A stretch of 61,165 bases of DNA, filler included. It is 4 parts of 4 records of this genome, joined end to end, with 100 filler letters (N's around TTAATTAATTAA, not from the genome) between each part and the next. Parts side by side here need not be neighbours in the genome. Positions count along the whole stretch, not along the records: positions 50,708 to 61,165 come from SRR31147125_23366; 3 more parts are not named here. One strand, 5' to 3'. A program made the position numbers and the translations under genes. Positions within the stretch are counted from its first letter, which is position 1, and each line of letters opens with the position of its first letter. The notes below the pieces were generated by a model. The model saw only the letters and a list, made by a program, of their open reading frames with translations. It did no database searches and was not told the origin of the DNA. Shown piece after piece: positions 1 through 61,165 of the stretch.

Positions 1-204
1 CCTTCTTTAGGACAAGAAATCAAAAATGCTTTCGAAAGACCTTTTGTTTTGGGGGAACAGTCATTTGATATTTCCGCAAGTATCGGTTTAACCTATACCA
101 CAGTAAACGAAAAAAACTTCATAACATTGGTAAAAGAAGCTGATATGGCAATGTATCAGGCGAAAACCAGCGGTAAAAACACGTATATAATCTACGATTT
201 CTGA
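1..204 (+). CDS. Diguanylate cyclase (GGDEF domain), C-terminal fragment, 5' truncated
   Basis: Frame 1 reads ...ISASIG...LVKEADMAMYQAKTSGKNTY, a typical GGDEF C-terminus; stop TGA at 202-204. Confidence 0.85.
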   Translation, partial: PSLGQEIKNAFERPFVLGEQSFDISASIGLTYTTVNEKNFITLVKEADMAMYQAKTSGKNTYIIYDF

Positions 205-338
205 TATGATAGCTAAAGCACATACAACCATCGACGGAAACCTACATGCAAGAAATGCTTATGTTACTAGCAAGTAACATTGGATAATGTATGTCATAAT
301 AAATCTTCAGAGATTACGCTTGAGTTTGTCTGTAATTA

Positions 339-354
339 TTTTTGCGCCAGAACC
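339..354 (-). mobile_element. Solitary IS6-family-like terminal inverted repeat (GGTTCTGGCGCAAAAA)
   Basis: Resembles recalled IS6-family ends (IS257/ISS1 GGTTCTGTTGCAAA, IS240 GGTTCTGGTGCAAA); no transposase or partner IR seen. Confidence 0.35.
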
Positions 355-395
355 TAAAAATGTGGAGACCCACTTATATAGGGGTTTTTGGATAT

Positions 396-450
396 AAAAA
401 AGGTACTGATCTTCGAACTATCTAATAAATAAGTTGAAATGTCAGTACCC
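396..450 (-). terminator. Intrinsic terminator after the GNAT gene
   Basis: GGTACTGA...TCAGTACC stem followed by T6 on the minus strand, immediately after the stop. Confidence 0.7.
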
Positions 451-453
451 ATA

Positions 454-939
454 TCAAATATATTTCTCATAAGATACTGCATATTCACGAAACCCATTCT
501 TTTCATATAGCTTCTTCGCTCCGTTATTCCATGAGTATGCATGCAGTTTAACACGACAGATTCCCTTATTCTTAAACCACGCCATCATTTTATCTATTAA
601 TTTTTGTCCAAGCCCTTTTCCTCTTGCATCTTGAGCTAAGTATAGCTCATCAAACAACCCCATTTTTCCAGTACCGTTATCAGCTATACTATCTTCTGTA
701 TATATCTTTCCTAAAGCATATCCAACTATTTTTTTGTTCTTTTCTACAACTAAAACTTTTGAATTATCGCTCCTATTATTGAAAGTATTAAAAGCTTTAC
801 TTTCTATACTTTTAACTACTTTAGCATAATCATCATATTTACTTTGGTCTTCATGGTTTTCTCTGTTAAACCTACTTAATGCAACTGCCATCTCAATTAG
901 TACATCTAAATCCTTTTCCACCGCTTCTCTAATAATCAT
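454..939 (-). CDS. GNAT family N-acetyltransferase
   Basis: RGKGLGQKL acetyl-CoA motif and N..AKKLYEKNGF; ATG at 939 follows an AAGGAG RBS. Confidence 0.9.
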   Translation of the reverse strand: MIIREAVEKDLDVLIEMAVALSRFNRENHEDQSKYDDYAKVVKSIESKAFNTFNNRSDNSKVLVVEKNKKIVGYALGKIYTEDSIADNGTGKMGLFDELYLAQDARGKGLGQKLIDKMMAWFKNKGICRVKLHAYSWNNGAKKLYEKNGFREYAVSYEKYI

Positions 940-1094
940 CTTAAACTCCTTTAATTCTAATGCGGTCAATATTCATCGAAATTATATCATATTCTAAAAT
1001 AAAGTATACAATCATTCAATAAATACACTATTAAAATTATGCCTTAAATACTCAAACTCTCTTTTTAAATCATTTAATCTTTCTTGGCGGTTCA

Positions 1095-1149
1095 AATCCG
1101 TTCTATTTATATGGCATCAAAACAAAAAGTCCATCCTTTGATGAACTTT
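1095..1149. repeat. Intergenic repeat A, copy 1 (contains a terminator-like hairpin)
   Basis: Aligns with 5282-5337; identical 23-nt core TCAAAACAAAAAGTCCATCCTTT (1117-1139 = 5303-5325). Confidence 0.8.
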
Positions 1150-1274
1150 CAAAATTTTATCACTACAAAAAACGCACTATCTAATATAGCGCTTGTATTG
1201 GAAGAACAGCTCAAAATACATACACCAAAAATTGCTCAATTGAAAGTTTTTAAAAACAAATTACTTCCATTCAC

Positions 1275-3140
1275 TTATTCTAATATTTTGGTTAAAGTAC
1301 AATCAGTATCGTATCCTCTAAGTAATTTTCCAAAAAACTTTCCATCGTATATATAACCATATATATCTAACATACTATAATCTTCTGGTTTCTCGCTAAT
1401 CCACGATTCAGAAGAAATCTTTACATATCCAGTATCAAAATCGATATTGCATTTGGACAGATAACTTCCTTGATATCCTTCTTTATTACTGTCTGTTGGT
1501 TCAAATTTAATAATGGCTTTGTAACTATCAGATTCACAAAATATATTGATTTTCAAATTCATCTCTCCTGATTTGTTACTATAACTACCCAGGTAAGTAC
1601 CGACAACATCCTCATCTTTAATAGGCGATCCTTTATGTTTTTTCATACATGCCCAAAAATACATAAAATATTGTTTATCGTCATCTTCGTAATGATCTCT
1701 CTCAAACCAAATACTATTACCATTATCTAGTCTTGCTAGATTATATACTGGTGCGATATGAAATCTGTCAGAGTTGCATTTTGAATAAATAAGCTCTCCC
1801 TTGGGTGATAATACAAAATTCCAGGGATTATCTTCTGGAAAAAAAATTCCTACTTCGTCACCAGTACACTTTCCGGGCTTCCAACCAGTCACGTCTCCAT
1901 CACGAGACCAAGAGGAACCTGTAAAATAGTAATTACCATCAGAGCCTTCTACACCAAAATTAATTCTATCATCGCCTGTCCCTCCACAGTACCTATACCA
2001 CTCTACCTTATATTCATCGTCTGTCTTTATTACTAAACCATCTATTTGACCAAGAGCCAAACTAATTATAAAATCTTCGTCATCTTTATCTTCGCTATAT
2101 AAATATTTTGAATACAACTTCTCATAAATCTCTACAGTTGAACCATGAAAACCTTCTTTTAATAGCTCATCAACAGAAGCACTATTCACATAGTCTCGAT
2201 AGAAAATGTACCCGTCATCCTTAGTCTTAAAGGCTTTGTAGTCACCATTTTCCTTATATTTAACATCCAACTCTAACTGTTTATCTTCGCCTAAAACCGT
2301 AATATCAAATTCTGCTTCTTCAAACATCCAGCCATTATCCGTTTCAGCCCAATTTTCCATCGGCTTTTCGCTTCTATATATTATCTTTCCGTCCGAACTT
2401 AACTGAATATACTCAGTGTATTCGTATGTTTCAGAATATAGCGGTTGCTTAGATAAATTGTATTCCTTTGCTTCATCACCATACTTACTGTTATAAACAT
2501 TTGAAGAAATTTCATCTAATTCCGAACCAAATATTTTACAATTTATATTCCCTTCAGCTGTTAATGAAATAGAAGGAAGTGCATTGAAGTTAGATTTCTG
2601 GTTATTTAAAATTGTAAACCACTCAATATTTAAATCATCATCTATCTTAGCAACATATGTATCAGAAATATGCTTTATCTCAGCAAATTGAAGGTCAGCT
2701 AAATATACACCTTTATTGCTTCGCGTAATCCTGCCTTTATCACAATGAGTATACCCACATATTATAGCCGAATCACCTGTATTTAGAATATTCCAACTAC
2801 AAACTATTTCGCTATCCCCTTTAAAATTTAGTTTTTCTATTTTATTTGAATCAACTAGTATGTATGATTCTTGACTGCATATTTTGTTTATTGCCCCTAC
2901 TGTTTTCTCATCAATAAGCTTTTCATCTTTCTTTACTTCTTTTTCTGAATAAATAGGAGTATGCTCAGGTGTGCTTTTTGGGGTAGGTGTGCATATTGGA
3001 GTTGGTTCTGGCGTAATTGTAGGTGTTGGCTCATTATCCTTGTTTTCCAAAGTTTCTTCTGCTTTTTCACATGCAATTAATGTAAAAAGAGTCACAAAAA
3101 AAAGAACCAGTACTAATATTTGTTTTATGGTTTTATTCAT
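1275..3140 (-). CDS. Large lipoprotein with Pro/Thr linker and probable beta-propeller repeats
   Basis: Signal peptide with LIAC lipobox, PTPT repeats, repeated 'K.DD....EW' blades, GGTGDD motif; ATG at 3140. Confidence 0.75.
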   Translation of the reverse strand: MNKTIKQILVLVLFFVTLFTLIACEKAEETLENKDNEPTPTITPEPTPICTPTPKSTPEHTPIYSEKEVKKDEKLIDEKTVGAINKICSQESYILVDSNKIEKLNFKGDSEIVCSWNILNTGDSAIICGYTHCDKGRITRSNKGVYLADLQFAEIKHISDTYVAKIDDDLNIEWFTILNNQKSNFNALPSISLTAEGNINCKIFGSELDEISSNVYNSKYGDEAKEYNLSKQPLYSETYEYTEYIQLSSDGKIIYRSEKPMENWAETDNGWMFEEAEFDITVLGEDKQLELDVKYKENGDYKAFKTKDDGYIFYRDYVNSASVDELLKEGFHGSTVEIYEKLYSKYLYSEDKDDEDFIISLALGQIDGLVIKTDDEYKVEWYRYCGGTGDDRINFGVEGSDGNYYFTGSSWSRDGDVTGWKPGKCTGDEVGIFFPEDNPWNFVLSPKGELIYSKCNSDRFHIAPVYNLARLDNGNSIWFERDHYEDDDKQYFMYFWACMKKHKGSPIKDEDVVGTYLGSYSNKSGEMNLKINIFCESDSYKAIIKFEPTDSNKEGYQGSYLSKCNIDFDTGYVKISSESWISEKPEDYSMLDIYGYIYDGKFFGKLLRGYDTDCTLTKILE

Positions 3141-3278
3141 TAGATACCGCCCTTGAAACATACTATATCGTGTCTATTTGTCACTATATGGTAAATATAA
3201 TCTATATTCTAAAGAAAGTCAAGTTCAAGTTTTATTAGACCTAAAAAAGCCCGAAAGCATCTATTTCAAGCTATACCG

Positions 3279-3337
3279 TGGCTCTTTTGGTTAAAAATAT
3301 GTGTCATCTTTTGTTAATCGTTATGCAAATACTTCTA
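3279..3337. repeat. Intergenic repeat B, copy 1
   Basis: TGGCTCTTTTGGTYAAAAA plus ATGCAAAWACWTCTA 44 nt later; same spacing at 5344-5402. Confidence 0.6.
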
Positions 3338-3371
3338 CTTTTACACCGTCATTTACAAAAATAAACATTGG

Positions 3372-3932
3372 TTATTTAAACTTCAATCCATTTATAATGA
3401 TTGAATATATTTGCTTATGAGTATCTTCATTTACTGCAAGAGAATTGTTAACTAATTGATAATGAGCCTCTTTAATTGAACCTATAACTACACAAAGAAT
3501 ACTAGTGTTCGGAACATTTTTTATAATACCATTCTCTTTAGCGATGTCTAAAAGCATAGTATAATCATTAAACATCTCATAATTTTTTTCCACGAGTTCA
3601 GGTGTTATACAAGTTGAAAAAGCATGTTGTACAAGAAACTTTCCTTGAACTGGATTTTCAATATAAAAATCAAATAGGCACTTAAAACAAATATACAATT
3701 TTTCATCTAAGTTTTGATTTTCATCTATAGCAGCTTCAAAATAGCTACTCATATTTTGCTTTATATCAGTGTATAATCCATCAATAAGAGCCTGCTTGTT
3801 TTCAAAATAAGTATATAATGATCCAGCTGCAACTTTTGCTTCCTTTGCTATCTTCGACATAGGTGCATTATGTATCCCTTGCTCATCAATAAGCTTTAAT
3901 GCAGCGTCCAATATTGCTCTTTTTTTATCCAT
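3372..3932 (-). CDS. TetR/AcrR family transcriptional regulator
   Basis: N-terminal HTH IAKEAKVAAGSLYTYFENK; GGAG RBS. Confidence 0.92.
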   Translation of the reverse strand: MDKKRAILDAALKLIDEQGIHNAPMSKIAKEAKVAAGSLYTYFENKQALIDGLYTDIKQNMSSYFEAAIDENQNLDEKLYICFKCLFDFYIENPVQGKFLVQHAFSTCITPELVEKNYEMFNDYTMLLDIAKENGIIKNVPNTSILCVVIGSIKEAHYQLVNNSLAVNEDTHKQIYSIIINGLKFK

Positions 3933-4099
3933 AAAAAACTCCTACTACCCTGTTAGCAACAATTATATCATACAGACAAAAATAGTTCATCAATTTACTT
4001 AGCAACACGGTACATCATCTTACCAAATATTTCTAAAACTCTAAGCATAAAGGCTTCAAAATTATTATACCCTTTTTCATAAATGTATCGCCTCTTTAA

Positions 4100-4930
4100 T
4101 TAGATGTTTTTACAAGCTTGTTTATATAGTTCATCTATTAATTGTGGCGTATATCTTTTTACTAATTTTGAACTAGTAAACGTTATTGCACTTTTAGGGC
4201 ATCTACTTACACATCTTAGACATCTTAAACAACCATTATCATTTATCACTGTTGTTTTATTGTTTTTCTTTGTAATATTTTGTACAGGACATGCTTTAAT
4301 ACAAGACCCACAGTTATTGCAGTCTTCATTTATACATAGGTCTAAATAGTATTTCTCACCATATATTTTTTCTGAAAAAAATCTTATAATATTATAGTGA
4401 GGATAAATACCACCTACATTTGCTTTTGGCTTATTCTTGAAATGATAATAAGCATCCATTGTTTTTTTCGTATAATCTAATATGAGCTTATCAATGTTTT
4501 TTTCAAATCTAACATTCCTATATCTTGAATGTGTTGTTTGTTCATATGTAACAACTCCATTTGATGGACATCTAAAACCAGTCTTTTCAATCGCGTAATA
4601 TCCTTTTTCTTTAAGCTTTTTTGCAACAATATTTAAGCAATCACCCTTAATAAAAGCCATAGTGGAATACAAAAAAATAGGCGATGGGTCTTGTTGGTTA
4701 GGTAGCAAATCAATAAAACTGTTTACTATTTCTGGTGGTAATAAATCATAGACCGGAAAACCTAAACCTAACAAAATATCACTATCAAAATCTAACAACA
4801 TCTTTTCATTTAATACTTTTTCTATCTCGATAAGCTCTACTTCATTTTTCTTAATATATGCTTTTTCAATTTTTTCTGTAACAAGTTTTGTATTCCCTGT
4901 TCCAGAAAAATAGAACATTTTAATATACAA
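4100..4930 (-). CDS. EFR1-family ferrodoxin (flavodoxin-like domain + 2x[4Fe-4S])
   Basis: YFSGTGNT flavodoxin motif and two CxxCxxCxxxCP; likely TTG start at 4930 after a GGGGGTG RBS (the ORF-track start overlaps the operator). Confidence 0.88.
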   Translation of the reverse strand: MYIKMFYFSGTGNTKLVTEKIEKAYIKKNEVELIEIEKVLNEKMLLDFDSDILLGLGFPVYDLLPPEIVNSFIDLLPNQQDPSPIFLYSTMAFIKGDCLNIVAKKLKEKGYYAIEKTGFRCPSNGVVTYEQTTHSRYRNVRFEKNIDKLILDYTKKTMDAYYHFKNKPKANVGGIYPHYNIIRFFSEKIYGEKYYLDLCINEDCNNCGSCIKACPVQNITKKNNKTTVINDNGCLRCLRCVSRCPKSAITFTSSKLVKRYTPQLIDELYKQACKNI

Positions 4931-4947
4931 TAAAAACACCCCCGTAA

Positions 4948-4995
4948 ATGATTGAACGTTCATTCATATTCTACATTTATATTTTTCCTTGTCAA
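4948..4995 (-). promoter_or_regulatory. Sigma70-type promoter with TetR-type palindromic operator
   Basis: TTGACA (4990-4995), 16 bp, TAGAAT (4968-4973); near-perfect palindrome ATGATTGAACGTTCATTCAT (4948-4967) just downstream. Confidence 0.7.
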
Positions 4996-5281
4996 GTGCT
5001 ATTAAACTTTTCTTTATTTAAGCACTAATAAACAATTAATCATCTGAAATTTTAAGCTTTTTTAATACTTCATTTTAGTTCTTGCCTTCTTATGCCCTAA
5101 AGCGCCCTTGCCCTTAAGATACGAATATCACAAAATGCATCTTAAGAAACTAAAATAAAAATCTGTCCCTTGTCTTTTTGAGAGGAAAACCTTTGACTTG
5201 TGCCTCTTTTCAGTAAACCCTTTGGATATGACTTCCTCTGCCACTGTCAGCGGAAGCCTTTATGTTTGTATCTTTAGAGTG

Positions 5282-5339
5282 AATCCGTTTTATTTACGTA
5301 CTTCAAAACAAAAAGTCCATCCTTTTGGACGAACTTTTT
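5282..5339. repeat. Intergenic repeat A, copy 2
   Basis: Matches 1095-1149; hairpin AAAAAGTCCATCC-TTTT-GGACGAACTTTTT. Confidence 0.8.
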
Positions 5340-5343
5340 ATTT

Positions 5344-5402
5344 TGGCTCTTTTGGTCAAAAAAGATGCAATTCAAACTCCTCATCTAATGCAAAAACATC
5401 TA
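5344..5402. repeat. Intergenic repeat B, copy 2
   Basis: Matches 3279-3337 (18/19 and 13/15 identical blocks at identical spacing). Confidence 0.6.
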
Positions 5403-5461
5403 TATACTCATCCATCTTATCCAATACTTTATCAACATGCATTTTTATTATATAGCTTTAT

Positions 5462-5992
5462 TCAGTATATCCATTTTCGCATAATCACCTTGTGCGTAAA
5501 TATTGCAACGATAAAAAGCAATGTACCGCCCATAATCAATGCAGTCGCAATGAGTTCAAACCTTTGGAACAACCCTGTTTGTATCGCCTTATAGGTAAAA
5601 GCATATAACAGAAACGGATTCAGCAGGCATGCTGTTACAACACCTGGTGAATACACGCCAGTTTTGATGGTGGGCAGCGCATGAAATACTGTGTTTATAA
5701 TAAATCCGATTGATGCAGAATACAGAACAACTGCAACAAAGTTGTTGTCGGGATTAATATTGATCAGAATAACCTGTATTAGCGTGAGCAAGAACAACAC
5801 AATATTCTCTGCATTAAGCTTGGCTTGATTGTAAACTATGCCAGCTTTCTTCCATTTATCTCTCTTGCTATTGTATTTAGAATTCATCCATTTGACCAGA
5901 CGCGGACCTTCCTCAGCATAATGCAACACATATACAACAATAACAGCCCAACTCAGTTGTGCCCAACTTAAGCTTTCGATTAACCTATCCAT
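5462..5992 (-). CDS. HXXEE domain membrane protein
   Basis: HYAEE motif, YSPGVVTA motif, several hydrophobic helices; GGAGG RBS; overlaps the upstream gene. Confidence 0.88.
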   Translation of the reverse strand: MDRLIESLSWAQLSWAVIVVYVLHYAEEGPRLVKWMNSKYNSKRDKWKKAGIVYNQAKLNAENIVLFLLTLIQVILININPDNNFVAVVLYSASIGFIINTVFHALPTIKTGVYSPGVVTACLLNPFLLYAFTYKAIQTGLFQRFELIATALIMGGTLLFIVAIFTHKVIMRKWIY

Positions 5993-7502
5993 TTTTACCT
6001 CCTCTTACAAACATATTTGAAAATGCATAGCTAACAAGAATTGTACCTGTATAGCCCCCGCTAAATGCACCTGACCATGCCGATAACATATATAACCCTT
6101 TGAAAGGTGTTTTAATAGGTATGCCCCCGTTGCCCATGCCGACTCTATTTGGTGTATATGCGTAACCGTTGAATCCACCATCTTGGTTATTTGTGTATCG
6201 CTTCATCGTCAGTGGTGTGGATATTTCAATATGTTCAATATGCTCACTAAAGCCTTCTTTAAGATTATTTAACTGATAGATCACATCTGATTTTATCTGG
6301 TTTTTGTAATCCTTATATTGCTCTTTTGTCATGCTCTCTAAATCATGAATAAAATCATTTCGTATCACACTAATCACAGATTTACCTTTTGGTGCTAAAG
6401 ATGGATAGTCGGATATAGATAATGGACGACCACCTAATCCTTTTTCCTGCAGAGTAAATATTTCTTTTGAAGATGTGCTTTGATCTATTTTTATTGTATC
6501 GATTAAGTCTTTATCTATAATATCACTCAACTTGCAGTCAAGACCTATAAAAACAACTGTTGCAGAGGTTGATGACTCTAAATCCCCGGCTTTATTTATA
6601 TATTGATCATAAACAGCATGAAGTTTATCGTTCAACATATCCTTAATTGCAGATGGATGTGTATTAGCTACTACAGTAGATGCTTTAAAACCTATGCGTT
6701 CTTTACGCTTTAAATCATATGCGGTAACTCCTGTAATTCTTCTGCCTTCATTGTTTAAGCCGGTTACTCTATGATTAAACAATATTTGTCCGTCATAAGC
6801 TTCAATTTCATCATATAGTGCATTCGAAAGGCTTTGTGAACCACCTTCAATGTAAAATGTCTCTTCATTTATAAATCCATATAATCCGGTTAAATAGAAA
6901 ATAGCTGATATTTTATCTATTGGCAATCCAAAAAACATCCATCTTGATGCTATGACTTCACGAAGCTCTTTATCTTGTATATAGCTTTCGAATACATCTA
7001 AAAGCGTATCACTTCTTAAGTGATATAATGTTGGTGTTAGCCAAAAACCAATAAAAGTCGAAATAGCTTTTGGTAAAATACTTAGCATGGTCATTCGCCT
7101 TATCTCTCTCATAACTGAGTTCATCATAACCTCAATTTGCTCCAACCCTCTCTTTTCTTCAGGAAAACTCATCTTCAGTTTTTCAAAGAAACCTTCACCA
7201 GTCTCGACTTCTCCTTTCGAGAATGATATCTTTGTCGGTTTCAGTTTGATTGGTTTTATTCTTTTCATAATATTAAGGTCATCAAGAGCTTTATATAAAT
7301 CACACCCTTTCTTTAACCCTGGTGTTTTATGTAGACTGACTTCAAATTTAAAGTCTTTTCTTTTAAAAGTCGTTGCATAACCACCTGGAATACAATGCTG
7401 TTCTAAAACCAAGACTTTTTTCCCTTTTCTTGCCATCGTTAATGCTGATGTTAACCCTGATAACCCAGAACCAATAACAATGGCATCATAATTTCTGTTC
7501 AT
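5985..7502 (-). CDS. Phytoene desaturase / retinol saturase-like FAD-dependent oxidoreductase
   Basis: IGSGLSGL Rossmann motif, LEQH..PGGYATTFKR, GGSQSLSNAL, TPLTMKRYT, TPFKGLY. Confidence 0.85.
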   Translation of the reverse strand: MNRNYDAIVIGSGLSGLTSALTMARKGKKVLVLEQHCIPGGYATTFKRKDFKFEVSLHKTPGLKKGCDLYKALDDLNIMKRIKPIKLKPTKISFSKGEVETGEGFFEKLKMSFPEEKRGLEQIEVMMNSVMREIRRMTMLSILPKAISTFIGFWLTPTLYHLRSDTLLDVFESYIQDKELREVIASRWMFFGLPIDKISAIFYLTGLYGFINEETFYIEGGSQSLSNALYDEIEAYDGQILFNHRVTGLNNEGRRITGVTAYDLKRKERIGFKASTVVANTHPSAIKDMLNDKLHAVYDQYINKAGDLESSTSATVVFIGLDCKLSDIIDKDLIDTIKIDQSTSSKEIFTLQEKGLGGRPLSISDYPSLAPKGKSVISVIRNDFIHDLESMTKEQYKDYKNQIKSDVIYQLNNLKEGFSEHIEHIEISTPLTMKRYTNNQDGGFNGYAYTPNRVGMGNGGIPIKTPFKGLYMLSAWSGAFSGGYTGTILVSYAFSNMFVRGGKNG

Positions 7503-7620
7503 CTAATTTATCCCTTTCTTGAATAATCGGACAATATGTCGTATGATTAAATTGTAATTGTCATGATAACAAAAAACAACCAACAAAATCTAAGAAGTGT
7601 CGGATATGGAGAAAGGGCAA

Positions 7621-8187
7621 ATGAATAAGCAATCTTTAAGAACAGCAAAAACAAAGATAGACATTAAGGATGCTTTTTGGAAGCTATATTATGGAAAACA
7701 GATAGAGAAGATTACGGTTAAAGAAATTATTAGTACAGCTGGATACAATAGAAGCACTTTTTACGAATACTTTAAGGATGTATACGATGTATTAGAGCAG
7801 ATTGAAGCGGATATTCTTCCAGAACCAGATGAAATGCCGTTTTTAAATTGTGTTCCAACTGATGAGAATTGTAGTCCGCATTTACTGCCAATGAAAGCAT
7901 TTATAGAAGGATATAAAAAATATGGCAAGTACTACTCTGTACTTCTAAGTGAAAATGGCGACCCATCATTTTTATTTAAAATTAAGAAAATTGTTACACC
8001 AAAGCTGCGCGAAATGATGCTGAGTCAAGGGGCAGCGGATGGTGTTGAATTAGACATGTTTCTTGAATATAATATTTCTGCTGTTAGCGGTGTAATTAAC
8101 TACTGGTTTAATAGTAAAGAACAAGTTACTGTAGATGAGTTATACAGGATTGTTGGCGACTTAATATTTGGTAAGATTCCTAGATAA
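7621..8187 (+). CDS. TetR/AcrR family regulator, divergent from the oxidoreductase
   Basis: ITVKEII..AGYNRSTFYEYFKDVYD HTH; ATG at 7621 after a purine-rich RBS. Confidence 0.9.
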   Translation: MNKQSLRTAKTKIDIKDAFWKLYYGKQIEKITVKEIISTAGYNRSTFYEYFKDVYDVLEQIEADILPEPDEMPFLNCVPTDENCSPHLLPMKAFIEGYKKYGKYYSVLLSENGDPSFLFKIKKIVTPKLREMMLSQGAADGVELDMFLEYNISAVSGVINYWFNSKEQVTVDELYRIVGDLIFGKIPR

Positions 8188-8551
8188 ACAGTGTCAATGG
8201 CTACGATGAAATGTAGGAAAATGGCGCTTTAAAATACATAATTATATTAGAACATCTTTAATATAAAAGACAACAAAATCAAATCAACTATTCACAAAAG
8301 AGAGTTTTTGCGAATAATTGAGTAAATTGAGTACAATAAAAAATTTTCCAAAAAATATCCTGCGAGTTATTATTATGTATTGCATTAACTATACCAATCT
8401 ATCTTGAAATGCAATCTCGATTTTGTTAATATCAACAACTTTTATACACTCAATTAATTGACGTGTAATATTGTCATTAAATTTATCATTAACATGTAGT
8501 ACTTGGTTGGAGTAAAGATACTTAACCCGAAATAAAGTCTTTTGCTAAATT

Positions 8552-9224
8552 TTATACTCTAGTTTTCAGACGATTATTGAACACTGTAACAAGATTACTC
8601 TGTCCCATATTTTTAACCACCAAATTATTTAGTAATATTAAAGAAACACAAACACATAATAACATTACTTTATTCAACATATATCCATCTATATTTGCAG
8701 TATAAGAAAACGGGGTAAAAATTGTACTCTCTTCAGTACTCACAACACACCCAACAAAAAGAGCCAACAACATACCCAACAGGCGTATTAGAAAAAATAT
8801 TTGTTATAGTCATCGAAAGTAAACCAAAAAATAAAGTAAAAGGCAAATATACAGTCAAAAATATATACTTCATTAATATTAAAAGATGCCAAGCCACTAT
8901 TAATCATAAATAATGTAATAGAAGCTATCATGCTTATAAAAGCAACATTTATAAGCGACCTTATAATAACAAGCCCAATTATTCTACTTTTAGTAATATG
9001 AATCACTTCTCTAGTACCATGATTTTTTTCTAAACTTATTACGTCTGTTAAAAGAACGATTCCAGCAAATGGTGCATATATTTCGAATACTACAGAAATC
9101 ATATTTGGTCCGTTAAAGTTAACCGCAAACGGTAAAAAAGCAAAGAAAAATATGCATAAAATATGTTTTTAGAAAAAACAATTTTCCAATTATATTTTAT
9201 TTCTAGAAATATTTCTAACAGCAT
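8552..9224 (-). CDS. ABC-type permease-like membrane protein split by frameshifts (probably sequencing errors)
   Basis: ATG at 9224 plus ORF pieces 8788-9102 and 8552-8779 join into one hydrophobic protein with shifts at or near T-runs. Confidence 0.55.
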
Positions 9225-10271
9225 CCTTTATCATTCCTTTCTTAAACAAACTTAGCCTATCCCATATCAATACAGAAACCGACAACATAATCACTGAAAT
9301 AACTATGTAAAAAAGCCTATTATTCATTATTGCAATTACTTTATCATAGCCCATAACATCAAAAAATCTCCCATCCCATCTAATTACTCCTCTATACAAA
9401 TTTATCGGAAACCCCATCGTTCCATCCTTCATAATTACTGGTCTAGCTATTGAAAAAAAGTACAAAATATATACAGGAATTGTTGCTATCCCATTCTTTA
9501 AACATAAGGATATTGCCGTAACTAGCGAACTTAAAAATATCACCGTTACTACAGTCCATACAAATGTATAATTAATAATATCAAAAAGGCTAAACTCCCA
9601 TTCTAATGATATAGATTTGAAAAATAGATAAACGTCCATAATAATAACTATAGCTAACAAAACAGATAAGTACGCTATAAGAGCTCCAAAGTACTTCCCA
9701 AGTACATACTCATAATTTTTTATACTATGAGTATGTATTAGTTCACTTATGTTATCTTTTTCATCTTTAGCAAAAACAAAAGCAAATATAAACAGAATTA
9801 ATAATGCTGATAAAATAGACATACGGTCTGCTAACCTTCTAGAAAAATACTCTGAAAATCTATTTTGTTGTAATGCTTTACTAATTGTTAGCTGTACTTC
9901 AGATAGAGTTGTCCCCCTGTACGGTGATGAGTATACGATAAATTCAAGGTCATTGCTGTACTCTGGAATTTGAGTTTCTGCATACGCTAACAGTTCGGAG
10001 GGTTCCATTTTATTTTCTTGAATTTTAGATATTACATTCATTGCACCTATTTGTGTTTTGTCGGTTATATCATCTCCCTCCAAAACAGTTAAAACAAAAC
10101 TTTCAATCGACTCAATAATTTCTTTATCATCTAGCTCAACTAAAAAGTCATTATATGCTCCTACACTCTTGAGTTCTTCTAAATCATCTTCAGAGTTAAC
10201 TGGATAATTTAATAAGTATGGAGAAATTCAAAGTAAATGAAAATTAACAATATAGCGATAATCACTCAAAA
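9190..10271 (-). CDS. ABC-2-type transporter permease, 5' end lost in gap
   Basis: ELIHTHSIKNYEYVLGKY permease motif and multiple TM helices; frame stays open upstream of 10083 with one shift near 10225. Confidence 0.75.
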
Positions 10272-10371
10272 NNNNNNNNNNNNNNNNNNNNNNNNNNNNN
10301 NNNNNNNNNNNNNNNTTAATTAATTAANNNNNNNNNNNNNNNNNNNNNNNNNNNNNNNNNNNNNNNNNNNN
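10272..10371. other. Artificial contig spacer (N44-TTAATTAATTAA-N44)
   Basis: Six-frame stop linker; identical at three positions. Confidence 0.98.
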
Positions 10372-10479
10372 AGCTGCCGGACAGCATGACGTTCAAATAA
10401 CAGATATGACATATTGCGGATATCCATTTTAAAAATTGAAGGGATTTGAAAAAAAGAACTTTCTAATAAACTAATACTT

Positions 10480-12135
10480 ATGAGGGAAAAATATTTTTTT
10501 GTATTGATAGCGACAATTGTTTGTGTATCAATATGTTCTTGCACAAGAAAAGATTCTGCAAGCAGCAAGTCCGCTGTTGAATATACTGTTGAAGTCGATG
10601 CCATCATTGGAGAAAATCATGAATTTTGGAAATCCATTGGCTACGATTTTTTATTTAAGATTGTAAACGAGCCGGAAGGACAAGAATTTTTAGATAAGGC
10701 AGAAAAAGAACAATCTGTTCGGTATTTCCGAACGCACTATACCTTTAATAACAGGGCTTCCGGTGATAAAAAGGCGGGAGGAAATACCTGTGGAAATGTT
10801 GTTTCCAGAGACAGCGACGGGAATATTCAATATGACTTTTCAAAAGTTAATAAAACCTTTCGTGAATATGTAAAGCGGGGAATGAAACCTATTGTGGAGT
10901 TTGATTACTACCCGGATGGATTTTCCGAAAATTCTTTGCAAAATGTGAACGACGAGGCATTGGAAGCAAGGAGCGGTGCGCCGGTAAGCTGGGAGGATTG
11001 GCAAGACTTACTTGATAATTTTATGCAAAATCTGGTAGATGAGTTTGGAAAAGAAGAGCTTAAAACGTGGTATTTCGAGGTGTGGAATGAACCCGATGGG
11101 TGGTCGAGGGAAGAGCTTCCTGATTTTTACAGGTTATACGATGTTTTTGCACATACCGTTAAATCTTATGATAAAGATTTTAAAGTAGGCGGTCCGTCCT
11201 GTTATCACCTTTATTTTATGAAGGAATTTTTAGACCATGTAGTTTACGGAACAAACTATGTTACCGGGGAAACAGGTTCGCCGGTCGATTTTCTTTCTCA
11301 TCACATTTACGGTTTGTCGGGTAGCTGGCTGAAACCGGCACCTGATATCTGGCCCGTGGTTTCTAAATTTACCTCAGACATGCTTTGGTGGCAACGGCTG
11401 ATGCAAAAATACCCCAGTATGAGTGATGTGGAAATGCATCTCAATGAATGGGGAGTGTGTTCTCATGGTGACAGTAAATTTGTTGCAGAATTTCCTCAAC
11501 TGGAATACCGCAACACTGAGTTCTCCGCACTTTTTATGGTGAAACTGGTAGATTGTTTATTTGCCATCGAGGATAATTATGATTTCCGAACCGAACTGAT
11601 GCTTTACTGGGGCGCATGGTTTAATGCTGCAACCGGCCCAATTTTTATGGGATCGCGAGATTTAATGACAAGCGGAAATATTCCTAAACCAATTATGACA
11701 GCTTATGAAATGCTGGCCAACCTGGGAACACATCGTTTACAAGTGGCAGGGCCAAAACCCGGCGGCAGATTTGGTTTGTTAGCTACCCGGTCGGAGAAAG
11801 CCTTGCAAATTCTGGCTTATAATTTTCAGGAGACGGATGATAATTTTAATCAGGAAGATAATTTTGTTATTAACCTGGAACACTTATCCGGCGAGGGAGA
11901 ACTTACCGTAAAAGAATACCGGATGGATCGCTCGCATAACAATTCCTACAGAAAATGGGAAAGCATGGGAAAACCGGAGGCTGATAAGGAGATTATCAGC
12001 CAACTCAGAGAAGAAGGTGCCTTGAAAGTAACCAACACCTTTACCATAAAAACCCGCGATGGGCAGGCGATTTGGGAAGATCGTCTGGCACGGCATTCAA
12101 TGTGCCTGTACACAATCGAGATGAGCGATTTGTGA
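10480..12135 (+). CDS. GH39 glycoside hydrolase (lipoprotein)
   Basis: WYFEVWNEPD acid/base, HLNEWG nucleophile, KVGGP, SHHIYG; N-terminal lipobox CSC. Confidence 0.88.
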   Translation: MREKYFFVLIATIVCVSICSCTRKDSASSKSAVEYTVEVDAIIGENHEFWKSIGYDFLFKIVNEPEGQEFLDKAEKEQSVRYFRTHYTFNNRASGDKKAGGNTCGNVVSRDSDGNIQYDFSKVNKTFREYVKRGMKPIVEFDYYPDGFSENSLQNVNDEALEARSGAPVSWEDWQDLLDNFMQNLVDEFGKEELKTWYFEVWNEPDGWSREELPDFYRLYDVFAHTVKSYDKDFKVGGPSCYHLYFMKEFLDHVVYGTNYVTGETGSPVDFLSHHIYGLSGSWLKPAPDIWPVVSKFTSDMLWWQRLMQKYPSMSDVEMHLNEWGVCSHGDSKFVAEFPQLEYRNTEFSALFMVKLVDCLFAIEDNYDFRTELMLYWGAWFNAATGPIFMGSRDLMTSGNIPKPIMTAYEMLANLGTHRLQVAGPKPGGRFGLLATRSEKALQILAYNFQETDDNFNQEDNFVINLEHLSGEGELTVKEYRMDRSHNNSYRKWESMGKPEADKEIISQLREEGALKVTNTFTIKTRDGQAIWEDRLARHSMCLYTIEMSDL

Positions 12136-12288
12136 TTATAAAAGAATCTCATTCAACGGGTAAATATTAAGAGCTGAAATATATTGCATTAGAAAAATAG
12201 AGCTAGAACAGGATAATCAGACTTGAAAAAGAAAGAGTAGACTGGGAAAAATTTAAAGAGATAACCTAAGTAACTAAACAACTAAAAC

Positions 12289-15213
12289 ATGAAACGATTA
12301 ATTTACATTTTGCCATTTCTTTTTGTTGGCAGTATTTTCGCTCAACCTCCTGCCCAAACTTTTGAATTACGTTATTTTACCAACGATAAAAACGCCAATG
12401 GCGAAACCGATTTTAAAGGCAGTACCGAGTGGATGGATACTGAACAGCGTATCAGTTTCTTAAACGATTATGCAAACTATGCCTCTGTTTTTTTTCAGAA
12501 TCCTGATTTTGATAAAAAACTAATTTCCGATAATGAAACAAGTGAGCTTTTGGCCAATGTTAAACCACAGCCCCTAACAAATGTACGGCAGACTATTCCT
12601 TTAAACAACTGGAAAGCTTATGGCTATAGAAACGGACAGGAATTAGAACAGCAGAAAGCGTTGGCAAGGTGGCAAAAATATCGAGGGGCAAGTATTTTCA
12701 ACAAAACTTTAGTACTGGAAAATTCTGAGATTAAACATGAAGTTGACTCGCTCAATTGGCGGTTTAAGTTCGAAACAAAAATACGCCTGGACGGAAATTC
12801 CTGTTCTGTTATTCTGAAGAACAGGCAGGTGGAAGTATTGACTGTTCAGCTAAAAAAAGAAGAGCTTCTTGTAGTTTCTGCCGGAAAAACCATCAGCAAA
12901 AAAATCAATAAAGAAGGGTGGCTTGAGCTGAAAATTGAAGGTGACTTTACCCAAAAATGCTTTAATTTAATGCTGGATGGAGAGCGTTTGTTCCACTATA
13001 TCCCGATGGCAAACACTTCTGCAACTTTTATCTCTGAACTTGCGTTACAATCAGTAGGAAAAACACAAATAGATGATCTGTTTCTGTTTAATCACGAGCC
13101 GGTTGATAATGTTAAAGCTCCCTATCGTTCAACAGTTATCCTCGATCAGGATTTTCAGGAGATTAAAACCGTAGACGACTGGCAAAAAATGCAGTTCGAC
13201 GATGGACTTTGGGAAACGGTAGATTTACCCGCTGTTCATGGTGGTTTGCGCGAAAAGGAAGAGGACTATTATTTACGAAAAAAAGTTCGTATTGAAGATT
13301 TTGAGCGGGCAACCCTTGTTTTGGAAACCCTCGACCCGGGTGGTGAAGTGTGGATAAACAATCAGGTTGTTGCCGTAATAAACAGTCGCCATCCTGTGGA
13401 ACTCGATGTTACAAACTACCTGAAAAAAAACAGCGAAAATCTGATTGCGGTAAAAGTAAAACATTATAAAATTAACAGCCCTATGCATCACGACCCATCG
13501 GATCATTATGTCGGCTGGTTTTTGGGGCGGTCGAAATTATTGTTGAGCAGCAAATGTATGATTGCTGATGTACAGGCACATACAACGAGTATTGGCAATC
13601 CTGCAACGCAAATGAATAAGGTTTGTATTCAGTACGATGGTCGAAATTATTTCCATGGGTGTATAGAAGTGAACTATTACCCGTGGTTTCCTGAAGAAGG
13701 CGAAAAGCTTGCCTCGTTTAGCAAACAAATTCAGGTTCGTCCACGCATTTTAAATGAATACAAAATTGAATTATCAATTCCTGAACCTAAGTTATGGAGT
13801 TGCAATTCGCCTGAACTGTACAAAGTTGAAGTTATATTGAAGGATGATGAAGGCCATGCAATTGATGATTATGTAACAACAACGGGAATTCGGGTAATGG
13901 AACAAAAAAACGGCGATTTCTATTTTAATGAAAAACCGGAAATGTTGAATGGAGCACAAATAATGGGATTTCGTACGCCCATTGAAACGGTTGCCAAAAC
14001 AAATCGTTGTGCACCTTCCGAAATAATTGCGAACGAACTACTTTCGGTAAAAAAAATGGGTGGTAATTTGCTACGACTTCATGTGCATGCCGAGCAAGAT
14101 ACCTGCGACGGGATTAACGACCCGCGTTATGCCGAGTTGGCCGACCAATTGGGGATTTGCCTGATATGGCAAACTCCGGGGTGGGTGCGCGGTGGCGAAG
14201 CCTGGCACATCGATTTTGAGGGCTTCTCGAAATATATGAAACAGGTGTATAATCATCCCTCTATCGTTATCTGGGAAGCCGGAAATCATCCGAACCAATT
14301 TAAACTCCACGACATTTCGGATACCCACGATTATGTGGAGAAAATTTACAAGGCGATTTATCCGTTTGACCAGAGCCGGCTTATTTCTCCTACTACATTT
14401 TGGCAACACACGCATTATGCCAATTACGATGGCACTATCGATCGTGACGGGAACAAAATCACCCCGGTTCCGGAATACATGGCCCAACGGGTAACGCGCG
14501 GAAGCCAGGATGCTTACGCCGGTTATGGGCACGACTGGTCGAGGATACGTGGGCTGCCGGGTAGTTTTGTAGCATCCTGTCTGGCAGCAAAAGATAAGGC
14601 TTACTTTAATTTCGAACACGAAGAGTCGATTGGCCAGCCGAACTGGGATTTGTGCAAAGGAAAACCTTGGTATTTGCTTCAGTCGTACGAATGGAATTAT
14701 GATGACGGAAGTATTGGGCGGAAATTAAAAGCAAGCGAATGGAAAGCTAGCCAGGCATGGCAGGCATTCTCGGCATGGGAGTCGATGAAAAAACAAATAT
14801 TGGTAGGATACGACGGTTTCTCGTGGTGCTGCCTGCATGGAGGTGCAAATATGGGAACGTATAAAAAGCCATTAATCGATAACCTGGGACACCCTAAACT
14901 GGCTTGGTATACTAACAAAATGATTTTTCAGGAAACTTGGGCAGCAAGTAACAACGTGGATGTTGTTTACGGACCCGATGATAAAATTAAACCGGTGATT
15001 AATCATTTGGGCGCTGGTGAATTAGTAACATTAATAGTGCAGCTGAAAGATTTGAATGGAAAGACAATTAAAAAGAAAGAATTTAAAAATATTGAACTGA
15101 AAGAAGGACATTCATTTACTGAAATGGAAAGTTTTCAGTTTAAAAATGTCGAGGATGGAATATACGTAATTGCTTATGACGTTTTTTTTTCAGAAATAGA
15201 ACCAATTGAGTAG
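12289..15213 (+). CDS. GH2-like multidomain glycoside hydrolase, secreted
   Basis: Signal peptide, PKLWS..SPELY, TGIR, KKMGGNLLRLH, ADQLGI, NHPSIVIWEAGNH. Confidence 0.8.
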   Translation: MKRLIYILPFLFVGSIFAQPPAQTFELRYFTNDKNANGETDFKGSTEWMDTEQRISFLNDYANYASVFFQNPDFDKKLISDNETSELLANVKPQPLTNVRQTIPLNNWKAYGYRNGQELEQQKALARWQKYRGASIFNKTLVLENSEIKHEVDSLNWRFKFETKIRLDGNSCSVILKNRQVEVLTVQLKKEELLVVSAGKTISKKINKEGWLELKIEGDFTQKCFNLMLDGERLFHYIPMANTSATFISELALQSVGKTQIDDLFLFNHEPVDNVKAPYRSTVILDQDFQEIKTVDDWQKMQFDDGLWETVDLPAVHGGLREKEEDYYLRKKVRIEDFERATLVLETLDPGGEVWINNQVVAVINSRHPVELDVTNYLKKNSENLIAVKVKHYKINSPMHHDPSDHYVGWFLGRSKLLLSSKCMIADVQAHTTSIGNPATQMNKVCIQYDGRNYFHGCIEVNYYPWFPEEGEKLASFSKQIQVRPRILNEYKIELSIPEPKLWSCNSPELYKVEVILKDDEGHAIDDYVTTTGIRVMEQKNGDFYFNEKPEMLNGAQIMGFRTPIETVAKTNRCAPSEIIANELLSVKKMGGNLLRLHVHAEQDTCDGINDPRYAELADQLGICLIWQTPGWVRGGEAWHIDFEGFSKYMKQVYNHPSIVIWEAGNHPNQFKLHDISDTHDYVEKIYKAIYPFDQSRLISPTTFWQHTHYANYDGTIDRDGNKITPVPEYMAQRVTRGSQDAYAGYGHDWSRIRGLPGSFVASCLAAKDKAYFNFEHEESIGQPNWDLCKGKPWYLLQSYEWNYDDGSIGRKLKASEWKASQAWQAFSAWESMKKQILVGYDGFSWCCLHGGANMGTYKKPLIDNLGHPKLAWYTNKMIFQETWAASNNVDVVYGPDDKIKPVINHLGAGELVTLIVQLKDLNGKTIKKKEFKNIELKEGHSFTEMESFQFKNVEDGIYVIAYDVFFSEIEPIE

Positions 15214-15259
15214 AGCTAAAAGAAAAAAGTTTAAGCTTTTAAAAAATACCAATATAGCT

Positions 15260-17107
15260 ATGAACAAAAACATTTCACGGAGAGCATTTATGAGCACCTC
15301 GCTGATGGGAGTTGGTGGAATGGCTCTGGCCAGCCGTATTAGCCCTTTTGTTGATATTCCAGATGGAAACACAGGAAAAGCCTGGAATAAAAAATTGATA
15401 GCAACCACTGATTATATCGACAACATTGTTATCAACAATCGTGGAACTCGTTACGGAACTCCTGTTCCCAGAAACGAAGAATATTACCTCAATCATGGTT
15501 GTTTTATGAACAGGGAACAACTCGACGGATTGCATAAATATCTGGCATCGATTGGCGTAACTCGGCACCAGTGGATGTTCGAAACCATTTGGAATTTATA
15601 TGAAGATTATCCGCACGGTTTTGATTTGTTGGAAGAAGCCAGGAAATCGGCACACAAATACGGAATTGAGTTTTACGCCATAATAAAACCTTTCGAAGGG
15701 GGAGGATTTGGAACCATTTTGCCGTCTACCATGCCTTTCCCCGATGGCAGTGTTGCTTTTAAAGACATCTGTGGTATTCATTCCAGAGCACGGACTTTTG
15801 TAGCCACAAATTTGGATAAAAACTTAAAACGAAGACCGGGAACATTCGAATCAGGGCAACTAATTTCGGCAATCCGCCTGGTAAAAGGCGATAATCGCGA
15901 AACACGTATTAAAAAGGAACATCTGTCGATTTTTACAAGCGCCACCAATAATAATTTTAAGCCTTATGAGGGGACTTTTTCTTTTCGCGAATCATTCGAG
16001 AAACGATACCGTTTCCCATACTGGAGAGAATGCAGGATTTTTAATCTCGAAAACCTGCAAATTCCCAAAGGCCATAATTATGTCCTCATAAAATGTTCAC
16101 TGGCCGATAACCGAGGCACTTTCAGCAACGAAAAAGGAAATATAGTTGAATTGGTTGGAAGCGATGGCGAAACTTTACCTCACACCTTAAGCACCGGGCC
16201 TGTATCATTGGAAGAGCACCAATCAAAATATCTCAATTCAAAAGTTTACCGGCAAGTCGACAGGTATCTTCAATCTCCCGAAGTTCTGGCAGAAATCAAT
16301 AATTCTGAAAGAATGGAATACCATTACAAGGATTATTATGCTTTTGGCAATTATCATTTGGGTGAATATACTACGCTCGATACAGACGGTTATCTGGCTT
16401 TTGTTCAGGGCAAACCCGAATATTTATGGGGCAACCTTAATCCTGTTTATCCTGAAGTGAGGGAGCATTGGCTGGAAATGGTTCAATTTTGTCTCGACCG
16501 GGGTGTTGATGGTGTTAATATTAGGCTGTCGAACCATTCAAATTCTCCTGAATACTGGGAATATGGCTATAACGAGCCGGCCGTGAAAGCCTGCGAAGGA
16601 AACGTGGATCGTTTCACACTAAGCCGCGTAAATGGAAATGCGTACACTGCCTTTTTGCGCGAGGCTCGGAAACGAATAAAAGGAAAAGGTAAGAACATAG
16701 TCATCCATCTTCTTTCTGAATTATTAGAACCCGATAACCGTCCCTTAAAATTGCTCGCCTTTCCACCAAATTTTGAGTGGCAGTGGGAAACCTGGGTAAA
16801 GGAAATTGCTGACGAATTAGAATTTCGGGGAGTTTATAAACTACGGCCAAATAATCTCGATATGGTTGTTGACACTTTCGCCCACGCCGCCAAAAAGGCA
16901 AATAAACCGTTTTATTTCCAGGGCGATTTCCATGGATTAAGTTTCGAAAGGCCAATTTTCAGTACCGAAGAGGAATTGAAATATGTGTTTAAACATGCAG
17001 GACTGAGCGGCTATGTTTTATACGAAACGGCCAATTTTACCCGAATAAATGATGATGGGGAAATTGAAGGAAAACCGGAGTTAACTGATTTAATTTCAAA
17101 TTTGTAA
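15260..17107 (+). CDS. Tat-exported hypothetical protein, probable TIM-barrel glycosidase-like
   Basis: ISRRAFM twin-arginine signal; LNPVYPEVREHWLEMVQFCLDRGVDGVNIR resembles GH TIM-barrel segments. Confidence 0.6.
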   Translation: MNKNISRRAFMSTSLMGVGGMALASRISPFVDIPDGNTGKAWNKKLIATTDYIDNIVINNRGTRYGTPVPRNEEYYLNHGCFMNREQLDGLHKYLASIGVTRHQWMFETIWNLYEDYPHGFDLLEEARKSAHKYGIEFYAIIKPFEGGGFGTILPSTMPFPDGSVAFKDICGIHSRARTFVATNLDKNLKRRPGTFESGQLISAIRLVKGDNRETRIKKEHLSIFTSATNNNFKPYEGTFSFRESFEKRYRFPYWRECRIFNLENLQIPKGHNYVLIKCSLADNRGTFSNEKGNIVELVGSDGETLPHTLSTGPVSLEEHQSKYLNSKVYRQVDRYLQSPEVLAEINNSERMEYHYKDYYAFGNYHLGEYTTLDTDGYLAFVQGKPEYLWGNLNPVYPEVREHWLEMVQFCLDRGVDGVNIRLSNHSNSPEYWEYGYNEPAVKACEGNVDRFTLSRVNGNAYTAFLREARKRIKGKGKNIVIHLLSELLEPDNRPLKLLAFPPNFEWQWETWVKEIADELEFRGVYKLRPNNLDMVVDTFAHAAKKANKPFYFQGDFHGLSFERPIFSTEEELKYVFKHAGLSGYVLYETANFTRINDDGEIEGKPELTDLISNL

Positions 17108-17119
17108 TGCAGGATAAAT

Positions 17120-18292
17120 ATGAATAAACTAAAACTAATAGTGGTCTCTTTTATCGTAATGTGTTCTTTTATTTCAGAAGGAAAAAAGAAAGAAGCACAT
17201 TTCAATCCTCCGCAGATAATTAAAAATCCAGCTTCATACGAAAAGTATTTGCCTGAAAGCAGGCAGTTTACAGGCATTCCGAGTTTAGCCATAAGCCCTG
17301 AGGGACGGATGTGGTGTGTTTGGTATGCCGGGCCAACTCCGCAAGAGGATAAAAATAACTATGTGGTAGTTTCTACCAGCGGCGATAAAGGAAAAACCTG
17401 GCAAGAAGTATTGGTAATAGATCCTGATGGCCCCGGAAAAGTAAGGGCTTTCGATCCCGAAGTTTGGATTGATCCCGATGGAAAACTCTGGGTATTTTGG
17501 GCTCAGGCAACCGCACTTAAAAAAGGTACAGGGGCTTTAATTACAGAAGGTACATCGGCAGGAGTTTGGGCAATAAAAACGAACAATGCAGAATCAACGA
17601 ATCCCAATTGGGATGTTCCCTTTAGAATTACAGATGGAGTAATGATGTGCAAACCAACCGTATTATCAAACGAAGAATGGGCACTCCCGGTTTCGATGTG
17701 GAAAAAAGAACCGGAACATGCAAGAATAGTAGTTTCTAACGATAAAGGAAATAGTTGGGAAATAAGAGGTGGAGCTTCTGTTCCTGATTCTGTAAGGAAT
17801 TTCGATGAGCACATGATTATCGAACGAAAAGATGGTTCGTTATGGATGTTAATACGTACTCGCTATGGAATTGGCGAAAGTTTTTCAACCGACCGAGGTG
17901 CTACCTGGACTCCACTCTCTCCATCTAAAATTCTTCATCCCAATGCCCGATTTTTTATTTCACGATTAAATTCCGGCAACCTGTTACTGGTAAAACATGG
18001 CCCGGTTGATATGAAAACAGGTCGCTCGCATCTTATGGCTTTTATCTCAAAAGACGATGGGCAAGCTTGGTCAAACGGTCTGCTTTTAGACGAAAGAAAG
18101 GGTGTTTCTTATCCCGATGGACAACAGCTAAAAGATGGCACTATTTATATTGTTTACGATTATAACAGAACGACTGACCAAAATATACTTTTTACTTCTT
18201 TTTCGGAAGAAGATGTAGAAAATGGAACTGATAATGAAATAATTGAGGTGTATCAGCGCAGGACAATTATTTATAAAAGAGGCACCAAATAA
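17120..18292 (+). CDS. Sialidase-like (BNR/Asp-box) protein
   Basis: Four Asp-boxes (SGDKGKTW, SNDKGNSW, STDRGATW, SKDDGQAW), DEH...LIRT, SYPD Tyr. Confidence 0.88.
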   Translation: MNKLKLIVVSFIVMCSFISEGKKKEAHFNPPQIIKNPASYEKYLPESRQFTGIPSLAISPEGRMWCVWYAGPTPQEDKNNYVVVSTSGDKGKTWQEVLVIDPDGPGKVRAFDPEVWIDPDGKLWVFWAQATALKKGTGALITEGTSAGVWAIKTNNAESTNPNWDVPFRITDGVMMCKPTVLSNEEWALPVSMWKKEPEHARIVVSNDKGNSWEIRGGASVPDSVRNFDEHMIIERKDGSLWMLIRTRYGIGESFSTDRGATWTPLSPSKILHPNARFFISRLNSGNLLLVKHGPVDMKTGRSHLMAFISKDDGQAWSNGLLLDERKGVSYPDGQQLKDGTIYIVYDYNRTTDQNILFTSFSEEDVENGTDNEIIEVYQRRTIIYKRGTK

Positions 18293-18342
18293 ATACGATA
18301 TTCGAACTTAGAACTAACTGATAAACAAACAACATTAAACCA

Positions 18343-19314
18343 ATGAAAGTTTTAAACCTTTTTAAATTAGCCTTACCAATGGCTTTTGTTTTTCTTATCT
18401 CTTGTAATGTAAAACAAGCGCCAACCGATTCTGCCAACCGCCCGCTAATTGTAAAATCGGGAACAATAGATTGCGATCTGGTAGAAACTACCCCAATCGT
18501 TTTCAAAGACAAAGTATACCGTTACGAATATGTAAGGCCGCGTTACTGGAATAACAAAACAGATGATTCGTATTCGAGGTTTATCGACCACGAAACAGGA
18601 GAAACGACAACACCATTTGCGAAAGGATATCACCTGGGGAGTGCTTTTGTAGAGAATAACACGGTTTATGTTACAGCTGTAAATATCTGGGATGGCGAAC
18701 AGATTCATGTTTTTAAATCGGACGACCTGGAAAACTGGGAGCACTGGATGGCTTTTGAACTGCCCGGTTTCGGCATTTTTAATACAACAATGACAAAAGC
18801 AGGCGACAAATATGTTTTAATGTTTGAAATTGGTAAACCTAAAAGTGAAGCTGGTACTCGTTTTACTGCCCGCTTTGCCACTTCCTCTGATATGAAAAAC
18901 TGGGAAGTACTACCTTCAAAATACAATTATGCAAAAGACCGGTATACCGCTCCACACTGCCTGCGTTACATGGATGGATATTATTACAATTTTTTCTTAG
19001 AACGGCACGAAGGTTTTGAAATGAGAGTGGTACGATCGAAAGACCTTGAACACTGGGAACTAAGCCCGTTAAATCCGGTTTTGAAAATTTCGGAAGAGGA
19101 TAAAATAATTGTCAACGATAACTTGCCGGATGAACTAAAGCAAAAAATAAAAGATGCTGAAAACAGAAATAATTCCGACTTCGATTTTTGTGAATACAAA
19201 GGGAAACTGGTAATAAACTATTCGTGGGGAGATCAGAGAGGAAAAGAGTTTTTGGCCGAGGCATCGTACGACGGGACAATGGAACAATTTTTAAAAGGAT
19301 GGTTCCCCGAGTAA
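18343..19314 (+). CDS. Beta-propeller glycosidase-like lipoprotein
   Basis: LISC lipobox; repeated SxDLxxW blades (SDDLENW, SSDMKNW, SKDLEHW), NPVL. Confidence 0.7.
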   Translation: MKVLNLFKLALPMAFVFLISCNVKQAPTDSANRPLIVKSGTIDCDLVETTPIVFKDKVYRYEYVRPRYWNNKTDDSYSRFIDHETGETTTPFAKGYHLGSAFVENNTVYVTAVNIWDGEQIHVFKSDDLENWEHWMAFELPGFGIFNTTMTKAGDKYVLMFEIGKPKSEAGTRFTARFATSSDMKNWEVLPSKYNYAKDRYTAPHCLRYMDGYYYNFFLERHEGFEMRVVRSKDLEHWELSPLNPVLKISEEDKIIVNDNLPDELKQKIKDAENRNNSDFDFCEYKGKLVINYSWGDQRGKEFLAEASYDGTMEQFLKGWFPE

Positions 19315-19363
19315 CTATTGATAGGTAAGTTTTACAACAGCGATAAATTAAAGAGAAATTAAG

Positions 19364-21626
19364 ATGAAAATACAAAACCAAAACAATAAGATTCTAATAC
19401 TGTTCATACTTAGTTTGCTGGCTTGTTCCCGCGAAACAAAACAACCCGTCGATTATGTAGATCCGTTTATCTGTACCCAGGGCGACCACGGGCATTGGCA
19501 TCCTGCTGCTTTGGTGCCCTTTGGTATGGTAAAACTGGGCCCAGATAGCTACCCCGGAAGTTTAACTGCGGACGGCGATTTTGCACATGGTGGTTACGAT
19601 TATTCAGATCATCAACTCCGTGGAATCAGTCATGTGCATCGTGGAAGTTCGGGTGGCGGAAGAATTAAAGACCGCGCAGGACTTATTTCTTTTGTACCTT
19701 TTACTAATACTCCAGCCGACACTTTTTTTGTAAACCCCGTGCTCGATTTCGATAAAAATACAGAAGAAGCAAAAGCCGATTATTACAAAACGCATCTTTT
19801 AAAAGATAATATATGGGTGGAATTAACAGCAACCGAACGTTCTGGAATACATAAATATTCACACCCGGGCGATGCTCCATTAAATTTATTTATGAATTCA
19901 GGAAACCGTGGGAACGCATTTACCTGCATACAAACTTCTTCGAATACAATTGAAGGCTCGGTAAGCAGTTATTATTTTGTTGCGAAATTTAGTTCGCCAA
20001 TAAGCGAAACAAAAGTTTGGGACAGTAAAAACCTTGTAGAAGGCACCGAAATTCAGCATCAATCTTTTGGCGGAATGGTTTTTAAATTTGATGAATTGAA
20101 TAACAATGAACTTCTGGTAAAAGTTGGGCTTTCAATGACTAGTATTGAGGCAGCAAAAAGAATTTGGAAGCTGAATGCCCGGAATGGAATTTTGAAGGAA
20201 TTCGAAAAAAAGCATACCAATCGTGGAGCGATAAACTTTCGGCAATTACTGTTGAAGGTGACAATGAAGATGATAAGACCATTTTTTACACAGCGCTCTA
20301 TCATACCTGCTTTTTGCCGCACATAACCAGCGATGTGGATGGAATTTATCCGGGATTGGATAAGAAAAATCACAAGGCGGAAGGTTACAGGGTGTTGAAC
20401 AACTATGCTTTCTGGGATTCGTTTCGCACAAAATATCCTTTGTATAGCATCTGGATTCCTGATGTTTACCGCGAGGTTGCCCAGTCGTTGCGCAATATTT
20501 ACCACCAGGCAGGAAACTGGGACCCATTCCCCGATAACGACCACCCGCCACATGGATTTTGTTATACGGTGCGTGGTGAAGACCACTATAATCCATGTTC
20601 GACATGCCGCCACGAGCACATGTTAATGGTAATGGCCGATGCGTATTTTAAAGGATTATTCGATTTTCCGTTGGAATCGGTTTATCCACACATGAAACAC
20701 GAAGCCATGATTCAAATGCCCGAACGCTACGATTCTATCGGTTTTATTCCTGCACGACCCGACCAAACCGGCGAGTATTCGTGGGACAACTGGACCATGG
20801 CAAATTTGGCCAAAGAACTCGGAAAAGATGACGAGTACAATTACTTTCTGAAGCGATCGAACTATTGGGAAAATACTTGGGACCCATCAATAAAATATTT
20901 CCGTGCCCGCGCAGCCGATGGCACCTGGCTCGATTTTCCTGACGACCCAACAGTAAATCGCGAAAAATACACCTACGAAGGCAGTAAATGGCACTGGCGA
21001 TGGAATATTGTTCACGATATTCCTGCCCTGATTGAAAAGTATGGAAGTGACGATGAATTCGTAACCGAACTGGAATATTTCTTCGATAACGATTTATATA
21101 CCGCCGGAAACCAGATTGATTTACACGCTCCGTTCCTGTTTAACAAGGCCGGTGCTCCCTGGTTAACGCAAAAATGGGTACGAAAAATTTTAACCGAGCC
21201 AATCGTACAGAAATACGGCACTCACAATTTCTTCCCGGAACCAATTTTCGACCGGGTTTACAAAACAACGCCTGATGGTTACTTATGGAAGAAATGGATT
21301 GCGATTACGGTTGCATGGCCGCCTGGTATAACATGGCTGCAATGGGGCTTTACCAGGTTTGTCCGGGCGATCCTGTCTATCAGTTAACGGCTCCTGTTTT
21401 CAACAAAATAACCATCAATCCAGAAAGCGATAATCGCTCAAATTCATTTGTGATTGAGGCAAATAATTTAAGCACAGAAAATATTTACATCCAGTCGGCA
21501 ACATTAAACGGAAAAGAACTAAACCGTTCATGGATTTCGCACGAAGAAGTTATTGGAGGAGGTGAGTTACTGTTTGAAATGGGGGCTGAGCCAAATAAAG
21601 AGTGGGGGATAACTATTAACGAATAA
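19364..21626 (+). CDS. GH92-family glycoside hydrolase lipoprotein, split by two frameshifts (about 20160 and 21285)
   Basis: YVDPFICT, VPFGMVKLGPD, FYTALYH, WDSFRT, YEGSKWHW, GNQ, YIQSATLNG; three ORF pieces are collinear. Confidence 0.85.
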
Positions 21627-21631
21627 AATGA

Positions 21632-22573
21632 ATGATGATGAAACGAAAAATATTTATTTCAATTACTTTTTTTTGTCTGCTGTCTTTGGCAGTGAGAGCT
21701 GGCAATCCGGACACATTATCTTTTCTGCATATATCTGATATTCATATTCTTTTTGACATTGAGCTCATTCAGAAAGATTTGGCCAAAGAAAGAGCACGTT
21801 ATGCAAATGGTGTGGAACGTTTCAACCAATTTATGCAGACTATTCCAAATAAGACAAATGCTGATTTTGTAGTAGCAACCGGCGATTTAATCGATTATTT
21901 CAAAGGTGAAACACAGAACAACAGTATGTATGGTACGCAGATTGAACAATTCGGCAAGCTGTTGGATAATTGCACCGTTCCTTTTTATGCCATACCTGAG
22001 AATCACGATATTGTAGAGTACACCTGGGACACCACAAGAGTCTCCTCGCAGCGTAAAGCCCGAAAAGCCAGGACTGTTTGGGAAGATAATCTCGAATGTT
22101 TTAAAAATGGCACCTACTACTCTCACGATTATAAAGTAGGTGAAACAACTTACAAATTGATTTATCTGGACGATGGCAAAAATCTTTTCCGTAAAACAAA
22201 GCCCGGAAAAGTTCCTTTCATCGATAAAGCTCAGCAACGTTGGCTAAAAAGGCAGTTGAATGAATCTTCGGATGATATTGAAATTGTGATAATGCATATC
22301 CCGTTTTTACAATTAAATCCTGATAAAGAAGCCAATAGTCTCTGTTCAATTCTTAATTCTCACCCTTCGGTAAAAATGGTTCTGGCGGGGCATAACCACA
22401 AAAACCGCATAAGAAAGATAAATGCTGAAGACAATCCATTTTTTCAGGTACAAACAGGAGGATTGGCAAGCGATTCTGATGCCTGGCGACTTATTCGCTT
22501 GACTGAAAAAAGCATACTTATTTCTGAACCGGGAACAATGAAAAATGAATTAATACTTCCATTAAATGACTAA
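21632..22573 (+). CDS. Calcineurin-like metallophosphoesterase, secreted
   Basis: SDIH, TGDLID, (E)NHD, MH, AGHNH motifs; signal peptide. Confidence 0.88.
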   Translation: MMMKRKIFISITFFCLLSLAVRAGNPDTLSFLHISDIHILFDIELIQKDLAKERARYANGVERFNQFMQTIPNKTNADFVVATGDLIDYFKGETQNNSMYGTQIEQFGKLLDNCTVPFYAIPENHDIVEYTWDTTRVSSQRKARKARTVWEDNLECFKNGTYYSHDYKVGETTYKLIYLDDGKNLFRKTKPGKVPFIDKAQQRWLKRQLNESSDDIEIVIMHIPFLQLNPDKEANSLCSILNSHPSVKMVLAGHNHKNRIRKINAEDNPFFQVQTGGLASDSDAWRLIRLTEKSILISEPGTMKNELILPLND

Positions 22574-23144
22574 TCTATCTTTTAGAAAAGAATTCTCCCT
22601 GCGTTTTATATTAATATTGATTTTCAGTATAAATATATTTCTGAGTGTCGATGCACAATCTAAAGTTGGCGAGGTATTTCCGACATGGAATGAAGGTTTT
22701 CTCGACATTCATCATATTAATGCGGGGAAAGGCGAATGTGCTTTTTTTATTCTTCCTGATGGGACTACAATGTTGGTTGATGCCGGAGCCACCAAACGGC
22801 CAAAACCAAGAGTTACAGATGCAAAACCTAACAGTAGCCGTACTCCGGGAGAATGGATATCGCGGTATATTGAACACACAATTAAAGATTTGCCGCAAAA
22901 GAAACTGAATTATGTCCTGCTTACTCATTTTCATGATGATCATATTGGAGAATTAGCTCCTGATGCAAAAAAATCCAAAAGCGGTGCATACAAATTAGCC
23001 GGAATTACAGAGCTTGCAGAGCATATTACATTCGACAAAATGGTTGATCGTAGCTGGCCTGATTATGATTATCCGAAGCCTTTAACGGATGATTATGTAG
23101 AAAATTATATTCGGTTTGCTAAATGGTCGCATTCAAACAAAAAA
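22566..23144 (+). CDS. MBL-fold metallohydrolase (ComEC/Rec2-like), 3' truncated
   Basis: GKGEC, LPDGTTMLVDAG, THFHDDHIG. Confidence 0.85.
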
Positions 23145-23244
23145 NNNNNNNNNNNNNNNNNNNNNNNNNNNNNNNNNNNNNNNNNNNNTTAATTAATTAA
23201 NNNNNNNNNNNNNNNNNNNNNNNNNNNNNNNNNNNNNNNNNNNN
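23145..23244. other. Artificial contig spacer
   Basis: N44-TTAATTAATTAA-N44. Confidence 0.98.
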
Positions 23245-23298
23245 AAGGTGGTACCGCGATGATTCGTCCTTAGACATACAATGTCTAAGGACTTTTTT
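23245..23298 (+). promoter_or_regulatory. T-box riboswitch 3' part (antiterminator/terminator) upstream of serS
   Basis: AAGGTGGTACCGCG T-box, complementary TCGTCCTT, terminator GTCCTTAGACA/TGTCTAAGGAC + T6; specifier stem lost in gap. Confidence 0.92.
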
Positions 23299-23320
23299 AT
23301 TTAAATGGAGGAATGAAAAA

Positions 23321-24598
23321 ATGTTAGATTTAAAATATGTTGTAGAAAACATGGATGAAGTGGTTGAAAAACTAGAAAAAAGACAAGGTGATTTTAGTTA
23401 TTTAAGAAAACTTGTTGATCTGCAAAATGAAAGAAAGCAAATCATATTAGATGTAGAATCTTTAAAAGCAAAAAGAAATGAAGCATCTAAACAAATCGGT
23501 CAATTAAAACGAAACAAACAAGATGCATCACATGTATTAAAGGAAGTTGCACATATTGGTGATGACATTAAAGCACTTGATACAAAATTAATTGACATAG
23601 AAAAAGAGATTAAAGATATATTAGATATCACACCAAACATACCATCTGATGATACACCTGTTGGTGTTGATGAAAATGATAATGAAATTGTTAGAGTTGT
23701 CGGAAAACCAAGAGACTTTGATTTTGAAATTAAAGATCATGTTGAACTTGCACAACAATTAAATATCTTAGATTTTGAAAGAGCTGCTAAAGTCACAGGA
23801 ACTAGATTTGTTTTTGATCGTGGCTTAGGTGCTAGACTGGAACGTGCACTTATTCAATTTATGATGGATATGCATGCAATTGATCATGGATATACTGAAA
23901 TCATGACACCATATATTGTTAATGCAGATTCAATGTATGGTACCGGACAGTTTCCTAAATTTAGAGAAGATGCATTTAAACTGGATTTTGAGGGACATGA
24001 CTATTATCTAAATCCAACAGCTGAAGTACCAACGATTAATATGTATCGCAATGAAATCATTTCAAATGATGCGCTACCTTTAAAATTCTGTGCATATTCA
24101 ACTGCATTTAGATCAGAAGCAGGATCAGCAGGTAGAGACACAAGAGGAATACTTAGACAACATCAATTTCATAAAGTAGAATTAATTAAATTTGTAAAAC
24201 CAGAATCATCATATCAAGCGTTAGAAGATATGCTAAAACATTCTGAAGAAGTCTTAAAAAGATTAGAAATACCATATCGTGTGGTTAATCTATCAACAGG
24301 TGATCTAGGATTTGGTGCAACCAAAACCTATGATATTGAAGTATGGCTTCCAGGACAAGATAAATACAGAGAAATTGGATCTATCTCAAATGATGAAGAC
24401 TTTCAAGCAAGACGTGCAAACATTAGATTTAAACGTAGCAATGATGCGAAAACTGAGTATGTTCACACCTTAAATGGTTCAGGATTAGCAGTGGGTAGAA
24501 CAATGATTGCGGTGATTGAAAATTATCAAAATGCTGATGGCAGCATCACTGTACCAAAAGCACTTATCCCGTATATGAAAGTCGATAAAATCGCTTAA
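23321..24598 (+). CDS. serS: Serine--tRNA ligase
   Basis: PTAEVP, FRSEAGSAGRDTRG..RQHQF, HTLNGSGLAVGRT. Confidence 0.98.
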   Translation: MLDLKYVVENMDEVVEKLEKRQGDFSYLRKLVDLQNERKQIILDVESLKAKRNEASKQIGQLKRNKQDASHVLKEVAHIGDDIKALDTKLIDIEKEIKDILDITPNIPSDDTPVGVDENDNEIVRVVGKPRDFDFEIKDHVELAQQLNILDFERAAKVTGTRFVFDRGLGARLERALIQFMMDMHAIDHGYTEIMTPYIVNADSMYGTGQFPKFREDAFKLDFEGHDYYLNPTAEVPTINMYRNEIISNDALPLKFCAYSTAFRSEAGSAGRDTRGILRQHQFHKVELIKFVKPESSYQALEDMLKHSEEVLKRLEIPYRVVNLSTGDLGFGATKTYDIEVWLPGQDKYREIGSISNDEDFQARRANIRFKRSNDAKTEYVHTLNGSGLAVGRTMIAVIENYQNADGSITVPKALIPYMKVDKIA

Positions 24599-24649
24599 CA
24601 TAATTTCACATAGAAAAAACATTGACATCCCATAGTGTTTTTGTATACT
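24595..24649 (+). promoter_or_regulatory. Promoter with upstream OmpR/PhoP-type direct repeat
   Basis: TTAACA-N4-TTCACA (24595-24610); TTGACA (24622-24627), 16 bp, TATACT (24644-24649). Confidence 0.6.
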
Positions 24650-24655
24650 ATAGGT

Positions 24656-24722
24656 ACTTCATTTTTTCTCTCGTTTTAACTCTCTATGATATAATAAGTG
24701 TGCAGCGATGCGCACTTATTTT
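24656..24722 (+). ncRNA. Candidate ~65-nt small RNA with CU-rich 5' part and intrinsic terminator
   Basis: Own promoter; CTTCATTTTTTCTCTC seed; 12-bp stem with GCGA loop (24693-24720) followed by T-rich tail. Confidence 0.45.
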
Positions 24723-24747
24723 ATTTATATATATAAGGTGGTAGACT

Positions 24748-25404
24748 ATGAAAATATATTATGTAGAAGATGAAAAAGATCTAGCTGAAATCATTAGAAA
24801 ATATTTAGTTAGAGAAGGATTTGAGGCAACTGTTTTTCATGATGGAGAAACAGCAATGCAACATGTAGGAGATCCGGTTGATCTCTGGATTCTTGATATT
24901 ATGTTAACTGGTGAAATTAATGGGTATGACCTTATTAAAGCCATTAAAGAGAAACGCAGTGAAACATCTGTCATCTTTACATCAGCACGCGATCAAGATC
25001 TTGATAAAATTATGGGACTTGAATTAGGTAGTGATGATTACCTTGCAAAACCATATTCACCAAGAGAACTAATTTTACGGGTAAAGGCAATTCTTAGAAG
25101 AAAAGAGCATAGTGCGATTTCTGAAGTTGTTGTTTATGAACCGTATCAAATTAATGTTTCTAAACGTGAAATTAAAAATGATCAGGAAATGATTGAATTA
25201 ACAAATAAAGAATTTGAATTATTGTTATTTTTCTTAAAAAACATGAACGTTGCTTTTGCACGTGAAGAAATATTAAAGCATGTATGGGGTGAAAACTACT
25301 TTGGTAGTGATCGTGTAGTCGATGATTTACTGAGAAGATTACGCCATAAAATGCCATTATTAAAAATAGAAACAATTTATGGATACGGATATAGATTGTT
25401 ATGA
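24748..25404 (+). CDS. OmpR-family response regulator (CssR-like)
   Basis: VEDE, LWILDIML, GSDDYLAKP, ETIYGYGYRL. Confidence 0.95.
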   Translation: MKIYYVEDEKDLAEIIRKYLVREGFEATVFHDGETAMQHVGDPVDLWILDIMLTGEINGYDLIKAIKEKRSETSVIFTSARDQDLDKIMGLELGSDDYLAKPYSPRELILRVKAILRRKEHSAISEVVVYEPYQINVSKREIKNDQEMIELTNKEFELLLFFLKNMNVAFAREEILKHVWGENYFGSDRVVDDLLRRLRHKMPLLKIETIYGYGYRLL

Positions 25405-26702
25405 AAACAATGAAATTAGCGACACAAATTAATATTATATTTACGATTGTTTCGTTACTTTCTAGTTTTGTTTTTTTGTTTGCATTAAATCGTGTATTTA
25501 GAGAAATTAGTGAAGATCAAAATGAAGTGCAACTTCAAGCATATTTTGATGATATAAGACAAGAACCTATTTTTTCTGATGCTGATGCAGAAGAACTCTA
25601 TAATGCATATAATGGCTTTGCGATATTTGATGCACAGGGTACAAATTATTCATCAAATTTTGAATCAATAGATAAAAGATTTAATGAAACATCATTATAT
25701 GTCTATTATCTTTCATTTTGGAAACCTTCTGATTTCGCGATTAACACGAATCCTTCAATTAGACAAACGAAGACAATTGATGGTTATACATTTCTCATTG
25801 AAACAACAAGAGAAAAAGTGTTTATCGCATTTACGGGTACTGATTATATTAAAGATACTGGTAATCAATTTTCAGTATTAGTACAAATTAGTTTTATTGC
25901 GATGATTGTATTAGGAAATGTGATTATTTTAACATGGTCAAGGTTAACAGTTGATCGCGTACGTAAGCTAGAAACAGATGTTGGTAACCTTACGAAATAT
26001 AATTATCAAGTCCCTATTGATATATCAGGGCATGACGAGATTACAAAACTTGCTAAATCAATTGAGAAGATGCGTCGAGAAGTTGCAAAAACTGAAAAAT
26101 CAAAAAAAGAAATGCTACAAAATGTAGGACATGATTTTAAAACACCAATTGCAGTCATTAAATCTTATGCAGAAGCGATTGCTGATGGTATATCAGATCC
26201 TGAAGAAGCAAATGTCATTATTAAGCAAGTGGATTTGTTAAACTTAAAAGTTAAACAATTGATGGAATTTAATAAATTGGAATATTTAAAAGATTCAACT
26301 GAATTTGAAATGATTTCAATTAAAGAAGTTATCTCAAATATTGTTGATAACCAAAAGTATCGTTCAAACATTGAATTTATTACGGATTTAGATGATTCGA
26401 AATATTATGGTATTAACGAGAATTTCCAAGTCATTTTTTCAAACATTGTTGATAATGCTTTGCGTTATGCGACATCACGTATTGAAATTACTTTAAAACA
26501 TAAAAAACTCACCTTCTATAACGATGGTGAACCCATTAGTCAAAAATTTATTGATAGTATGTTCACCCCTTACGATAAAGGGCATAAAGGACAATTTGGA
26601 TTAGGCATGAGTATTGTTCAAAAGACATGTCAACATTTTAATTTAACATTGACTGTTGAAAATATTAATGATGGTGTGATGTTTACCATTAAACCTATAT
26701 AG
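25401..26702 (+). CDS. Sensor histidine kinase with HAMP domain (CssS-like)
   Basis: Two TMs, HDFKTP H-box, NIVDNALRYA, GQFGLGMSIV. Confidence 0.95.
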   Translation: MKTMKLATQINIIFTIVSLLSSFVFLFALNRVFREISEDQNEVQLQAYFDDIRQEPIFSDADAEELYNAYNGFAIFDAQGTNYSSNFESIDKRFNETSLYVYYLSFWKPSDFAINTNPSIRQTKTIDGYTFLIETTREKVFIAFTGTDYIKDTGNQFSVLVQISFIAMIVLGNVIILTWSRLTVDRVRKLETDVGNLTKYNYQVPIDISGHDEITKLAKSIEKMRREVAKTEKSKKEMLQNVGHDFKTPIAVIKSYAEAIADGISDPEEANVIIKQVDLLNLKVKQLMEFNKLEYLKDSTEFEMISIKEVISNIVDNQKYRSNIEFITDLDDSKYYGINENFQVIFSNIVDNALRYATSRIEITLKHKKLTFYNDGEPISQKFIDSMFTPYDKGHKGQFGLGMSIVQKTCQHFNLTLTVENINDGVMFTIKPI

Positions 26703-26727
26703 CATTGATTAAAATATCATATGAAAC

Positions 26728-26761
26728 AAAAGCTAGATCTAACTCGAGATCCAGCTTTTTT
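26728..26761. terminator. Bidirectional terminator between the kinase and HIT genes
   Basis: AAAAGCTAGATCT...AGATCCAGCTTTTT between convergent genes. Confidence 0.7.
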
Positions 26762-26806
26762 ATATAAATATGAAGATTGCTATGTGCGAAATTAACAATG
26801 ATATGT

Positions 26807-27223
26807 TTATTTGGCTAATTCTTTTTTTATGAGAGTTGCTCTATCTTCAAACTCAGCATTTGATAACTGATCTAAATGATTGCTAAATTTAAATCCTACA
26901 TCATCGCTAGTATATCTTGGTATGATGTGCACGTGAAAATGAAAGACTGTTTGTCCAGCATCAGCACCATTATTATTAAGAATATTAAGTCCTGTTGGAT
27001 GAAATCCTTGATTGATAGCTATGGATATTTTTTTAACAACTTTCATGAGTTTTGCTAATAAATCATCAGGCATCTCATAGATGTTTTTATAAGCTTTTTT
27101 AGGCACAACCAATGTATGTCCTTTGGTTGCTTGAGAAATATCTAAAAATGAAATCATATCATCATCTTCATAGACAATGTATGCAGGAATTTCTCTTGCA
27201 CATATTTTTTCAAAAATTGTCAT
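26807..27223 (-). CDS. HIT family nucleotide hydrolase
   Basis: GQTVFHFHVHIIPR histidine triad. Confidence 0.95.
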   Translation of the reverse strand: MTIFEKICAREIPAYIVYEDDDMISFLDISQATKGHTLVVPKKAYKNIYEMPDDLLAKLMKVVKKISIAINQGFHPTGLNILNNNGADAGQTVFHFHVHIIPRYTSDDVGFKFSNHLDQLSNAEFEDRATLIKKELAK

Positions 27224-27320
27224 TTTATCAACCTTCTTTCTTGGCTTTATTCTAACACAATTTATTGAAATAAAAATGATAAAATGCTATAATTGTTTCG
27301 TATATAGGAGGAATTAACAC

Positions 27321-27911
27321 ATGAAAAAAATACCAGTAGGAATTTCTGGACGTCATCTCCATGTAACACGAGAAGATTTAGAAACTTTATTTGGAAAAGG
27401 GTATGAGTTAACACCCTTAAAAGACTTAAGCCAACCTGGCCAATACGCTGCACAAGAAAAAGTAGACGTAATAAGCCCAGGCGGTAGAGAATTAAAAGGT
27501 GTACGCATTTTAGGTCCTGTAAGACCTGCATCTCAATTAGAGATTTCAAAAAGCGACGCTATTAGAGGTAAGTTTGAAGCACCTGTGCGTTCAAGTGGTG
27601 ATGTAGCTGGATCTGGTCCTGCGACATTAGTTGGACCTAAAGGGAAAGTTGAATTAAAAGAAGGCGTGATTATCGCTGATAGACATATTCACTTTTCACT
27701 AGAAGATGCAAAAACATTTGATGTTAAAAATGGAGATGTAGTCTCTATTAAAGTATCAAGTGTCAAATCAGGTATTCTAGATAATGTGCTATGCCGTGTG
27801 AGTGCTAAATATGCACTTGACTGTCATTTAGATACAGATGATGGTAGCGCGTTTATGTTATCGACAGGTGACGAAGTAGAACTTGTAAAATCTTACACGA
27901 TTAATAAATAA
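27321..27911 (+). CDS. pduL: Phosphate propanoyl/acetyltransferase PduL
   Basis: IPVGISGRHLH, LSQPGQYA, VRILGP, RHIH, HLDTDD. Confidence 0.92.
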   Translation: MKKIPVGISGRHLHVTREDLETLFGKGYELTPLKDLSQPGQYAAQEKVDVISPGGRELKGVRILGPVRPASQLEISKSDAIRGKFEAPVRSSGDVAGSGPATLVGPKGKVELKEGVIIADRHIHFSLEDAKTFDVKNGDVVSIKVSSVKSGILDNVLCRVSAKYALDCHLDTDDGSAFMLSTGDEVELVKSYTINK

Positions 27912-27933
27912 GTGCCTGCATAGGCACTTTTTT
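27910..27933 (+). terminator. Intrinsic terminator after pduL
   Basis: AAGTGCCT-GCAT-AGGCACTT plus T-run. Confidence 0.75.
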
Positions 27934-27949
27934 AACTTTTGGAGGACAC

Positions 27950-29154
27950 ATGAAAAAATTAGATAGACAACAAGTGTTAAAAGATCCGATTTACGGATAT
28001 ATACACATTGATTATCAAGTGATTAAGGATTTACTAAATACATCGATATTTCAACGACTAAGAAGAATTAGACAATTAAGTGGTGTACAAATGGTATTTC
28101 ACGGTGCAGAACATTCTAGATTCTCACATAGTCTAGGCGTCTATGAAGTTGCCTATCGATTTTTAAGTGTGCCTGATATTAACCAAGCATTATCCGATAG
28201 AGAAAAAGGATTATTGCTTGCTACAGCTTTGCTACATGATATTGGTCATGGTGCATACTCTCATGCATTTGAAGATATTGTAGGAACAAATCATGAACAC
28301 GTAGGGGCAAGACTAATTGTAGAGCATCCAGTATTAAGAAAAGTTTTAGATCAAGTTGATGATGAGTTTGCAATTGATGTTGCAGATATTTTATTAAAGA
28401 AAAAAGATTTCCACTTATTGAACAATTAGTATCTAGTCAATTAGATGTTGATCGTCTTGACTATTTGGAACGAGATGCATATTTCACAGGCACTGCATAT
28501 GGTCACATTGATCTTGATCGCATCATTCGTGTTTGTCATGTAAGAGATGGAAAAATAGTATTTAAAGAAAGTGGTATAGGTGCTATTGAGAATTATTTAA
28601 TTAGCAGATATCATATGTATTGGCAAGTATATTATCATCATGTGTCAAGAGCTTATGAAGTTATATTAGAAAAAATATTTAAACGTGTTAAATGGTTATG
28701 TTTAAATCATTTTAATTTTAAATCAAATATAATGCCACTTAAAAAAGTGATTGAAAATAAAGATGATTTAGAACATTATCTCATGATTGATGACTTTTAT
28801 ATGAATGGTTTAATCGCAAGTTTCTTATATTCAGAAGATGACGTATTAAAGCGATTATCAGATGATTTTTTAAATCGTCATATTTGGGCTTATGTTGATG
28901 ATACCAAAGATAACGAGCAAACAATCAAAGATATAAAGGCATCATTTTCTAAAGAGGATCAACCATACTACACTGCACATAAAACGGTATCAAATTTAAC
29001 ATATATTGATGGTGGTAAGAAGTTTGGAGACCGCATTTATATATTAATGCCAAATCAAGAAATTAAATCATTAAAAGATTGTTCACAAATTATAGGAAGT
29101 TTAGTAGAATCTGGGAAAAGACAAGATCCTAAATTCTTTTATAAAAAAATATGA
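27950..29154 (+). CDS. HD-domain dNTP triphosphohydrolase-like protein (YwfO type), one frameshift near 28400
   Basis: FQRLRRIRQL, HSRFSHSLG, LLHDIGHG; adding one A restores ...SSQLDVDRLDYLERD. Confidence 0.88.
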
Positions 29155-29696
29155 GACAAAAAATATTTGTTGTTGAAGGAAAAAACGACGCATCAAGACT
29201 ATATCAAATACTCGGTGATATCAAAGTAGTGACAACCAATGGCTCAGAAATCAGTGATGAAACAATTGATATGTTAAAAGCACTTGATGAGACACATGAT
29301 TTGATATTATTCCTAGATCCAGATTTTCCTGGACAACGCATACGCTCTATATTAGAGAAACATTTAGAGCATATTGCACACGCACACATTGAGAAAAAAG
29401 ATGCGATTAGCAAGAATCGTAAAAAAGTGGGTATTGAACATGCAACAGATGAAACAATCTTAAATGCACTTTCTCATATTAAGTATAAAAACGATGAGAC
29501 AAGTGATGTAGATATGTATTTTTTATATAAGCATCAATTAATCGGTACCCCACAAAGTAAAGCGTTAAGATTAAAAGTTGCTAAAACAATGCATTTAGGA
29601 CACGTTAACGGGAAGACATTATTATATCGATTGCATATGTTTGGATATATGCAAAAAGACGTCATAGAGGTATTAAAACATGAGACATCAAGCTAA
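29151..29696 (+). CDS. rnmV: Ribonuclease M5
   Basis: VVEGKND, DPDFPGQRIR TOPRIM motifs, VGIEHA; precedes rsmA. Confidence 0.92.
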   Translation: MRQKIFVVEGKNDASRLYQILGDIKVVTTNGSEISDETIDMLKALDETHDLILFLDPDFPGQRIRSILEKHLEHIAHAHIEKKDAISKNRKKVGIEHATDETILNALSHIKYKNDETSDVDMYFLYKHQLIGTPQSKALRLKVAKTMHLGHVNGKTLLYRLHMFGYMQKDVIEVLKHETSS

Positions 29697-30459
29697 GAAG
29701 AAATTTGGGCAAAATTTCTTAACAGATAAAAATTTGTTAAATAAAATAGTAAGACTTGCTCAAGTTGAAAATAAAAACGTCATAGAAGTTGGTCCAGGTC
29801 AAGGTGCATTGACTGCTTTTTTAGTTGATGTTTGTACGCATGTGACAGCATACGAAATTGATACATCTTTAAAGAGATTTTTAAATCCTCTTGAAATTAA
29901 ACATGAGCATTTAGATATTATCTATGATGATTTTATGAAAGTAGATCTTAATGTATCAGAAGAAACACATATTGTAGCAAACGTTCCGTATTATATTACA
30001 ACGCCTATTATTTTTAAGTTTTTAGAAGTGAAACATTTACAATCAGCAACCATTATGATTCAAAAAGAAGTTGCAGATCGTATTAACGCGAAACCGAATA
30101 CGAAAGCCTATAACAATCTATCTGTTCTTTTACAGTATTTTACAAAGGTAGAGAAATTAATGGATGTCAAAAGACATATGTTTACACCTGTGCCAAATGT
30201 TGACAGTATTGTTATTAAATTAACAAAACGAAACTTAGATGTTTTAGATGCACAAGAAGAAAAGTTGTTTATAGATATCGTGAAAACTGCATTCACACAA
30301 AAGCGCAAGACACTTGTTAATAACTTATCACTTTTTGAAGATGTTGAAAAAAGTGATATCATTGCATTTATCGAATCATTAGGATTCAACCCTAACGTTC
30401 GTGCTGAATCACTGTCCATCAATGATTTCGTTAAAATAACGAAAGGATGGAAGAAATGA
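29680..30459 (+). CDS. rsmA: 16S rRNA m6,2A dimethyltransferase (KsgA)
   Basis: KKFGQNFL, EVGPGQG, ANVPYYITTPI. Confidence 0.97.
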   Translation: MRHQAKKKFGQNFLTDKNLLNKIVRLAQVENKNVIEVGPGQGALTAFLVDVCTHVTAYEIDTSLKRFLNPLEIKHEHLDIIYDDFMKVDLNVSEETHIVANVPYYITTPIIFKFLEVKHLQSATIMIQKEVADRINAKPNTKAYNNLSVLLQYFTKVEKLMDVKRHMFTPVPNVDSIVIKLTKRNLDVLDAQEEKLFIDIVKTAFTQKRKTLVNNLSLFEDVEKSDIIAFIESLGFNPNVRAESLSINDFVKITKGWKK

Positions 30460-31277
30460 TTGTAGAAAAAGCGTATGCTAAGATTAACCTTGCATTAGAA
30501 GTTAAAGGTATGCGATCAGATGGGTACCATGACTTAAATATGATTATGATTCCTTTAGAACTTCATGATAGACTTACCTTTGAATTAAGAGATGAAGTAG
30601 GGTTATCATCAAATGTTATGATTGAAAACAATGCGATATTGAAAACAATTTCGTATATGCAAACAAAATATCATATTTCAAAAGGTGTTTTTGTCACTTT
30701 AGAAAAACATATACCTATAGGTGGCGGACTTGGTGGTGGTTCAGCTGACATATCTGCAACACTACGAGGACTTAATCGTTTATGGGAGTTGAATTTATCT
30801 CTAGAAGACTTAGAAGAAGATGCAAATGCACTAGGATCTGATACACTGTTTTGCTTATATAATAAACCAGCATACGTGTATGGAAGAGGAGATAAAATTC
30901 AATTTATTGACGATGTCGATTTTGAGCAAATATATTTGTTTGTACCAGGGATTGAAGTATCAACAAAAACTGTCTTTAAATCATATATTCACCAGAGAAA
31001 AACAAGTCATTTTGATACTTTAATAGAGCATTTAAAAGATAAATCTTACGAAAAATTCTTCGCAAATACGTATAACGACTTACACAAAACTGCAATTTTA
31101 ACTTATAAAAACCTTGAAAAATACGAAAATAAATTAAAAAAACATTGTAAAAACGCATACATGACTGGAAGTGGTTCTACATACTTTTTTGTCAATTTAT
31201 TAGAAAAGCAACCCGATTTTTATAAAAAAATCAAAAAAAATGAACTAAATATCATCAAAACACGCTCAAAAATTTGA
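30456..31277 (+). CDS. ispE: 4-(cytidine 5'-diphospho)-2-C-methyl-D-erythritol kinase
   Basis: AKINLAL..G.R.DGYH, IPIGGGLGGGSAD, MTGSGS. Confidence 0.93.
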   Translation: MIVEKAYAKINLALEVKGMRSDGYHDLNMIMIPLELHDRLTFELRDEVGLSSNVMIENNAILKTISYMQTKYHISKGVFVTLEKHIPIGGGLGGGSADISATLRGLNRLWELNLSLEDLEEDANALGSDTLFCLYNKPAYVYGRGDKIQFIDDVDFEQIYLFVPGIEVSTKTVFKSYIHQRKTSHFDTLIEHLKDKSYEKFFANTYNDLHKTAILTYKNLEKYENKLKKHCKNAYMTGSGSTYFFVNLLEKQPDFYKKIKKNELNIIKTRSKI

Positions 31278-31356
31278 AATATCTTTTAAAAAAAGGCCCA
31301 ATATGCTAAAATATAGGTATAAAACATAAAGTATTTTATGCGTCTCGGAGGGCACA

Positions 31357-31635
31357 ATGAAAATTACAGATGTAAGAGTTAAAGTCGTTCATAGCGAAAG
31401 TAGATTGAGGGGAGTGGCTACGATAACTTTTGATGAAAGTTTCGTCGTACATGACATTAGAATCATTGAAGGAGAAAACGGATTATTTGTTGCTATGCCA
31501 AGCAAGAAAACACCTAATGGAACTTTTAGAGACATCGCGCATCCAATTCATGGTGAAATGCGTAAAATGATTGAAGATGCAATCTCAGCAGAATACCTTG
31601 AAGCGTTAAAACAAGCACCAAGTGACGAAGCCTAA
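31357..31635 (+). CDS. spoVG: SpoVG family nucleic-acid-binding regulator
   Basis: [34 protein letters not shown]. Confidence 0.96.
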
Positions 31636-31766
31636 TTATACTCCAAATAGATAAGCTCTTTTTAAGGGCTTTTTATTTTGGGAAAAAGCCGAAAAACTTC
31701 ATATTTTACATTTAAAAAAATATAAAATCATGTATAATAAAAGTAGCAAATACTAGGAGTGAAAAA

Positions 31767-32753
31767 ATGTCAGTTGTATATGGTAAAAAAATTAAATTAT
31801 TTACACTAAGTTCAAACAAACCGCTTGCAGAAAAAGTTGCTGAAGCTGCAGGTGTTGAAATTAGTAAAGTTGATGTATTAAGATTTGCAGATGGAGAGAT
31901 TTCTATTAACATTGAACAAAGTGTTCGTGGACATCATGTGTTTGTTATACAATCAACTTCTAATCCAGCTAACGACCATTTAATGGAATTACTAATTTTT
32001 GCAGATGCAGTTAAACGTGCATCAGCAAAATCAGTTACAGTACTTATGCCATATTATGGTTATTCAAGACAAGATAGAAAGGCAAAATCAAGACATCCAA
32101 TTACAGCTAAGTTAATTGCCGATTTACTTGAAACTGCAGGTATTGATCGTTTAATTTGTATTGATCTACATGCAGCTCAAATCCAAGGGTTCTTCAATAT
32201 TCCTATTGATAATTTCCCTGCAGGACCATTATTAGCTGACTATTTCTTACATCATAAAGGATTAAAAGATAATCTTGTTGTTGTTTCACCTGATCATGGT
32301 GGTGTGACACGAGCAAGAGGGTTTGCAAAAACTTTTGAAGCACCACTTGCGATTATTGATAAGAGAAGACCAGAACCCAATAAAGCAGTTATTCAAAACA
32401 TTATTGGTAACGTTGAGGGTAAAGTGTGTGTCATGATTGATGATATCATTGATACAGCAGGTACACTTTGTGCTGGTGCACAAGCGTTAATTGATGCTGG
32501 TGCTAAAGCTGTATATGCTGCAGCAACGCATGCCGTATTTTCTAGAAACGCGATTGACCGTATTGAAAATTCTGTCATTAAAGAAGTGATTGTTACAGAT
32601 ACGATTCAATTGCCTGAACAAACTCAAAGTTCTAAAATTAAGCAGATTTCTATTGGACAATTACTTGGACAATCTATTCTTCATATTATTAAAGATGAAC
32701 CGATTAGCCAAATATTTGATCAGATTCAACATGAGGAAGAAACATCTCGATGA
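31767..32753 (+). CDS. prs: Ribose-phosphate pyrophosphokinase
   Basis: [37 protein letters not shown]. Confidence 0.98.
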
Positions 32754-33320
32754 GAACTCTTTGTGGGATTAGGCAATCCTGGGAAGAAGTATCAATTTAC
32801 AAGACATAATGTTGGATTTATGGTTATTGATACATATGCAAATAGAAATCAATTAAGTTTTAAATTTGAGTCAAAATTTAATGCAGAAGTAGCAAGCTTT
32901 ACAAAAAATCAAGAAAAAATATTTTTATGTAAGCCTTCGACTTATATGAATCTAAGTGGTGATGCCATCATTAAAATGATGAATTATTATCATATTGATA
33001 TTGAGGATGTATTTGTCTTTGTTGATGATATTAACCTGGATGTCGGTCGTTTAAGACTTAGAGAAAAAGGTGGACATGGAGGACATAATGGATTAAGAGA
33101 CATTATCCAAAAACTTCATTCTAGAGATTTTAAACGTATTCGTATAGGTATTGGTGAACAAAACACAGATCGTTTAGATCATTACGTATTAGGAGAATTT
33201 TCAAAAGATGAATTAATTTCTATCAAACATACAACAGACTTATGTGTTGAAATGATTGATGATGTTCTTCATAACAAAAGTTATTTAGATATAATGACGA
33301 AATTTAACACCCAAACATAA
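32750..33320 (+). CDS. pth: Peptidyl-tRNA hydrolase (extra base just after the ATG at 32750)
   Basis: [31 protein letters not shown]. Confidence 0.95.
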
Positions 33321-33348
33321 GTTTGGGTTTTCATTTTATGGAGGCAAT

Positions 33349-36300
33349 ATGTTAGAATTGTTAAAATTGCATCCTGACTTTTTAGAACATAAAAAAACTG
33401 TTTATTTAAAGCATAGTCACGATGTATATGATGTGTATATGGCAACAAAACTGTTTCATGAAGTTCATGAAACAATTTTTGTCGTTTGTCCAAATTTATA
33501 TGAAGCACAAAAATACTATGATTTATTTAATCAAATCAATGATTATGATGATGTGTTATTTTATCCAGCGGATGAAACACTTACATATATGATGGCACTG
33601 GGTAGCCCTGAGTTTCGTTCAGAGCGTTTGTACACATTAAAACAATTAATGACGGGTAAACCATATATTGTCGTCTTGACACAACAAGGTCTTGCGCAAA
33701 GACAATTAACACCTAATGATTATATGGAAAGTGTCAAACACTTATCTAAAGGTGATATCATCAATGTCACATCATTGATTAGTTACTTAGTTAATAGTGG
33801 ATATGAACGCGTATACACTGTTGAAAAACCGGGTGAGTTTAGTGTGCGCGGGCACATTCTTGATATTTATTCACTTAATCATGCACATCCATTTAGAATT
33901 GATTTCTTTGATGATGAGATTGATGAAATGAGATATTTTCATGTGGACACACAACGTAGTTTTGAGTATATTGAACATATTGAGATTTCACCGATGCATG
34001 AAATATTTTACACATCGGATATGCAAACGTTAGCACTTAATCGCATGAAGAAATATTTTCAAAAATTTGACTTAACTGAAAGAGAACAAGCAAAATTAGA
34101 TGAAGATATCATGCATATTGAGCAACGATCTCAATTAGATGGATTGGGTATGTACATGCAATTTTTTAATCAAGAGGAAACCTCTATATTAGATTTTGCA
34201 TCAGATTATAGGTTGATTTATATTGATGTTGAGAAAATGAAAATGAATCAGCAACAAACAGAAGAAGATTTAAAAACATATGCGATGACAATGAATGGGT
34301 CAGCGTTTTTATCACTACATTACCGGATTGCATTTAATCAATTATTATCATATCCACATATTGATATTGATCATTTAGGATTTAGTCATGATCAAGCCAT
34401 TGATTTAAAAGTCAGTGAAATCAATGAATACCATGGAAATCTATCATTGTTTTATCATGATATGGTGACCTATAAAGACACATACCAAATTTTGATATGT
34501 GCACCAACAAATAGCTATTATCAAGAACTTAATATGTTTTTAAAACAACATGGCGAATATGTGTCTCATGAGATTAAAGATGCACCAGGGTTTTATTTGA
34601 TTGATGATCAAAGTCATGGATCACTGATCGCCCACCAAGACAAAATTATATTGATTGATGAAATACAAATATTCTCAAAACGTCTACGAAAAGCGATTAA
34701 ATATCGTTCAGTATTAAATCAATCATCTAAGATTAGAACAAAAGATGATTTAAATGTTGGTGATTATGTGGTGCATTATGACTATGGTATTGGACGTTAT
34801 GTTGGATTAAAAACCATGGAACTTAGTGGTGAGAAAAGGGATTATCTTCAAATTATTTATGCAGGTGAAGAAACACTGTATGTCCCAATGGATCAAATTG
34901 ATATGGTTTTAAAATATGCAGCACATGACGGTATTAAACCTAAACTATCCAAAATGGGCGGTAAAACTTGGGATAAAACAAAAACAAATGTTAGAAAGAA
35001 AATTAAAGACTTATCTGATCGTCTCATTAAGCTCTATGCAGCAAGAGAACAATCACAAGGATTTTCTTTTGCATCAGATAATGATATGCAAAAACAATTT
35101 GAAAATGATTTTTTATATGAACCAACCAAAGACCAAGTGTCTGCTATACTACAAACCAAAGGTGATATGGAGTCAACTAGACCCATGGATCGCTTGATTT
35201 GTGGTGATGTTGGGTTTGGTAAAACTGAAGTTGCTCTACGTGCAGCTTTTAAAGCAGTTGTTAATCAAAAACAAGTCCTATATTTAGTACCGACAACTGT
35301 ACTTGCGAGACAACATTTTTATACATTTAAAGAACGATTTGAAAAGTATGGTGCAAATATTGCATTAATGAGTCGTTTTGTCACACAAAAGCAGCAAACA
35401 GAAACACTTAAAAAACTAGAAAAAGGTTATGTGGATGTCGTTATTGGTACCCATCGTCTATTATCTAGAGATATTAAATATAAAGATCTAGGTTTACTTA
35501 TTATTGATGAAGAACAACGTTTTGGTGTTGAACATAAAGAAAGAATACGTGAAATTAAACAAAATGTTGATACATTAACATTAAGTGCAACACCTATTCC
35601 AAGAACATTGCAGATGTCACTACTTGGGTTAAAAGATTTATCTATGATTGAAACACCGCCTATGAATCGTTATCCTGTGCAAACATATGTTGTAGAAAGA
35701 CATGATGCACTTGTGAAAGAAGCAATTATGCGAGAAATCGCAAGAGGTGGACAAATCTTTTATTTATTTAATCGAGTTCAAGGCATGGAAGGTATGGTTA
35801 AAAGATTGAACAAACTCGTACCTGAAGCTAAGATTGGTTATGCACACGGGAAAATGAATCGTGAGCAACTAGAAACAACCTTAAGTGAATTTATTGAACA
35901 TGAATTTGATGTATTGGTATCAACAACTATTATTGAAACAGGTGTTGATATTCCAAATACAAATACACTGATTATACATGAAGCTGATCGTCTAGGGTTA
36001 TCACAACTATATCAAATTAGAGGACGAGTTGGTCGTTCTGATCGTATTGCTTATGCTTATTTACTATATGATCCAGGTAAATTAATTAATGATGAGGCAC
36101 AAAAAAGACTCACAGCTATAAAAGATTTTACAGCACTTGGTAGTGGCTATAAAATAGCACTTAGAGATTTATCTATTCGTGGTGCTGGTGATATTCTTGG
36201 TGCTGAACAATCAGGATTTGTTGACAGTGTTGGTGTCGAATTATACATGAAATTGCTTGAAGAAGCCATTACTGGTGAGAAGATAGATGATAAGAGACCA

Positions 36301-36762
36301 ACACAAGTTGATGAGATATTTGCCCCAAGACATGTTGATGAATCATATGTGAGTGAAGATGCTGCCAGAATTGAAATTCATAAACGTATTAGTGAACTTA
36401 ATCATTTAAGTGATGTCAATGATTTAAAAGATGAGCTAAATGATCGATATGGTCAAATAGATGCAGATTTATTATTATACATGTATGAAAAACTTTATAA
36501 GAAGTTATCTTATAAATTTGGTGTTCAAAAAACAATGGTTAGTGCTTATACAACAACCATACAATTAACACAAGAAGCATCAAGTAAACAAAATGGACAA
36601 AGACTTTTTAGAAAAGCAAGTGCATTTAATCCTAAAATTGAGTTAAAATATGAGAGAAGACATATTTATTTAAAAATGCCGACAAAAGATGCTAAACAGC
36701 ATTGGTTATATTTGTTTGCTAAATTTATAGATGAGTATTTAAGTGAAGGAGAAGACATATGA
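33349..36762 (+). CDS. mfd: Transcription-repair coupling factor
   Basis: CGDVGFGKTEVA, DEEQRFG, ATPIPRTL, QIRGRVGRS, RGAGDILG. Confidence 0.98.
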   Translation: MLELLKLHPDFLEHKKTVYLKHSHDVYDVYMATKLFHEVHETIFVVCPNLYEAQKYYDLFNQINDYDDVLFYPADETLTYMMALGSPEFRSERLYTLKQLMTGKPYIVVLTQQGLAQRQLTPNDYMESVKHLSKGDIINVTSLISYLVNSGYERVYTVEKPGEFSVRGHILDIYSLNHAHPFRIDFFDDEIDEMRYFHVDTQRSFEYIEHIEISPMHEIFYTSDMQTLALNRMKKYFQKFDLTEREQAKLDEDIMHIEQRSQLDGLGMYMQFFNQEETSILDFASDYRLIYIDVEKMKMNQQQTEEDLKTYAMTMNGSAFLSLHYRIAFNQLLSYPHIDIDHLGFSHDQAIDLKVSEINEYHGNLSLFYHDMVTYKDTYQILICAPTNSYYQELNMFLKQHGEYVSHEIKDAPGFYLIDDQSHGSLIAHQDKIILIDEIQIFSKRLRKAIKYRSVLNQSSKIRTKDDLNVGDYVVHYDYGIGRYVGLKTMELSGEKRDYLQIIYAGEETLYVPMDQIDMVLKYAAHDGIKPKLSKMGGKTWDKTKTNVRKKIKDLSDRLIKLYAAREQSQGFSFASDNDMQKQFENDFLYEPTKDQVSAILQTKGDMESTRPMDRLICGDVGFGKTEVALRAAFKAVVNQKQVLYLVPTTVLARQHFYTFKERFEKYGANIALMSRFVTQKQQTETLKKLEKGYVDVVIGTHRLLSRDIKYKDLGLLIIDEEQRFGVEHKERIREIKQNVDTLTLSATPIPRTLQMSLLGLKDLSMIETPPMNRYPVQTYVVERHDALVKEAIMREIARGGQIFYLFNRVQGMEGMVKRLNKLVPEAKIGYAHGKMNREQLETTLSEFIEHEFDVLVSTTIIETGVDIPNTNTLIIHEADRLGLSQLYQIRGRVGRSDRIAYAYLLYDPGKLINDEAQKRLTAIKDFTALGSGYKIALRDLSIRGAGDILGAEQSGFVDSVGVELYMKLLEEAITGEKIDDKRPTQVDEIFAPRHVDESYVSEDAARIEIHKRISELNHLSDVNDLKDELNDRYGQIDADLLLYMYEKLYKKLSYKFGVQKTMVSAYTTTIQLTQEASSKQNGQRLFRKASAFNPKIELKYERRHIYLKMPTKDAKQHWLYLFAKFIDEYLSEGEDI

Positions 36763-37940
36763 GTATCGATATTTTAAAAGTCGCAAAAGAAGCACAATTA
36801 AAAAAAGCAGTTAATCCTGATGTGATTAATGCAACCGTTGGGATGTATTATGATGAAGATGGATTTATTGGTGGTATGCCATCTGTGTTTAACGGATTAA
36901 AGTCATTAGATGAAAATCATATGTTACCATATCCTTCAGTTGATGGATCTGAACCATTTAAGTCAAATGTGATGTCATGGGTGTTAGGCAAGTATGAAGA
37001 GAAATTAAGAAATAATCTTTATATGTCTGCATGTGCAACACCTGGTGGAAGTGGTGCTATTGCTGGAACATTTGCAGTTTATGGTCAACCAGGGGAATCA
37101 ATATTTGTTTCAAATATTAGATGGCAGTATGACAGATATGCCGATCGAGCAAAACTAAATATTTTTGAACATCAGTTGTTTAAGGATGAGTCATTTGACT
37201 TAGAAAGTTTTGAACACAGATTAGATATACTTACTGAACAACAAAAACAAGTTATTATTGTTGTTAACGATCCTTGTCAAAACCCTACTGGATATACGCT
37301 ATCAATTGATGAATGGAAATCGATGATATCCATTCTAAATAAATATAATCAAAACGATCTTATCTTTTTATATGATCTCGCTTATCTTGAGTTTAGTGAT
37401 GAAACTGATACAAGGCTAAAAATTTCATATTTAGATAGCCTCGAAAAACATGTGTTAACCATGATTACATTTAGTGGTTCTAAAACTTTTGGTGCATATG
37501 GCCTAAGATTGGGTGCTGCGATTGCTTTATCTAAAGATGAAGGTAAAATACTTCATTTTAAGAAAGCATTTATTAATGAAGCGAGAGGTTCATGGTCAGC
37601 AACACCGACACCAGCTATAGAACTCTTAAATTACTTTTCTATGAAACCTCATCAAGAAGCGTTTTTTAAGGATTTAAGTCATATGAAATCAGTGGTTCAA
37701 AAAAGAAGTTATTTATTTAAAGAACAAGCAGCATCTGTAGGACTTAAGACGTTACCATTTAAAAGCGGCTTCTATATTATCGTAAAATCAGATGATGCAC
37801 AAGAAGCGTTTAAAAAACTGTGTGCACATGATATTTATGCGATACCAATGGCAAATGGAATACGGATTGCTTTATGTAGTTTACCTTTAAAAGAAATTGA
37901 CGGTTTAGCAAACCGTATACAAAAAATATTGTCAAATTAA
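36759..37940 (+). CDS. PLP-dependent aminotransferase class I/II
   Basis: INATVG, NPTGY, DLAY, SGSKTFGAYGLRLG. Confidence 0.9.
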   Translation: MSIDILKVAKEAQLKKAVNPDVINATVGMYYDEDGFIGGMPSVFNGLKSLDENHMLPYPSVDGSEPFKSNVMSWVLGKYEEKLRNNLYMSACATPGGSGAIAGTFAVYGQPGESIFVSNIRWQYDRYADRAKLNIFEHQLFKDESFDLESFEHRLDILTEQQKQVIIVVNDPCQNPTGYTLSIDEWKSMISILNKYNQNDLIFLYDLAYLEFSDETDTRLKISYLDSLEKHVLTMITFSGSKTFGAYGLRLGAAIALSKDEGKILHFKKAFINEARGSWSATPTPAIELLNYFSMKPHQEAFFKDLSHMKSVVQKRSYLFKEQAASVGLKTLPFKSGFYIIVKSDDAQEAFKKLCAHDIYAIPMANGIRIALCSLPLKEIDGLANRIQKILSN

Positions 37941-37979
37941 TATGTTATAATATAAGCAAGAAAAAGGAGCGTTGGTCAT

Positions 37980-38723
37980 ATGACAATTTGGGGCATACCA
38001 TTATGGAAATTTATTGTTGAATTATATATTATTTTCGTATTTGTATTATTTTTAATTAAAGTATTAATGAGCCATAGGAAATTTTTAAGTTTAGGTATTG
38101 TTTATGCACTCATGTTTATTGCATATCAAGCACTTGATTATTTCGAAATATCAATTGCTGCGACTATGCTATTATATTTAGTTGAATGGTTCCCTATAAT
38201 TATTATTGTGATTATGGCACCAGAAATCAGACGCTCACTTGACTTAATATGGAAAAAAGAACAACCTGCTTATTTAGTAGGAAATGATCAAACAAAAGAA
38301 CATATCATTAATGCGACATTCGAATTGTCAAAACAAAAAGTTGGCGCTTTGATAACGATTGAAAAACATAATACACTGGATCAATATGCAGAAAGAGCAA
38401 TCGCTATGCATAGTGATGTTTCCAAAGAGTTATTAATCAATATATTCACACCATTAACACCGCTTCATGATGGCGCAGTCATCATCAGAGGTGATAAAGT
38501 GTTATGTGCGGGTGCTTATTTTGTTTTATCAGAAAATGAACAATATGATAAAACCATGGGATCGAGACATCGCGCAGGACTAGGTATCAGCGAAGTCACA
38601 GATAGTCTTACAATTTTAGTTTCTGAAGAAACAGGCGATGTATCCATTGCAGTTGAAGGTATCTTATTAAAAATGAACGATCGTGATAAGTTATCTGAAT
38701 ATATTCATATGTTTATGAAATAA
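37980..38723 (+). CDS. cdaA: Diadenylate cyclase CdaA/DacA
   Basis: Three TMs, TPLHDGA, GSRHRA, VSEETG. Confidence 0.93.
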   Translation: MTIWGIPLWKFIVELYIIFVFVLFLIKVLMSHRKFLSLGIVYALMFIAYQALDYFEISIAATMLLYLVEWFPIIIIVIMAPEIRRSLDLIWKKEQPAYLVGNDQTKEHIINATFELSKQKVGALITIEKHNTLDQYAERAIAMHSDVSKELLINIFTPLTPLHDGAVIIRGDKVLCAGAYFVLSENEQYDKTMGSRHRAGLGISEVTDSLTILVSEETGDVSIAVEGILLKMNDRDKLSEYIHMFMK

Positions 38724-38730
38724 GGGGTGC

Positions 38731-38910
38731 ATGATGAAAAGTATATTTAAAGTAGTTTTTGAACCATTATATTTTCTATATCAAAGAAGGATATCAGATA
38801 AAATCATTACGTTTCTAAGAAAATATCCATTTTTACAATATTTACTCGCACTACTTATTTCAGTAGCGATATTATATTTTGCTGCTGTAGTTTATGATAT
38901 GGCGGCATAA
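38731..38910 (+). CDS. Small 59-aa membrane protein (absent from the ORF track)
   Basis: AGGGGTG RBS; MMKSIFKVVFEPLYFLYQRRISDKIITFLRKYPFLQYLLALLISVAILYFAAVVYDMAA; fills the gap between cdaA and the next gene. Confidence 0.7.
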   Translation: MMKSIFKVVFEPLYFLYQRRISDKIITFLRKYPFLQYLLALLISVAILYFAAVVYDMAA

Positions 38911-38924
38911 AAAGAGGTTTTTAT

Positions 38925-40505
38925 ATGTTACTACAACATCCAATTTATCCACTTGTCATCACATTATTTACAGTTGTACTTGTGGTGATGCAAAGTATAC
39001 AAAATGAAAAAGTATTGAAATTTAGAATGTTTATTGCTTTCTTTAATGTTGCAGTAGCTATTTTTGCGTTGTCTATCTATGATCAAATGATAGTGGGTGA
39101 TGCATTGTATGAAGAGATATATGTCACTTTTAATTTTATTGTTTATGGCATTTTTCTACTTGTGATATATGCAACATTTAAAACATCAGTATTAAAAGCT
39201 AATCATTACCAATTATTTGTTAAATCTATAAAGAATAGCCGATGGAATGCATATTATGTCGTTGATAAAAAAGAACGCATTAAAGATATCTCATCAAGTT
39301 TATTAATTGAGTTGAATATGGAAAAAGACGAAGTGATTGGGAAAAAACTATTTTCTATATTTAATCAATCAATTAGATTTACCAAATATAATAGTCAAGA
39401 TGTCAATAATAGACAACTTGAAAATTATTACTTAGATTATCGTAAAAATGCTAAAATGGGTGATCAAGAGATCGAAGAGTTATCATTTTTAAATAATGAG
39501 GGTGATCCTGTATTACTTCATATGGTGATGCAACCTGTTTTTGTAATGAATAAATACAGAGGAAGAATATGTGTGGGTGAAAAGAAGACAGACTTTGATT
39601 TGCTCGCAGTTGAAAAAGAATTAAATGATAGAAATAGTGAATTAGAAAGTATAAGACATAAGTTTATTGCAACACTTGATTTAAGTGAAGAAGGATTGTT
39701 CTATATTGATTTAGACGAAAGAAGTATATGGGCAAGTGATTATTTGGTCGAGATGTTAAAACTGCCAGGCAATCTATTAGATTTAACTGATTTTAGAAGA
39801 CTTATAGAAGCTGAAGATTTAAAGAAATATCTTGCTTTACTCGGTGAGTTAAGCATGAATAAGCGACAATATCAGATGTCATATCGACTATTAGTTGAAG
39901 GACGTTATTTATGGTTTAAAGAAAAAGGGATTAGATTATTTGAAGACCAGAACTCATCAACGATTATGGGAACATTAAAACCACAAAAAACAAGACATTT
40001 TCAAGCATCTAATATTGATGAATTAGATTTATTAAAAGATCATAATGATTTTATGCTTCATATGCATAAACTCTTTAAAGATGGTAGATATTTTCAATGT
40101 ATGGTATTTCGATTAAAAAATATGCCTCAAATTAATGAAAACCACGGACGAGAAATCGGTAATATGTTGATGGCAGAGTATATTAAAAAAATGAGAACAA
40201 ACTTTGTATCAGAAAGTGGAGGCATTTTTAGAATCTCTGGTATTGAGTTTGCAGTTATTTTAACAGATCCTAGAAAAATAGATGTATTAGAAAACGGTAC
40301 AGCATCAAATCCAAGTTTCTTAAATATTGACATGCAATATGGATCTATTCATGCAGAACTTGAAGTGTTTGCTGGTATTGCTATCGGTGGTAGTGATGCA
40401 TCTGAAGAACATGAATTATATCAGTGTGCGATTCAAGCCATAAAAGTTTCAGAAAACCCAAGATATAGTGCACAGGTTTGTTATTATAAAGATATTACAG
40501 TATGA
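38925..40505 (+). CDS. Membrane protein with PAS-like domains and a degenerate GGDEF domain
   Basis: Three N-terminal TMs, PAS-like segments, INENHGREIGN and FRISGIEFAV in place of GGDEF. Confidence 0.75.
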   Translation: MLLQHPIYPLVITLFTVVLVVMQSIQNEKVLKFRMFIAFFNVAVAIFALSIYDQMIVGDALYEEIYVTFNFIVYGIFLLVIYATFKTSVLKANHYQLFVKSIKNSRWNAYYVVDKKERIKDISSSLLIELNMEKDEVIGKKLFSIFNQSIRFTKYNSQDVNNRQLENYYLDYRKNAKMGDQEIEELSFLNNEGDPVLLHMVMQPVFVMNKYRGRICVGEKKTDFDLLAVEKELNDRNSELESIRHKFIATLDLSEEGLFYIDLDERSIWASDYLVEMLKLPGNLLDLTDFRRLIEAEDLKKYLALLGELSMNKRQYQMSYRLLVEGRYLWFKEKGIRLFEDQNSSTIMGTLKPQKTRHFQASNIDELDLLKDHNDFMLHMHKLFKDGRYFQCMVFRLKNMPQINENHGREIGNMLMAEYIKKMRTNFVSESGGIFRISGIEFAVILTDPRKIDVLENGTASNPSFLNIDMQYGSIHAELEVFAGIAIGGSDASEEHELYQCAIQAIKVSENPRYSAQVCYYKDITV

Positions 40506-41023
40506 AAAAAGATATAAGAAAAAATATGATGGCAAAAAGAAAAGCTTTAGGCTCATCATTAAAACAAGCATATGATCAATCAATTGTTGATCAAATAAAA
40601 AAAGACAAATGTTTTATTGATGCACGTGTTGTCGCATTTTATATGCCTATGACACATGAGATTGATATATCAGATGTTTATACACCTGATAAAACATTTT
40701 TAATCCCAAGAGTTGATGGGGATCATATGGTTTTTGTTAAATATGAAAAAGATATGGATTTAACAAAAACAAGATTTGGGACACGAGAACCAGCTAAGTC
40801 ATTAGAAGCATATAATAAACATATTGATTATATGATTACACCAGCACTCGCGATATCAAAATCAAATGATCGTATCGGTTATGGTAAAGGTTATTATGAT
40901 CGATATATTGCACAGTTTAGACCGTCTTGTGTGATGGGTGTTATTTATCCATTTCAAGAAATATCATTTAAAGGTGATATAAACGATGAGAAACTAGATG
41001 GCTATATAAAAGGTGAATTATGA
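40502..41023 (+). CDS. 5-formyltetrahydrofolate cyclo-ligase
   Basis: RIGYGKGYYDRY motif. Confidence 0.92.
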   Translation: MKKDIRKNMMAKRKALGSSLKQAYDQSIVDQIKKDKCFIDARVVAFYMPMTHEIDISDVYTPDKTFLIPRVDGDHMVFVKYEKDMDLTKTRFGTREPAKSLEAYNKHIDYMITPALAISKSNDRIGYGKGYYDRYIAQFRPSCVMGVIYPFQEISFKGDINDEKLDGYIKGEL

Positions 41024-42135
41024 ATACTGCATTAATAGTAGCCGCAGGAATGGGTATCCGTTCTGGCTTAAAAGAATCAAAAGTTTTATTTAAAGTGAAT
41101 CAAAAACCAATATTTTTATATAGTATTGAAACTTTTTTATCACTAGGCTTTAAAGTTGTTTTAGTTGTCAGTAAAAAAGACTATCAAGATATCATGGCAT
41201 ATGTTGATGAACGTGTAACGGTTGTTATGGGTGGAAAGACCCGTTCAGAAAGTGTTAAAAACGGTTTAAAAATTGTTGAGACGCCTTATGTATATATACA
41301 TGATGCAGCAAGACCGATGATTTCTAAAGATATGATTCTTGCATTATCAAAATCATTAGAGTTAAAAGATGCTGTATGTTTATTTGAAAAAGTCACACAA
41401 TCCATAAAGTTATATGATGGCAAGATGATTACATCAAAAAAACGAGATGCATATTTACTCGCACAAACACCTCAAGCGTTTGTAACAGAAAAAGTTAAAT
41501 ATGCATATTTAAGAACTGAAACATCATTTGATGATGACATTGCACTTTATCAAAGTTTCTATCCAGATGATGAAATCGGTGTGATTATCAATGAAGAAGA
41601 AAATTTAAAATTAACATATCAAAAAGATTTTGATTATTTTAAATATAAAATTGAAGGTGAAGATATGAGAATTGGTCATAGTTTTGATCTCCATCAATAT
41701 GTAGAAGATAGACCACTCATATTAGGTGGTATAAACATTGAGCATCATAAAGGATTATTAGGACACAGTGATGCTGATGTGTTATGTCATGTGATTGCTG
41801 AAGCGATGCTTGGTGCATTAGCATTAGGTGATCTTGGCACTCATTTTCCAGACCATGATCCAGCATATAAAAATATGGATTCAACTAAAATACTAAAAGA
41901 TGTCTATGATATGGTAAAATCTTTAGGGTATCATTTAGTGAATGTGGATGCGATGATTTTTGCACAAGCACCCAAACTTAATCCATATATACCAGAGATA
42001 AGAAATAATATAAGTAAAATTTTAGAACTAGATATAAATAAAATCAGTGTAAAAGCAACGACTTATGAAAAAGTAGACGCTATTGGTAAAGAAGAAGCAA
42101 TGGCAGCTGAAGCAACACTGTTATTAAAGAGGTAG
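41020..42135 (+). CDS. ispDF: Bifunctional IspD/IspF
   Basis: AAGMGIR..K, IHDAARP, AQTPQ (IspD); RIGHSFDLH, GHSDADV, GDLGTHFP, KATT.E (IspF). Confidence 0.92.
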   Translation: MNTALIVAAGMGIRSGLKESKVLFKVNQKPIFLYSIETFLSLGFKVVLVVSKKDYQDIMAYVDERVTVVMGGKTRSESVKNGLKIVETPYVYIHDAARPMISKDMILALSKSLELKDAVCLFEKVTQSIKLYDGKMITSKKRDAYLLAQTPQAFVTEKVKYAYLRTETSFDDDIALYQSFYPDDEIGVIINEEENLKLTYQKDFDYFKYKIEGEDMRIGHSFDLHQYVEDRPLILGGINIEHHKGLLGHSDADVLCHVIAEAMLGALALGDLGTHFPDHDPAYKNMDSTKILKDVYDMVKSLGYHLVNVDAMIFAQAPKLNPYIPEIRNNISKILELDINKISVKATTYEKVDAIGKEEAMAAEATLLLKR

Positions 42136-42139
42136 ACGA

Positions 42140-42409
42140 ATGATAGTAGAAACAGAATTTGGAAAATTTGAAATAATCAAAGATTATAGAGAAGCATTTG
42201 ATCTTGTTAAATTTCAAGAAAGATATGTCCCGGTGACATTTGATAAATATACATATATCGTAGGCGATATGTCATCAGAAAAATTAAGACTTAAAGGATT
42301 TAGTAAAGATCCTAAAAGTAAAAGAGGATTTAAACAAATCCCTGATTACTTAAATGAGTCATGTGCATATAATGGTGCATATTACATTTTAAAAAGAGTT
42401 AAGGAATAA
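42140..42409 (+). CDS. YutD/DUF1027 family protein
   Basis: KYTYIVGD....LRLKGF, DYLNESCAY...YY. Confidence 0.85.
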   Translation: MIVETEFGKFEIIKDYREAFDLVKFQERYVPVTFDKYTYIVGDMSSEKLRLKGFSKDPKSKRGFKQIPDYLNESCAYNGAYYILKRVKE

Positions 42410-42431
42410 TATGTGATTTAGTATAAATGAA

Positions 42432-42460
42432 TTGCAAGTATCATTATAATGATATATACT
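42432..42460 (+). promoter_or_regulatory. Promoter of the nifU-like gene with a perfect 16-bp palindrome in the spacer
   Basis: TTGCAA, 17 bp, TATACT; TATCATTATAATGATA at 42439-42454. Confidence 0.7.
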
Positions 42461-42485
42461 ATACATGAAAAAAGTAGGTGATTAC

Positions 42486-42716
42486 ATGAGTGAAACAAGA
42501 GCACAAGTAGAAAGTTTAATAACTAAAGTAAGACCATACCTACAAAGAGACGGCGGAGATATCGAAGTCGTTAGTGTAGAAGATGGTATTGTATATGTTA
42601 AAATGTTCGGTGCATGTGATGGATGCGTTGCATTAGATGTTACCTTAAAACAAGGTATCGAAACAATGCTTCTCGAAAATGTACCAGGCGTTATTGCTGT
42701 AGTTACAGTAGACTAA
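42486..42716 (+). CDS. NifU/Nfu-type Fe-S cluster carrier
   Basis: RPYLQRDGGDIE, GACDGC, TLKQGIE; ATG at 42486 after AGGTG. Confidence 0.92.
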   Translation: MSETRAQVESLITKVRPYLQRDGGDIEVVSVEDGIVYVKMFGACDGCVALDVTLKQGIETMLLENVPGVIAVVTVD

Positions 42717-42762
42717 TTAAAAATCAGGGGGCGATCTATTGTCGCCTTTTTGTTAGGAGAAT

Positions 42763-43611
42763 ATGATGAGTAGAAAAGTAGGAATCGTTATTGATTCAAC
42801 AGCAGGGTTAGATGCATCTTTTGTTAAGAAACATCAAATCGATGTGGCAACCCTCAAAGTCATGATTGGTGAAAGTGAATATATTGACGGACAATTTGAT
42901 CCTGATCTTGTGGTACAAGCATTACAAAAACACGTCAAAGTAAAAACAAGTCAACCTTCACCGGATATGTTTATTAAAGCATATGAAAATCAATTGTCTT
43001 TATATGATGAAGTCATTTGTTTAACGTTATCTAAATCATTAAGTGGTACATTTAATAGTGCAACACTGGCTAAAACTATTTTAGAAAATGATAAAATTGT
43101 TGTTATTGATAGTGAATCAACAATTACAGGTGAAGCGTATTTAGCAGAAAAACTAGTTCAATATCTTGAAGAAGGACATAATGCGACAGAAGCGCAAGCC
43201 TACATGGAAGCATTAAAAGAACAAGGATCACTTGTATTTACAGTAGATAATTTATCGACACTTCATGATAATGGAAGACTTTCCAAACTACAAGCGACTA
43301 TCGGTAATATTTTAAGAATCAAACCGATCTTAAGATTTAAACGAGGCGTCTTAGATGTTGAGCAAAAAGTAAGAGGATTTCAAAAAGCATTTAACTATTT
43401 AGTAAAAGAAGTTAAATCAATCTTAGACATGGGAAAAGATGCAGTGGTTCGCATTGCATATGTTGATCGTTCACTTGAAGCAAAGGAGTTAGAACATGAA
43501 CTCGTGCAACTTGGCGAGCATGTTGATGTGAAGATTATGGGTGTTGTGTCACCGGTTATATCTGCACATGTTGGACTTGGTGGACTTGGTATTTACCTTG
43601 GATATGAATAA
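42763..43611 (+). CDS. DegV family fatty-acid-binding protein (FakB-like)
   Basis: DSTA, KTSQPS, LSKSLSGT, NGRLS, IKPIL, SAHVG. Confidence 0.93.
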   Translation: MMSRKVGIVIDSTAGLDASFVKKHQIDVATLKVMIGESEYIDGQFDPDLVVQALQKHVKVKTSQPSPDMFIKAYENQLSLYDEVICLTLSKSLSGTFNSATLAKTILENDKIVVIDSESTITGEAYLAEKLVQYLEEGHNATEAQAYMEALKEQGSLVFTVDNLSTLHDNGRLSKLQATIGNILRIKPILRFKRGVLDVEQKVRGFQKAFNYLVKEVKSILDMGKDAVVRIAYVDRSLEAKELEHELVQLGEHVDVKIMGVVSPVISAHVGLGGLGIYLGYE

Positions 43612-43616
43612 TCATT

Positions 43617-43655
43617 AGAGTTAACAAATAGGGTGTATTTGTTAACTCTTTTTTT
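43617..43655 (+). terminator. Intrinsic terminator after degV
   Basis: AGAGTTAACAAATA/TATTTGTTAACTCT perfect stem plus T-run. Confidence 0.85.
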
Positions 43656-44136
43656 ATATAAAAAAATGCTATAAAAAATTCAAAACAAAAAAATAAAAGA
43701 TAATATTTATTATTTTATTATTTTTAAAAATATTTTTTGATATATAGACAGTTAAAAATAAGATACAATGATTTGGCTTTATAAAAGGATTAATCTCATA
43801 GTCTTCATAGATTTACCAATCGCTTTAGTTTCATTTACAAGTTAAAAACATGTTTTTTTAATCGTTAAAACCTATATAAATTCTTTAGAAATAGGTGAAG
43901 AAATACTTACATAAAATAACTCATTTTAAGCGTATTTAAAGAAAATATGGTCAAAATAATCATTTAATCGCTTTATAAGGCAAATAAGTAGTCTTTTAAT
44001 CAGTAAATGGAATATCGATGTAAATTAGATCGATCAAGCGTTCATATCTATGATAGCGTTATTACAACGATAAGTTTGCGGTAAACCTTTTAAAATAGAC
44101 TTTCATTTATGATATAATCTATACGAGGTAATAAAT

Positions 44137-44460
44137 ATGAAAGTAAAAGACGAAGTCGTATGTAAGGTGACAGGGATTCAACCTTACGGTGTGTTTGTTG
44201 CATATAAGGACTACGTGGGTTTAATTCATATTTCTGAAGTATCAGATCAATATGTCCAATCACTTGATACCATCATGTGTGTTGGCGATGAAGTCGATGC
44301 TACCATTTTAGAAATCGATGAAGAGAATAAACGTTTAAAACTTAGTTACAAACAATCAAATCCCATCCATCCAAGAATACAAAAGATGGTAAAAATTCAA
44401 ATAGGATTTCACTCGTTATCCAAAGCATTACCGTTTTGGATTGAGAAAACAAAAAAATAG
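44137..44460 (+). CDS. S1 RNA-binding domain protein (YugI/GSP13-like)
   Basis: VTGIQPYGVFV, GLIHISEVS, GFHSL...LPFWI tail; precedes pgi. Confidence 0.88.
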   Translation: MKVKDEVVCKVTGIQPYGVFVAYKDYVGLIHISEVSDQYVQSLDTIMCVGDEVDATILEIDEENKRLKLSYKQSNPIHPRIQKMVKIQIGFHSLSKALPFWIEKTKK

Positions 44461-44472
44461 AGGTGTAAAAAC

Positions 44473-45780
44473 ATGGCACATTTAAAATTAGTGTTAGACG
44501 ACGCACGTCCTTTTTTAGACGCGCAACCAGAATCATTACAAGAAAGAGTTAATGAATTACATCAAGTGATTCATGAAAAAACTGGTAAAGGTAACGACTT
44601 TTTAGGTTGGTTAGATTTACCAAATGCATATGATAAAGCAGAGTATGCACGTGTATTAGAAGCAGCTAAACGTATAAGAAAACAAAGTGATGTTTTAGTA
44701 GTCATTGGTATTGGTGGTTCTTATTTAGGTGCAAAAGCTGGCTTAGAGTTTTTAAAAGTTCCATTTCAAAAGGATGCATTAGAAATCGTATTTGCTGGAC
44801 ATCAAATGTCAGGTAGCTATTTAAAAAACCTTGTTGATTATTTAGATGATAAATCATTTAGTATTAATGTCATTTCTAAATCAGGGACAACAACAGAACC
44901 TGCCATTTCATTTAGAGTATTAAAAGCATTACTTGAAGAAAAAGTAGGATTAGAAGAAGCAAAAAATAGAATTTATGCAACAACTGATAAAGCACGCGGT
45001 GCACTTTATTCACTTGCGAAAGAAAATGGATATGAGATGTTTGTCATTCCAGATGATGTAGGTGGACGCTTTAGTGTCTTAACACCTGTAGGGTTATTGC
45101 CACTTGCTGCATCAGGTGCAAATACATCGGATATATTAAAAGGTGCACAAGATGCTTATGCACGATTTAACAATCCTGATTTATCACAAAATGAAGCATA
45201 TTTATATGCTGCAACACGTTATTTATTATATAATCAAACAGGTAAGAAAATTGAAATGCTTGTCGGTTATGAACCAAGACTATTGTTTTTAAACGAATGG
45301 TGGAAACAATTATTTGGTGAATCAGAAGGTAAAGATAACTTAGGTATCTTTGTTGCAAGTGCTGGGTTTTCAACAGACCTTCACTCACTTGGGCAATACA
45401 TTCAAGATGGAGAAAGACATTTATTTGAAACTGTCTTAAAAGTTAAATCATTAGAAGATGATGTAGTCATTCCATCTGATGAAAAAAATCTTGATCAACT
45501 AAATTATATTGCTGGTAAGAAATTATCATATGTCAATGATCAAGCGTTAAAAGGTACAATGATGGCCCATAAAGATGGTCAAGTTCCTAATATGTTATTA
45601 GAACTACCAACATTAGATAGTTATACATTTGGATATCTTGTATATTTCTTTCAAAAAGCATGTGCAATGTCAGCTTACCTCTTAGATGTTAATCCATTTA
45701 ACCAACCTGGTGTAGAAGCATATAAGAAAAACATGTTTGCATTACTTGGAAAAAAAGGATACGAAAATATATTAAAGTAG
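44473..45780 (+). CDS. pgi: Glucose-6-phosphate isomerase
   Basis: [41 protein letters not shown]. Confidence 0.98.
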
Positions 45781-45787
45781 GGTTTAA

Positions 45788-46246
45788 ATGAAATCAAAAG
45801 TTACAAAATCAGTTGAAGAAACAAAGTTCTTAGGATATGAACTTGGCTTGTTGTTAAAAAATGAGGAACATATTGTTATTTTATTAGATGGTGAATTAGG
45901 ATCTGGTAAAACAACGTTCACACAAGGGCTTGCTGACGGTTTAGGCATTAAGCAAATCGTTAATTCTCCAACATTTACAATTATGAAAAAATATCAAACA
46001 CCTGATCGATTTAAATATTTGTATCATCTAGATCTCTACCGCTTGCAAGAAGCTGGTAGTGATTTTGATTTAGAAGAATATATCGATGGTATGGGGATGG
46101 TAGTGATTGAATGGCCTTTTCAAGTTGAAGAGTTTATGCCAACCGATCACTTACGTATTACCATTAAAAAAATTAGTGATACCGAAAGATCATTTGATAT
46201 GGAATGTTTCGGATATCCATGTAAGAGAGCGATTGAATCTATATGA
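45788..46246 (+). CDS. tsaE: t6A biosynthesis ATPase
   Basis: GELGSGKTT, SPTF, HLDLYRL, IEW. Confidence 0.96.
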   Translation: MKSKVTKSVEETKFLGYELGLLLKNEEHIVILLDGELGSGKTTFTQGLADGLGIKQIVNSPTFTIMKKYQTPDRFKYLYHLDLYRLQEAGSDFDLEEYIDGMGMVVIEWPFQVEEFMPTDHLRITIKKISDTERSFDMECFGYPCKRAIESI

Positions 46247-46845
46247 AAACAATAATATTTGATGTTTCAACACAAGTCATGTATGTCGGATATATCAAAG
46301 ATGGCATTTTAGTTGATTTTAGTATTAGAATAGCCATTAGAGATCATGCGAAATACTTAGTTGATCGCATTGATCAAGTAATCAAAAGAAATAAATTAGC
46401 CATTGATGATATCGATCAAATGATTGTGGGTAAGGGTCCAGGATCATATACAGGTATTCGTGTTGCAGTGATGGTTGCTAAAATGATTGGTTTTTCTAAA
46501 GAAATGCCAATTAAAACAGTGAGTAGTTTGTTTTTCTTAACCAGTGGTTATGAAGGCAAAGTTGCAGCTTTAATCGATGCAAGACGAGGATATGTTTTTT
46601 CAGCAGTTTATGAAAACGGGGAAATGATTTTAGACGAAGGGTATCGTCGTTTAACTGATTTACAACAAAACGATATTTATAAACAGGCTAGAACAGTATT
46701 TTTAGATGATCGCACATATGAAGTATCAGCAAAACCTATTTTAGAACATGCAGTGCTTGTTGAGGATATTCATGGGTTTATACCTAATTATCTAAGAAAG
46801 ACTGAAGCGGAAAATAATTATGATAAGATGCGCAAGAACCAGTGA
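46243..46845 (+). CDS. tsaB: t6A biosynthesis protein
   Basis: GPGSYTGIR, IDARR, PNYLR. Confidence 0.95.
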   Translation: MKTIIFDVSTQVMYVGYIKDGILVDFSIRIAIRDHAKYLVDRIDQVIKRNKLAIDDIDQMIVGKGPGSYTGIRVAVMVAKMIGFSKEMPIKTVSSLFFLTSGYEGKVAALIDARRGYVFSAVYENGEMILDEGYRRLTDLQQNDIYKQARTVFLDDRTYEVSAKPILEHAVLVEDIHGFIPNYLRKTEAENNYDKMRKNQ

Positions 46846-47253
46846 TATTCCGCTCATTGTGAGTATCGAGAAAAAAGTACTCAAAGAATCTTTAGGAAGT
46901 AAGTTTTTATTTCAAGAAATAAACTTAAACCCATTAGCGATGTATTATGTCTATGAACTTAATCGTGAGATTATTGGATATATTGGATTTAGAGTTGATG
47001 TAGGACAGGCAGAAATGATGAATTTTGTCATTAAACCTACACACCAAAACGAAGGATATGGACAAGCACTTCTTCATCATGCATTCAATGAATTGATAGC
47101 ATTAAGTGTTAAACAAATATCTTTAGAAGTAAGAAAAAGTAATCTAAGAGCTCAGCACCTTTATGAGAAACTTGGATTTAAACATATGCACATAAGAAAA
47201 AATATTATAAAAATGAAGACGCATATGTTTATATAAAGGAAGTGTATCGATGA
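46820..47253 (+). CDS. rimI: Ribosomal protein S18 alanine acetyltransferase; frameshift in A-run near 47200
   Basis: [17 protein letters not shown]; adding one A restores [11 protein letters not shown] and a stop overlapping the tsaD ATG. Confidence 0.88.
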
Positions 47254-48254
47254 GAATATTATCAGTTGAATCTTCATGTGATGAGACAAGCGTTGCCATT
47301 GTCGAAGATGGCAAAAAAGTGATATCACATGTTGTATTATCACAAATAGATGTTCATAAAGTTTTTGGCGGTGTTGTGCCTGAAATTGCTTCACGTAATC
47401 ATATTGTACATATGACACGTGTTTTTGAACAAGCGTTAAAAGAAGCAAATATGACAGCGAAAGACATTGATTTAGTTGCAGTGACACGCGGGCCTGGATT
47501 AATTGGATCTTTATTAGTTGGTATTAATGCAGCAACAACATTTGCTTTTGCTAATGATTTACCGATTATAGGAACAAACCACTTAATTGGACATATTTAT
47601 GCTGCAGGTATTGAGCATGAATTAAAATTCCCGGCACTTGCTTTATTAATAAGTGGTGGGCATACTGAACTTTTATATATGAAAGATCATATGGATATTA
47701 AAATGTTGGGAACAACATTAGATGATGCAGTCGGTGAAGCTTATGATAAAGTCGCTAGAACTTTAGGTCTTGCATATCCTGGAGGACCTGTTGTTGACAA
47801 ACTTGCAAAACAAGGACATCCAACTTATCATTTACCAAGACCACTTATTGATGATCCCTCATTTAATTTTAGTTTTTCAGGATTAAAAAGTGCAGTTATA
47901 AATTTAGTGCACAATGAAACACAACGTGGGCATAAGATTAATGTAGAGGATATGTCTGCATCATTTCAGCAAAGTGTCATAGATGTATTAATTTCAAAAA
48001 CGAAACGTGCAGCAGACCACTTAAATGTTAATCAAATTATCATTGCTGGTGGTGTTGCAGCAAACAAAGGATTAAGAGAAAGAATATTTGATGAAATACC
48101 AGATAAAGAGATTATTATACCTTCAATGAAATATTGTACAGACAATGCAGCAATGATAGGCGCTGCAGCATATTATCAGTATTTAAAAGAAGGGGCATCA
48201 AAAAAATATTTACTAAGTGGAGAGTCAACAATTCCATTTGATTTATATGAATAA
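47250..48254 (+). CDS. tsaD: t6A synthase catalytic subunit
   Basis: [43 protein letters not shown]. Confidence 0.98.
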
Positions 48255-48260
48255 ACAAGT

Positions 48261-48286
48261 AAAAGCACAAAAATGTGCTTTTTTTT
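48261..48286 (+). terminator. Intrinsic terminator after tsaD
   Basis: AAAAGCACA/TGTGCTTTT plus T-run. Confidence 0.75.
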
Positions 48287-48365
48287 GAAGTTCAAACCAT
48301 CATTGATAACAATATAGTTGTATTTTTATGCATAAAATTATATGATTAAATTATCATAGGAGGAT

Positions 48366-50039
48366 ATGAAAATGAAGTTTTTATTTAAACATTTAGTATT
48401 ACCCATATTATTTATATTAGCCATACCGGCAACAATCCTTGCGTTTATGTATAGTGATGTTGCGATACCAGTAGATGATTATGGTACAGCAGGTACGGTT
48501 AATTTATCATCAATGATATCAGAAGAGATGGATGCATTTTTAACAAATCCTAGTAGTGATTCTAGTATTGCGATTGCTGTTGAGCAATCAGATGCAAATA
48601 CTATGATTAAAGATCAATTACTTGCAGGGCTTAATGAAGATTTCTTAGATGGCTCTGGTGGAGATAACGACTCCTATGTGATTAAAGAAGATTTCTTTGG
48701 CTATCAAGGATCTTGGGTTCGATTTGAAGATGATATTGTTGAAATTGAATCAGGGGCACATGTCTTTGTTGGCGGATTTACATATAAAACAAGTTTACTC
48801 ATTACATTTAAATTAGAAGTGGATACAGAAGAAGTCATATTAACACTTGATAAGATTAATATCGGACATATTCCTTTTGCCTGGATATTTGGTGTTGCTG
48901 ATTGGGCTGTAGAAATCGCAACCGGTACTGGTGTTGAAGATATGATTAATGAACAGTTAGATGGACTTGCAACATTTGATCCTAACACACGAGAAATTAA
49001 ATTTGATGTACAGGATTTAATTGATCAACAAGTAGGTGAAAGTGATCCGGATAGTGCAGCACTAATCAATTCATTATTGACATTCCTTGGACAAAACGAA
49101 TTATTAGACATTGGATTTAATGAAGGTAGTTTTGATGCAGGTTTCCAATTAGGGAAATTACTTGATGAAACAACACCTTATCAATTAGATGCAAATGATC
49201 GCTTGCAAGATCAATCAGATTTACAAGATATATTAGAAACAAAAGCAACTTCTATTGCTGTTAGTGTATTAACAACTGATTCTGATCCTTATATTGATTT
49301 AGATGAGTTTACTTTAAATCGTATGTTAGATTATATGATGCAAGAAAGTTCAAGTTCTCCTGGTGTTTTATTTTCAACAACATTCTTAGATCAATACATT
49401 TTAACAGCAGGTATGTTATATGTAGAGATGGATGATAACTTTGTTGTTAATATTCCATTAGAAATTGTTGATCAAAATGATGCAGCAAAAGCATTTAATA
49501 CCATTATTAAAATTGATGCAACACCATCCATTCAAAATGAATCGGATTTAGTGATTGAATTAAATAGTCTAGTTGCTGGTCAAGTGTCATTAGAAAAAGA
49601 ACATATGGATGCCGTTCTAGGTTTAATTGGAGAAAATGATTTTATCCAAGATGGCAATATCGTCTTAGAAGATTTTGATGCACAAATGCAACAAGCTGGT
49701 ATGTCTATTAATGATATTGAAGTCAGTGGTTCTAATTTAAGAATGTATGTTGAACTAGATACTGCAATTGATGTCTCAGGTTTACAAGATGCTGTTGAAG
49801 ATGCACTTGATACAATTGCTGGTGATCCTGCATATGATGAAGTATCTGATGAAATTGATGCACTACTTGACATTGTTACAAACCCAGCATCAACTGAAGA
49901 TCCTGAAGAAGCAGCACAAGCATTAATCGATGCTATCGGTGATATGGATGATGCTGATCAACAGGCATTATTTGATGAACTTGCAGATGATTTATCAGAT
50001 GCAGGCTTCTCATTAGATGATATTTTAGGGCTAGCATAA
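48366..50039 (+). CDS. Membrane-anchored, highly acidic hypothetical protein
   Basis: GGAGG RBS, single N-terminal TM, D/E-rich body, followed by a terminator. Confidence 0.85.
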   Translation: MKMKFLFKHLVLPILFILAIPATILAFMYSDVAIPVDDYGTAGTVNLSSMISEEMDAFLTNPSSDSSIAIAVEQSDANTMIKDQLLAGLNEDFLDGSGGDNDSYVIKEDFFGYQGSWVRFEDDIVEIESGAHVFVGGFTYKTSLLITFKLEVDTEEVILTLDKINIGHIPFAWIFGVADWAVEIATGTGVEDMINEQLDGLATFDPNTREIKFDVQDLIDQQVGESDPDSAALINSLLTFLGQNELLDIGFNEGSFDAGFQLGKLLDETTPYQLDANDRLQDQSDLQDILETKATSIAVSVLTTDSDPYIDLDEFTLNRMLDYMMQESSSSPGVLFSTTFLDQYILTAGMLYVEMDDNFVVNIPLEIVDQNDAAKAFNTIIKIDATPSIQNESDLVIELNSLVAGQVSLEKEHMDAVLGLIGENDFIQDGNIVLEDFDAQMQQAGMSINDIEVSGSNLRMYVELDTAIDVSGLQDAVEDALDTIAGDPAYDEVSDEIDALLDIVTNPASTEDPEEAAQALIDAIGDMDDADQQALFDELADDLSDAGFSLDDILGLA

Positions 50040-50062
50040 AACAAATTCATAAAGTTGATTGT

Positions 50063-50093
50063 AAAGATGAAGCACTAAGCTTCATCTTTTTTT
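50063..50093 (+). terminator. Intrinsic terminator
   Basis: AAAGATGAAGC/GCTTCATCTTT plus T-run. Confidence 0.8.
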
Positions 50094-50165
50094 ACTTTCT
50101 TAATGCATCTTTCTTATAATTTTGATAAAATAATATCAATCACTAGACACACTGGAGGTCATTTC

Positions 50166-50607
50166 ATGGATAATGTTGTGATTGGATCAAATCGCTCATC
50201 TATGCGAAAAGAAGAAATATCATATGGTTATGATTTAGTTTATAGACAACAAAACATTTTTGATTTTATATTTTTATTTATGCTCATGATTGTACTAGCG
50301 GTTGCGATTGTATCATTTCCTCTAGTTGACGAAAGATATCGTATATATATTTTTTTAATACCAATCACAGCAGCAATCATTTATACGATTTCACGGATTA
50401 ATCGTTATGTGATTAAATTAAGAGTCATTGAATCACAATTTTCATCGAATGAACCTATTGTGATGCAAGTGACTTTTTATCAAGATTTATTTGATGTGGA
50501 AACACATATACTTGGTAAAATTAATATGTTTGCAGTTAACTATAGCGACATTAAACGTATTATCTATGATAAGCGTATTGTTGTCATTGTTAGACATGAA
50601 GAAAAAA
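50166..50607 (+). CDS. Two-TM membrane protein (YcxB-like), 3' truncated
   Basis: GGAGG RBS before ATG 50166; two TMs, then a beta-rich segment ending YSDIKRI. Confidence 0.6.
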
Positions 50608-50707
50608 NNNNNNNNNNNNNNNNNNNNNNNNNNNNNNNNNNNNNNNNNNNNTTAATTAATTAANNNNNNNNNNNNNNNNNNNNNNNNNNNNNNNNNNNNN
50701 NNNNNNN
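50608..50707. other. Artificial contig spacer
   Basis: N44-TTAATTAATTAA-N44. Confidence 0.98.
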
Positions 50708-50987
50708 TTTAGCTCTAACAAAAGATAAAACACTAAATAGCAAAAAAGAACAAATGAGAAACTCTCTTATTAGGCTTAACTCTACATTCAAAGAAGCTGG
50801 AATTGTTAAATTAGCTGATAGAATAACGAATCTGCAATCTCCACCAGAAAATTGGAATTCTGAGAAGATTATAGAATATAGAAATGAGGCTATGTCTATC
50901 TTAGAGTCACTTAAGGGTAAAAATCAATATTTAGAAAGTAGGCTACAAGCAAAAATTGAATCTTATGAAAAGTTTATCGGAAAATAG
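50708..50987 (+). CDS. Mesh1-like small (p)ppGpp hydrolase (HD domain), 5' truncated
   Basis: ALTKD...VKLADRITNLQSPPENW..EK..EY. Confidence 0.8.
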
Positions 50988-51002
50988 TTTTCATTAACAT
51001 AT

Positions 51003-51032
51003 AAAAAATGGACTTCAAGTTGAAGTCCATTT
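51003..51032. terminator. Bidirectional terminator
   Basis: AAATGGACTTCAA/TTGAAGTCCATTT between convergent genes. Confidence 0.8.
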
Positions 51033-51057
51033 CTTATATTATTATTCAAAGTATCTT

Positions 51058-52082
51058 TTAAGCTATTGTATATCTTGCCCTTCCTTTTTTCTTTGAATTA
51101 TATAACAATTCATCTGCCCTTTTGAATACTGATATCATATCATCATTTTCATGTAACCTTGTAACACCCAGACTAACAGTTACAGGCTCATTGTCACGCG
51201 TTTTTATCTTTTTAATTTTTTCATAATATATATTTAACATCTTAATTAGCTTTTTTTCTCTACTTGAGTGATTATACAAAATTCATCTCCACCCCACCTG
51301 GCAATAAATGTATCATCTCCTGTAATATCCTTTGCATAATCTGCAAGCTTACAAATTATTCTATCTCCCTCTCGATGTCCATAATTATCATTGATTTTTT
51401 TAAAATAGTCAATGTCAGCTATCATAACCCACATCTCATTATCAACATGCTCTCTGTTCTTCAAAACCTCTTCCATTTTTTTATCAAAAGCTCTACGATT
51501 ATACACATTCGTCAAAGAATCCATATGTGCGAAATAATTTAATTTTTCATTCGCTTCCCGTAATTTCTGTTTATCCTTTAGATAAGCTTTTGCAAATTGA
51601 ACTATCACAAAATGACCAAACAATAAAGTTGCAACTAGCTGGATGAATTTATCGCCACTATAAGATTTTATATTAGACTCTGCCAAAACATGGGGAAATT
51701 TATATTCTATAGCTATCAATGAAGATACTACAATCAGTAAAATAAATAGTAACAGTGTTCGCTCTGATTTTTGAAATATAAAAGAGATAAAAAACATCAC
51801 CAATAGTATATAGGGTACTACAGATGTACAGCCTCCTGAATCAAACCAAATATATGGTAAAAAAAACAGTGTTGTTGTTGTAAAATAAGTAATTTTTTTG
51901 CTAACTGCATCACAAAGCCAGTAAGAATATACCGATGTAGTAAATAAAATTACCCATTTCACGTTTATTCCCAATGGAAATCCAAATCCGATATTAACTA
52001 CAACGCTAACAATCGAGAGAAGGATTGATCCCTTTATTATTATTCCAAACATTATGTCTTGAAGCTCTGATTCTTTAGTCAT
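51058..52082 (-). CDS. Membrane-bound diguanylate cyclase; frameshift in A-run near 51255
   Basis: DSLTNVYNRR, DIDYFKKINDNYGH..GD, RWGGDEF; adding one A joins the C-terminal piece (SLGV, ADELLYNSKKKGR). Confidence 0.9.
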
Positions 52083-52366
52083 ATTAGTTTCTTCCTTTCC
52101 CCCTTCCCCCGTTTCCAATACATCAAAAAATCCCCCCGAAGAAATATACTACAAGAATAATAATTAATCATTTTTCAAATTATTATTCTCAAAATTGTTT
52201 TCTTTCGGAATAGATATTTCATAACGAAACATTTTTTGTTCTAAATGACCTTTACTTACTATTCATATAATTTCCTTCTTAATTTTTAAAAAAAATAAAT
52301 TTTTGCTAAAAAAAGAGCAGATTCGATAACAAACTACTCTTTTTTGAAAATGAATTCTATCTTAAT

Positions 52367-52878
52367 TTATTCTTCTTTATCTAAAATATGAAAAAAACCA
52401 GTTTGAAAGAATAAATGTTCAATTAAAATTGATGTACCTATTATTAGAGGAATTGAAACAATAAATCTAATTATGGTAAATTGAATCCCCAGCATAGATG
52501 CTTCCCATAGCGTCATAGGAACTCTACAGACACATGAAGCCCCTAAGTAACTTAGAACGATACTTAACTTAGCTCCTTTTTGATGAATAGTATAAGCTAC
52601 TGGAGCTGATACAAACAAACCACCTATATTACTCGCTGCAAGTAATAATGCCCACAAGTAACCTTTCACTCCAGAATTTTCACCTAAATGTTTCATCACT
52701 GTTTCATTTTTACCCACACTTTGAATAATCCCAACAATAGAAATATAGCAGGCATGATAGAAAATATAAATCTTGAATGTTTTAGAAATTTTTCTCCTAT
52801 CTCCTCACCAGCTTGAAAACCTGTGTTTTTAGAGATAAATATAAATATAAGAAAAATAGCTGAAACGATATATATCAT
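52367..52878 (-). CDS. Predicted permease (DUF318-like half), frameshift near 52708
   Basis: LLGLFKVWV+KNETVMKHLGENSG, GGLFVSAP, KGA, EASMLG..FT..R. Confidence 0.75.
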
Positions 52879-52909
52879 CCTGTTTTTTCTTTTTGCTTTT
52901 CATCATTCG

Positions 52910-53380
52910 TCATAATATCACCCCAATCATTATTGATATAATAATTGCAATAATATAACTAGTTATATTTCTAATTAAAGCTAACTTAAATCCAAAATAT
53001 TTTTGCTCAATTGGGAATGTGATTATACCTACAAGCATTAGAGTTGTTGTAAATGCTCCCAATACCATATACGAAACTCCTTCATTGAGTAACAAACCTG
53101 ATAAAGGAAAAGCTATAAATCCAGGAATAACAGCTATTGAGCCTACTATTGATGCTAAAAAAGTTCCAATTAGCTCATTATCACCTCCGAGAGAGTTAGC
53201 AATTAAGCTAGGGGGAACAAAATAAAGTGATATAGACATAACTATAAGCATCAACAAAAACATCGGTAGTATATTTAAAAACATCTTTTTAGCAATCTTT
53301 GCAGATTTTATCGTTTTTTCTTTACTCTTCGTAAAGGAATAAAAATAGAGAAGAATACAGAAAATATATAGATATAACAT
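52910..53380 (-). CDS. Predicted permease (DUF318-like half)
   Basis: KEKT.KS, GSIAVIPGFIAFPL, TTLMLVG...FPIEQKYFG.K.A..RN. Confidence 0.8.
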   Translation of the reverse strand: MLYLYIFCILLYFYSFTKSKEKTIKSAKIAKKMFLNILPMFLLMLIVMSISLYFVPPSLIANSLGGDNELIGTFLASIVGSIAVIPGFIAFPLSGLLLNEGVSYMVLGAFTTTLMLVGIITFPIEQKYFGFKLALIRNITSYIIAIIISIMIGVIL

Positions 53381-53400
53381 AGAATCTCCCTTCACAAGTT

Positions 53401-53446
53401 ATTAGCATTTGCTAATTTATTCTACTCTATTTTTTTAAACTTGCAA
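53401..53446 (-). promoter_or_regulatory. Permease promoter with palindromic operator
   Basis: TTGCAA (53441-53446), 16 bp, TAGAAT (53419-53424); ATTAGCA-TT-TGCTAAT at 53401-53416. Confidence 0.6.
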
Positions 53447-53483
53447 TACAAACCAAATATTTTTTATTCCTAAATAATAGAAA

Positions 53484-53513
53484 TCAATAGCCTACGCCGT
53501 AAACGGACGAGGT
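53484..53513. mobile_element. Isolated IS200/IS605-like terminal hairpin
   Basis: TCAATAG-CCTACGCCG-TAAA-CGGACGAGG, a GC-rich bulged hairpin in AT-rich DNA. Confidence 0.4.
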
Positions 53514-53580
53514 AAGGATTATTTATTCTATCTTTTGTTGGAAACATTGATTCGATAGATTGATTTAATCAAAAAAACGA

Positions 53581-53618
53581 AAAATAGATCACCTAATAAA
53601 TTTTAGACGATCTATTTT
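53581..53618 (-). terminator. Terminator of the reductase operon
   Basis: AAAATAGATC...GATCTATTTT stem with T-rich tail on the minus strand. Confidence 0.65.
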
Positions 53619-53657
53619 CCTTTTATTTAATCAATCATTAGATACGATAATTATTCT

Positions 53658-55112
53658 CTATTCAGCAAAGTTATTACGAATATATGTTACTGCATTATTT
53701 CCTGCCATTCTACCTGAGTTTACTGCAAATCCTAAGCTGTTTCCAGGTAATATAAATACATAGTCAGGATTGTAAACTGAGTTTGCATCTGTTCCAACTG
53801 CATATAATCCCGGTATTTTTTCTCCCTCTGTATTTAAAACTTCTGTATGATGATTTATCTTAATTCCTCCTGCACTACCATAAGCACTTGGAGCGAATTT
53901 TAGAGCATAATATTTAGGCCCAATTAGAGGTTTCATATATTTTTTATTTTTATTAAATACCTCATCACCAGATTCACAGTTTGCGTTATATGTATTAACT
54001 GTATCAATCAATGCATCTTTATCTATTCCTGATTTTTCAGCTAAATCTTCGATTGAATCAGCCACGAACAATATATCACTACCGTCTCTTAGCATCTCAT
54101 TCATCTCATGTTTAAAGTCATCCATAGTAATCTGAGCAGTTACTACGTTGATTAATTGTAGTCCATCTTTCTCATACATCTTCATTATTGATTCATCAAT
54201 AATTGAATAAGCTGTCCTATCTTTTTGTCTACAGATAGCATTCACTGAAAATACAGGATTTTCTACTATTGCTTCATCAAAGAATCTCTCTCCCTCAAGG
54301 TTAACAAACAGGTTCGGTTGTCTGAAAGGAAGCTCTATTGGAGCATATCCTCCTGTATTTGGTGCAAAGAATACTAATTCCATATCAGTATGATCTTTGT
54401 CTGCTCCTGCATCCCACGCCATCTGGATTCCGTCTCCAGTCAGACCAGGTATTCTATATGAAAACAGATCTTTTCCCCACTCAAATTTTGTATGTTTTTT
54501 AATAAAGTCAGGGTTATCACCAAATCCACCTGTTGCGATTACTACAGCTGATGAATATGCTTCTATATCACCATCTTTATCAGTTGCAACTACTCCGATT
54601 ACTTCTCCTTCATCTTTAATTAGTTCTTTTATCGGAGTCTCAAGGTGAATCTTCACTCCCAACTCTTCTGCTCTATCTGTCATAGCCTTTATCATTGTTG
54701 CTGCTGCTCTTAGTCCAGGTGCTCCTGTCTTTGGCTGAACAATGTGCCATGTTGCTTCTGAACCAGGGAAATATTTTGAGGGAAGTGCAAATTTAACTCC
54801 CATAGCTTGTAACCATTCAATAGTCTCTGCTGATTGATCTACATATTTTTTAACTAATCTTCCGTCTGCTCTCCAATGTGTATAATTCATAAATTTCTCA
54901 AATACAGCTTCTTTTGTACAATCAATTAATCTCTCTTTTTGAAGTTTCGTCTCTGCTCCAAAAAGACCCATAGCCATGTTAGCACATCCGCCCGTTGTAT
55001 TTGCCTTTTCAAACACTATAACTTCTGCACCTTTTTCCGCTGCTGTAATTGCTGCCGCCAGTCCTGAAGCTCCTCCTCCAACGATTATTACATCTGATTC
55101 CATTTCTCTCAT
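53658..55112 (-). CDS. FAD_binding_2 family flavoprotein reductase, cytoplasmic, substrate unknown
   Basis: GGGASG, FEK...GG, ATGGF, GDG, VNLEGERF.DE, IPGLYAVG, GNSLGFAVNSGR; GAGGAGG RBS before ATG 55112. Confidence 0.88.
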   Translation of the reverse strand: MREMESDVIIVGGGASGLAAAITAAEKGAEVIVFEKANTTGGCANMAMGLFGAETKLQKERLIDCTKEAVFEKFMNYTHWRADGRLVKKYVDQSAETIEWLQAMGVKFALPSKYFPGSEATWHIVQPKTGAPGLRAAATMIKAMTDRAEELGVKIHLETPIKELIKDEGEVIGVVATDKDGDIEAYSSAVVIATGGFGDNPDFIKKHTKFEWGKDLFSYRIPGLTGDGIQMAWDAGADKDHTDMELVFFAPNTGGYAPIELPFRQPNLFVNLEGERFFDEAIVENPVFSVNAICRQKDRTAYSIIDESIMKMYEKDGLQLINVVTAQITMDDFKHEMNEMLRDGSDILFVADSIEDLAEKSGIDKDALIDTVNTYNANCESGDEVFNKNKKYMKPLIGPKYYALKFAPSAYGSAGGIKINHHTEVLNTEGEKIPGLYAVGTDANSVYNPDYVFILPGNSLGFAVNSGRMAGNNAVTYIRNNFAE

Positions 55113-55186
55113 TTGTTTCCTCCTCATTAGAATTTGTTTTATTTAATAACTCTATATAATTCAAATAATAGATAATACATAGTTTT

Positions 55187-56437
55187 TTATGATTTTCTTC
55201 TACGTCTCCTTGATACTCCCAGTCCTTTTTTAACAGGAGCATTTGCATCAAAACTTCCCACAGCTACTATCTCTAGCGGAATATTTGGTTTAACAGTTCC
55301 GTATCTCTTAATAGCGCTATTTTTACAGACCGTCTCACATCTGCCGCATCTTTCACAACTATCCATATCAATGATGTGGATCATATTTTCTCCGCCTCTG
55401 ATAGCATTCGCTCCGCATACTTCTATGCACTCTCCACACCCTACACATGTTGAAGGATCAACATAAAAATTTGAGTATGCATTACAAGTTAAAGTTGGAC
55501 ACATTTTCCTTTCGATGTGTTTATCAAATTCATCTCCAAATTTTTCGATTGCATCACTTATAGGTTTAGATGCCGTCACTCCATAGTCACAAAGAGTTGC
55601 TGAATTAATTTTTTCACTTATCTCTTTAGCAAAACTCAGATCCCCATCTTTACTTTTACCCTGAGTAGCATCTTTTAAGATCTTATGAATCTGATAAAAA
55701 CCTTCTCTACAGAGCACACACTTGCCACATGTTCCGTTATTATTTACCCGAGCATTCTTCATTGCCCAATCTACAACACATCTCTCTTTATGAAAGACCT
55801 CTATTTTTCCAATTTCCAGCATAGCTGTATCACTAAGAAGTTCATTATACTCAAACTTCATTCCCAACTCATTTTCAGTATATAAACTTCCACTACTTCC
55901 GCCAACTTGTACAAACTTAATTGTTTGATTCTCTTTAACCCCGTCTGCGTAATTATCAATAATCTCTCTTAAAGTTAATCCAAAAGGAACTTCAACTACA
56001 GTTTCTTTATTAACATCTCCTGTTAAAGTCATAATCTTCTTTTGCGTATTATCTTCGTCTAATAAAACTTTTCCTATTTGAACTAAAGTTTCTGCATTAT
56101 GAACCAGCGTTTCCCCATCAAACACTGAATCTATTAACTTTTTAGCTTCATCTACATAAACTATCTCTATGGATTTATCTATATTCTCATCAACATGTCT
56201 CATATATTCTCTATTTAAATAAACTGTACATCTATCTAAGTTATGCCAGTTAAGAGTATAGTTAATTCCTGCAATCAGTTTGTTAAAACTATTTTGTAAC
56301 AGATATTCCATATTTCTACTTTGATCTACATCCTCTATAATTAGACAACTTAGCTTTTTCCATTCCTTCTCATTCCATCTACTTAGTATCTCTTTCCCCT
56401 TTATTCCTTGCCCATATAAATTTAATGTTTCTGTCAT
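55187..56437 (-). CDS. NuoF/HydB-like Fe-S subunit with degenerate N-terminal flavin/NAD domain
   Basis: SLBB segment (VEVPFGLTLREII, QVGGSSG), TCGKCVLCREG...LC, HI...CP..C, two CxxCxxCxxxC. Confidence 0.85.
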   Translation of the reverse strand: MTETLNLYGQGIKGKEILSRWNEKEWKKLSCLIIEDVDQSRNMEYLLQNSFNKLIAGINYTLNWHNLDRCTVYLNREYMRHVDENIDKSIEIVYVDEAKKLIDSVFDGETLVHNAETLVQIGKVLLDEDNTQKKIMTLTGDVNKETVVEVPFGLTLREIIDNYADGVKENQTIKFVQVGGSSGSLYTENELGMKFEYNELLSDTAMLEIGKIEVFHKERCVVDWAMKNARVNNNGTCGKCVLCREGFYQIHKILKDATQGKSKDGDLSFAKEISEKINSATLCDYGVTASKPISDAIEKFGDEFDKHIERKMCPTLTCNAYSNFYVDPSTCVGCGECIEVCGANAIRGGENMIHIIDMDSCERCGRCETVCKNSAIKRYGTVKPNIPLEIVAVGSFDANAPVKKGLGVSRRRRRKS

Positions 56438-56448
56438 TTTCTCACCTC

Positions 56449-58560
56449 CTATCTGTGTTTATATTCTGTCCAGAATTTTTGTTTCGTTAATTGTGGTCTC
56501 AAATCACATTGTAAACATCTAGAGGCTTCACATTTTGCCTCTTTTTCAGCAAGCCCAATTGTCATCAGGTCAAAGTTATCTTTTCTCTCATCAACTGCTA
56601 CACAAGTAAAATTACTCTTCTCTATTTTGCTAAAACTTTCATCTATTCCCAGATAAGTGCTAATATCCTGCTCTGACGACAAATTTTCGCTAATATCACC
56701 ATCGCCACCTAAATATTTGTCAACACTTACTACTACCTTTCTAGCTTCTCCTATTGCTTGAATAACTGAAGATGTTCCGATTACAGCATCTCCCACTGCA
56801 AATACTCCCTCTAGGTTAGTTTTGCCATCTTTATTAACATCTATTAGAGATTTTCCCGTTGTTTTCAGCTCTTGGAAGTTATCAAGATTAACTCTTTGAC
56901 CAGTTGCAAAAATAATAGTTTCTCCCATTATTTCATGTTCTGAGTTCTCTTTAACTGTCAGATTTAATTTACCATTTTCATCAAATTCGAACTTTTCAAC
57001 TTCATTACAAAGCAGTCCTTTTACCTCATCATTTTTGCTGGCAATTTTAACAAAAGTTCTATCATTGTATATCTTGATTCCCTCTTCCAAGCCTTCCTCA
57101 ATCTCTTCGATACTGGCTGGCATATTCTCTCTTGATTCCAGACATACTATAGAAACATCTGTTACTCCCAGTCTTTTAGCTGTTCTAGCGCAATCAAATG
57201 CTACATTTCCTCCACCTAAAACAATTACTGAATCTTTAAGTTTTATATCATTTTCTACTAGTTCTCTTCTTAAGAAATCCATGTTAGTGTGAACATCAGG
57301 TAGCTCATGACCCTCTATTCCTATCTTCACACCCTTGTCTGTTCCAAGAGCCATTATAATTGCATCATAGTTTTCCTCTTTTAAGATATCAATAGAGTTA
57401 ACTTCACAGTTTGTTATGATATTAACACCTACTTCTCTTATTAAATCTATCTCTGACTCCACCACTTCATTTGGCAAACGATAATTTGGTATTCCGGCAG
57501 ATAACATTCCACCTGCTACAGGCAGTTTCTCCAACACATCTACATCATGCCCAAGTTTCGCTAAATAATAAGCCGCTGTCAGACCAGCAGGACCTGATCC
57601 CACTACTACTATTTTTTTACCTGTTTTTTCTTTTTGAAAAGCTTTCTCTTTCCATTTGTAACTATCTCTTTCAGAAGCAAAACGCTTTAGTTCTCTAACA
57701 GATACAGTTTCATTTATCTCACTTCTTCTACACTTCTCTTCACAGAATCTCATGCAAATAAGACCAAGTGATTTTGGGAATGGAGCTTTTTCTCTAATAA
57801 CAGCTGCAGCTTCATCAAAGTTTCCTTCCTTTATATATCTCACATACTTTGGTACATTTATCCCAGCAGGACATTCAGTCTTACATGGAACAAGTACATC
57901 TTCTCTGTTCCCCTCCCTAAACATACCGTCTTTATCTTGCAATGCGCCGGTAGGACAGACCTCTACACATGCACCGCAAAATTTACAGTTTGCTTCCATT
58001 AAAGATCTGTTTCCTTTTATTGCCACAAGCGATCTATCATTTTCACTCTTAGTACTCTCCCAGACACCTACACCTCTAATATCCTTACATACTCTGATAC
58101 ATCTGCCACACTGTATACACCTGTTTAGATCTCTTACTATCAATGGATTTGACGTATCAACAGGTACTGCATCAAGTGTTCTTCTAACTCTAGAAGTACT
58201 TACTCCTAAATACTGAATAAGTGACTGTAGTTCACATTTCAAATATTTTGGACATGTTGTACAGTCATCAACATGATTTGCAAGCATCAGTTCCATAGAC
58301 AATCTTCTCAGTTCATCTAATTTCTCTGATTTACTTGTAACTTTCATATCATTAGTAATCTTTGTTGTACATGAGGTTTGTATATCTTTTTCTCCCTCGA
58401 TTTCAACAACACACAATTGACATCCTCCTACAGGATGCAGATCAGGATGACCACACAGATGCGGGATAAAAATATCATTAGCTTCAGCAGCTTCGAGAAT
58501 AGTTTCACCTTTTTTCGCATACACATCTAATCCGTCAATTGAAATTTTAATCTTTTCCAT
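56449..58560 (-). CDS. NuoG/HydA-like Fe-S N-terminus fused to a GltD/NfnB-like FAD/NAD(P)H module
   Basis: IPHLC..GGCQLC..C [2Fe-2S]; H..DCTTC..C; CIQCGRCIRVC, CKFCGACVEVCP; then PCKTECP, ICMRFCEEKC, GSGPAG, GGGNVA, EASRCLQC. Confidence 0.9.
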   Translation of the reverse strand: MEKIKISIDGLDVYAKKGETILEAAEANDIFIPHLCGHPDLHPVGGCQLCVVEIEGEKDIQTSCTTKITNDMKVTSKSEKLDELRRLSMELMLANHVDDCTTCPKYLKCELQSLIQYLGVSTSRVRRTLDAVPVDTSNPLIVRDLNRCIQCGRCIRVCKDIRGVGVWESTKSENDRSLVAIKGNRSLMEANCKFCGACVEVCPTGALQDKDGMFREGNREDVLVPCKTECPAGINVPKYVRYIKEGNFDEAAAVIREKAPFPKSLGLICMRFCEEKCRRSEINETVSVRELKRFASERDSYKWKEKAFQKEKTGKKIVVVGSGPAGLTAAYYLAKLGHDVDVLEKLPVAGGMLSAGIPNYRLPNEVVESEIDLIREVGVNIITNCEVNSIDILKEENYDAIIMALGTDKGVKIGIEGHELPDVHTNMDFLRRELVENDIKLKDSVIVLGGGNVAFDCARTAKRLGVTDVSIVCLESRENMPASIEEIEEGLEEGIKIYNDRTFVKIASKNDEVKGLLCNEVEKFEFDENGKLNLTVKENSEHEIMGETIIFATGQRVNLDNFQELKTTGKSLIDVNKDGKTNLEGVFAVGDAVIGTSSVIQAIGEARKVVVSVDKYLGGDGDISENLSSEQDISTYLGIDESFSKIEKSNFTCVAVDERKDNFDLMTIGLAEKEAKCEASRCLQCDLRPQLTKQKFWTEYKHR

Positions 58561-58577
58561 CCAATAAAACCTCCGTC

Positions 58578-58606
58578 TTGACTATTTCAAATATTATTTC
58601 TATAAT
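58578..58606 (+). promoter_or_regulatory. Promoter of the MerR-family gene
   Basis: TTGACT, 17 bp, TATAAT. Confidence 0.75.
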
Positions 58607-58609
58607 ATG

Positions 58610-58640
58610 AGTATAAAGTCTGCCATAATGGCAAAGTCAA
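58610..58640 (-). promoter_or_regulatory. MerR-type promoter of the reductase operon
   Basis: TTGACT, 19 bp, TATACT, with a perfect dyad TGCCAT-A-ATGGCA (58621-58633) in the spacer. Confidence 0.9.
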
Positions 58641-58658
58641 TAGGGAGTGTGAAAAAAA

Positions 58659-59473
58659 TTGACAAATTTATACACGATTGGGCAAGTTGCCCGTTTTATG
58701 AACGTTTCATCTAAAATATTAAGACATTATGATCATCTGGGTTTATTAAAACCCTCTTATGTATGCCCAGAAACTAAATATAGATATTTTAGTTATGAGC
58801 AATTTTTTCGTATTGACATTATTAGATATTTAAACAAAACTTTGATGATACCCCTAGAAGATGTAAAGGAATTACTTCACAATGATAAAGGTTATTCCAA
58901 TCTAAGTGAAATATTAGATAACCATTCTAAAAGTCTAAAAAAGCAAATTGAGGATTTGGAATACTCTAAAAGATTAACTGACAATCTATTAGCTGATATG
59001 AAACATAAAAGCAATCATTTTGAAAAACCCAGAATATATGAAACATACCTCATGAGTCGAAACCTATACTATAAGGAACTGGATGTTTCTATCCTTGAAA
59101 TTGATAAATATGCAAATAGAAATTTTAAGAATATGATAGGAAAAGCGAATAAAGATAATGTTATGTGTTTACTCTTCTCGATGAATGAATTTAGAAAAAC
59201 AAAAGAATTAAGAGTGAAAGGTTTTTGTATATTTTCTGACGAAGAGATCGAAGGCTTAGAGAAGAAAACTCTCAAGGAGGGGCGTTATCTGGTTGATAGG
59301 TTTCAGTTTTCTGAAGAGAATCTATGTGCAAAGATGGATGAGATCTTAGATTATGAGAAAAAAACAATATTCATTTGTGCAATGATGCAATCTTAATTTC
59401 AAAAATGGTTAATCTTGAAGCTAGTTCAAAATATGATTACCTAATGGATTTACAGTTTAAGTTCAGTATATGA
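58659..59473 (+). CDS. MerR family regulator (BmrR-like, probable GyrI-type C-domain); frameshift in A-run near 59360
   Basis: YTIGQVA...VS...LRHYD..GLLKP...YRYF; adding one A extends to ...YDYLMDLQFKFSI stop. Confidence 0.9.
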
Positions 59474-59500
59474 AAAAGGCAGACTACTCTAGTCTGCCTT
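59473..59500. terminator. Bidirectional terminator
   Basis: AAGGCAGACTA-CTC-TAGTCTGCCTT between convergent genes. Confidence 0.85.
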
Positions 59501-59502
59501 AA

Positions 59503-60525
59503 TTACTCTATTACATATCTGTCTCTACCCTGTTTTTTTGCTTTATATAAATTATCATCTACTCTTTTAAACAGCGATAACATATCGTCTAAAACTTCCA
59601 GTTTAGTGACCCCTGCACTAATTGTTATTATAATTCCTTCAACTTCCATCTCACGAACTTTTGTAAAAAACGTCTCTACTGTTTCAAGAAACTCCTGCTC
59701 TGACTTCTCTATTATCATACAGAATTCATCTCCACCCCATCGGGATATAAAAGCCGCCCCCATTACTTCTCTGGTTGTTTCTGAAAGTTTCTTCAGAACT
59801 TTATCTCCCTCTTTATGCCCATAATTGTCATTTAGTCTTTTGAAATAATCTATATCAAACAATACTAGCCATATCTCGGTATCAAGGTGTTCTTTTCCTT
59901 CCAGTATCTCCGCTAATCTGTCATCAAATGCTCTACGGTTATAAAAATTTGTTAGAGAATCGTGCATTGCTAAATATTTTAGTTTTTTATTCGCTTCCTC
60001 TAGTTTTTGCTTATCATCAATATAAGAATTAATGAATTGTACTAGTATCCAATAAGAAAACCCAAGAGTTAAAGGTATTTGAATCAACCTATCGAAATAC
60101 TGACTTGATTCAGAATAATCCCGAGCAACATCAGGAAAGTATCTCTCTAAAAAAAAGAGTAGAAATACAACGAGGAGTAATATTATATTTAAACTATTCC
60201 GTTTATTTTTTGGAAATAAAAATGTAATCGTAATTAAAAGTAGGAAAATATATGAGATACTATTTGCTATCTCTCCTCCTGCATCTATCCAACCTAAGGG
60301 TAGCAATATTAATAATACTCCCAAAAAATATACAAATTTTAGGTCTCTTTGATTTTTACTATTAAGTAATATCCCGGAAACCATCAACATAAATATCCAT
60401 TTTACATTTACAACAAAAGAATAGCTCACTAATAAATTGCCAGCTATTGAAAACAGTGATAATATTGTAATTCCTCTTACGAGTATTAAGTATATTTTAT
60501 CCTGAAACTCTCCTCTGCTATCCAT
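59503..60525 (-). CDS. Membrane-bound diguanylate cyclase (paralog of 51058-52082)
   Basis: DSLTNFYNRR, DIDYFKRLNDNYGH..GD, RWGGDEF, LYKAKKQGRDR. Confidence 0.92.
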   Translation of the reverse strand: MDSRGEFQDKIYLILVRGITILSLFSIAGNLLVSYSFVVNVKWIFMLMVSGILLNSKNQRDLKFVYFLGVLLILLPLGWIDAGGEIANSISYIFLLLITITFLFPKNKRNSLNIILLLVVFLLFFLERYFPDVARDYSESSQYFDRLIQIPLTLGFSYWILVQFINSYIDDKQKLEEANKKLKYLAMHDSLTNFYNRRAFDDRLAEILEGKEHLDTEIWLVLFDIDYFKRLNDNYGHKEGDKVLKKLSETTREVMGAAFISRWGGDEFCMIIEKSEQEFLETVETFFTKVREMEVEGIIITISAGVTKLEVLDDMLSLFKRVDDNLYKAKKQGRDRYVIE

Positions 60526-60801
60526 TTCCCTCACCAAAATATAAAAGATTTTAATTAAAAAATATGTCTCTTTAAAGGTTTAATTGAACTTGTCTTCGAA
60601 AAATCTTTTATACGAAACTCAATCTAATTTAATAAGTTCATTATACATTATCCCTATAAATTAGTCAAAAGTATATTATTCCTTAGTTTTCAATTCATAA
60701 TTCTCGTATAATATTCTAAAGAGTTAAATTTAAAGTTTTGCTTTTCCAAAACTTTTACTGTTTCTGTTTTCCACTTATATTATAAATAAAGGAGTATAAC
60801 A

Positions 60802-61165
60802 ATGAAAAGAATAATTTTTATTTGTCTGTTATTCACCATAATTTTGCCTTTATCCGCCTCAAGTTTCCGTGTTGCTAGCCTAAATATACACTATATAAGA
60901 CCTGGTTCAGATAGAATGAATTGGGATAAAAGAAAGAACTCAGTCAAACTGGTATTAGGAGAGATTAAGGCCGATATCATTGCATTCCAAGAGATGGAGA
61001 CTTTTGAGGGAAAGCACTTCACTAATCGAAATATTCAACTTGATTTTATCCTTAAACATTATCCTGAATATTCTGTAGGTGCAACAGGAAATCCAAAGAA
61101 TTTTCCCATTACACAACCAATACTTTATAAAGAAGATAAATTTCAGCTGTTAGATCAAGGATTTT
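60802..61165 (+). CDS. Secreted endonuclease/exonuclease/phosphatase (EEP) family protein, 3' truncated
   Basis: AAGGAG RBS; signal peptide, RVASLNI, W..RK, ADIIAFQE, PILY. Confidence 0.85.
   Translation, partial: MKRIIFICLLFTIILPLSASSFRVASLNIHYIRPGSDRMNWDKRKNSVKLVLGEIKADIIAFQEMETFEGKHFTNRNIQLDFILKHYPEYSVGATGNPKNFPITQPILYKEDKFQLLDQGF

What the first reader, a model, noticed from the sequence alone, without database searches (positions are those of the whole stretch)
53658..59473. MerR-activated three-subunit Fe-S/flavin reductase for an unknown small molecule
Seen: three co-oriented genes (NuoG/HydA-type Fe-S wire fused to a GltD/NfnB-like module; HydB/NuoF-like subunit; FAD_binding_2 flavoprotein), a terminator after them, and a divergent BmrR-like MerR with its promoter. 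Known: the first two architectures occur in BfuABC-type complexes such as NfnABC/StnABC, which also have a NuoE/HydC subunit. Here that subunit is absent from the operon and a terminal flavoprotein is added. Inference: a ligand-induced cytoplasmic system passing NAD(P)H or ferredoxin electrons to an organic acceptor, apparently uncharacterised.
Basis: partly seen in the sequence, partly recalled or inferred. Interest (0 to 1): 0.75.

Follow-up and report, generated by a model that had tools for sequence, protein, structure and literature searches.

The report
MerR-switched iron-sulfur flavin ene-reductase cassette
A four-gene cassette found in many anaerobes most likely lets the cell switch on a three-protein enzyme that passes NADH electrons along an iron-sulfur wire to saturate a double bond in a plant-type aromatic compound; no enzyme built this way has been described.

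Summary
Three co-oriented genes lie on the minus strand: A (703 aa, NuoG-type Fe-S head plus GltD-type flavin module), B (416 aa, NuoF/HydB-like) and C (489 aa, FAD_binding_2). A terminator follows, and a divergent BmrR-fold MerR gene sits upstream with a 19-bp-spacer promoter.

- **Conservation:** the cassette is conserved in 33 of 80 C-centred loci, and an A gene lies beside C in 61 of 80.
- **Subunit B:** it has lost the FMN/NADH site. Relatives range from intact BfuB with NuoE to 159-aa stubs, so this is a reduced derivative of a Bfu-type complex. It is not a Bfu member.
- **Subunit A:** it differs from NfnA/StnA. The GltD module is appended rather than inserted, and its nucleotide motif is CLE where they have YRR.
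- **Subunit C:** it lacks all four fumarate-binding residues of Fcc3. Its nearest named family is vinylphenol reductase VprA, but the score is below cut-off.
- **merR frameshift:** it sits in an A7 run, and an independent contig of a public run carries one more A there, which leaves the frame open.

Best reading: an inducible NADH-driven C=C reductase for a phenolic or hydrophobic substrate. Complex formation and substrate are untested. Earlier scan notes on other genomes described related modules in flavonoid operons.

The parts
56449..58560 (-). Gene A, 703 aa. Residues 1-216 are a NuoG/HydA-type N-terminal Fe-S module ([2Fe-2S], His-ligated [4Fe-4S], 2x[4Fe-4S]). Residues 221-686 are a GltD/NfnB-type module (2x[4Fe-4S], FAD, NAD(P)H Rossmann fold).
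   Evidence: Pfam and NCBIfam. PDB sequence matches to NfnA 9bov_A (8.6e-125), StnA 8oh5_C and 9n5u_A. Cys/His ligands are invariant in 27 orthologs.
55187..56437 (-). Gene B, 416 aa. It is a NuoF/HydB-like Fe-S subunit without the FMN/NADH site. It keeps the N3-type [4Fe-4S], a 2x[4Fe-4S] ferredoxin domain, a His/Cys hinge motif and a basic C-terminal tail.
   Evidence: No PF01512 hit. NuoF model matched only from position 228. Alignment to canonical HydB/NuoF shows the flavin motifs degenerate or deleted. Foldseek top hits are HydB/NfnB/StnB. 12 cluster Cys are invariant.
53658..55127 (-). Gene C, 489 aa. It is a cytoplasmic FAD_binding_2 (soluble fumarate-reductase fold) flavoprotein and the presumed catalytic ene-reductase.
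   Evidence: Pfam 197 bits. Best NCBIfam family is VprA at 335 bits against a cut-off of 600. PDB matches Fcc3 at 7e-45 and UrdA at 1e-37. Fumarate-binding residues are replaced.
53579..53620 (-). Intrinsic terminator after gene C.
   Evidence: 18-pair hairpin followed by a T-run.
58610..58640 (-). Operon promoter of MerR type: TTGACT, 19-bp spacer holding an inverted repeat, TATACT.
   Evidence: Read. The same element with a 19-bp spacer is in 34 of 34 merR-A intergenic regions, and the half-sites change together in some lineages.
58578..58606 (+). Divergent merR promoter, TTGACT-17-TATAAT, next to the operon's -10 box (4 bp away).
   Evidence: Best promoter-like match in the region, 11 of 12.
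58659..59473 (+). merR-family regulator gene of BmrR type (wHTH, long coiled coil, GyrI-like ligand domain). In the window it is frameshifted in an A7 run at 59358-59364, and the ORF as written ends at 59396.
   Evidence: Pfam MerR_1. Orthologs are 270-283 aa. The AF2 model of the C. magnum ortholog has pLDDT 83 and its best Foldseek hit is BmrR 3q1m, E 1.6e-16, TM 0.66. The run X1 contig has one more A.

Best explanation
This is an inducible, cytoplasmic, three-protein C=C reductase.

1. Induction: a BmrR-type MerR activator binds a hydrophobic, probably plant-derived aromatic compound. It then remodels the over-spaced (19-bp) promoter and turns on A-B-C. The promoter and the regulator fold are shown; the ligand is inferred.
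2. Electron entry: NADH, less likely NADPH, reduces the FAD in the GltD-type half of A. This is inferred from intact FAD and dinucleotide motifs and from an acidic CLE motif where NADPH-using NfnA/StnA have YRR.
3. Electron transfer: single electrons run through the six Fe-S clusters of A and the three [4Fe-4S] clusters of B to the FAD of C. The ligands are shown conserved; the order of clusters and the docking are inferred.
4. Catalysis: C has the soluble fumarate-reductase fold but an active site without the carboxylate-binding Arg/His set. It saturates a double bond of a non-dicarboxylate substrate, such as a vinylphenol-type or other phenylpropanoid or polyphenol compound.
5. Origin: B is a relic of the NuoF-like bifurcating subunit. 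It has no FMN site and no NuoE partner, so Bfu-type electron bifurcation is not expected here.
For: - Domain content of A, B and C.
- Cassette conservation: 10 of 17 B-centred loci. Among 80 C-centred loci, 33 have MerR+A+B, 25 have A+B and 3 have A only.
- Flanking genes are not conserved outside close relatives, and no transporter travels with the cassette.
- The MerR-type promoter is present in 34 of 34 intergenic regions. The regulator has the BmrR fold.
- FMN/NADH motifs of B are degenerate or deleted, while all 12 cluster cysteines are kept. The N-terminal remnant of B is its least conserved part: 35% identity between the window and its orthologs, against 53-56% for the Fe-S domains.
- Mini-B forms of 191-267 aa keep only the Fe-S domains.
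- A has GSGPAGL and GGGNVAFDCAR motifs and CLE in 60 of 60 sequences. NfnA/StnA have YRR at that position.
- In C, the Fcc3 residues H365, R402, H504 and R544 align with A255 (or V252), E289, Y416 and Y456. Y416 and Y456 are invariant in 14 homologs.
- VprA is the top NCBIfam family for 14 of 14 C homologs.
- [Clostridium] aerotolerans DSM 5434 carries the cassette (L054). A review credits this strain with vinylphenol reduction and cinnamate metabolism (PMC10602680, passages).
- Its two paralogous C-A-B sets lie in flavonoid-type clusters.
Against: - No test of complex formation gave a verdict.
- The substrate is not identified.
- C scores 335 bits against the VprA cut-off of 600. In C. aerotolerans the three paralogs score 346, 337 (the cassette copy) and 281, so the match does not single out the cassette copy.
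- Phenolic acid decarboxylase is present in only 2 of 5 cassette-bearing genomes.
- NADH preference rests on one motif.
- 17 of 80 C homolog loci have no A or B nearby (6 of them with under 1 kb of flank on at least one side), so C-type enzymes can also work with other donors.
- Complete relatives with an intact BfuB and NuoE also keep the GltD module. The role of that module may therefore be something other than simple NADH entry.
Confidence: 0.55

Rival explanations
1. Flavin-based electron bifurcation at the GltD-type FAD of A, as in NfnSL. NADH electrons are split: one branch goes to the high-potential C=C reduction at C, the other goes through the Fe-S domains of B to ferredoxin. Detoxification or respiration of the substrate would then also yield reduced ferredoxin.
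For: A is homologous to the NADPH-binding flavin module of NfnSL (5jca_L 1.9e-50, 4ylf_B 9e-60) and of NfnA/StnA. B keeps a ferredoxin-like 2x[4Fe-4S] domain that has no obvious need in a simple wire. Relatives with intact BfuB, NuoE, A and C exist, and the Bfu family is proposed to bifurcate with varied third substrates (PMC9304861, abstract and passages). Hosts include acetogens such as Acetobacterium and Sporomusa.
Against: The Bfu bifurcating core (FMN in BfuB plus BfuC) is absent here. Some lineages have B reduced to 159 aa or not detected. There is no direct evidence for a second electron exit.
Confidence: 0.17
2. A ferredoxin- or flavodoxin-driven reductase. Reduced ferredoxin docks on the ferredoxin-like domain of B or on the NuoG-type head of A. 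The GltD module is a structural or regulatory flavin and not the entry point.
For: NuoG/HydA-type heads and HydB C-terminal domains sit on ferredoxin-linked enzymes. The hosts are ferredoxin-rich anaerobes.
Against: The dinucleotide-binding motif of A is invariant in 60 of 60 sequences. That is hard to explain for an unused site.
Confidence: 0.1
3. The genes are neighbours but do not form one enzyme. C would work alone like VprA, and A-B would be a separate NAD(P)H:ferredoxin oxidoreductase.
For: VprA of L. plantarum is a single gene under a LysR regulator (PMC10295242, passages). An A-like plus B-like pair occurs without C in L010. 17 of 80 C loci lack A and B.
Against: A lies within 6 kb of C in 61 of 80 loci across several phyla and in three different gene orders. 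Within the MerR clade the three genes share one promoter and one terminator. C has no NAD(P)H-binding or other electron-input domain of its own.
Confidence: 0.08
4. C runs oxidatively as a desaturase, like 3-ketosteroid dehydrogenases, and A-B carry the electrons away to NAD+ or ferredoxin.
For: C also matches KstD-type and tricarballylate dehydrogenase models at 1e-46 to 1e-52.
Against: These scores are far weaker than the VprA match. By established redox potentials, C-C desaturation cannot drive NAD+ or ferredoxin reduction without extra energy input (inference).
Confidence: 0.03

Closest known systems
NfnABC / StnABC (Nfn-Bfu transhydrogenases; PDB 9bov/9bp5, 8oh5, 9n5u)
   Same: A shares all three pieces of NfnA/StnA: the [2Fe-2S] domain, the GltD-type FAD/2x[4Fe-4S] module, and the His-[4Fe-4S] plus 2x[4Fe-4S] part (421 bits to 9bov_A). 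B has the fold and C-terminal Fe-S domains of NfnB/StnB/HydB.
   Different: In NfnA the GltD module is inserted after residue ~100 and a ~500-aa molybdopterin-like domain follows. Here the module is appended and that domain is absent. B lacks the N-terminal [2Fe-2S] domain and the FMN/NADH segment. There is no NuoE/BfuC gene. A has CLE where NfnA/StnA have YRR. A fumarate-reductase-fold subunit is added.
VprA, vinylphenol reductase of Lactiplantibacillus plantarum (NCBIfam NF053717)
   Same: It is the best-scoring named family for C and is collinear over the whole length: residues 9-481 on model positions 5-480 of 481. It is also the top family for 14 of 14 C homologs. Both act, or would act, in the cytoplasm on non-respiratory substrates.
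   Different: The score of 335 bits is below the 600-bit cut-off. VprA is a lone gene under a LysR regulator (PMC10295242, passages). No VprA sequence was available here, so active-site residues could not be compared.
Soluble FAD_binding_2 ene-reductases: Shewanella flavocytochrome c3 fumarate reductase, urocanate reductase UrdA, NADH:acrylate and NADH:cinnamate reductases (ARD, CrdAB), HcrB, CirD
   Same: Same catalytic fold. The general logic is also the same: a variable electron-input module feeds the FAD that reduces an activated C=C bond.
   Different: Those enzymes take electrons from haems or from FMN_bind/OYE-type modules (recalled; abstracts seen). Here the input would be a NuoG/GltD/NuoF-derived Fe-S wire. 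The four carboxylate-binding or catalytic residues of Fcc3 are not kept in C.
BmrR of Bacillus subtilis
   Same: The ortholog model superposes on full-length BmrR (E 1.6e-16, TM 0.66, 24% identity). The target promoter has a 19-bp spacer with a palindrome between the -35 and -10 boxes. By established MerR-family knowledge, that arrangement is the hallmark of activation by DNA distortion.
   Different: BmrR controls a multidrug efflux pump; this regulator controls a reductase. Pfam does not detect a GyrI-like domain by sequence. The ligand is unknown.
BzdV-type NuoG/GltD fusion of benzoyl-CoA reductase clusters (lead from earlier scan notes only)
   Different: It was not compared here by sequence. 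A literature search for the name returned nothing useful.

Membership tests
Bfu family (BfuABC electron-bifurcating enzymes) | BfuB with an FMN/NADH site (Complex1_51K domain with intact glycine-rich motifs) | tested here: not met
   No PF01512 hit. GRGGAGFPTGxKW is degenerate and the GAGAFVCGEETAL segment is deleted.
Bfu family (BfuABC electron-bifurcating enzymes) | A BfuC (NuoE-type [2Fe-2S]) subunit in the core | tested here: not met
   No PF01257 gene in the operon or among the window ORFs scanned. It is present beside distant relatives L062, L082 and L056 and fused in L092. The rest of the genome could not be searched.
Bfu family (BfuABC electron-bifurcating enzymes) | A BfuA-type NuoG/HydA N-terminal cluster module feeding the core | tested here: met
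   Fer2_4, NADH-G_4Fe-4S_3 and Fer4_Nqo3 in A residues 1-216, with ligands invariant.
Fumarate reductase (soluble Fcc3 type) | Substrate-binding and catalytic residues H365, R402, H504, R544 (numbering of the aligned PDB chains; their roles are recalled) | tested here: not met
   They align with A255 (or V252), E289, Y416 and Y456 in C.
Vinylphenol reductase VprA (NF053717 equivalog) | Score at or above the curated cut-off of 600 bits | tested here: not met
   334.9 bits. The best of 14 homologs reaches E 2.4e-105.
Vinylphenol reductase VprA (NF053717 equivalog) | Reduction of 4-vinylphenol to 4-ethylphenol | not testable with these tools
   Circumstantial only: the cassette is present in C. 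aerotolerans DSM 5434, a strain credited with this activity in a review.
FAD_binding_2 superfamily | PF00890 domain with an N-terminal GxGxxG FAD motif | tested here: met
   6.7e-58, residues 12-454.
GltD/NfnB-type Fe-S flavoprotein module | Fer4_20 cluster domain plus Pyr_redox_2 with FAD and NAD(P)H Rossmann motifs | tested here: met
   Motifs are conserved in 60 of 60 sequences.
MerR family, BmrR subtype | N-terminal MerR wHTH, long coiled coil and C-terminal GyrI-like ligand domain | tested here: met
   PF13411. The fold match to BmrR was obtained on the C. magnum ortholog. The window copy as written lacks the last ~40 residues in frame, but the run X1 contig carries the extra A that keeps the frame open.
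MerR family, BmrR subtype | Target promoter with a 19-20 bp spacer and a palindromic operator between -35 and -10 | tested here: met
   34 of 34 intergenic regions.

The most novel reading that the evidence does not exclude
The cassette would be one reduced member of a large, undescribed family of Bfu-derived ene-reductases for plant polyphenols. Complete versions (NuoE, intact BfuB, A, C) would couple NADH oxidation to both C=C reduction and ferredoxin reduction. The clostridial MerR-controlled version, despite losing the BfuB flavin, would still bifurcate at the GltD-type FAD of A. It could also be the long-sought clostridial vinylphenol (ethylphenol-forming) reductase.
Probability: 0.15. 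Interest if true: 0.85.

Novelty: new variant of a known kind. Interest (0 to 1): 0.62.

Why it matters
Soluble fumarate-reductase-fold enzymes are the main known route by which anaerobes saturate double bonds in dietary and plant aromatics such as cinnamates, urocanate and vinylphenols. A preprint of November 2025 lists only four gene sets for cinnamate reduction, and none is built like this one. This cassette and its relatives pair such a reductase with an electron-input module derived from the NfnABC/HydABC machinery.

The pairing is widespread. It occurs in Clostridium, Lacrimispora, Acetobacterium, Sporomusa, Chloroflexota and Desulfobacterales, often in several copies per genome and often inside flavonoid or C-glycoside clusters. 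If confirmed, three things would follow:

- a new electron-input class for these reductases;
- a natural series showing how a bifurcating NuoF-type subunit decays to a bare Fe-S connector;
- a ready-made ligand-responsive MerR switch whose inducer would point to the substrate.

One candidate product, 4-ethylphenol, is of interest in gut-brain research.

Tried and rejected
- **Single-protein locus search:** The search for related loci with B alone found no relatives. It was repeated with an alignment.
- **Whole-genome search:** The genome search 'relatives' is not possible because no genome is held for this window. Absence of NuoE or PAD elsewhere in this organism therefore could not be checked.
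- **Complex prediction:** Complex prediction with A(1-310), B(217-416) and C gave no verdict. The full chains exceed the size limit.
- **Expression:** no RNA holder was listed for the stretch.
- **Run X3:** laid nothing.
- **Motif regexes:** my regexes for flavin motifs were too strict. An alignment replaced them.
- **FLR paper (PMC7862272, passages only):** it did not settle whether the ~315-aa FMN_red neighbours are FLR-type.
- **Literature searches that found no description of this architecture:**
  - vinylphenol reductase + Clostridium: 7 papers listed, none with a title or abstract start on a clostridial enzyme; passages read in two reviews;
  - C. beijerinckii / ferulic acid / fumarate reductase / MerR;
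  - bifurcating / Bfu / NuoF / fumarate reductase;
  - 4-ethylphenol / vinylphenol / Lachnospiraceae / reductase: 0 papers;
  - flavone reductase / fumarate reductase / C-glycoside;
  - cinnamate, urocanate or acrylate reductase with NuoF / HydB;
  - BzdV.
- **Schut et al. 2022:** the paper has 0 occurrences of 'fumarate'. Its supplements were not read.
- **Rejected reading, fumarate reductase:** C lacks the fumarate-binding residue set.
- **Rejected reading, secreted respiratory reductase:** my reading of the N-terminus shows no signal peptide. The Little et al. preprint (passages) deals with secreted enzymes.


Full report
**What is there.** The window is low-GC DNA (about 30% G+C) from a chromosome with ordinary housekeeping genes: serS, prs, pth, mfd, ispDF and tsaBDE. 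On the minus strand lie three tightly spaced ORFs:

- A, 56449-58560, 703 aa;
- B, 55187-56437, 416 aa, 11 nt after A;
- C, 53658-55127, 489 aa, 59 nt after B.

A strong hairpin with a T-run follows at 53620-53579. A merR-family gene starts divergently at 58659. The 98-bp intergenic region holds two promoters. One is a near-consensus TTGACT-17-TATAAT for merR at 58578-58606. The other, on the operon strand at 58640-58610, is TTGACT-19-TATACT with an inverted repeat in the spacer.

**The regulator.**
- In the window the merR ORF stops at 59396. Alignment with 270-283-aa orthologs shows that the last ~40 residues continue in another frame up to a stop ending at 59473. The shift lies in the A7 run at 59358-59364.
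- A contig of public run X1 covers 53600-59520 in one piece at depth 29, with no other difference, and has one extra A behind 59357. By my reading of the frames, that extra A keeps merR in one frame. X1 may be the sample the window came from, so this is a second assembly and not an independent strain.
- I read the frameshift as most likely a homopolymer-length error in the record. Several other genes of the window are split close to A/T runs.
- An AlphaFold2 model of the C. magnum ortholog (pLDDT 83) superposes best on full-length BmrR (3q1m, E 1.6e-16, TM 0.66). The fold is wHTH, long coiled coil and GyrI-like ligand domain, although Pfam does not see the last domain by sequence.
- The 19-bp-spacer promoter with its palindrome is present in 34 of 34 merR-A intergenic regions (window plus 33 loci). 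The two half-sites change together in some lineages. By established MerR-family knowledge, this is the arrangement of a promoter activated by ligand-bound MerR through DNA distortion.

**Subunit A.**
- Residues 1-216 carry the NuoG/HydA-type [2Fe-2S], His-ligated [4Fe-4S] and 2x[4Fe-4S] motifs. Residues 221-686 are a GltD/NfnB-type module. All ligands are invariant in 27 orthologs.
- The best solved relatives are NfnA of Caldicellulosiruptor (9bov_A, 8.6e-125), StnA of Sporomusa (8oh5_C) and NfnA of Thermococcus sibiricus (9n5u_A).
- The alignments show a different build. In those proteins the GltD module is inserted between the [2Fe-2S] domain and the other clusters, and a ~500-aa molybdopterin-like domain follows. 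Here the module is appended and nothing follows it.
- At the end of the second strand of the dinucleotide fold, NfnA/StnA read YRR and A reads CLE. CLE is found in 60 of 60 A sequences. An acidic residue at that position usually goes with NADH and not NADPH (general Rossmann-fold knowledge). I take this as a moderate inference.

**Subunit B.**
- Only residues 127-416 match NuoF/HydB: SLBB region, N3-type [4Fe-4S], and C-terminal 2x[4Fe-4S] domain.
- Against canonical HydB/NuoF sequences, B lacks the N-terminal thioredoxin-like domain. GRGGAGFPTGxKW has become GQGIKGKEILSRW, and the stretch holding GAGAFVCGEETAL is deleted.
- The whole fold still aligns with HydB/NfnB/StnB. All 12 cluster cysteines and a His/Cys linker motif are invariant.
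- The 5.8-billion-protein search found only about 20 full-length proteins of this 408-424-aa form, all at 43-49% identity and all without PF01512. The N-terminal remnant is the least conserved part.

**Subunit C.**
- It is a FAD_binding_2 protein (197 bits). It has no signal peptide or extra domain, by my reading.
- Its best solved relatives are the flavin domains of Shewanella flavocytochrome c3 fumarate reductase and urocanate reductase.
- In the residue-by-residue alignments, Fcc3 H365, R402, H504 and R544 face A255 (or V252), E289, Y416 and Y456. The two tyrosines are invariant in 14 homologs. C is therefore not a fumarate reductase, and its pocket does not look made for a dicarboxylate.
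- The best named family is vinylphenol reductase VprA (335 bits, cut-off 600). It is also the top family for 14 of 14 homologs.

**Conservation.**
- B-centred search: 10 of 17 genome loci have MerR<-/->A-B-C in the window's order, with identities to the window of about 68% (A), 45% (B), 78% (C) and 55% (MerR). Their flanks differ except between close relatives, and no transporter travels with the cassette.
- C-centred search: 302 places encode a relative, and the best 80 were kept. Ten of these are the same places as in the first set. The tally is 33 with MerR+A+B, 25 with A+B, 3 with A only, 1 with B only and 1 with MerR only (both next to a contig end), and 17 with neither, of which six have under 1 kb of flank on at least one side.
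- Every locus whose C is at least 71% identical has the full cassette, except L030, where the contig ends inside B.
- Hosts include Clostridium magnum, C. beijerinckii, C. thailandense, C. yunnanense, several Lacrimispora species, [Clostridium] aerotolerans, Acetobacterium, Anaerotignum propionicum, Petroclostridium and Desulfosporosinus. At 45-56% identity of C they also include Sporomusa, Chloroflexota and Desulfobacterales MAGs, with gene orders C-A-B or B-A-C.

**A reductive series of B.**
- B ranges from 638 aa down to 159 aa across these loci.
- In L056, L082, L079 and L073 the flavin motifs are intact.
- In L080, L062, L092, L037, L055 and L051 they are degenerate.
- In the window and L066 they are deleted.
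- Many loci keep only a 191-267-aa Fe-S stub.
- A NuoE-type gene sits next to B in L062, L082 and L056 and is fused to it in L092.
- The family thus includes what look like complete BfuABC enzymes with an added fumarate-reductase-fold subunit. The window's cassette is a derivative that has lost the Bfu core as defined by Schut et al. 2022 (FMN plus six clusters in BfuBC; PMC9304861, abstract and passages). That paper lists no such third module and has 0 occurrences of 'fumarate'.

**Clues to the substrate.**
- [Clostridium] aerotolerans DSM 5434 has three A-B-C sets.
- One is the MerR cassette.
- A second follows a DAPG/phloretin-hydrolase-like gene, a PucR regulator and an FMN_red protein.
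- A third lies inside a C-glycoside deglycosidase cluster: MFS_2, GFO/IDH/MocA, CGDB and xylose-isomerase-like TIM barrels.
- FMN_red proteins of ~315 aa accompany C in many other loci.
- A review credits this strain with cinnamate metabolism and vinylphenol reduction (PMC10602680, passages).
- These links place the wider family in plant-polyphenol metabolism. They do not say which compound the MerR cassette handles.
- Phenolic acid decarboxylase is present in 2 of 5 cassette genomes, which neither supports nor excludes vinylphenol.

**Mechanism.** My reading is as follows. A hydrophobic aromatic inducer activates the BmrR-type regulator. NADH reduces the FAD of A. Electrons pass through the clusters of A and B to the FAD of C, and C saturates a C=C bond. 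The parts, their cofactor motifs, the promoter and the gene linkage are shown. The contacts, the order of clusters, the donor and the substrate are inferred. The one complex prediction allowed gave no verdict.

**Novelty.** Ten full-text searches and passages of eight papers turned up no enzyme with this subunit set. A November 2025 preprint lists fldZ, acdA, crdAB and cirD as the only known cinnamate-reducing gene sets. Earlier notes of this scan on other genomes had described FRD-like flavoenzymes with Fe-S electron feeders in flavonoid operons. My results on L108 and L109 agree with those notes, and I reached them independently. I class the finding as a new variant of a known kind: known modules in an undescribed, widespread combination.

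Noticed in passing
window 59358-59364: The merR frameshift lies in an A7 run. A 29x contig of public run X1 has one more A and is otherwise identical over 53600-59520, so the break is probably an error of the record and not a pseudogene.
   Followed up: yes
window 19364-21387; 27950-29154; 51058-52118; 52367-53395: Several other genes are split or truncated: GH92 N-terminal and catalytic parts in overlapping frames, an HD-domain protein in two ORFs, a GGDEF gene cut after 290 aa, and ArsP-like permease pieces. A/T runs of 6-7 lie at or near 4 of these 5 junctions, which points to homopolymer-length errors across the record.
   Followed up: partly
window 10272-10371, 23145-23244, 50608-50707: Three places each hold two runs of 44 N separated by 12 bases. 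These are masked stretches outside the finding.
   Followed up: no
L108 (G001:C1:92000-110000) and L109 (G001:C1:185000-203000): [Clostridium] aerotolerans carries two more C-A-B sets. One lies beside a DAPG/phloretin-hydrolase-like gene, a PucR regulator and an FMN_red protein. The other lies inside a C-glycoside deglycosidase cluster (MFS_2, GFO/IDH/MocA, CGDB, TIM-barrel subunits).
   Followed up: partly
L056, L062, L079, L082, L092 and others: Distant relatives encode NuoE-like, intact or degenerate BfuB, A and C together. These are apparent complete Bfu-type complexes with a fumarate-reductase-fold subunit, often with a ~315-aa FMN_red protein.
   Followed up: partly
L010:5276-13268: An A-like gene (47% identical) and a 511-aa NuoF-like gene with degenerate flavin motifs sit without any C gene. 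They lie among MFS, cupin, SDR, 3-hydroxyacyl-CoA dehydrogenase, cyclase and thiolase genes, so the A-B module seems to serve other partner enzymes too.
   Followed up: no
window 51246-52118 and 59503-60537: Two paralogous GGDEF genes with a DUF6057-like membrane N-terminus flank the cassette region. A third weak GGDEF protein is at 38925-40505.
   Followed up: no
window 10480-21387: A block of glycoside hydrolase genes (GH39, GH2-like, BNR/sialidase-like, GH92) suggests a glycan-degrading lifestyle.
   Followed up: no
window 58295-58452 and 58899-59114: A sediment metagenome run (X2) holds two short contigs with 0 and 1 differences at depth 2. The same or a very close organism may occur there, but the share is too small to name a habitat.
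   Followed up: partly
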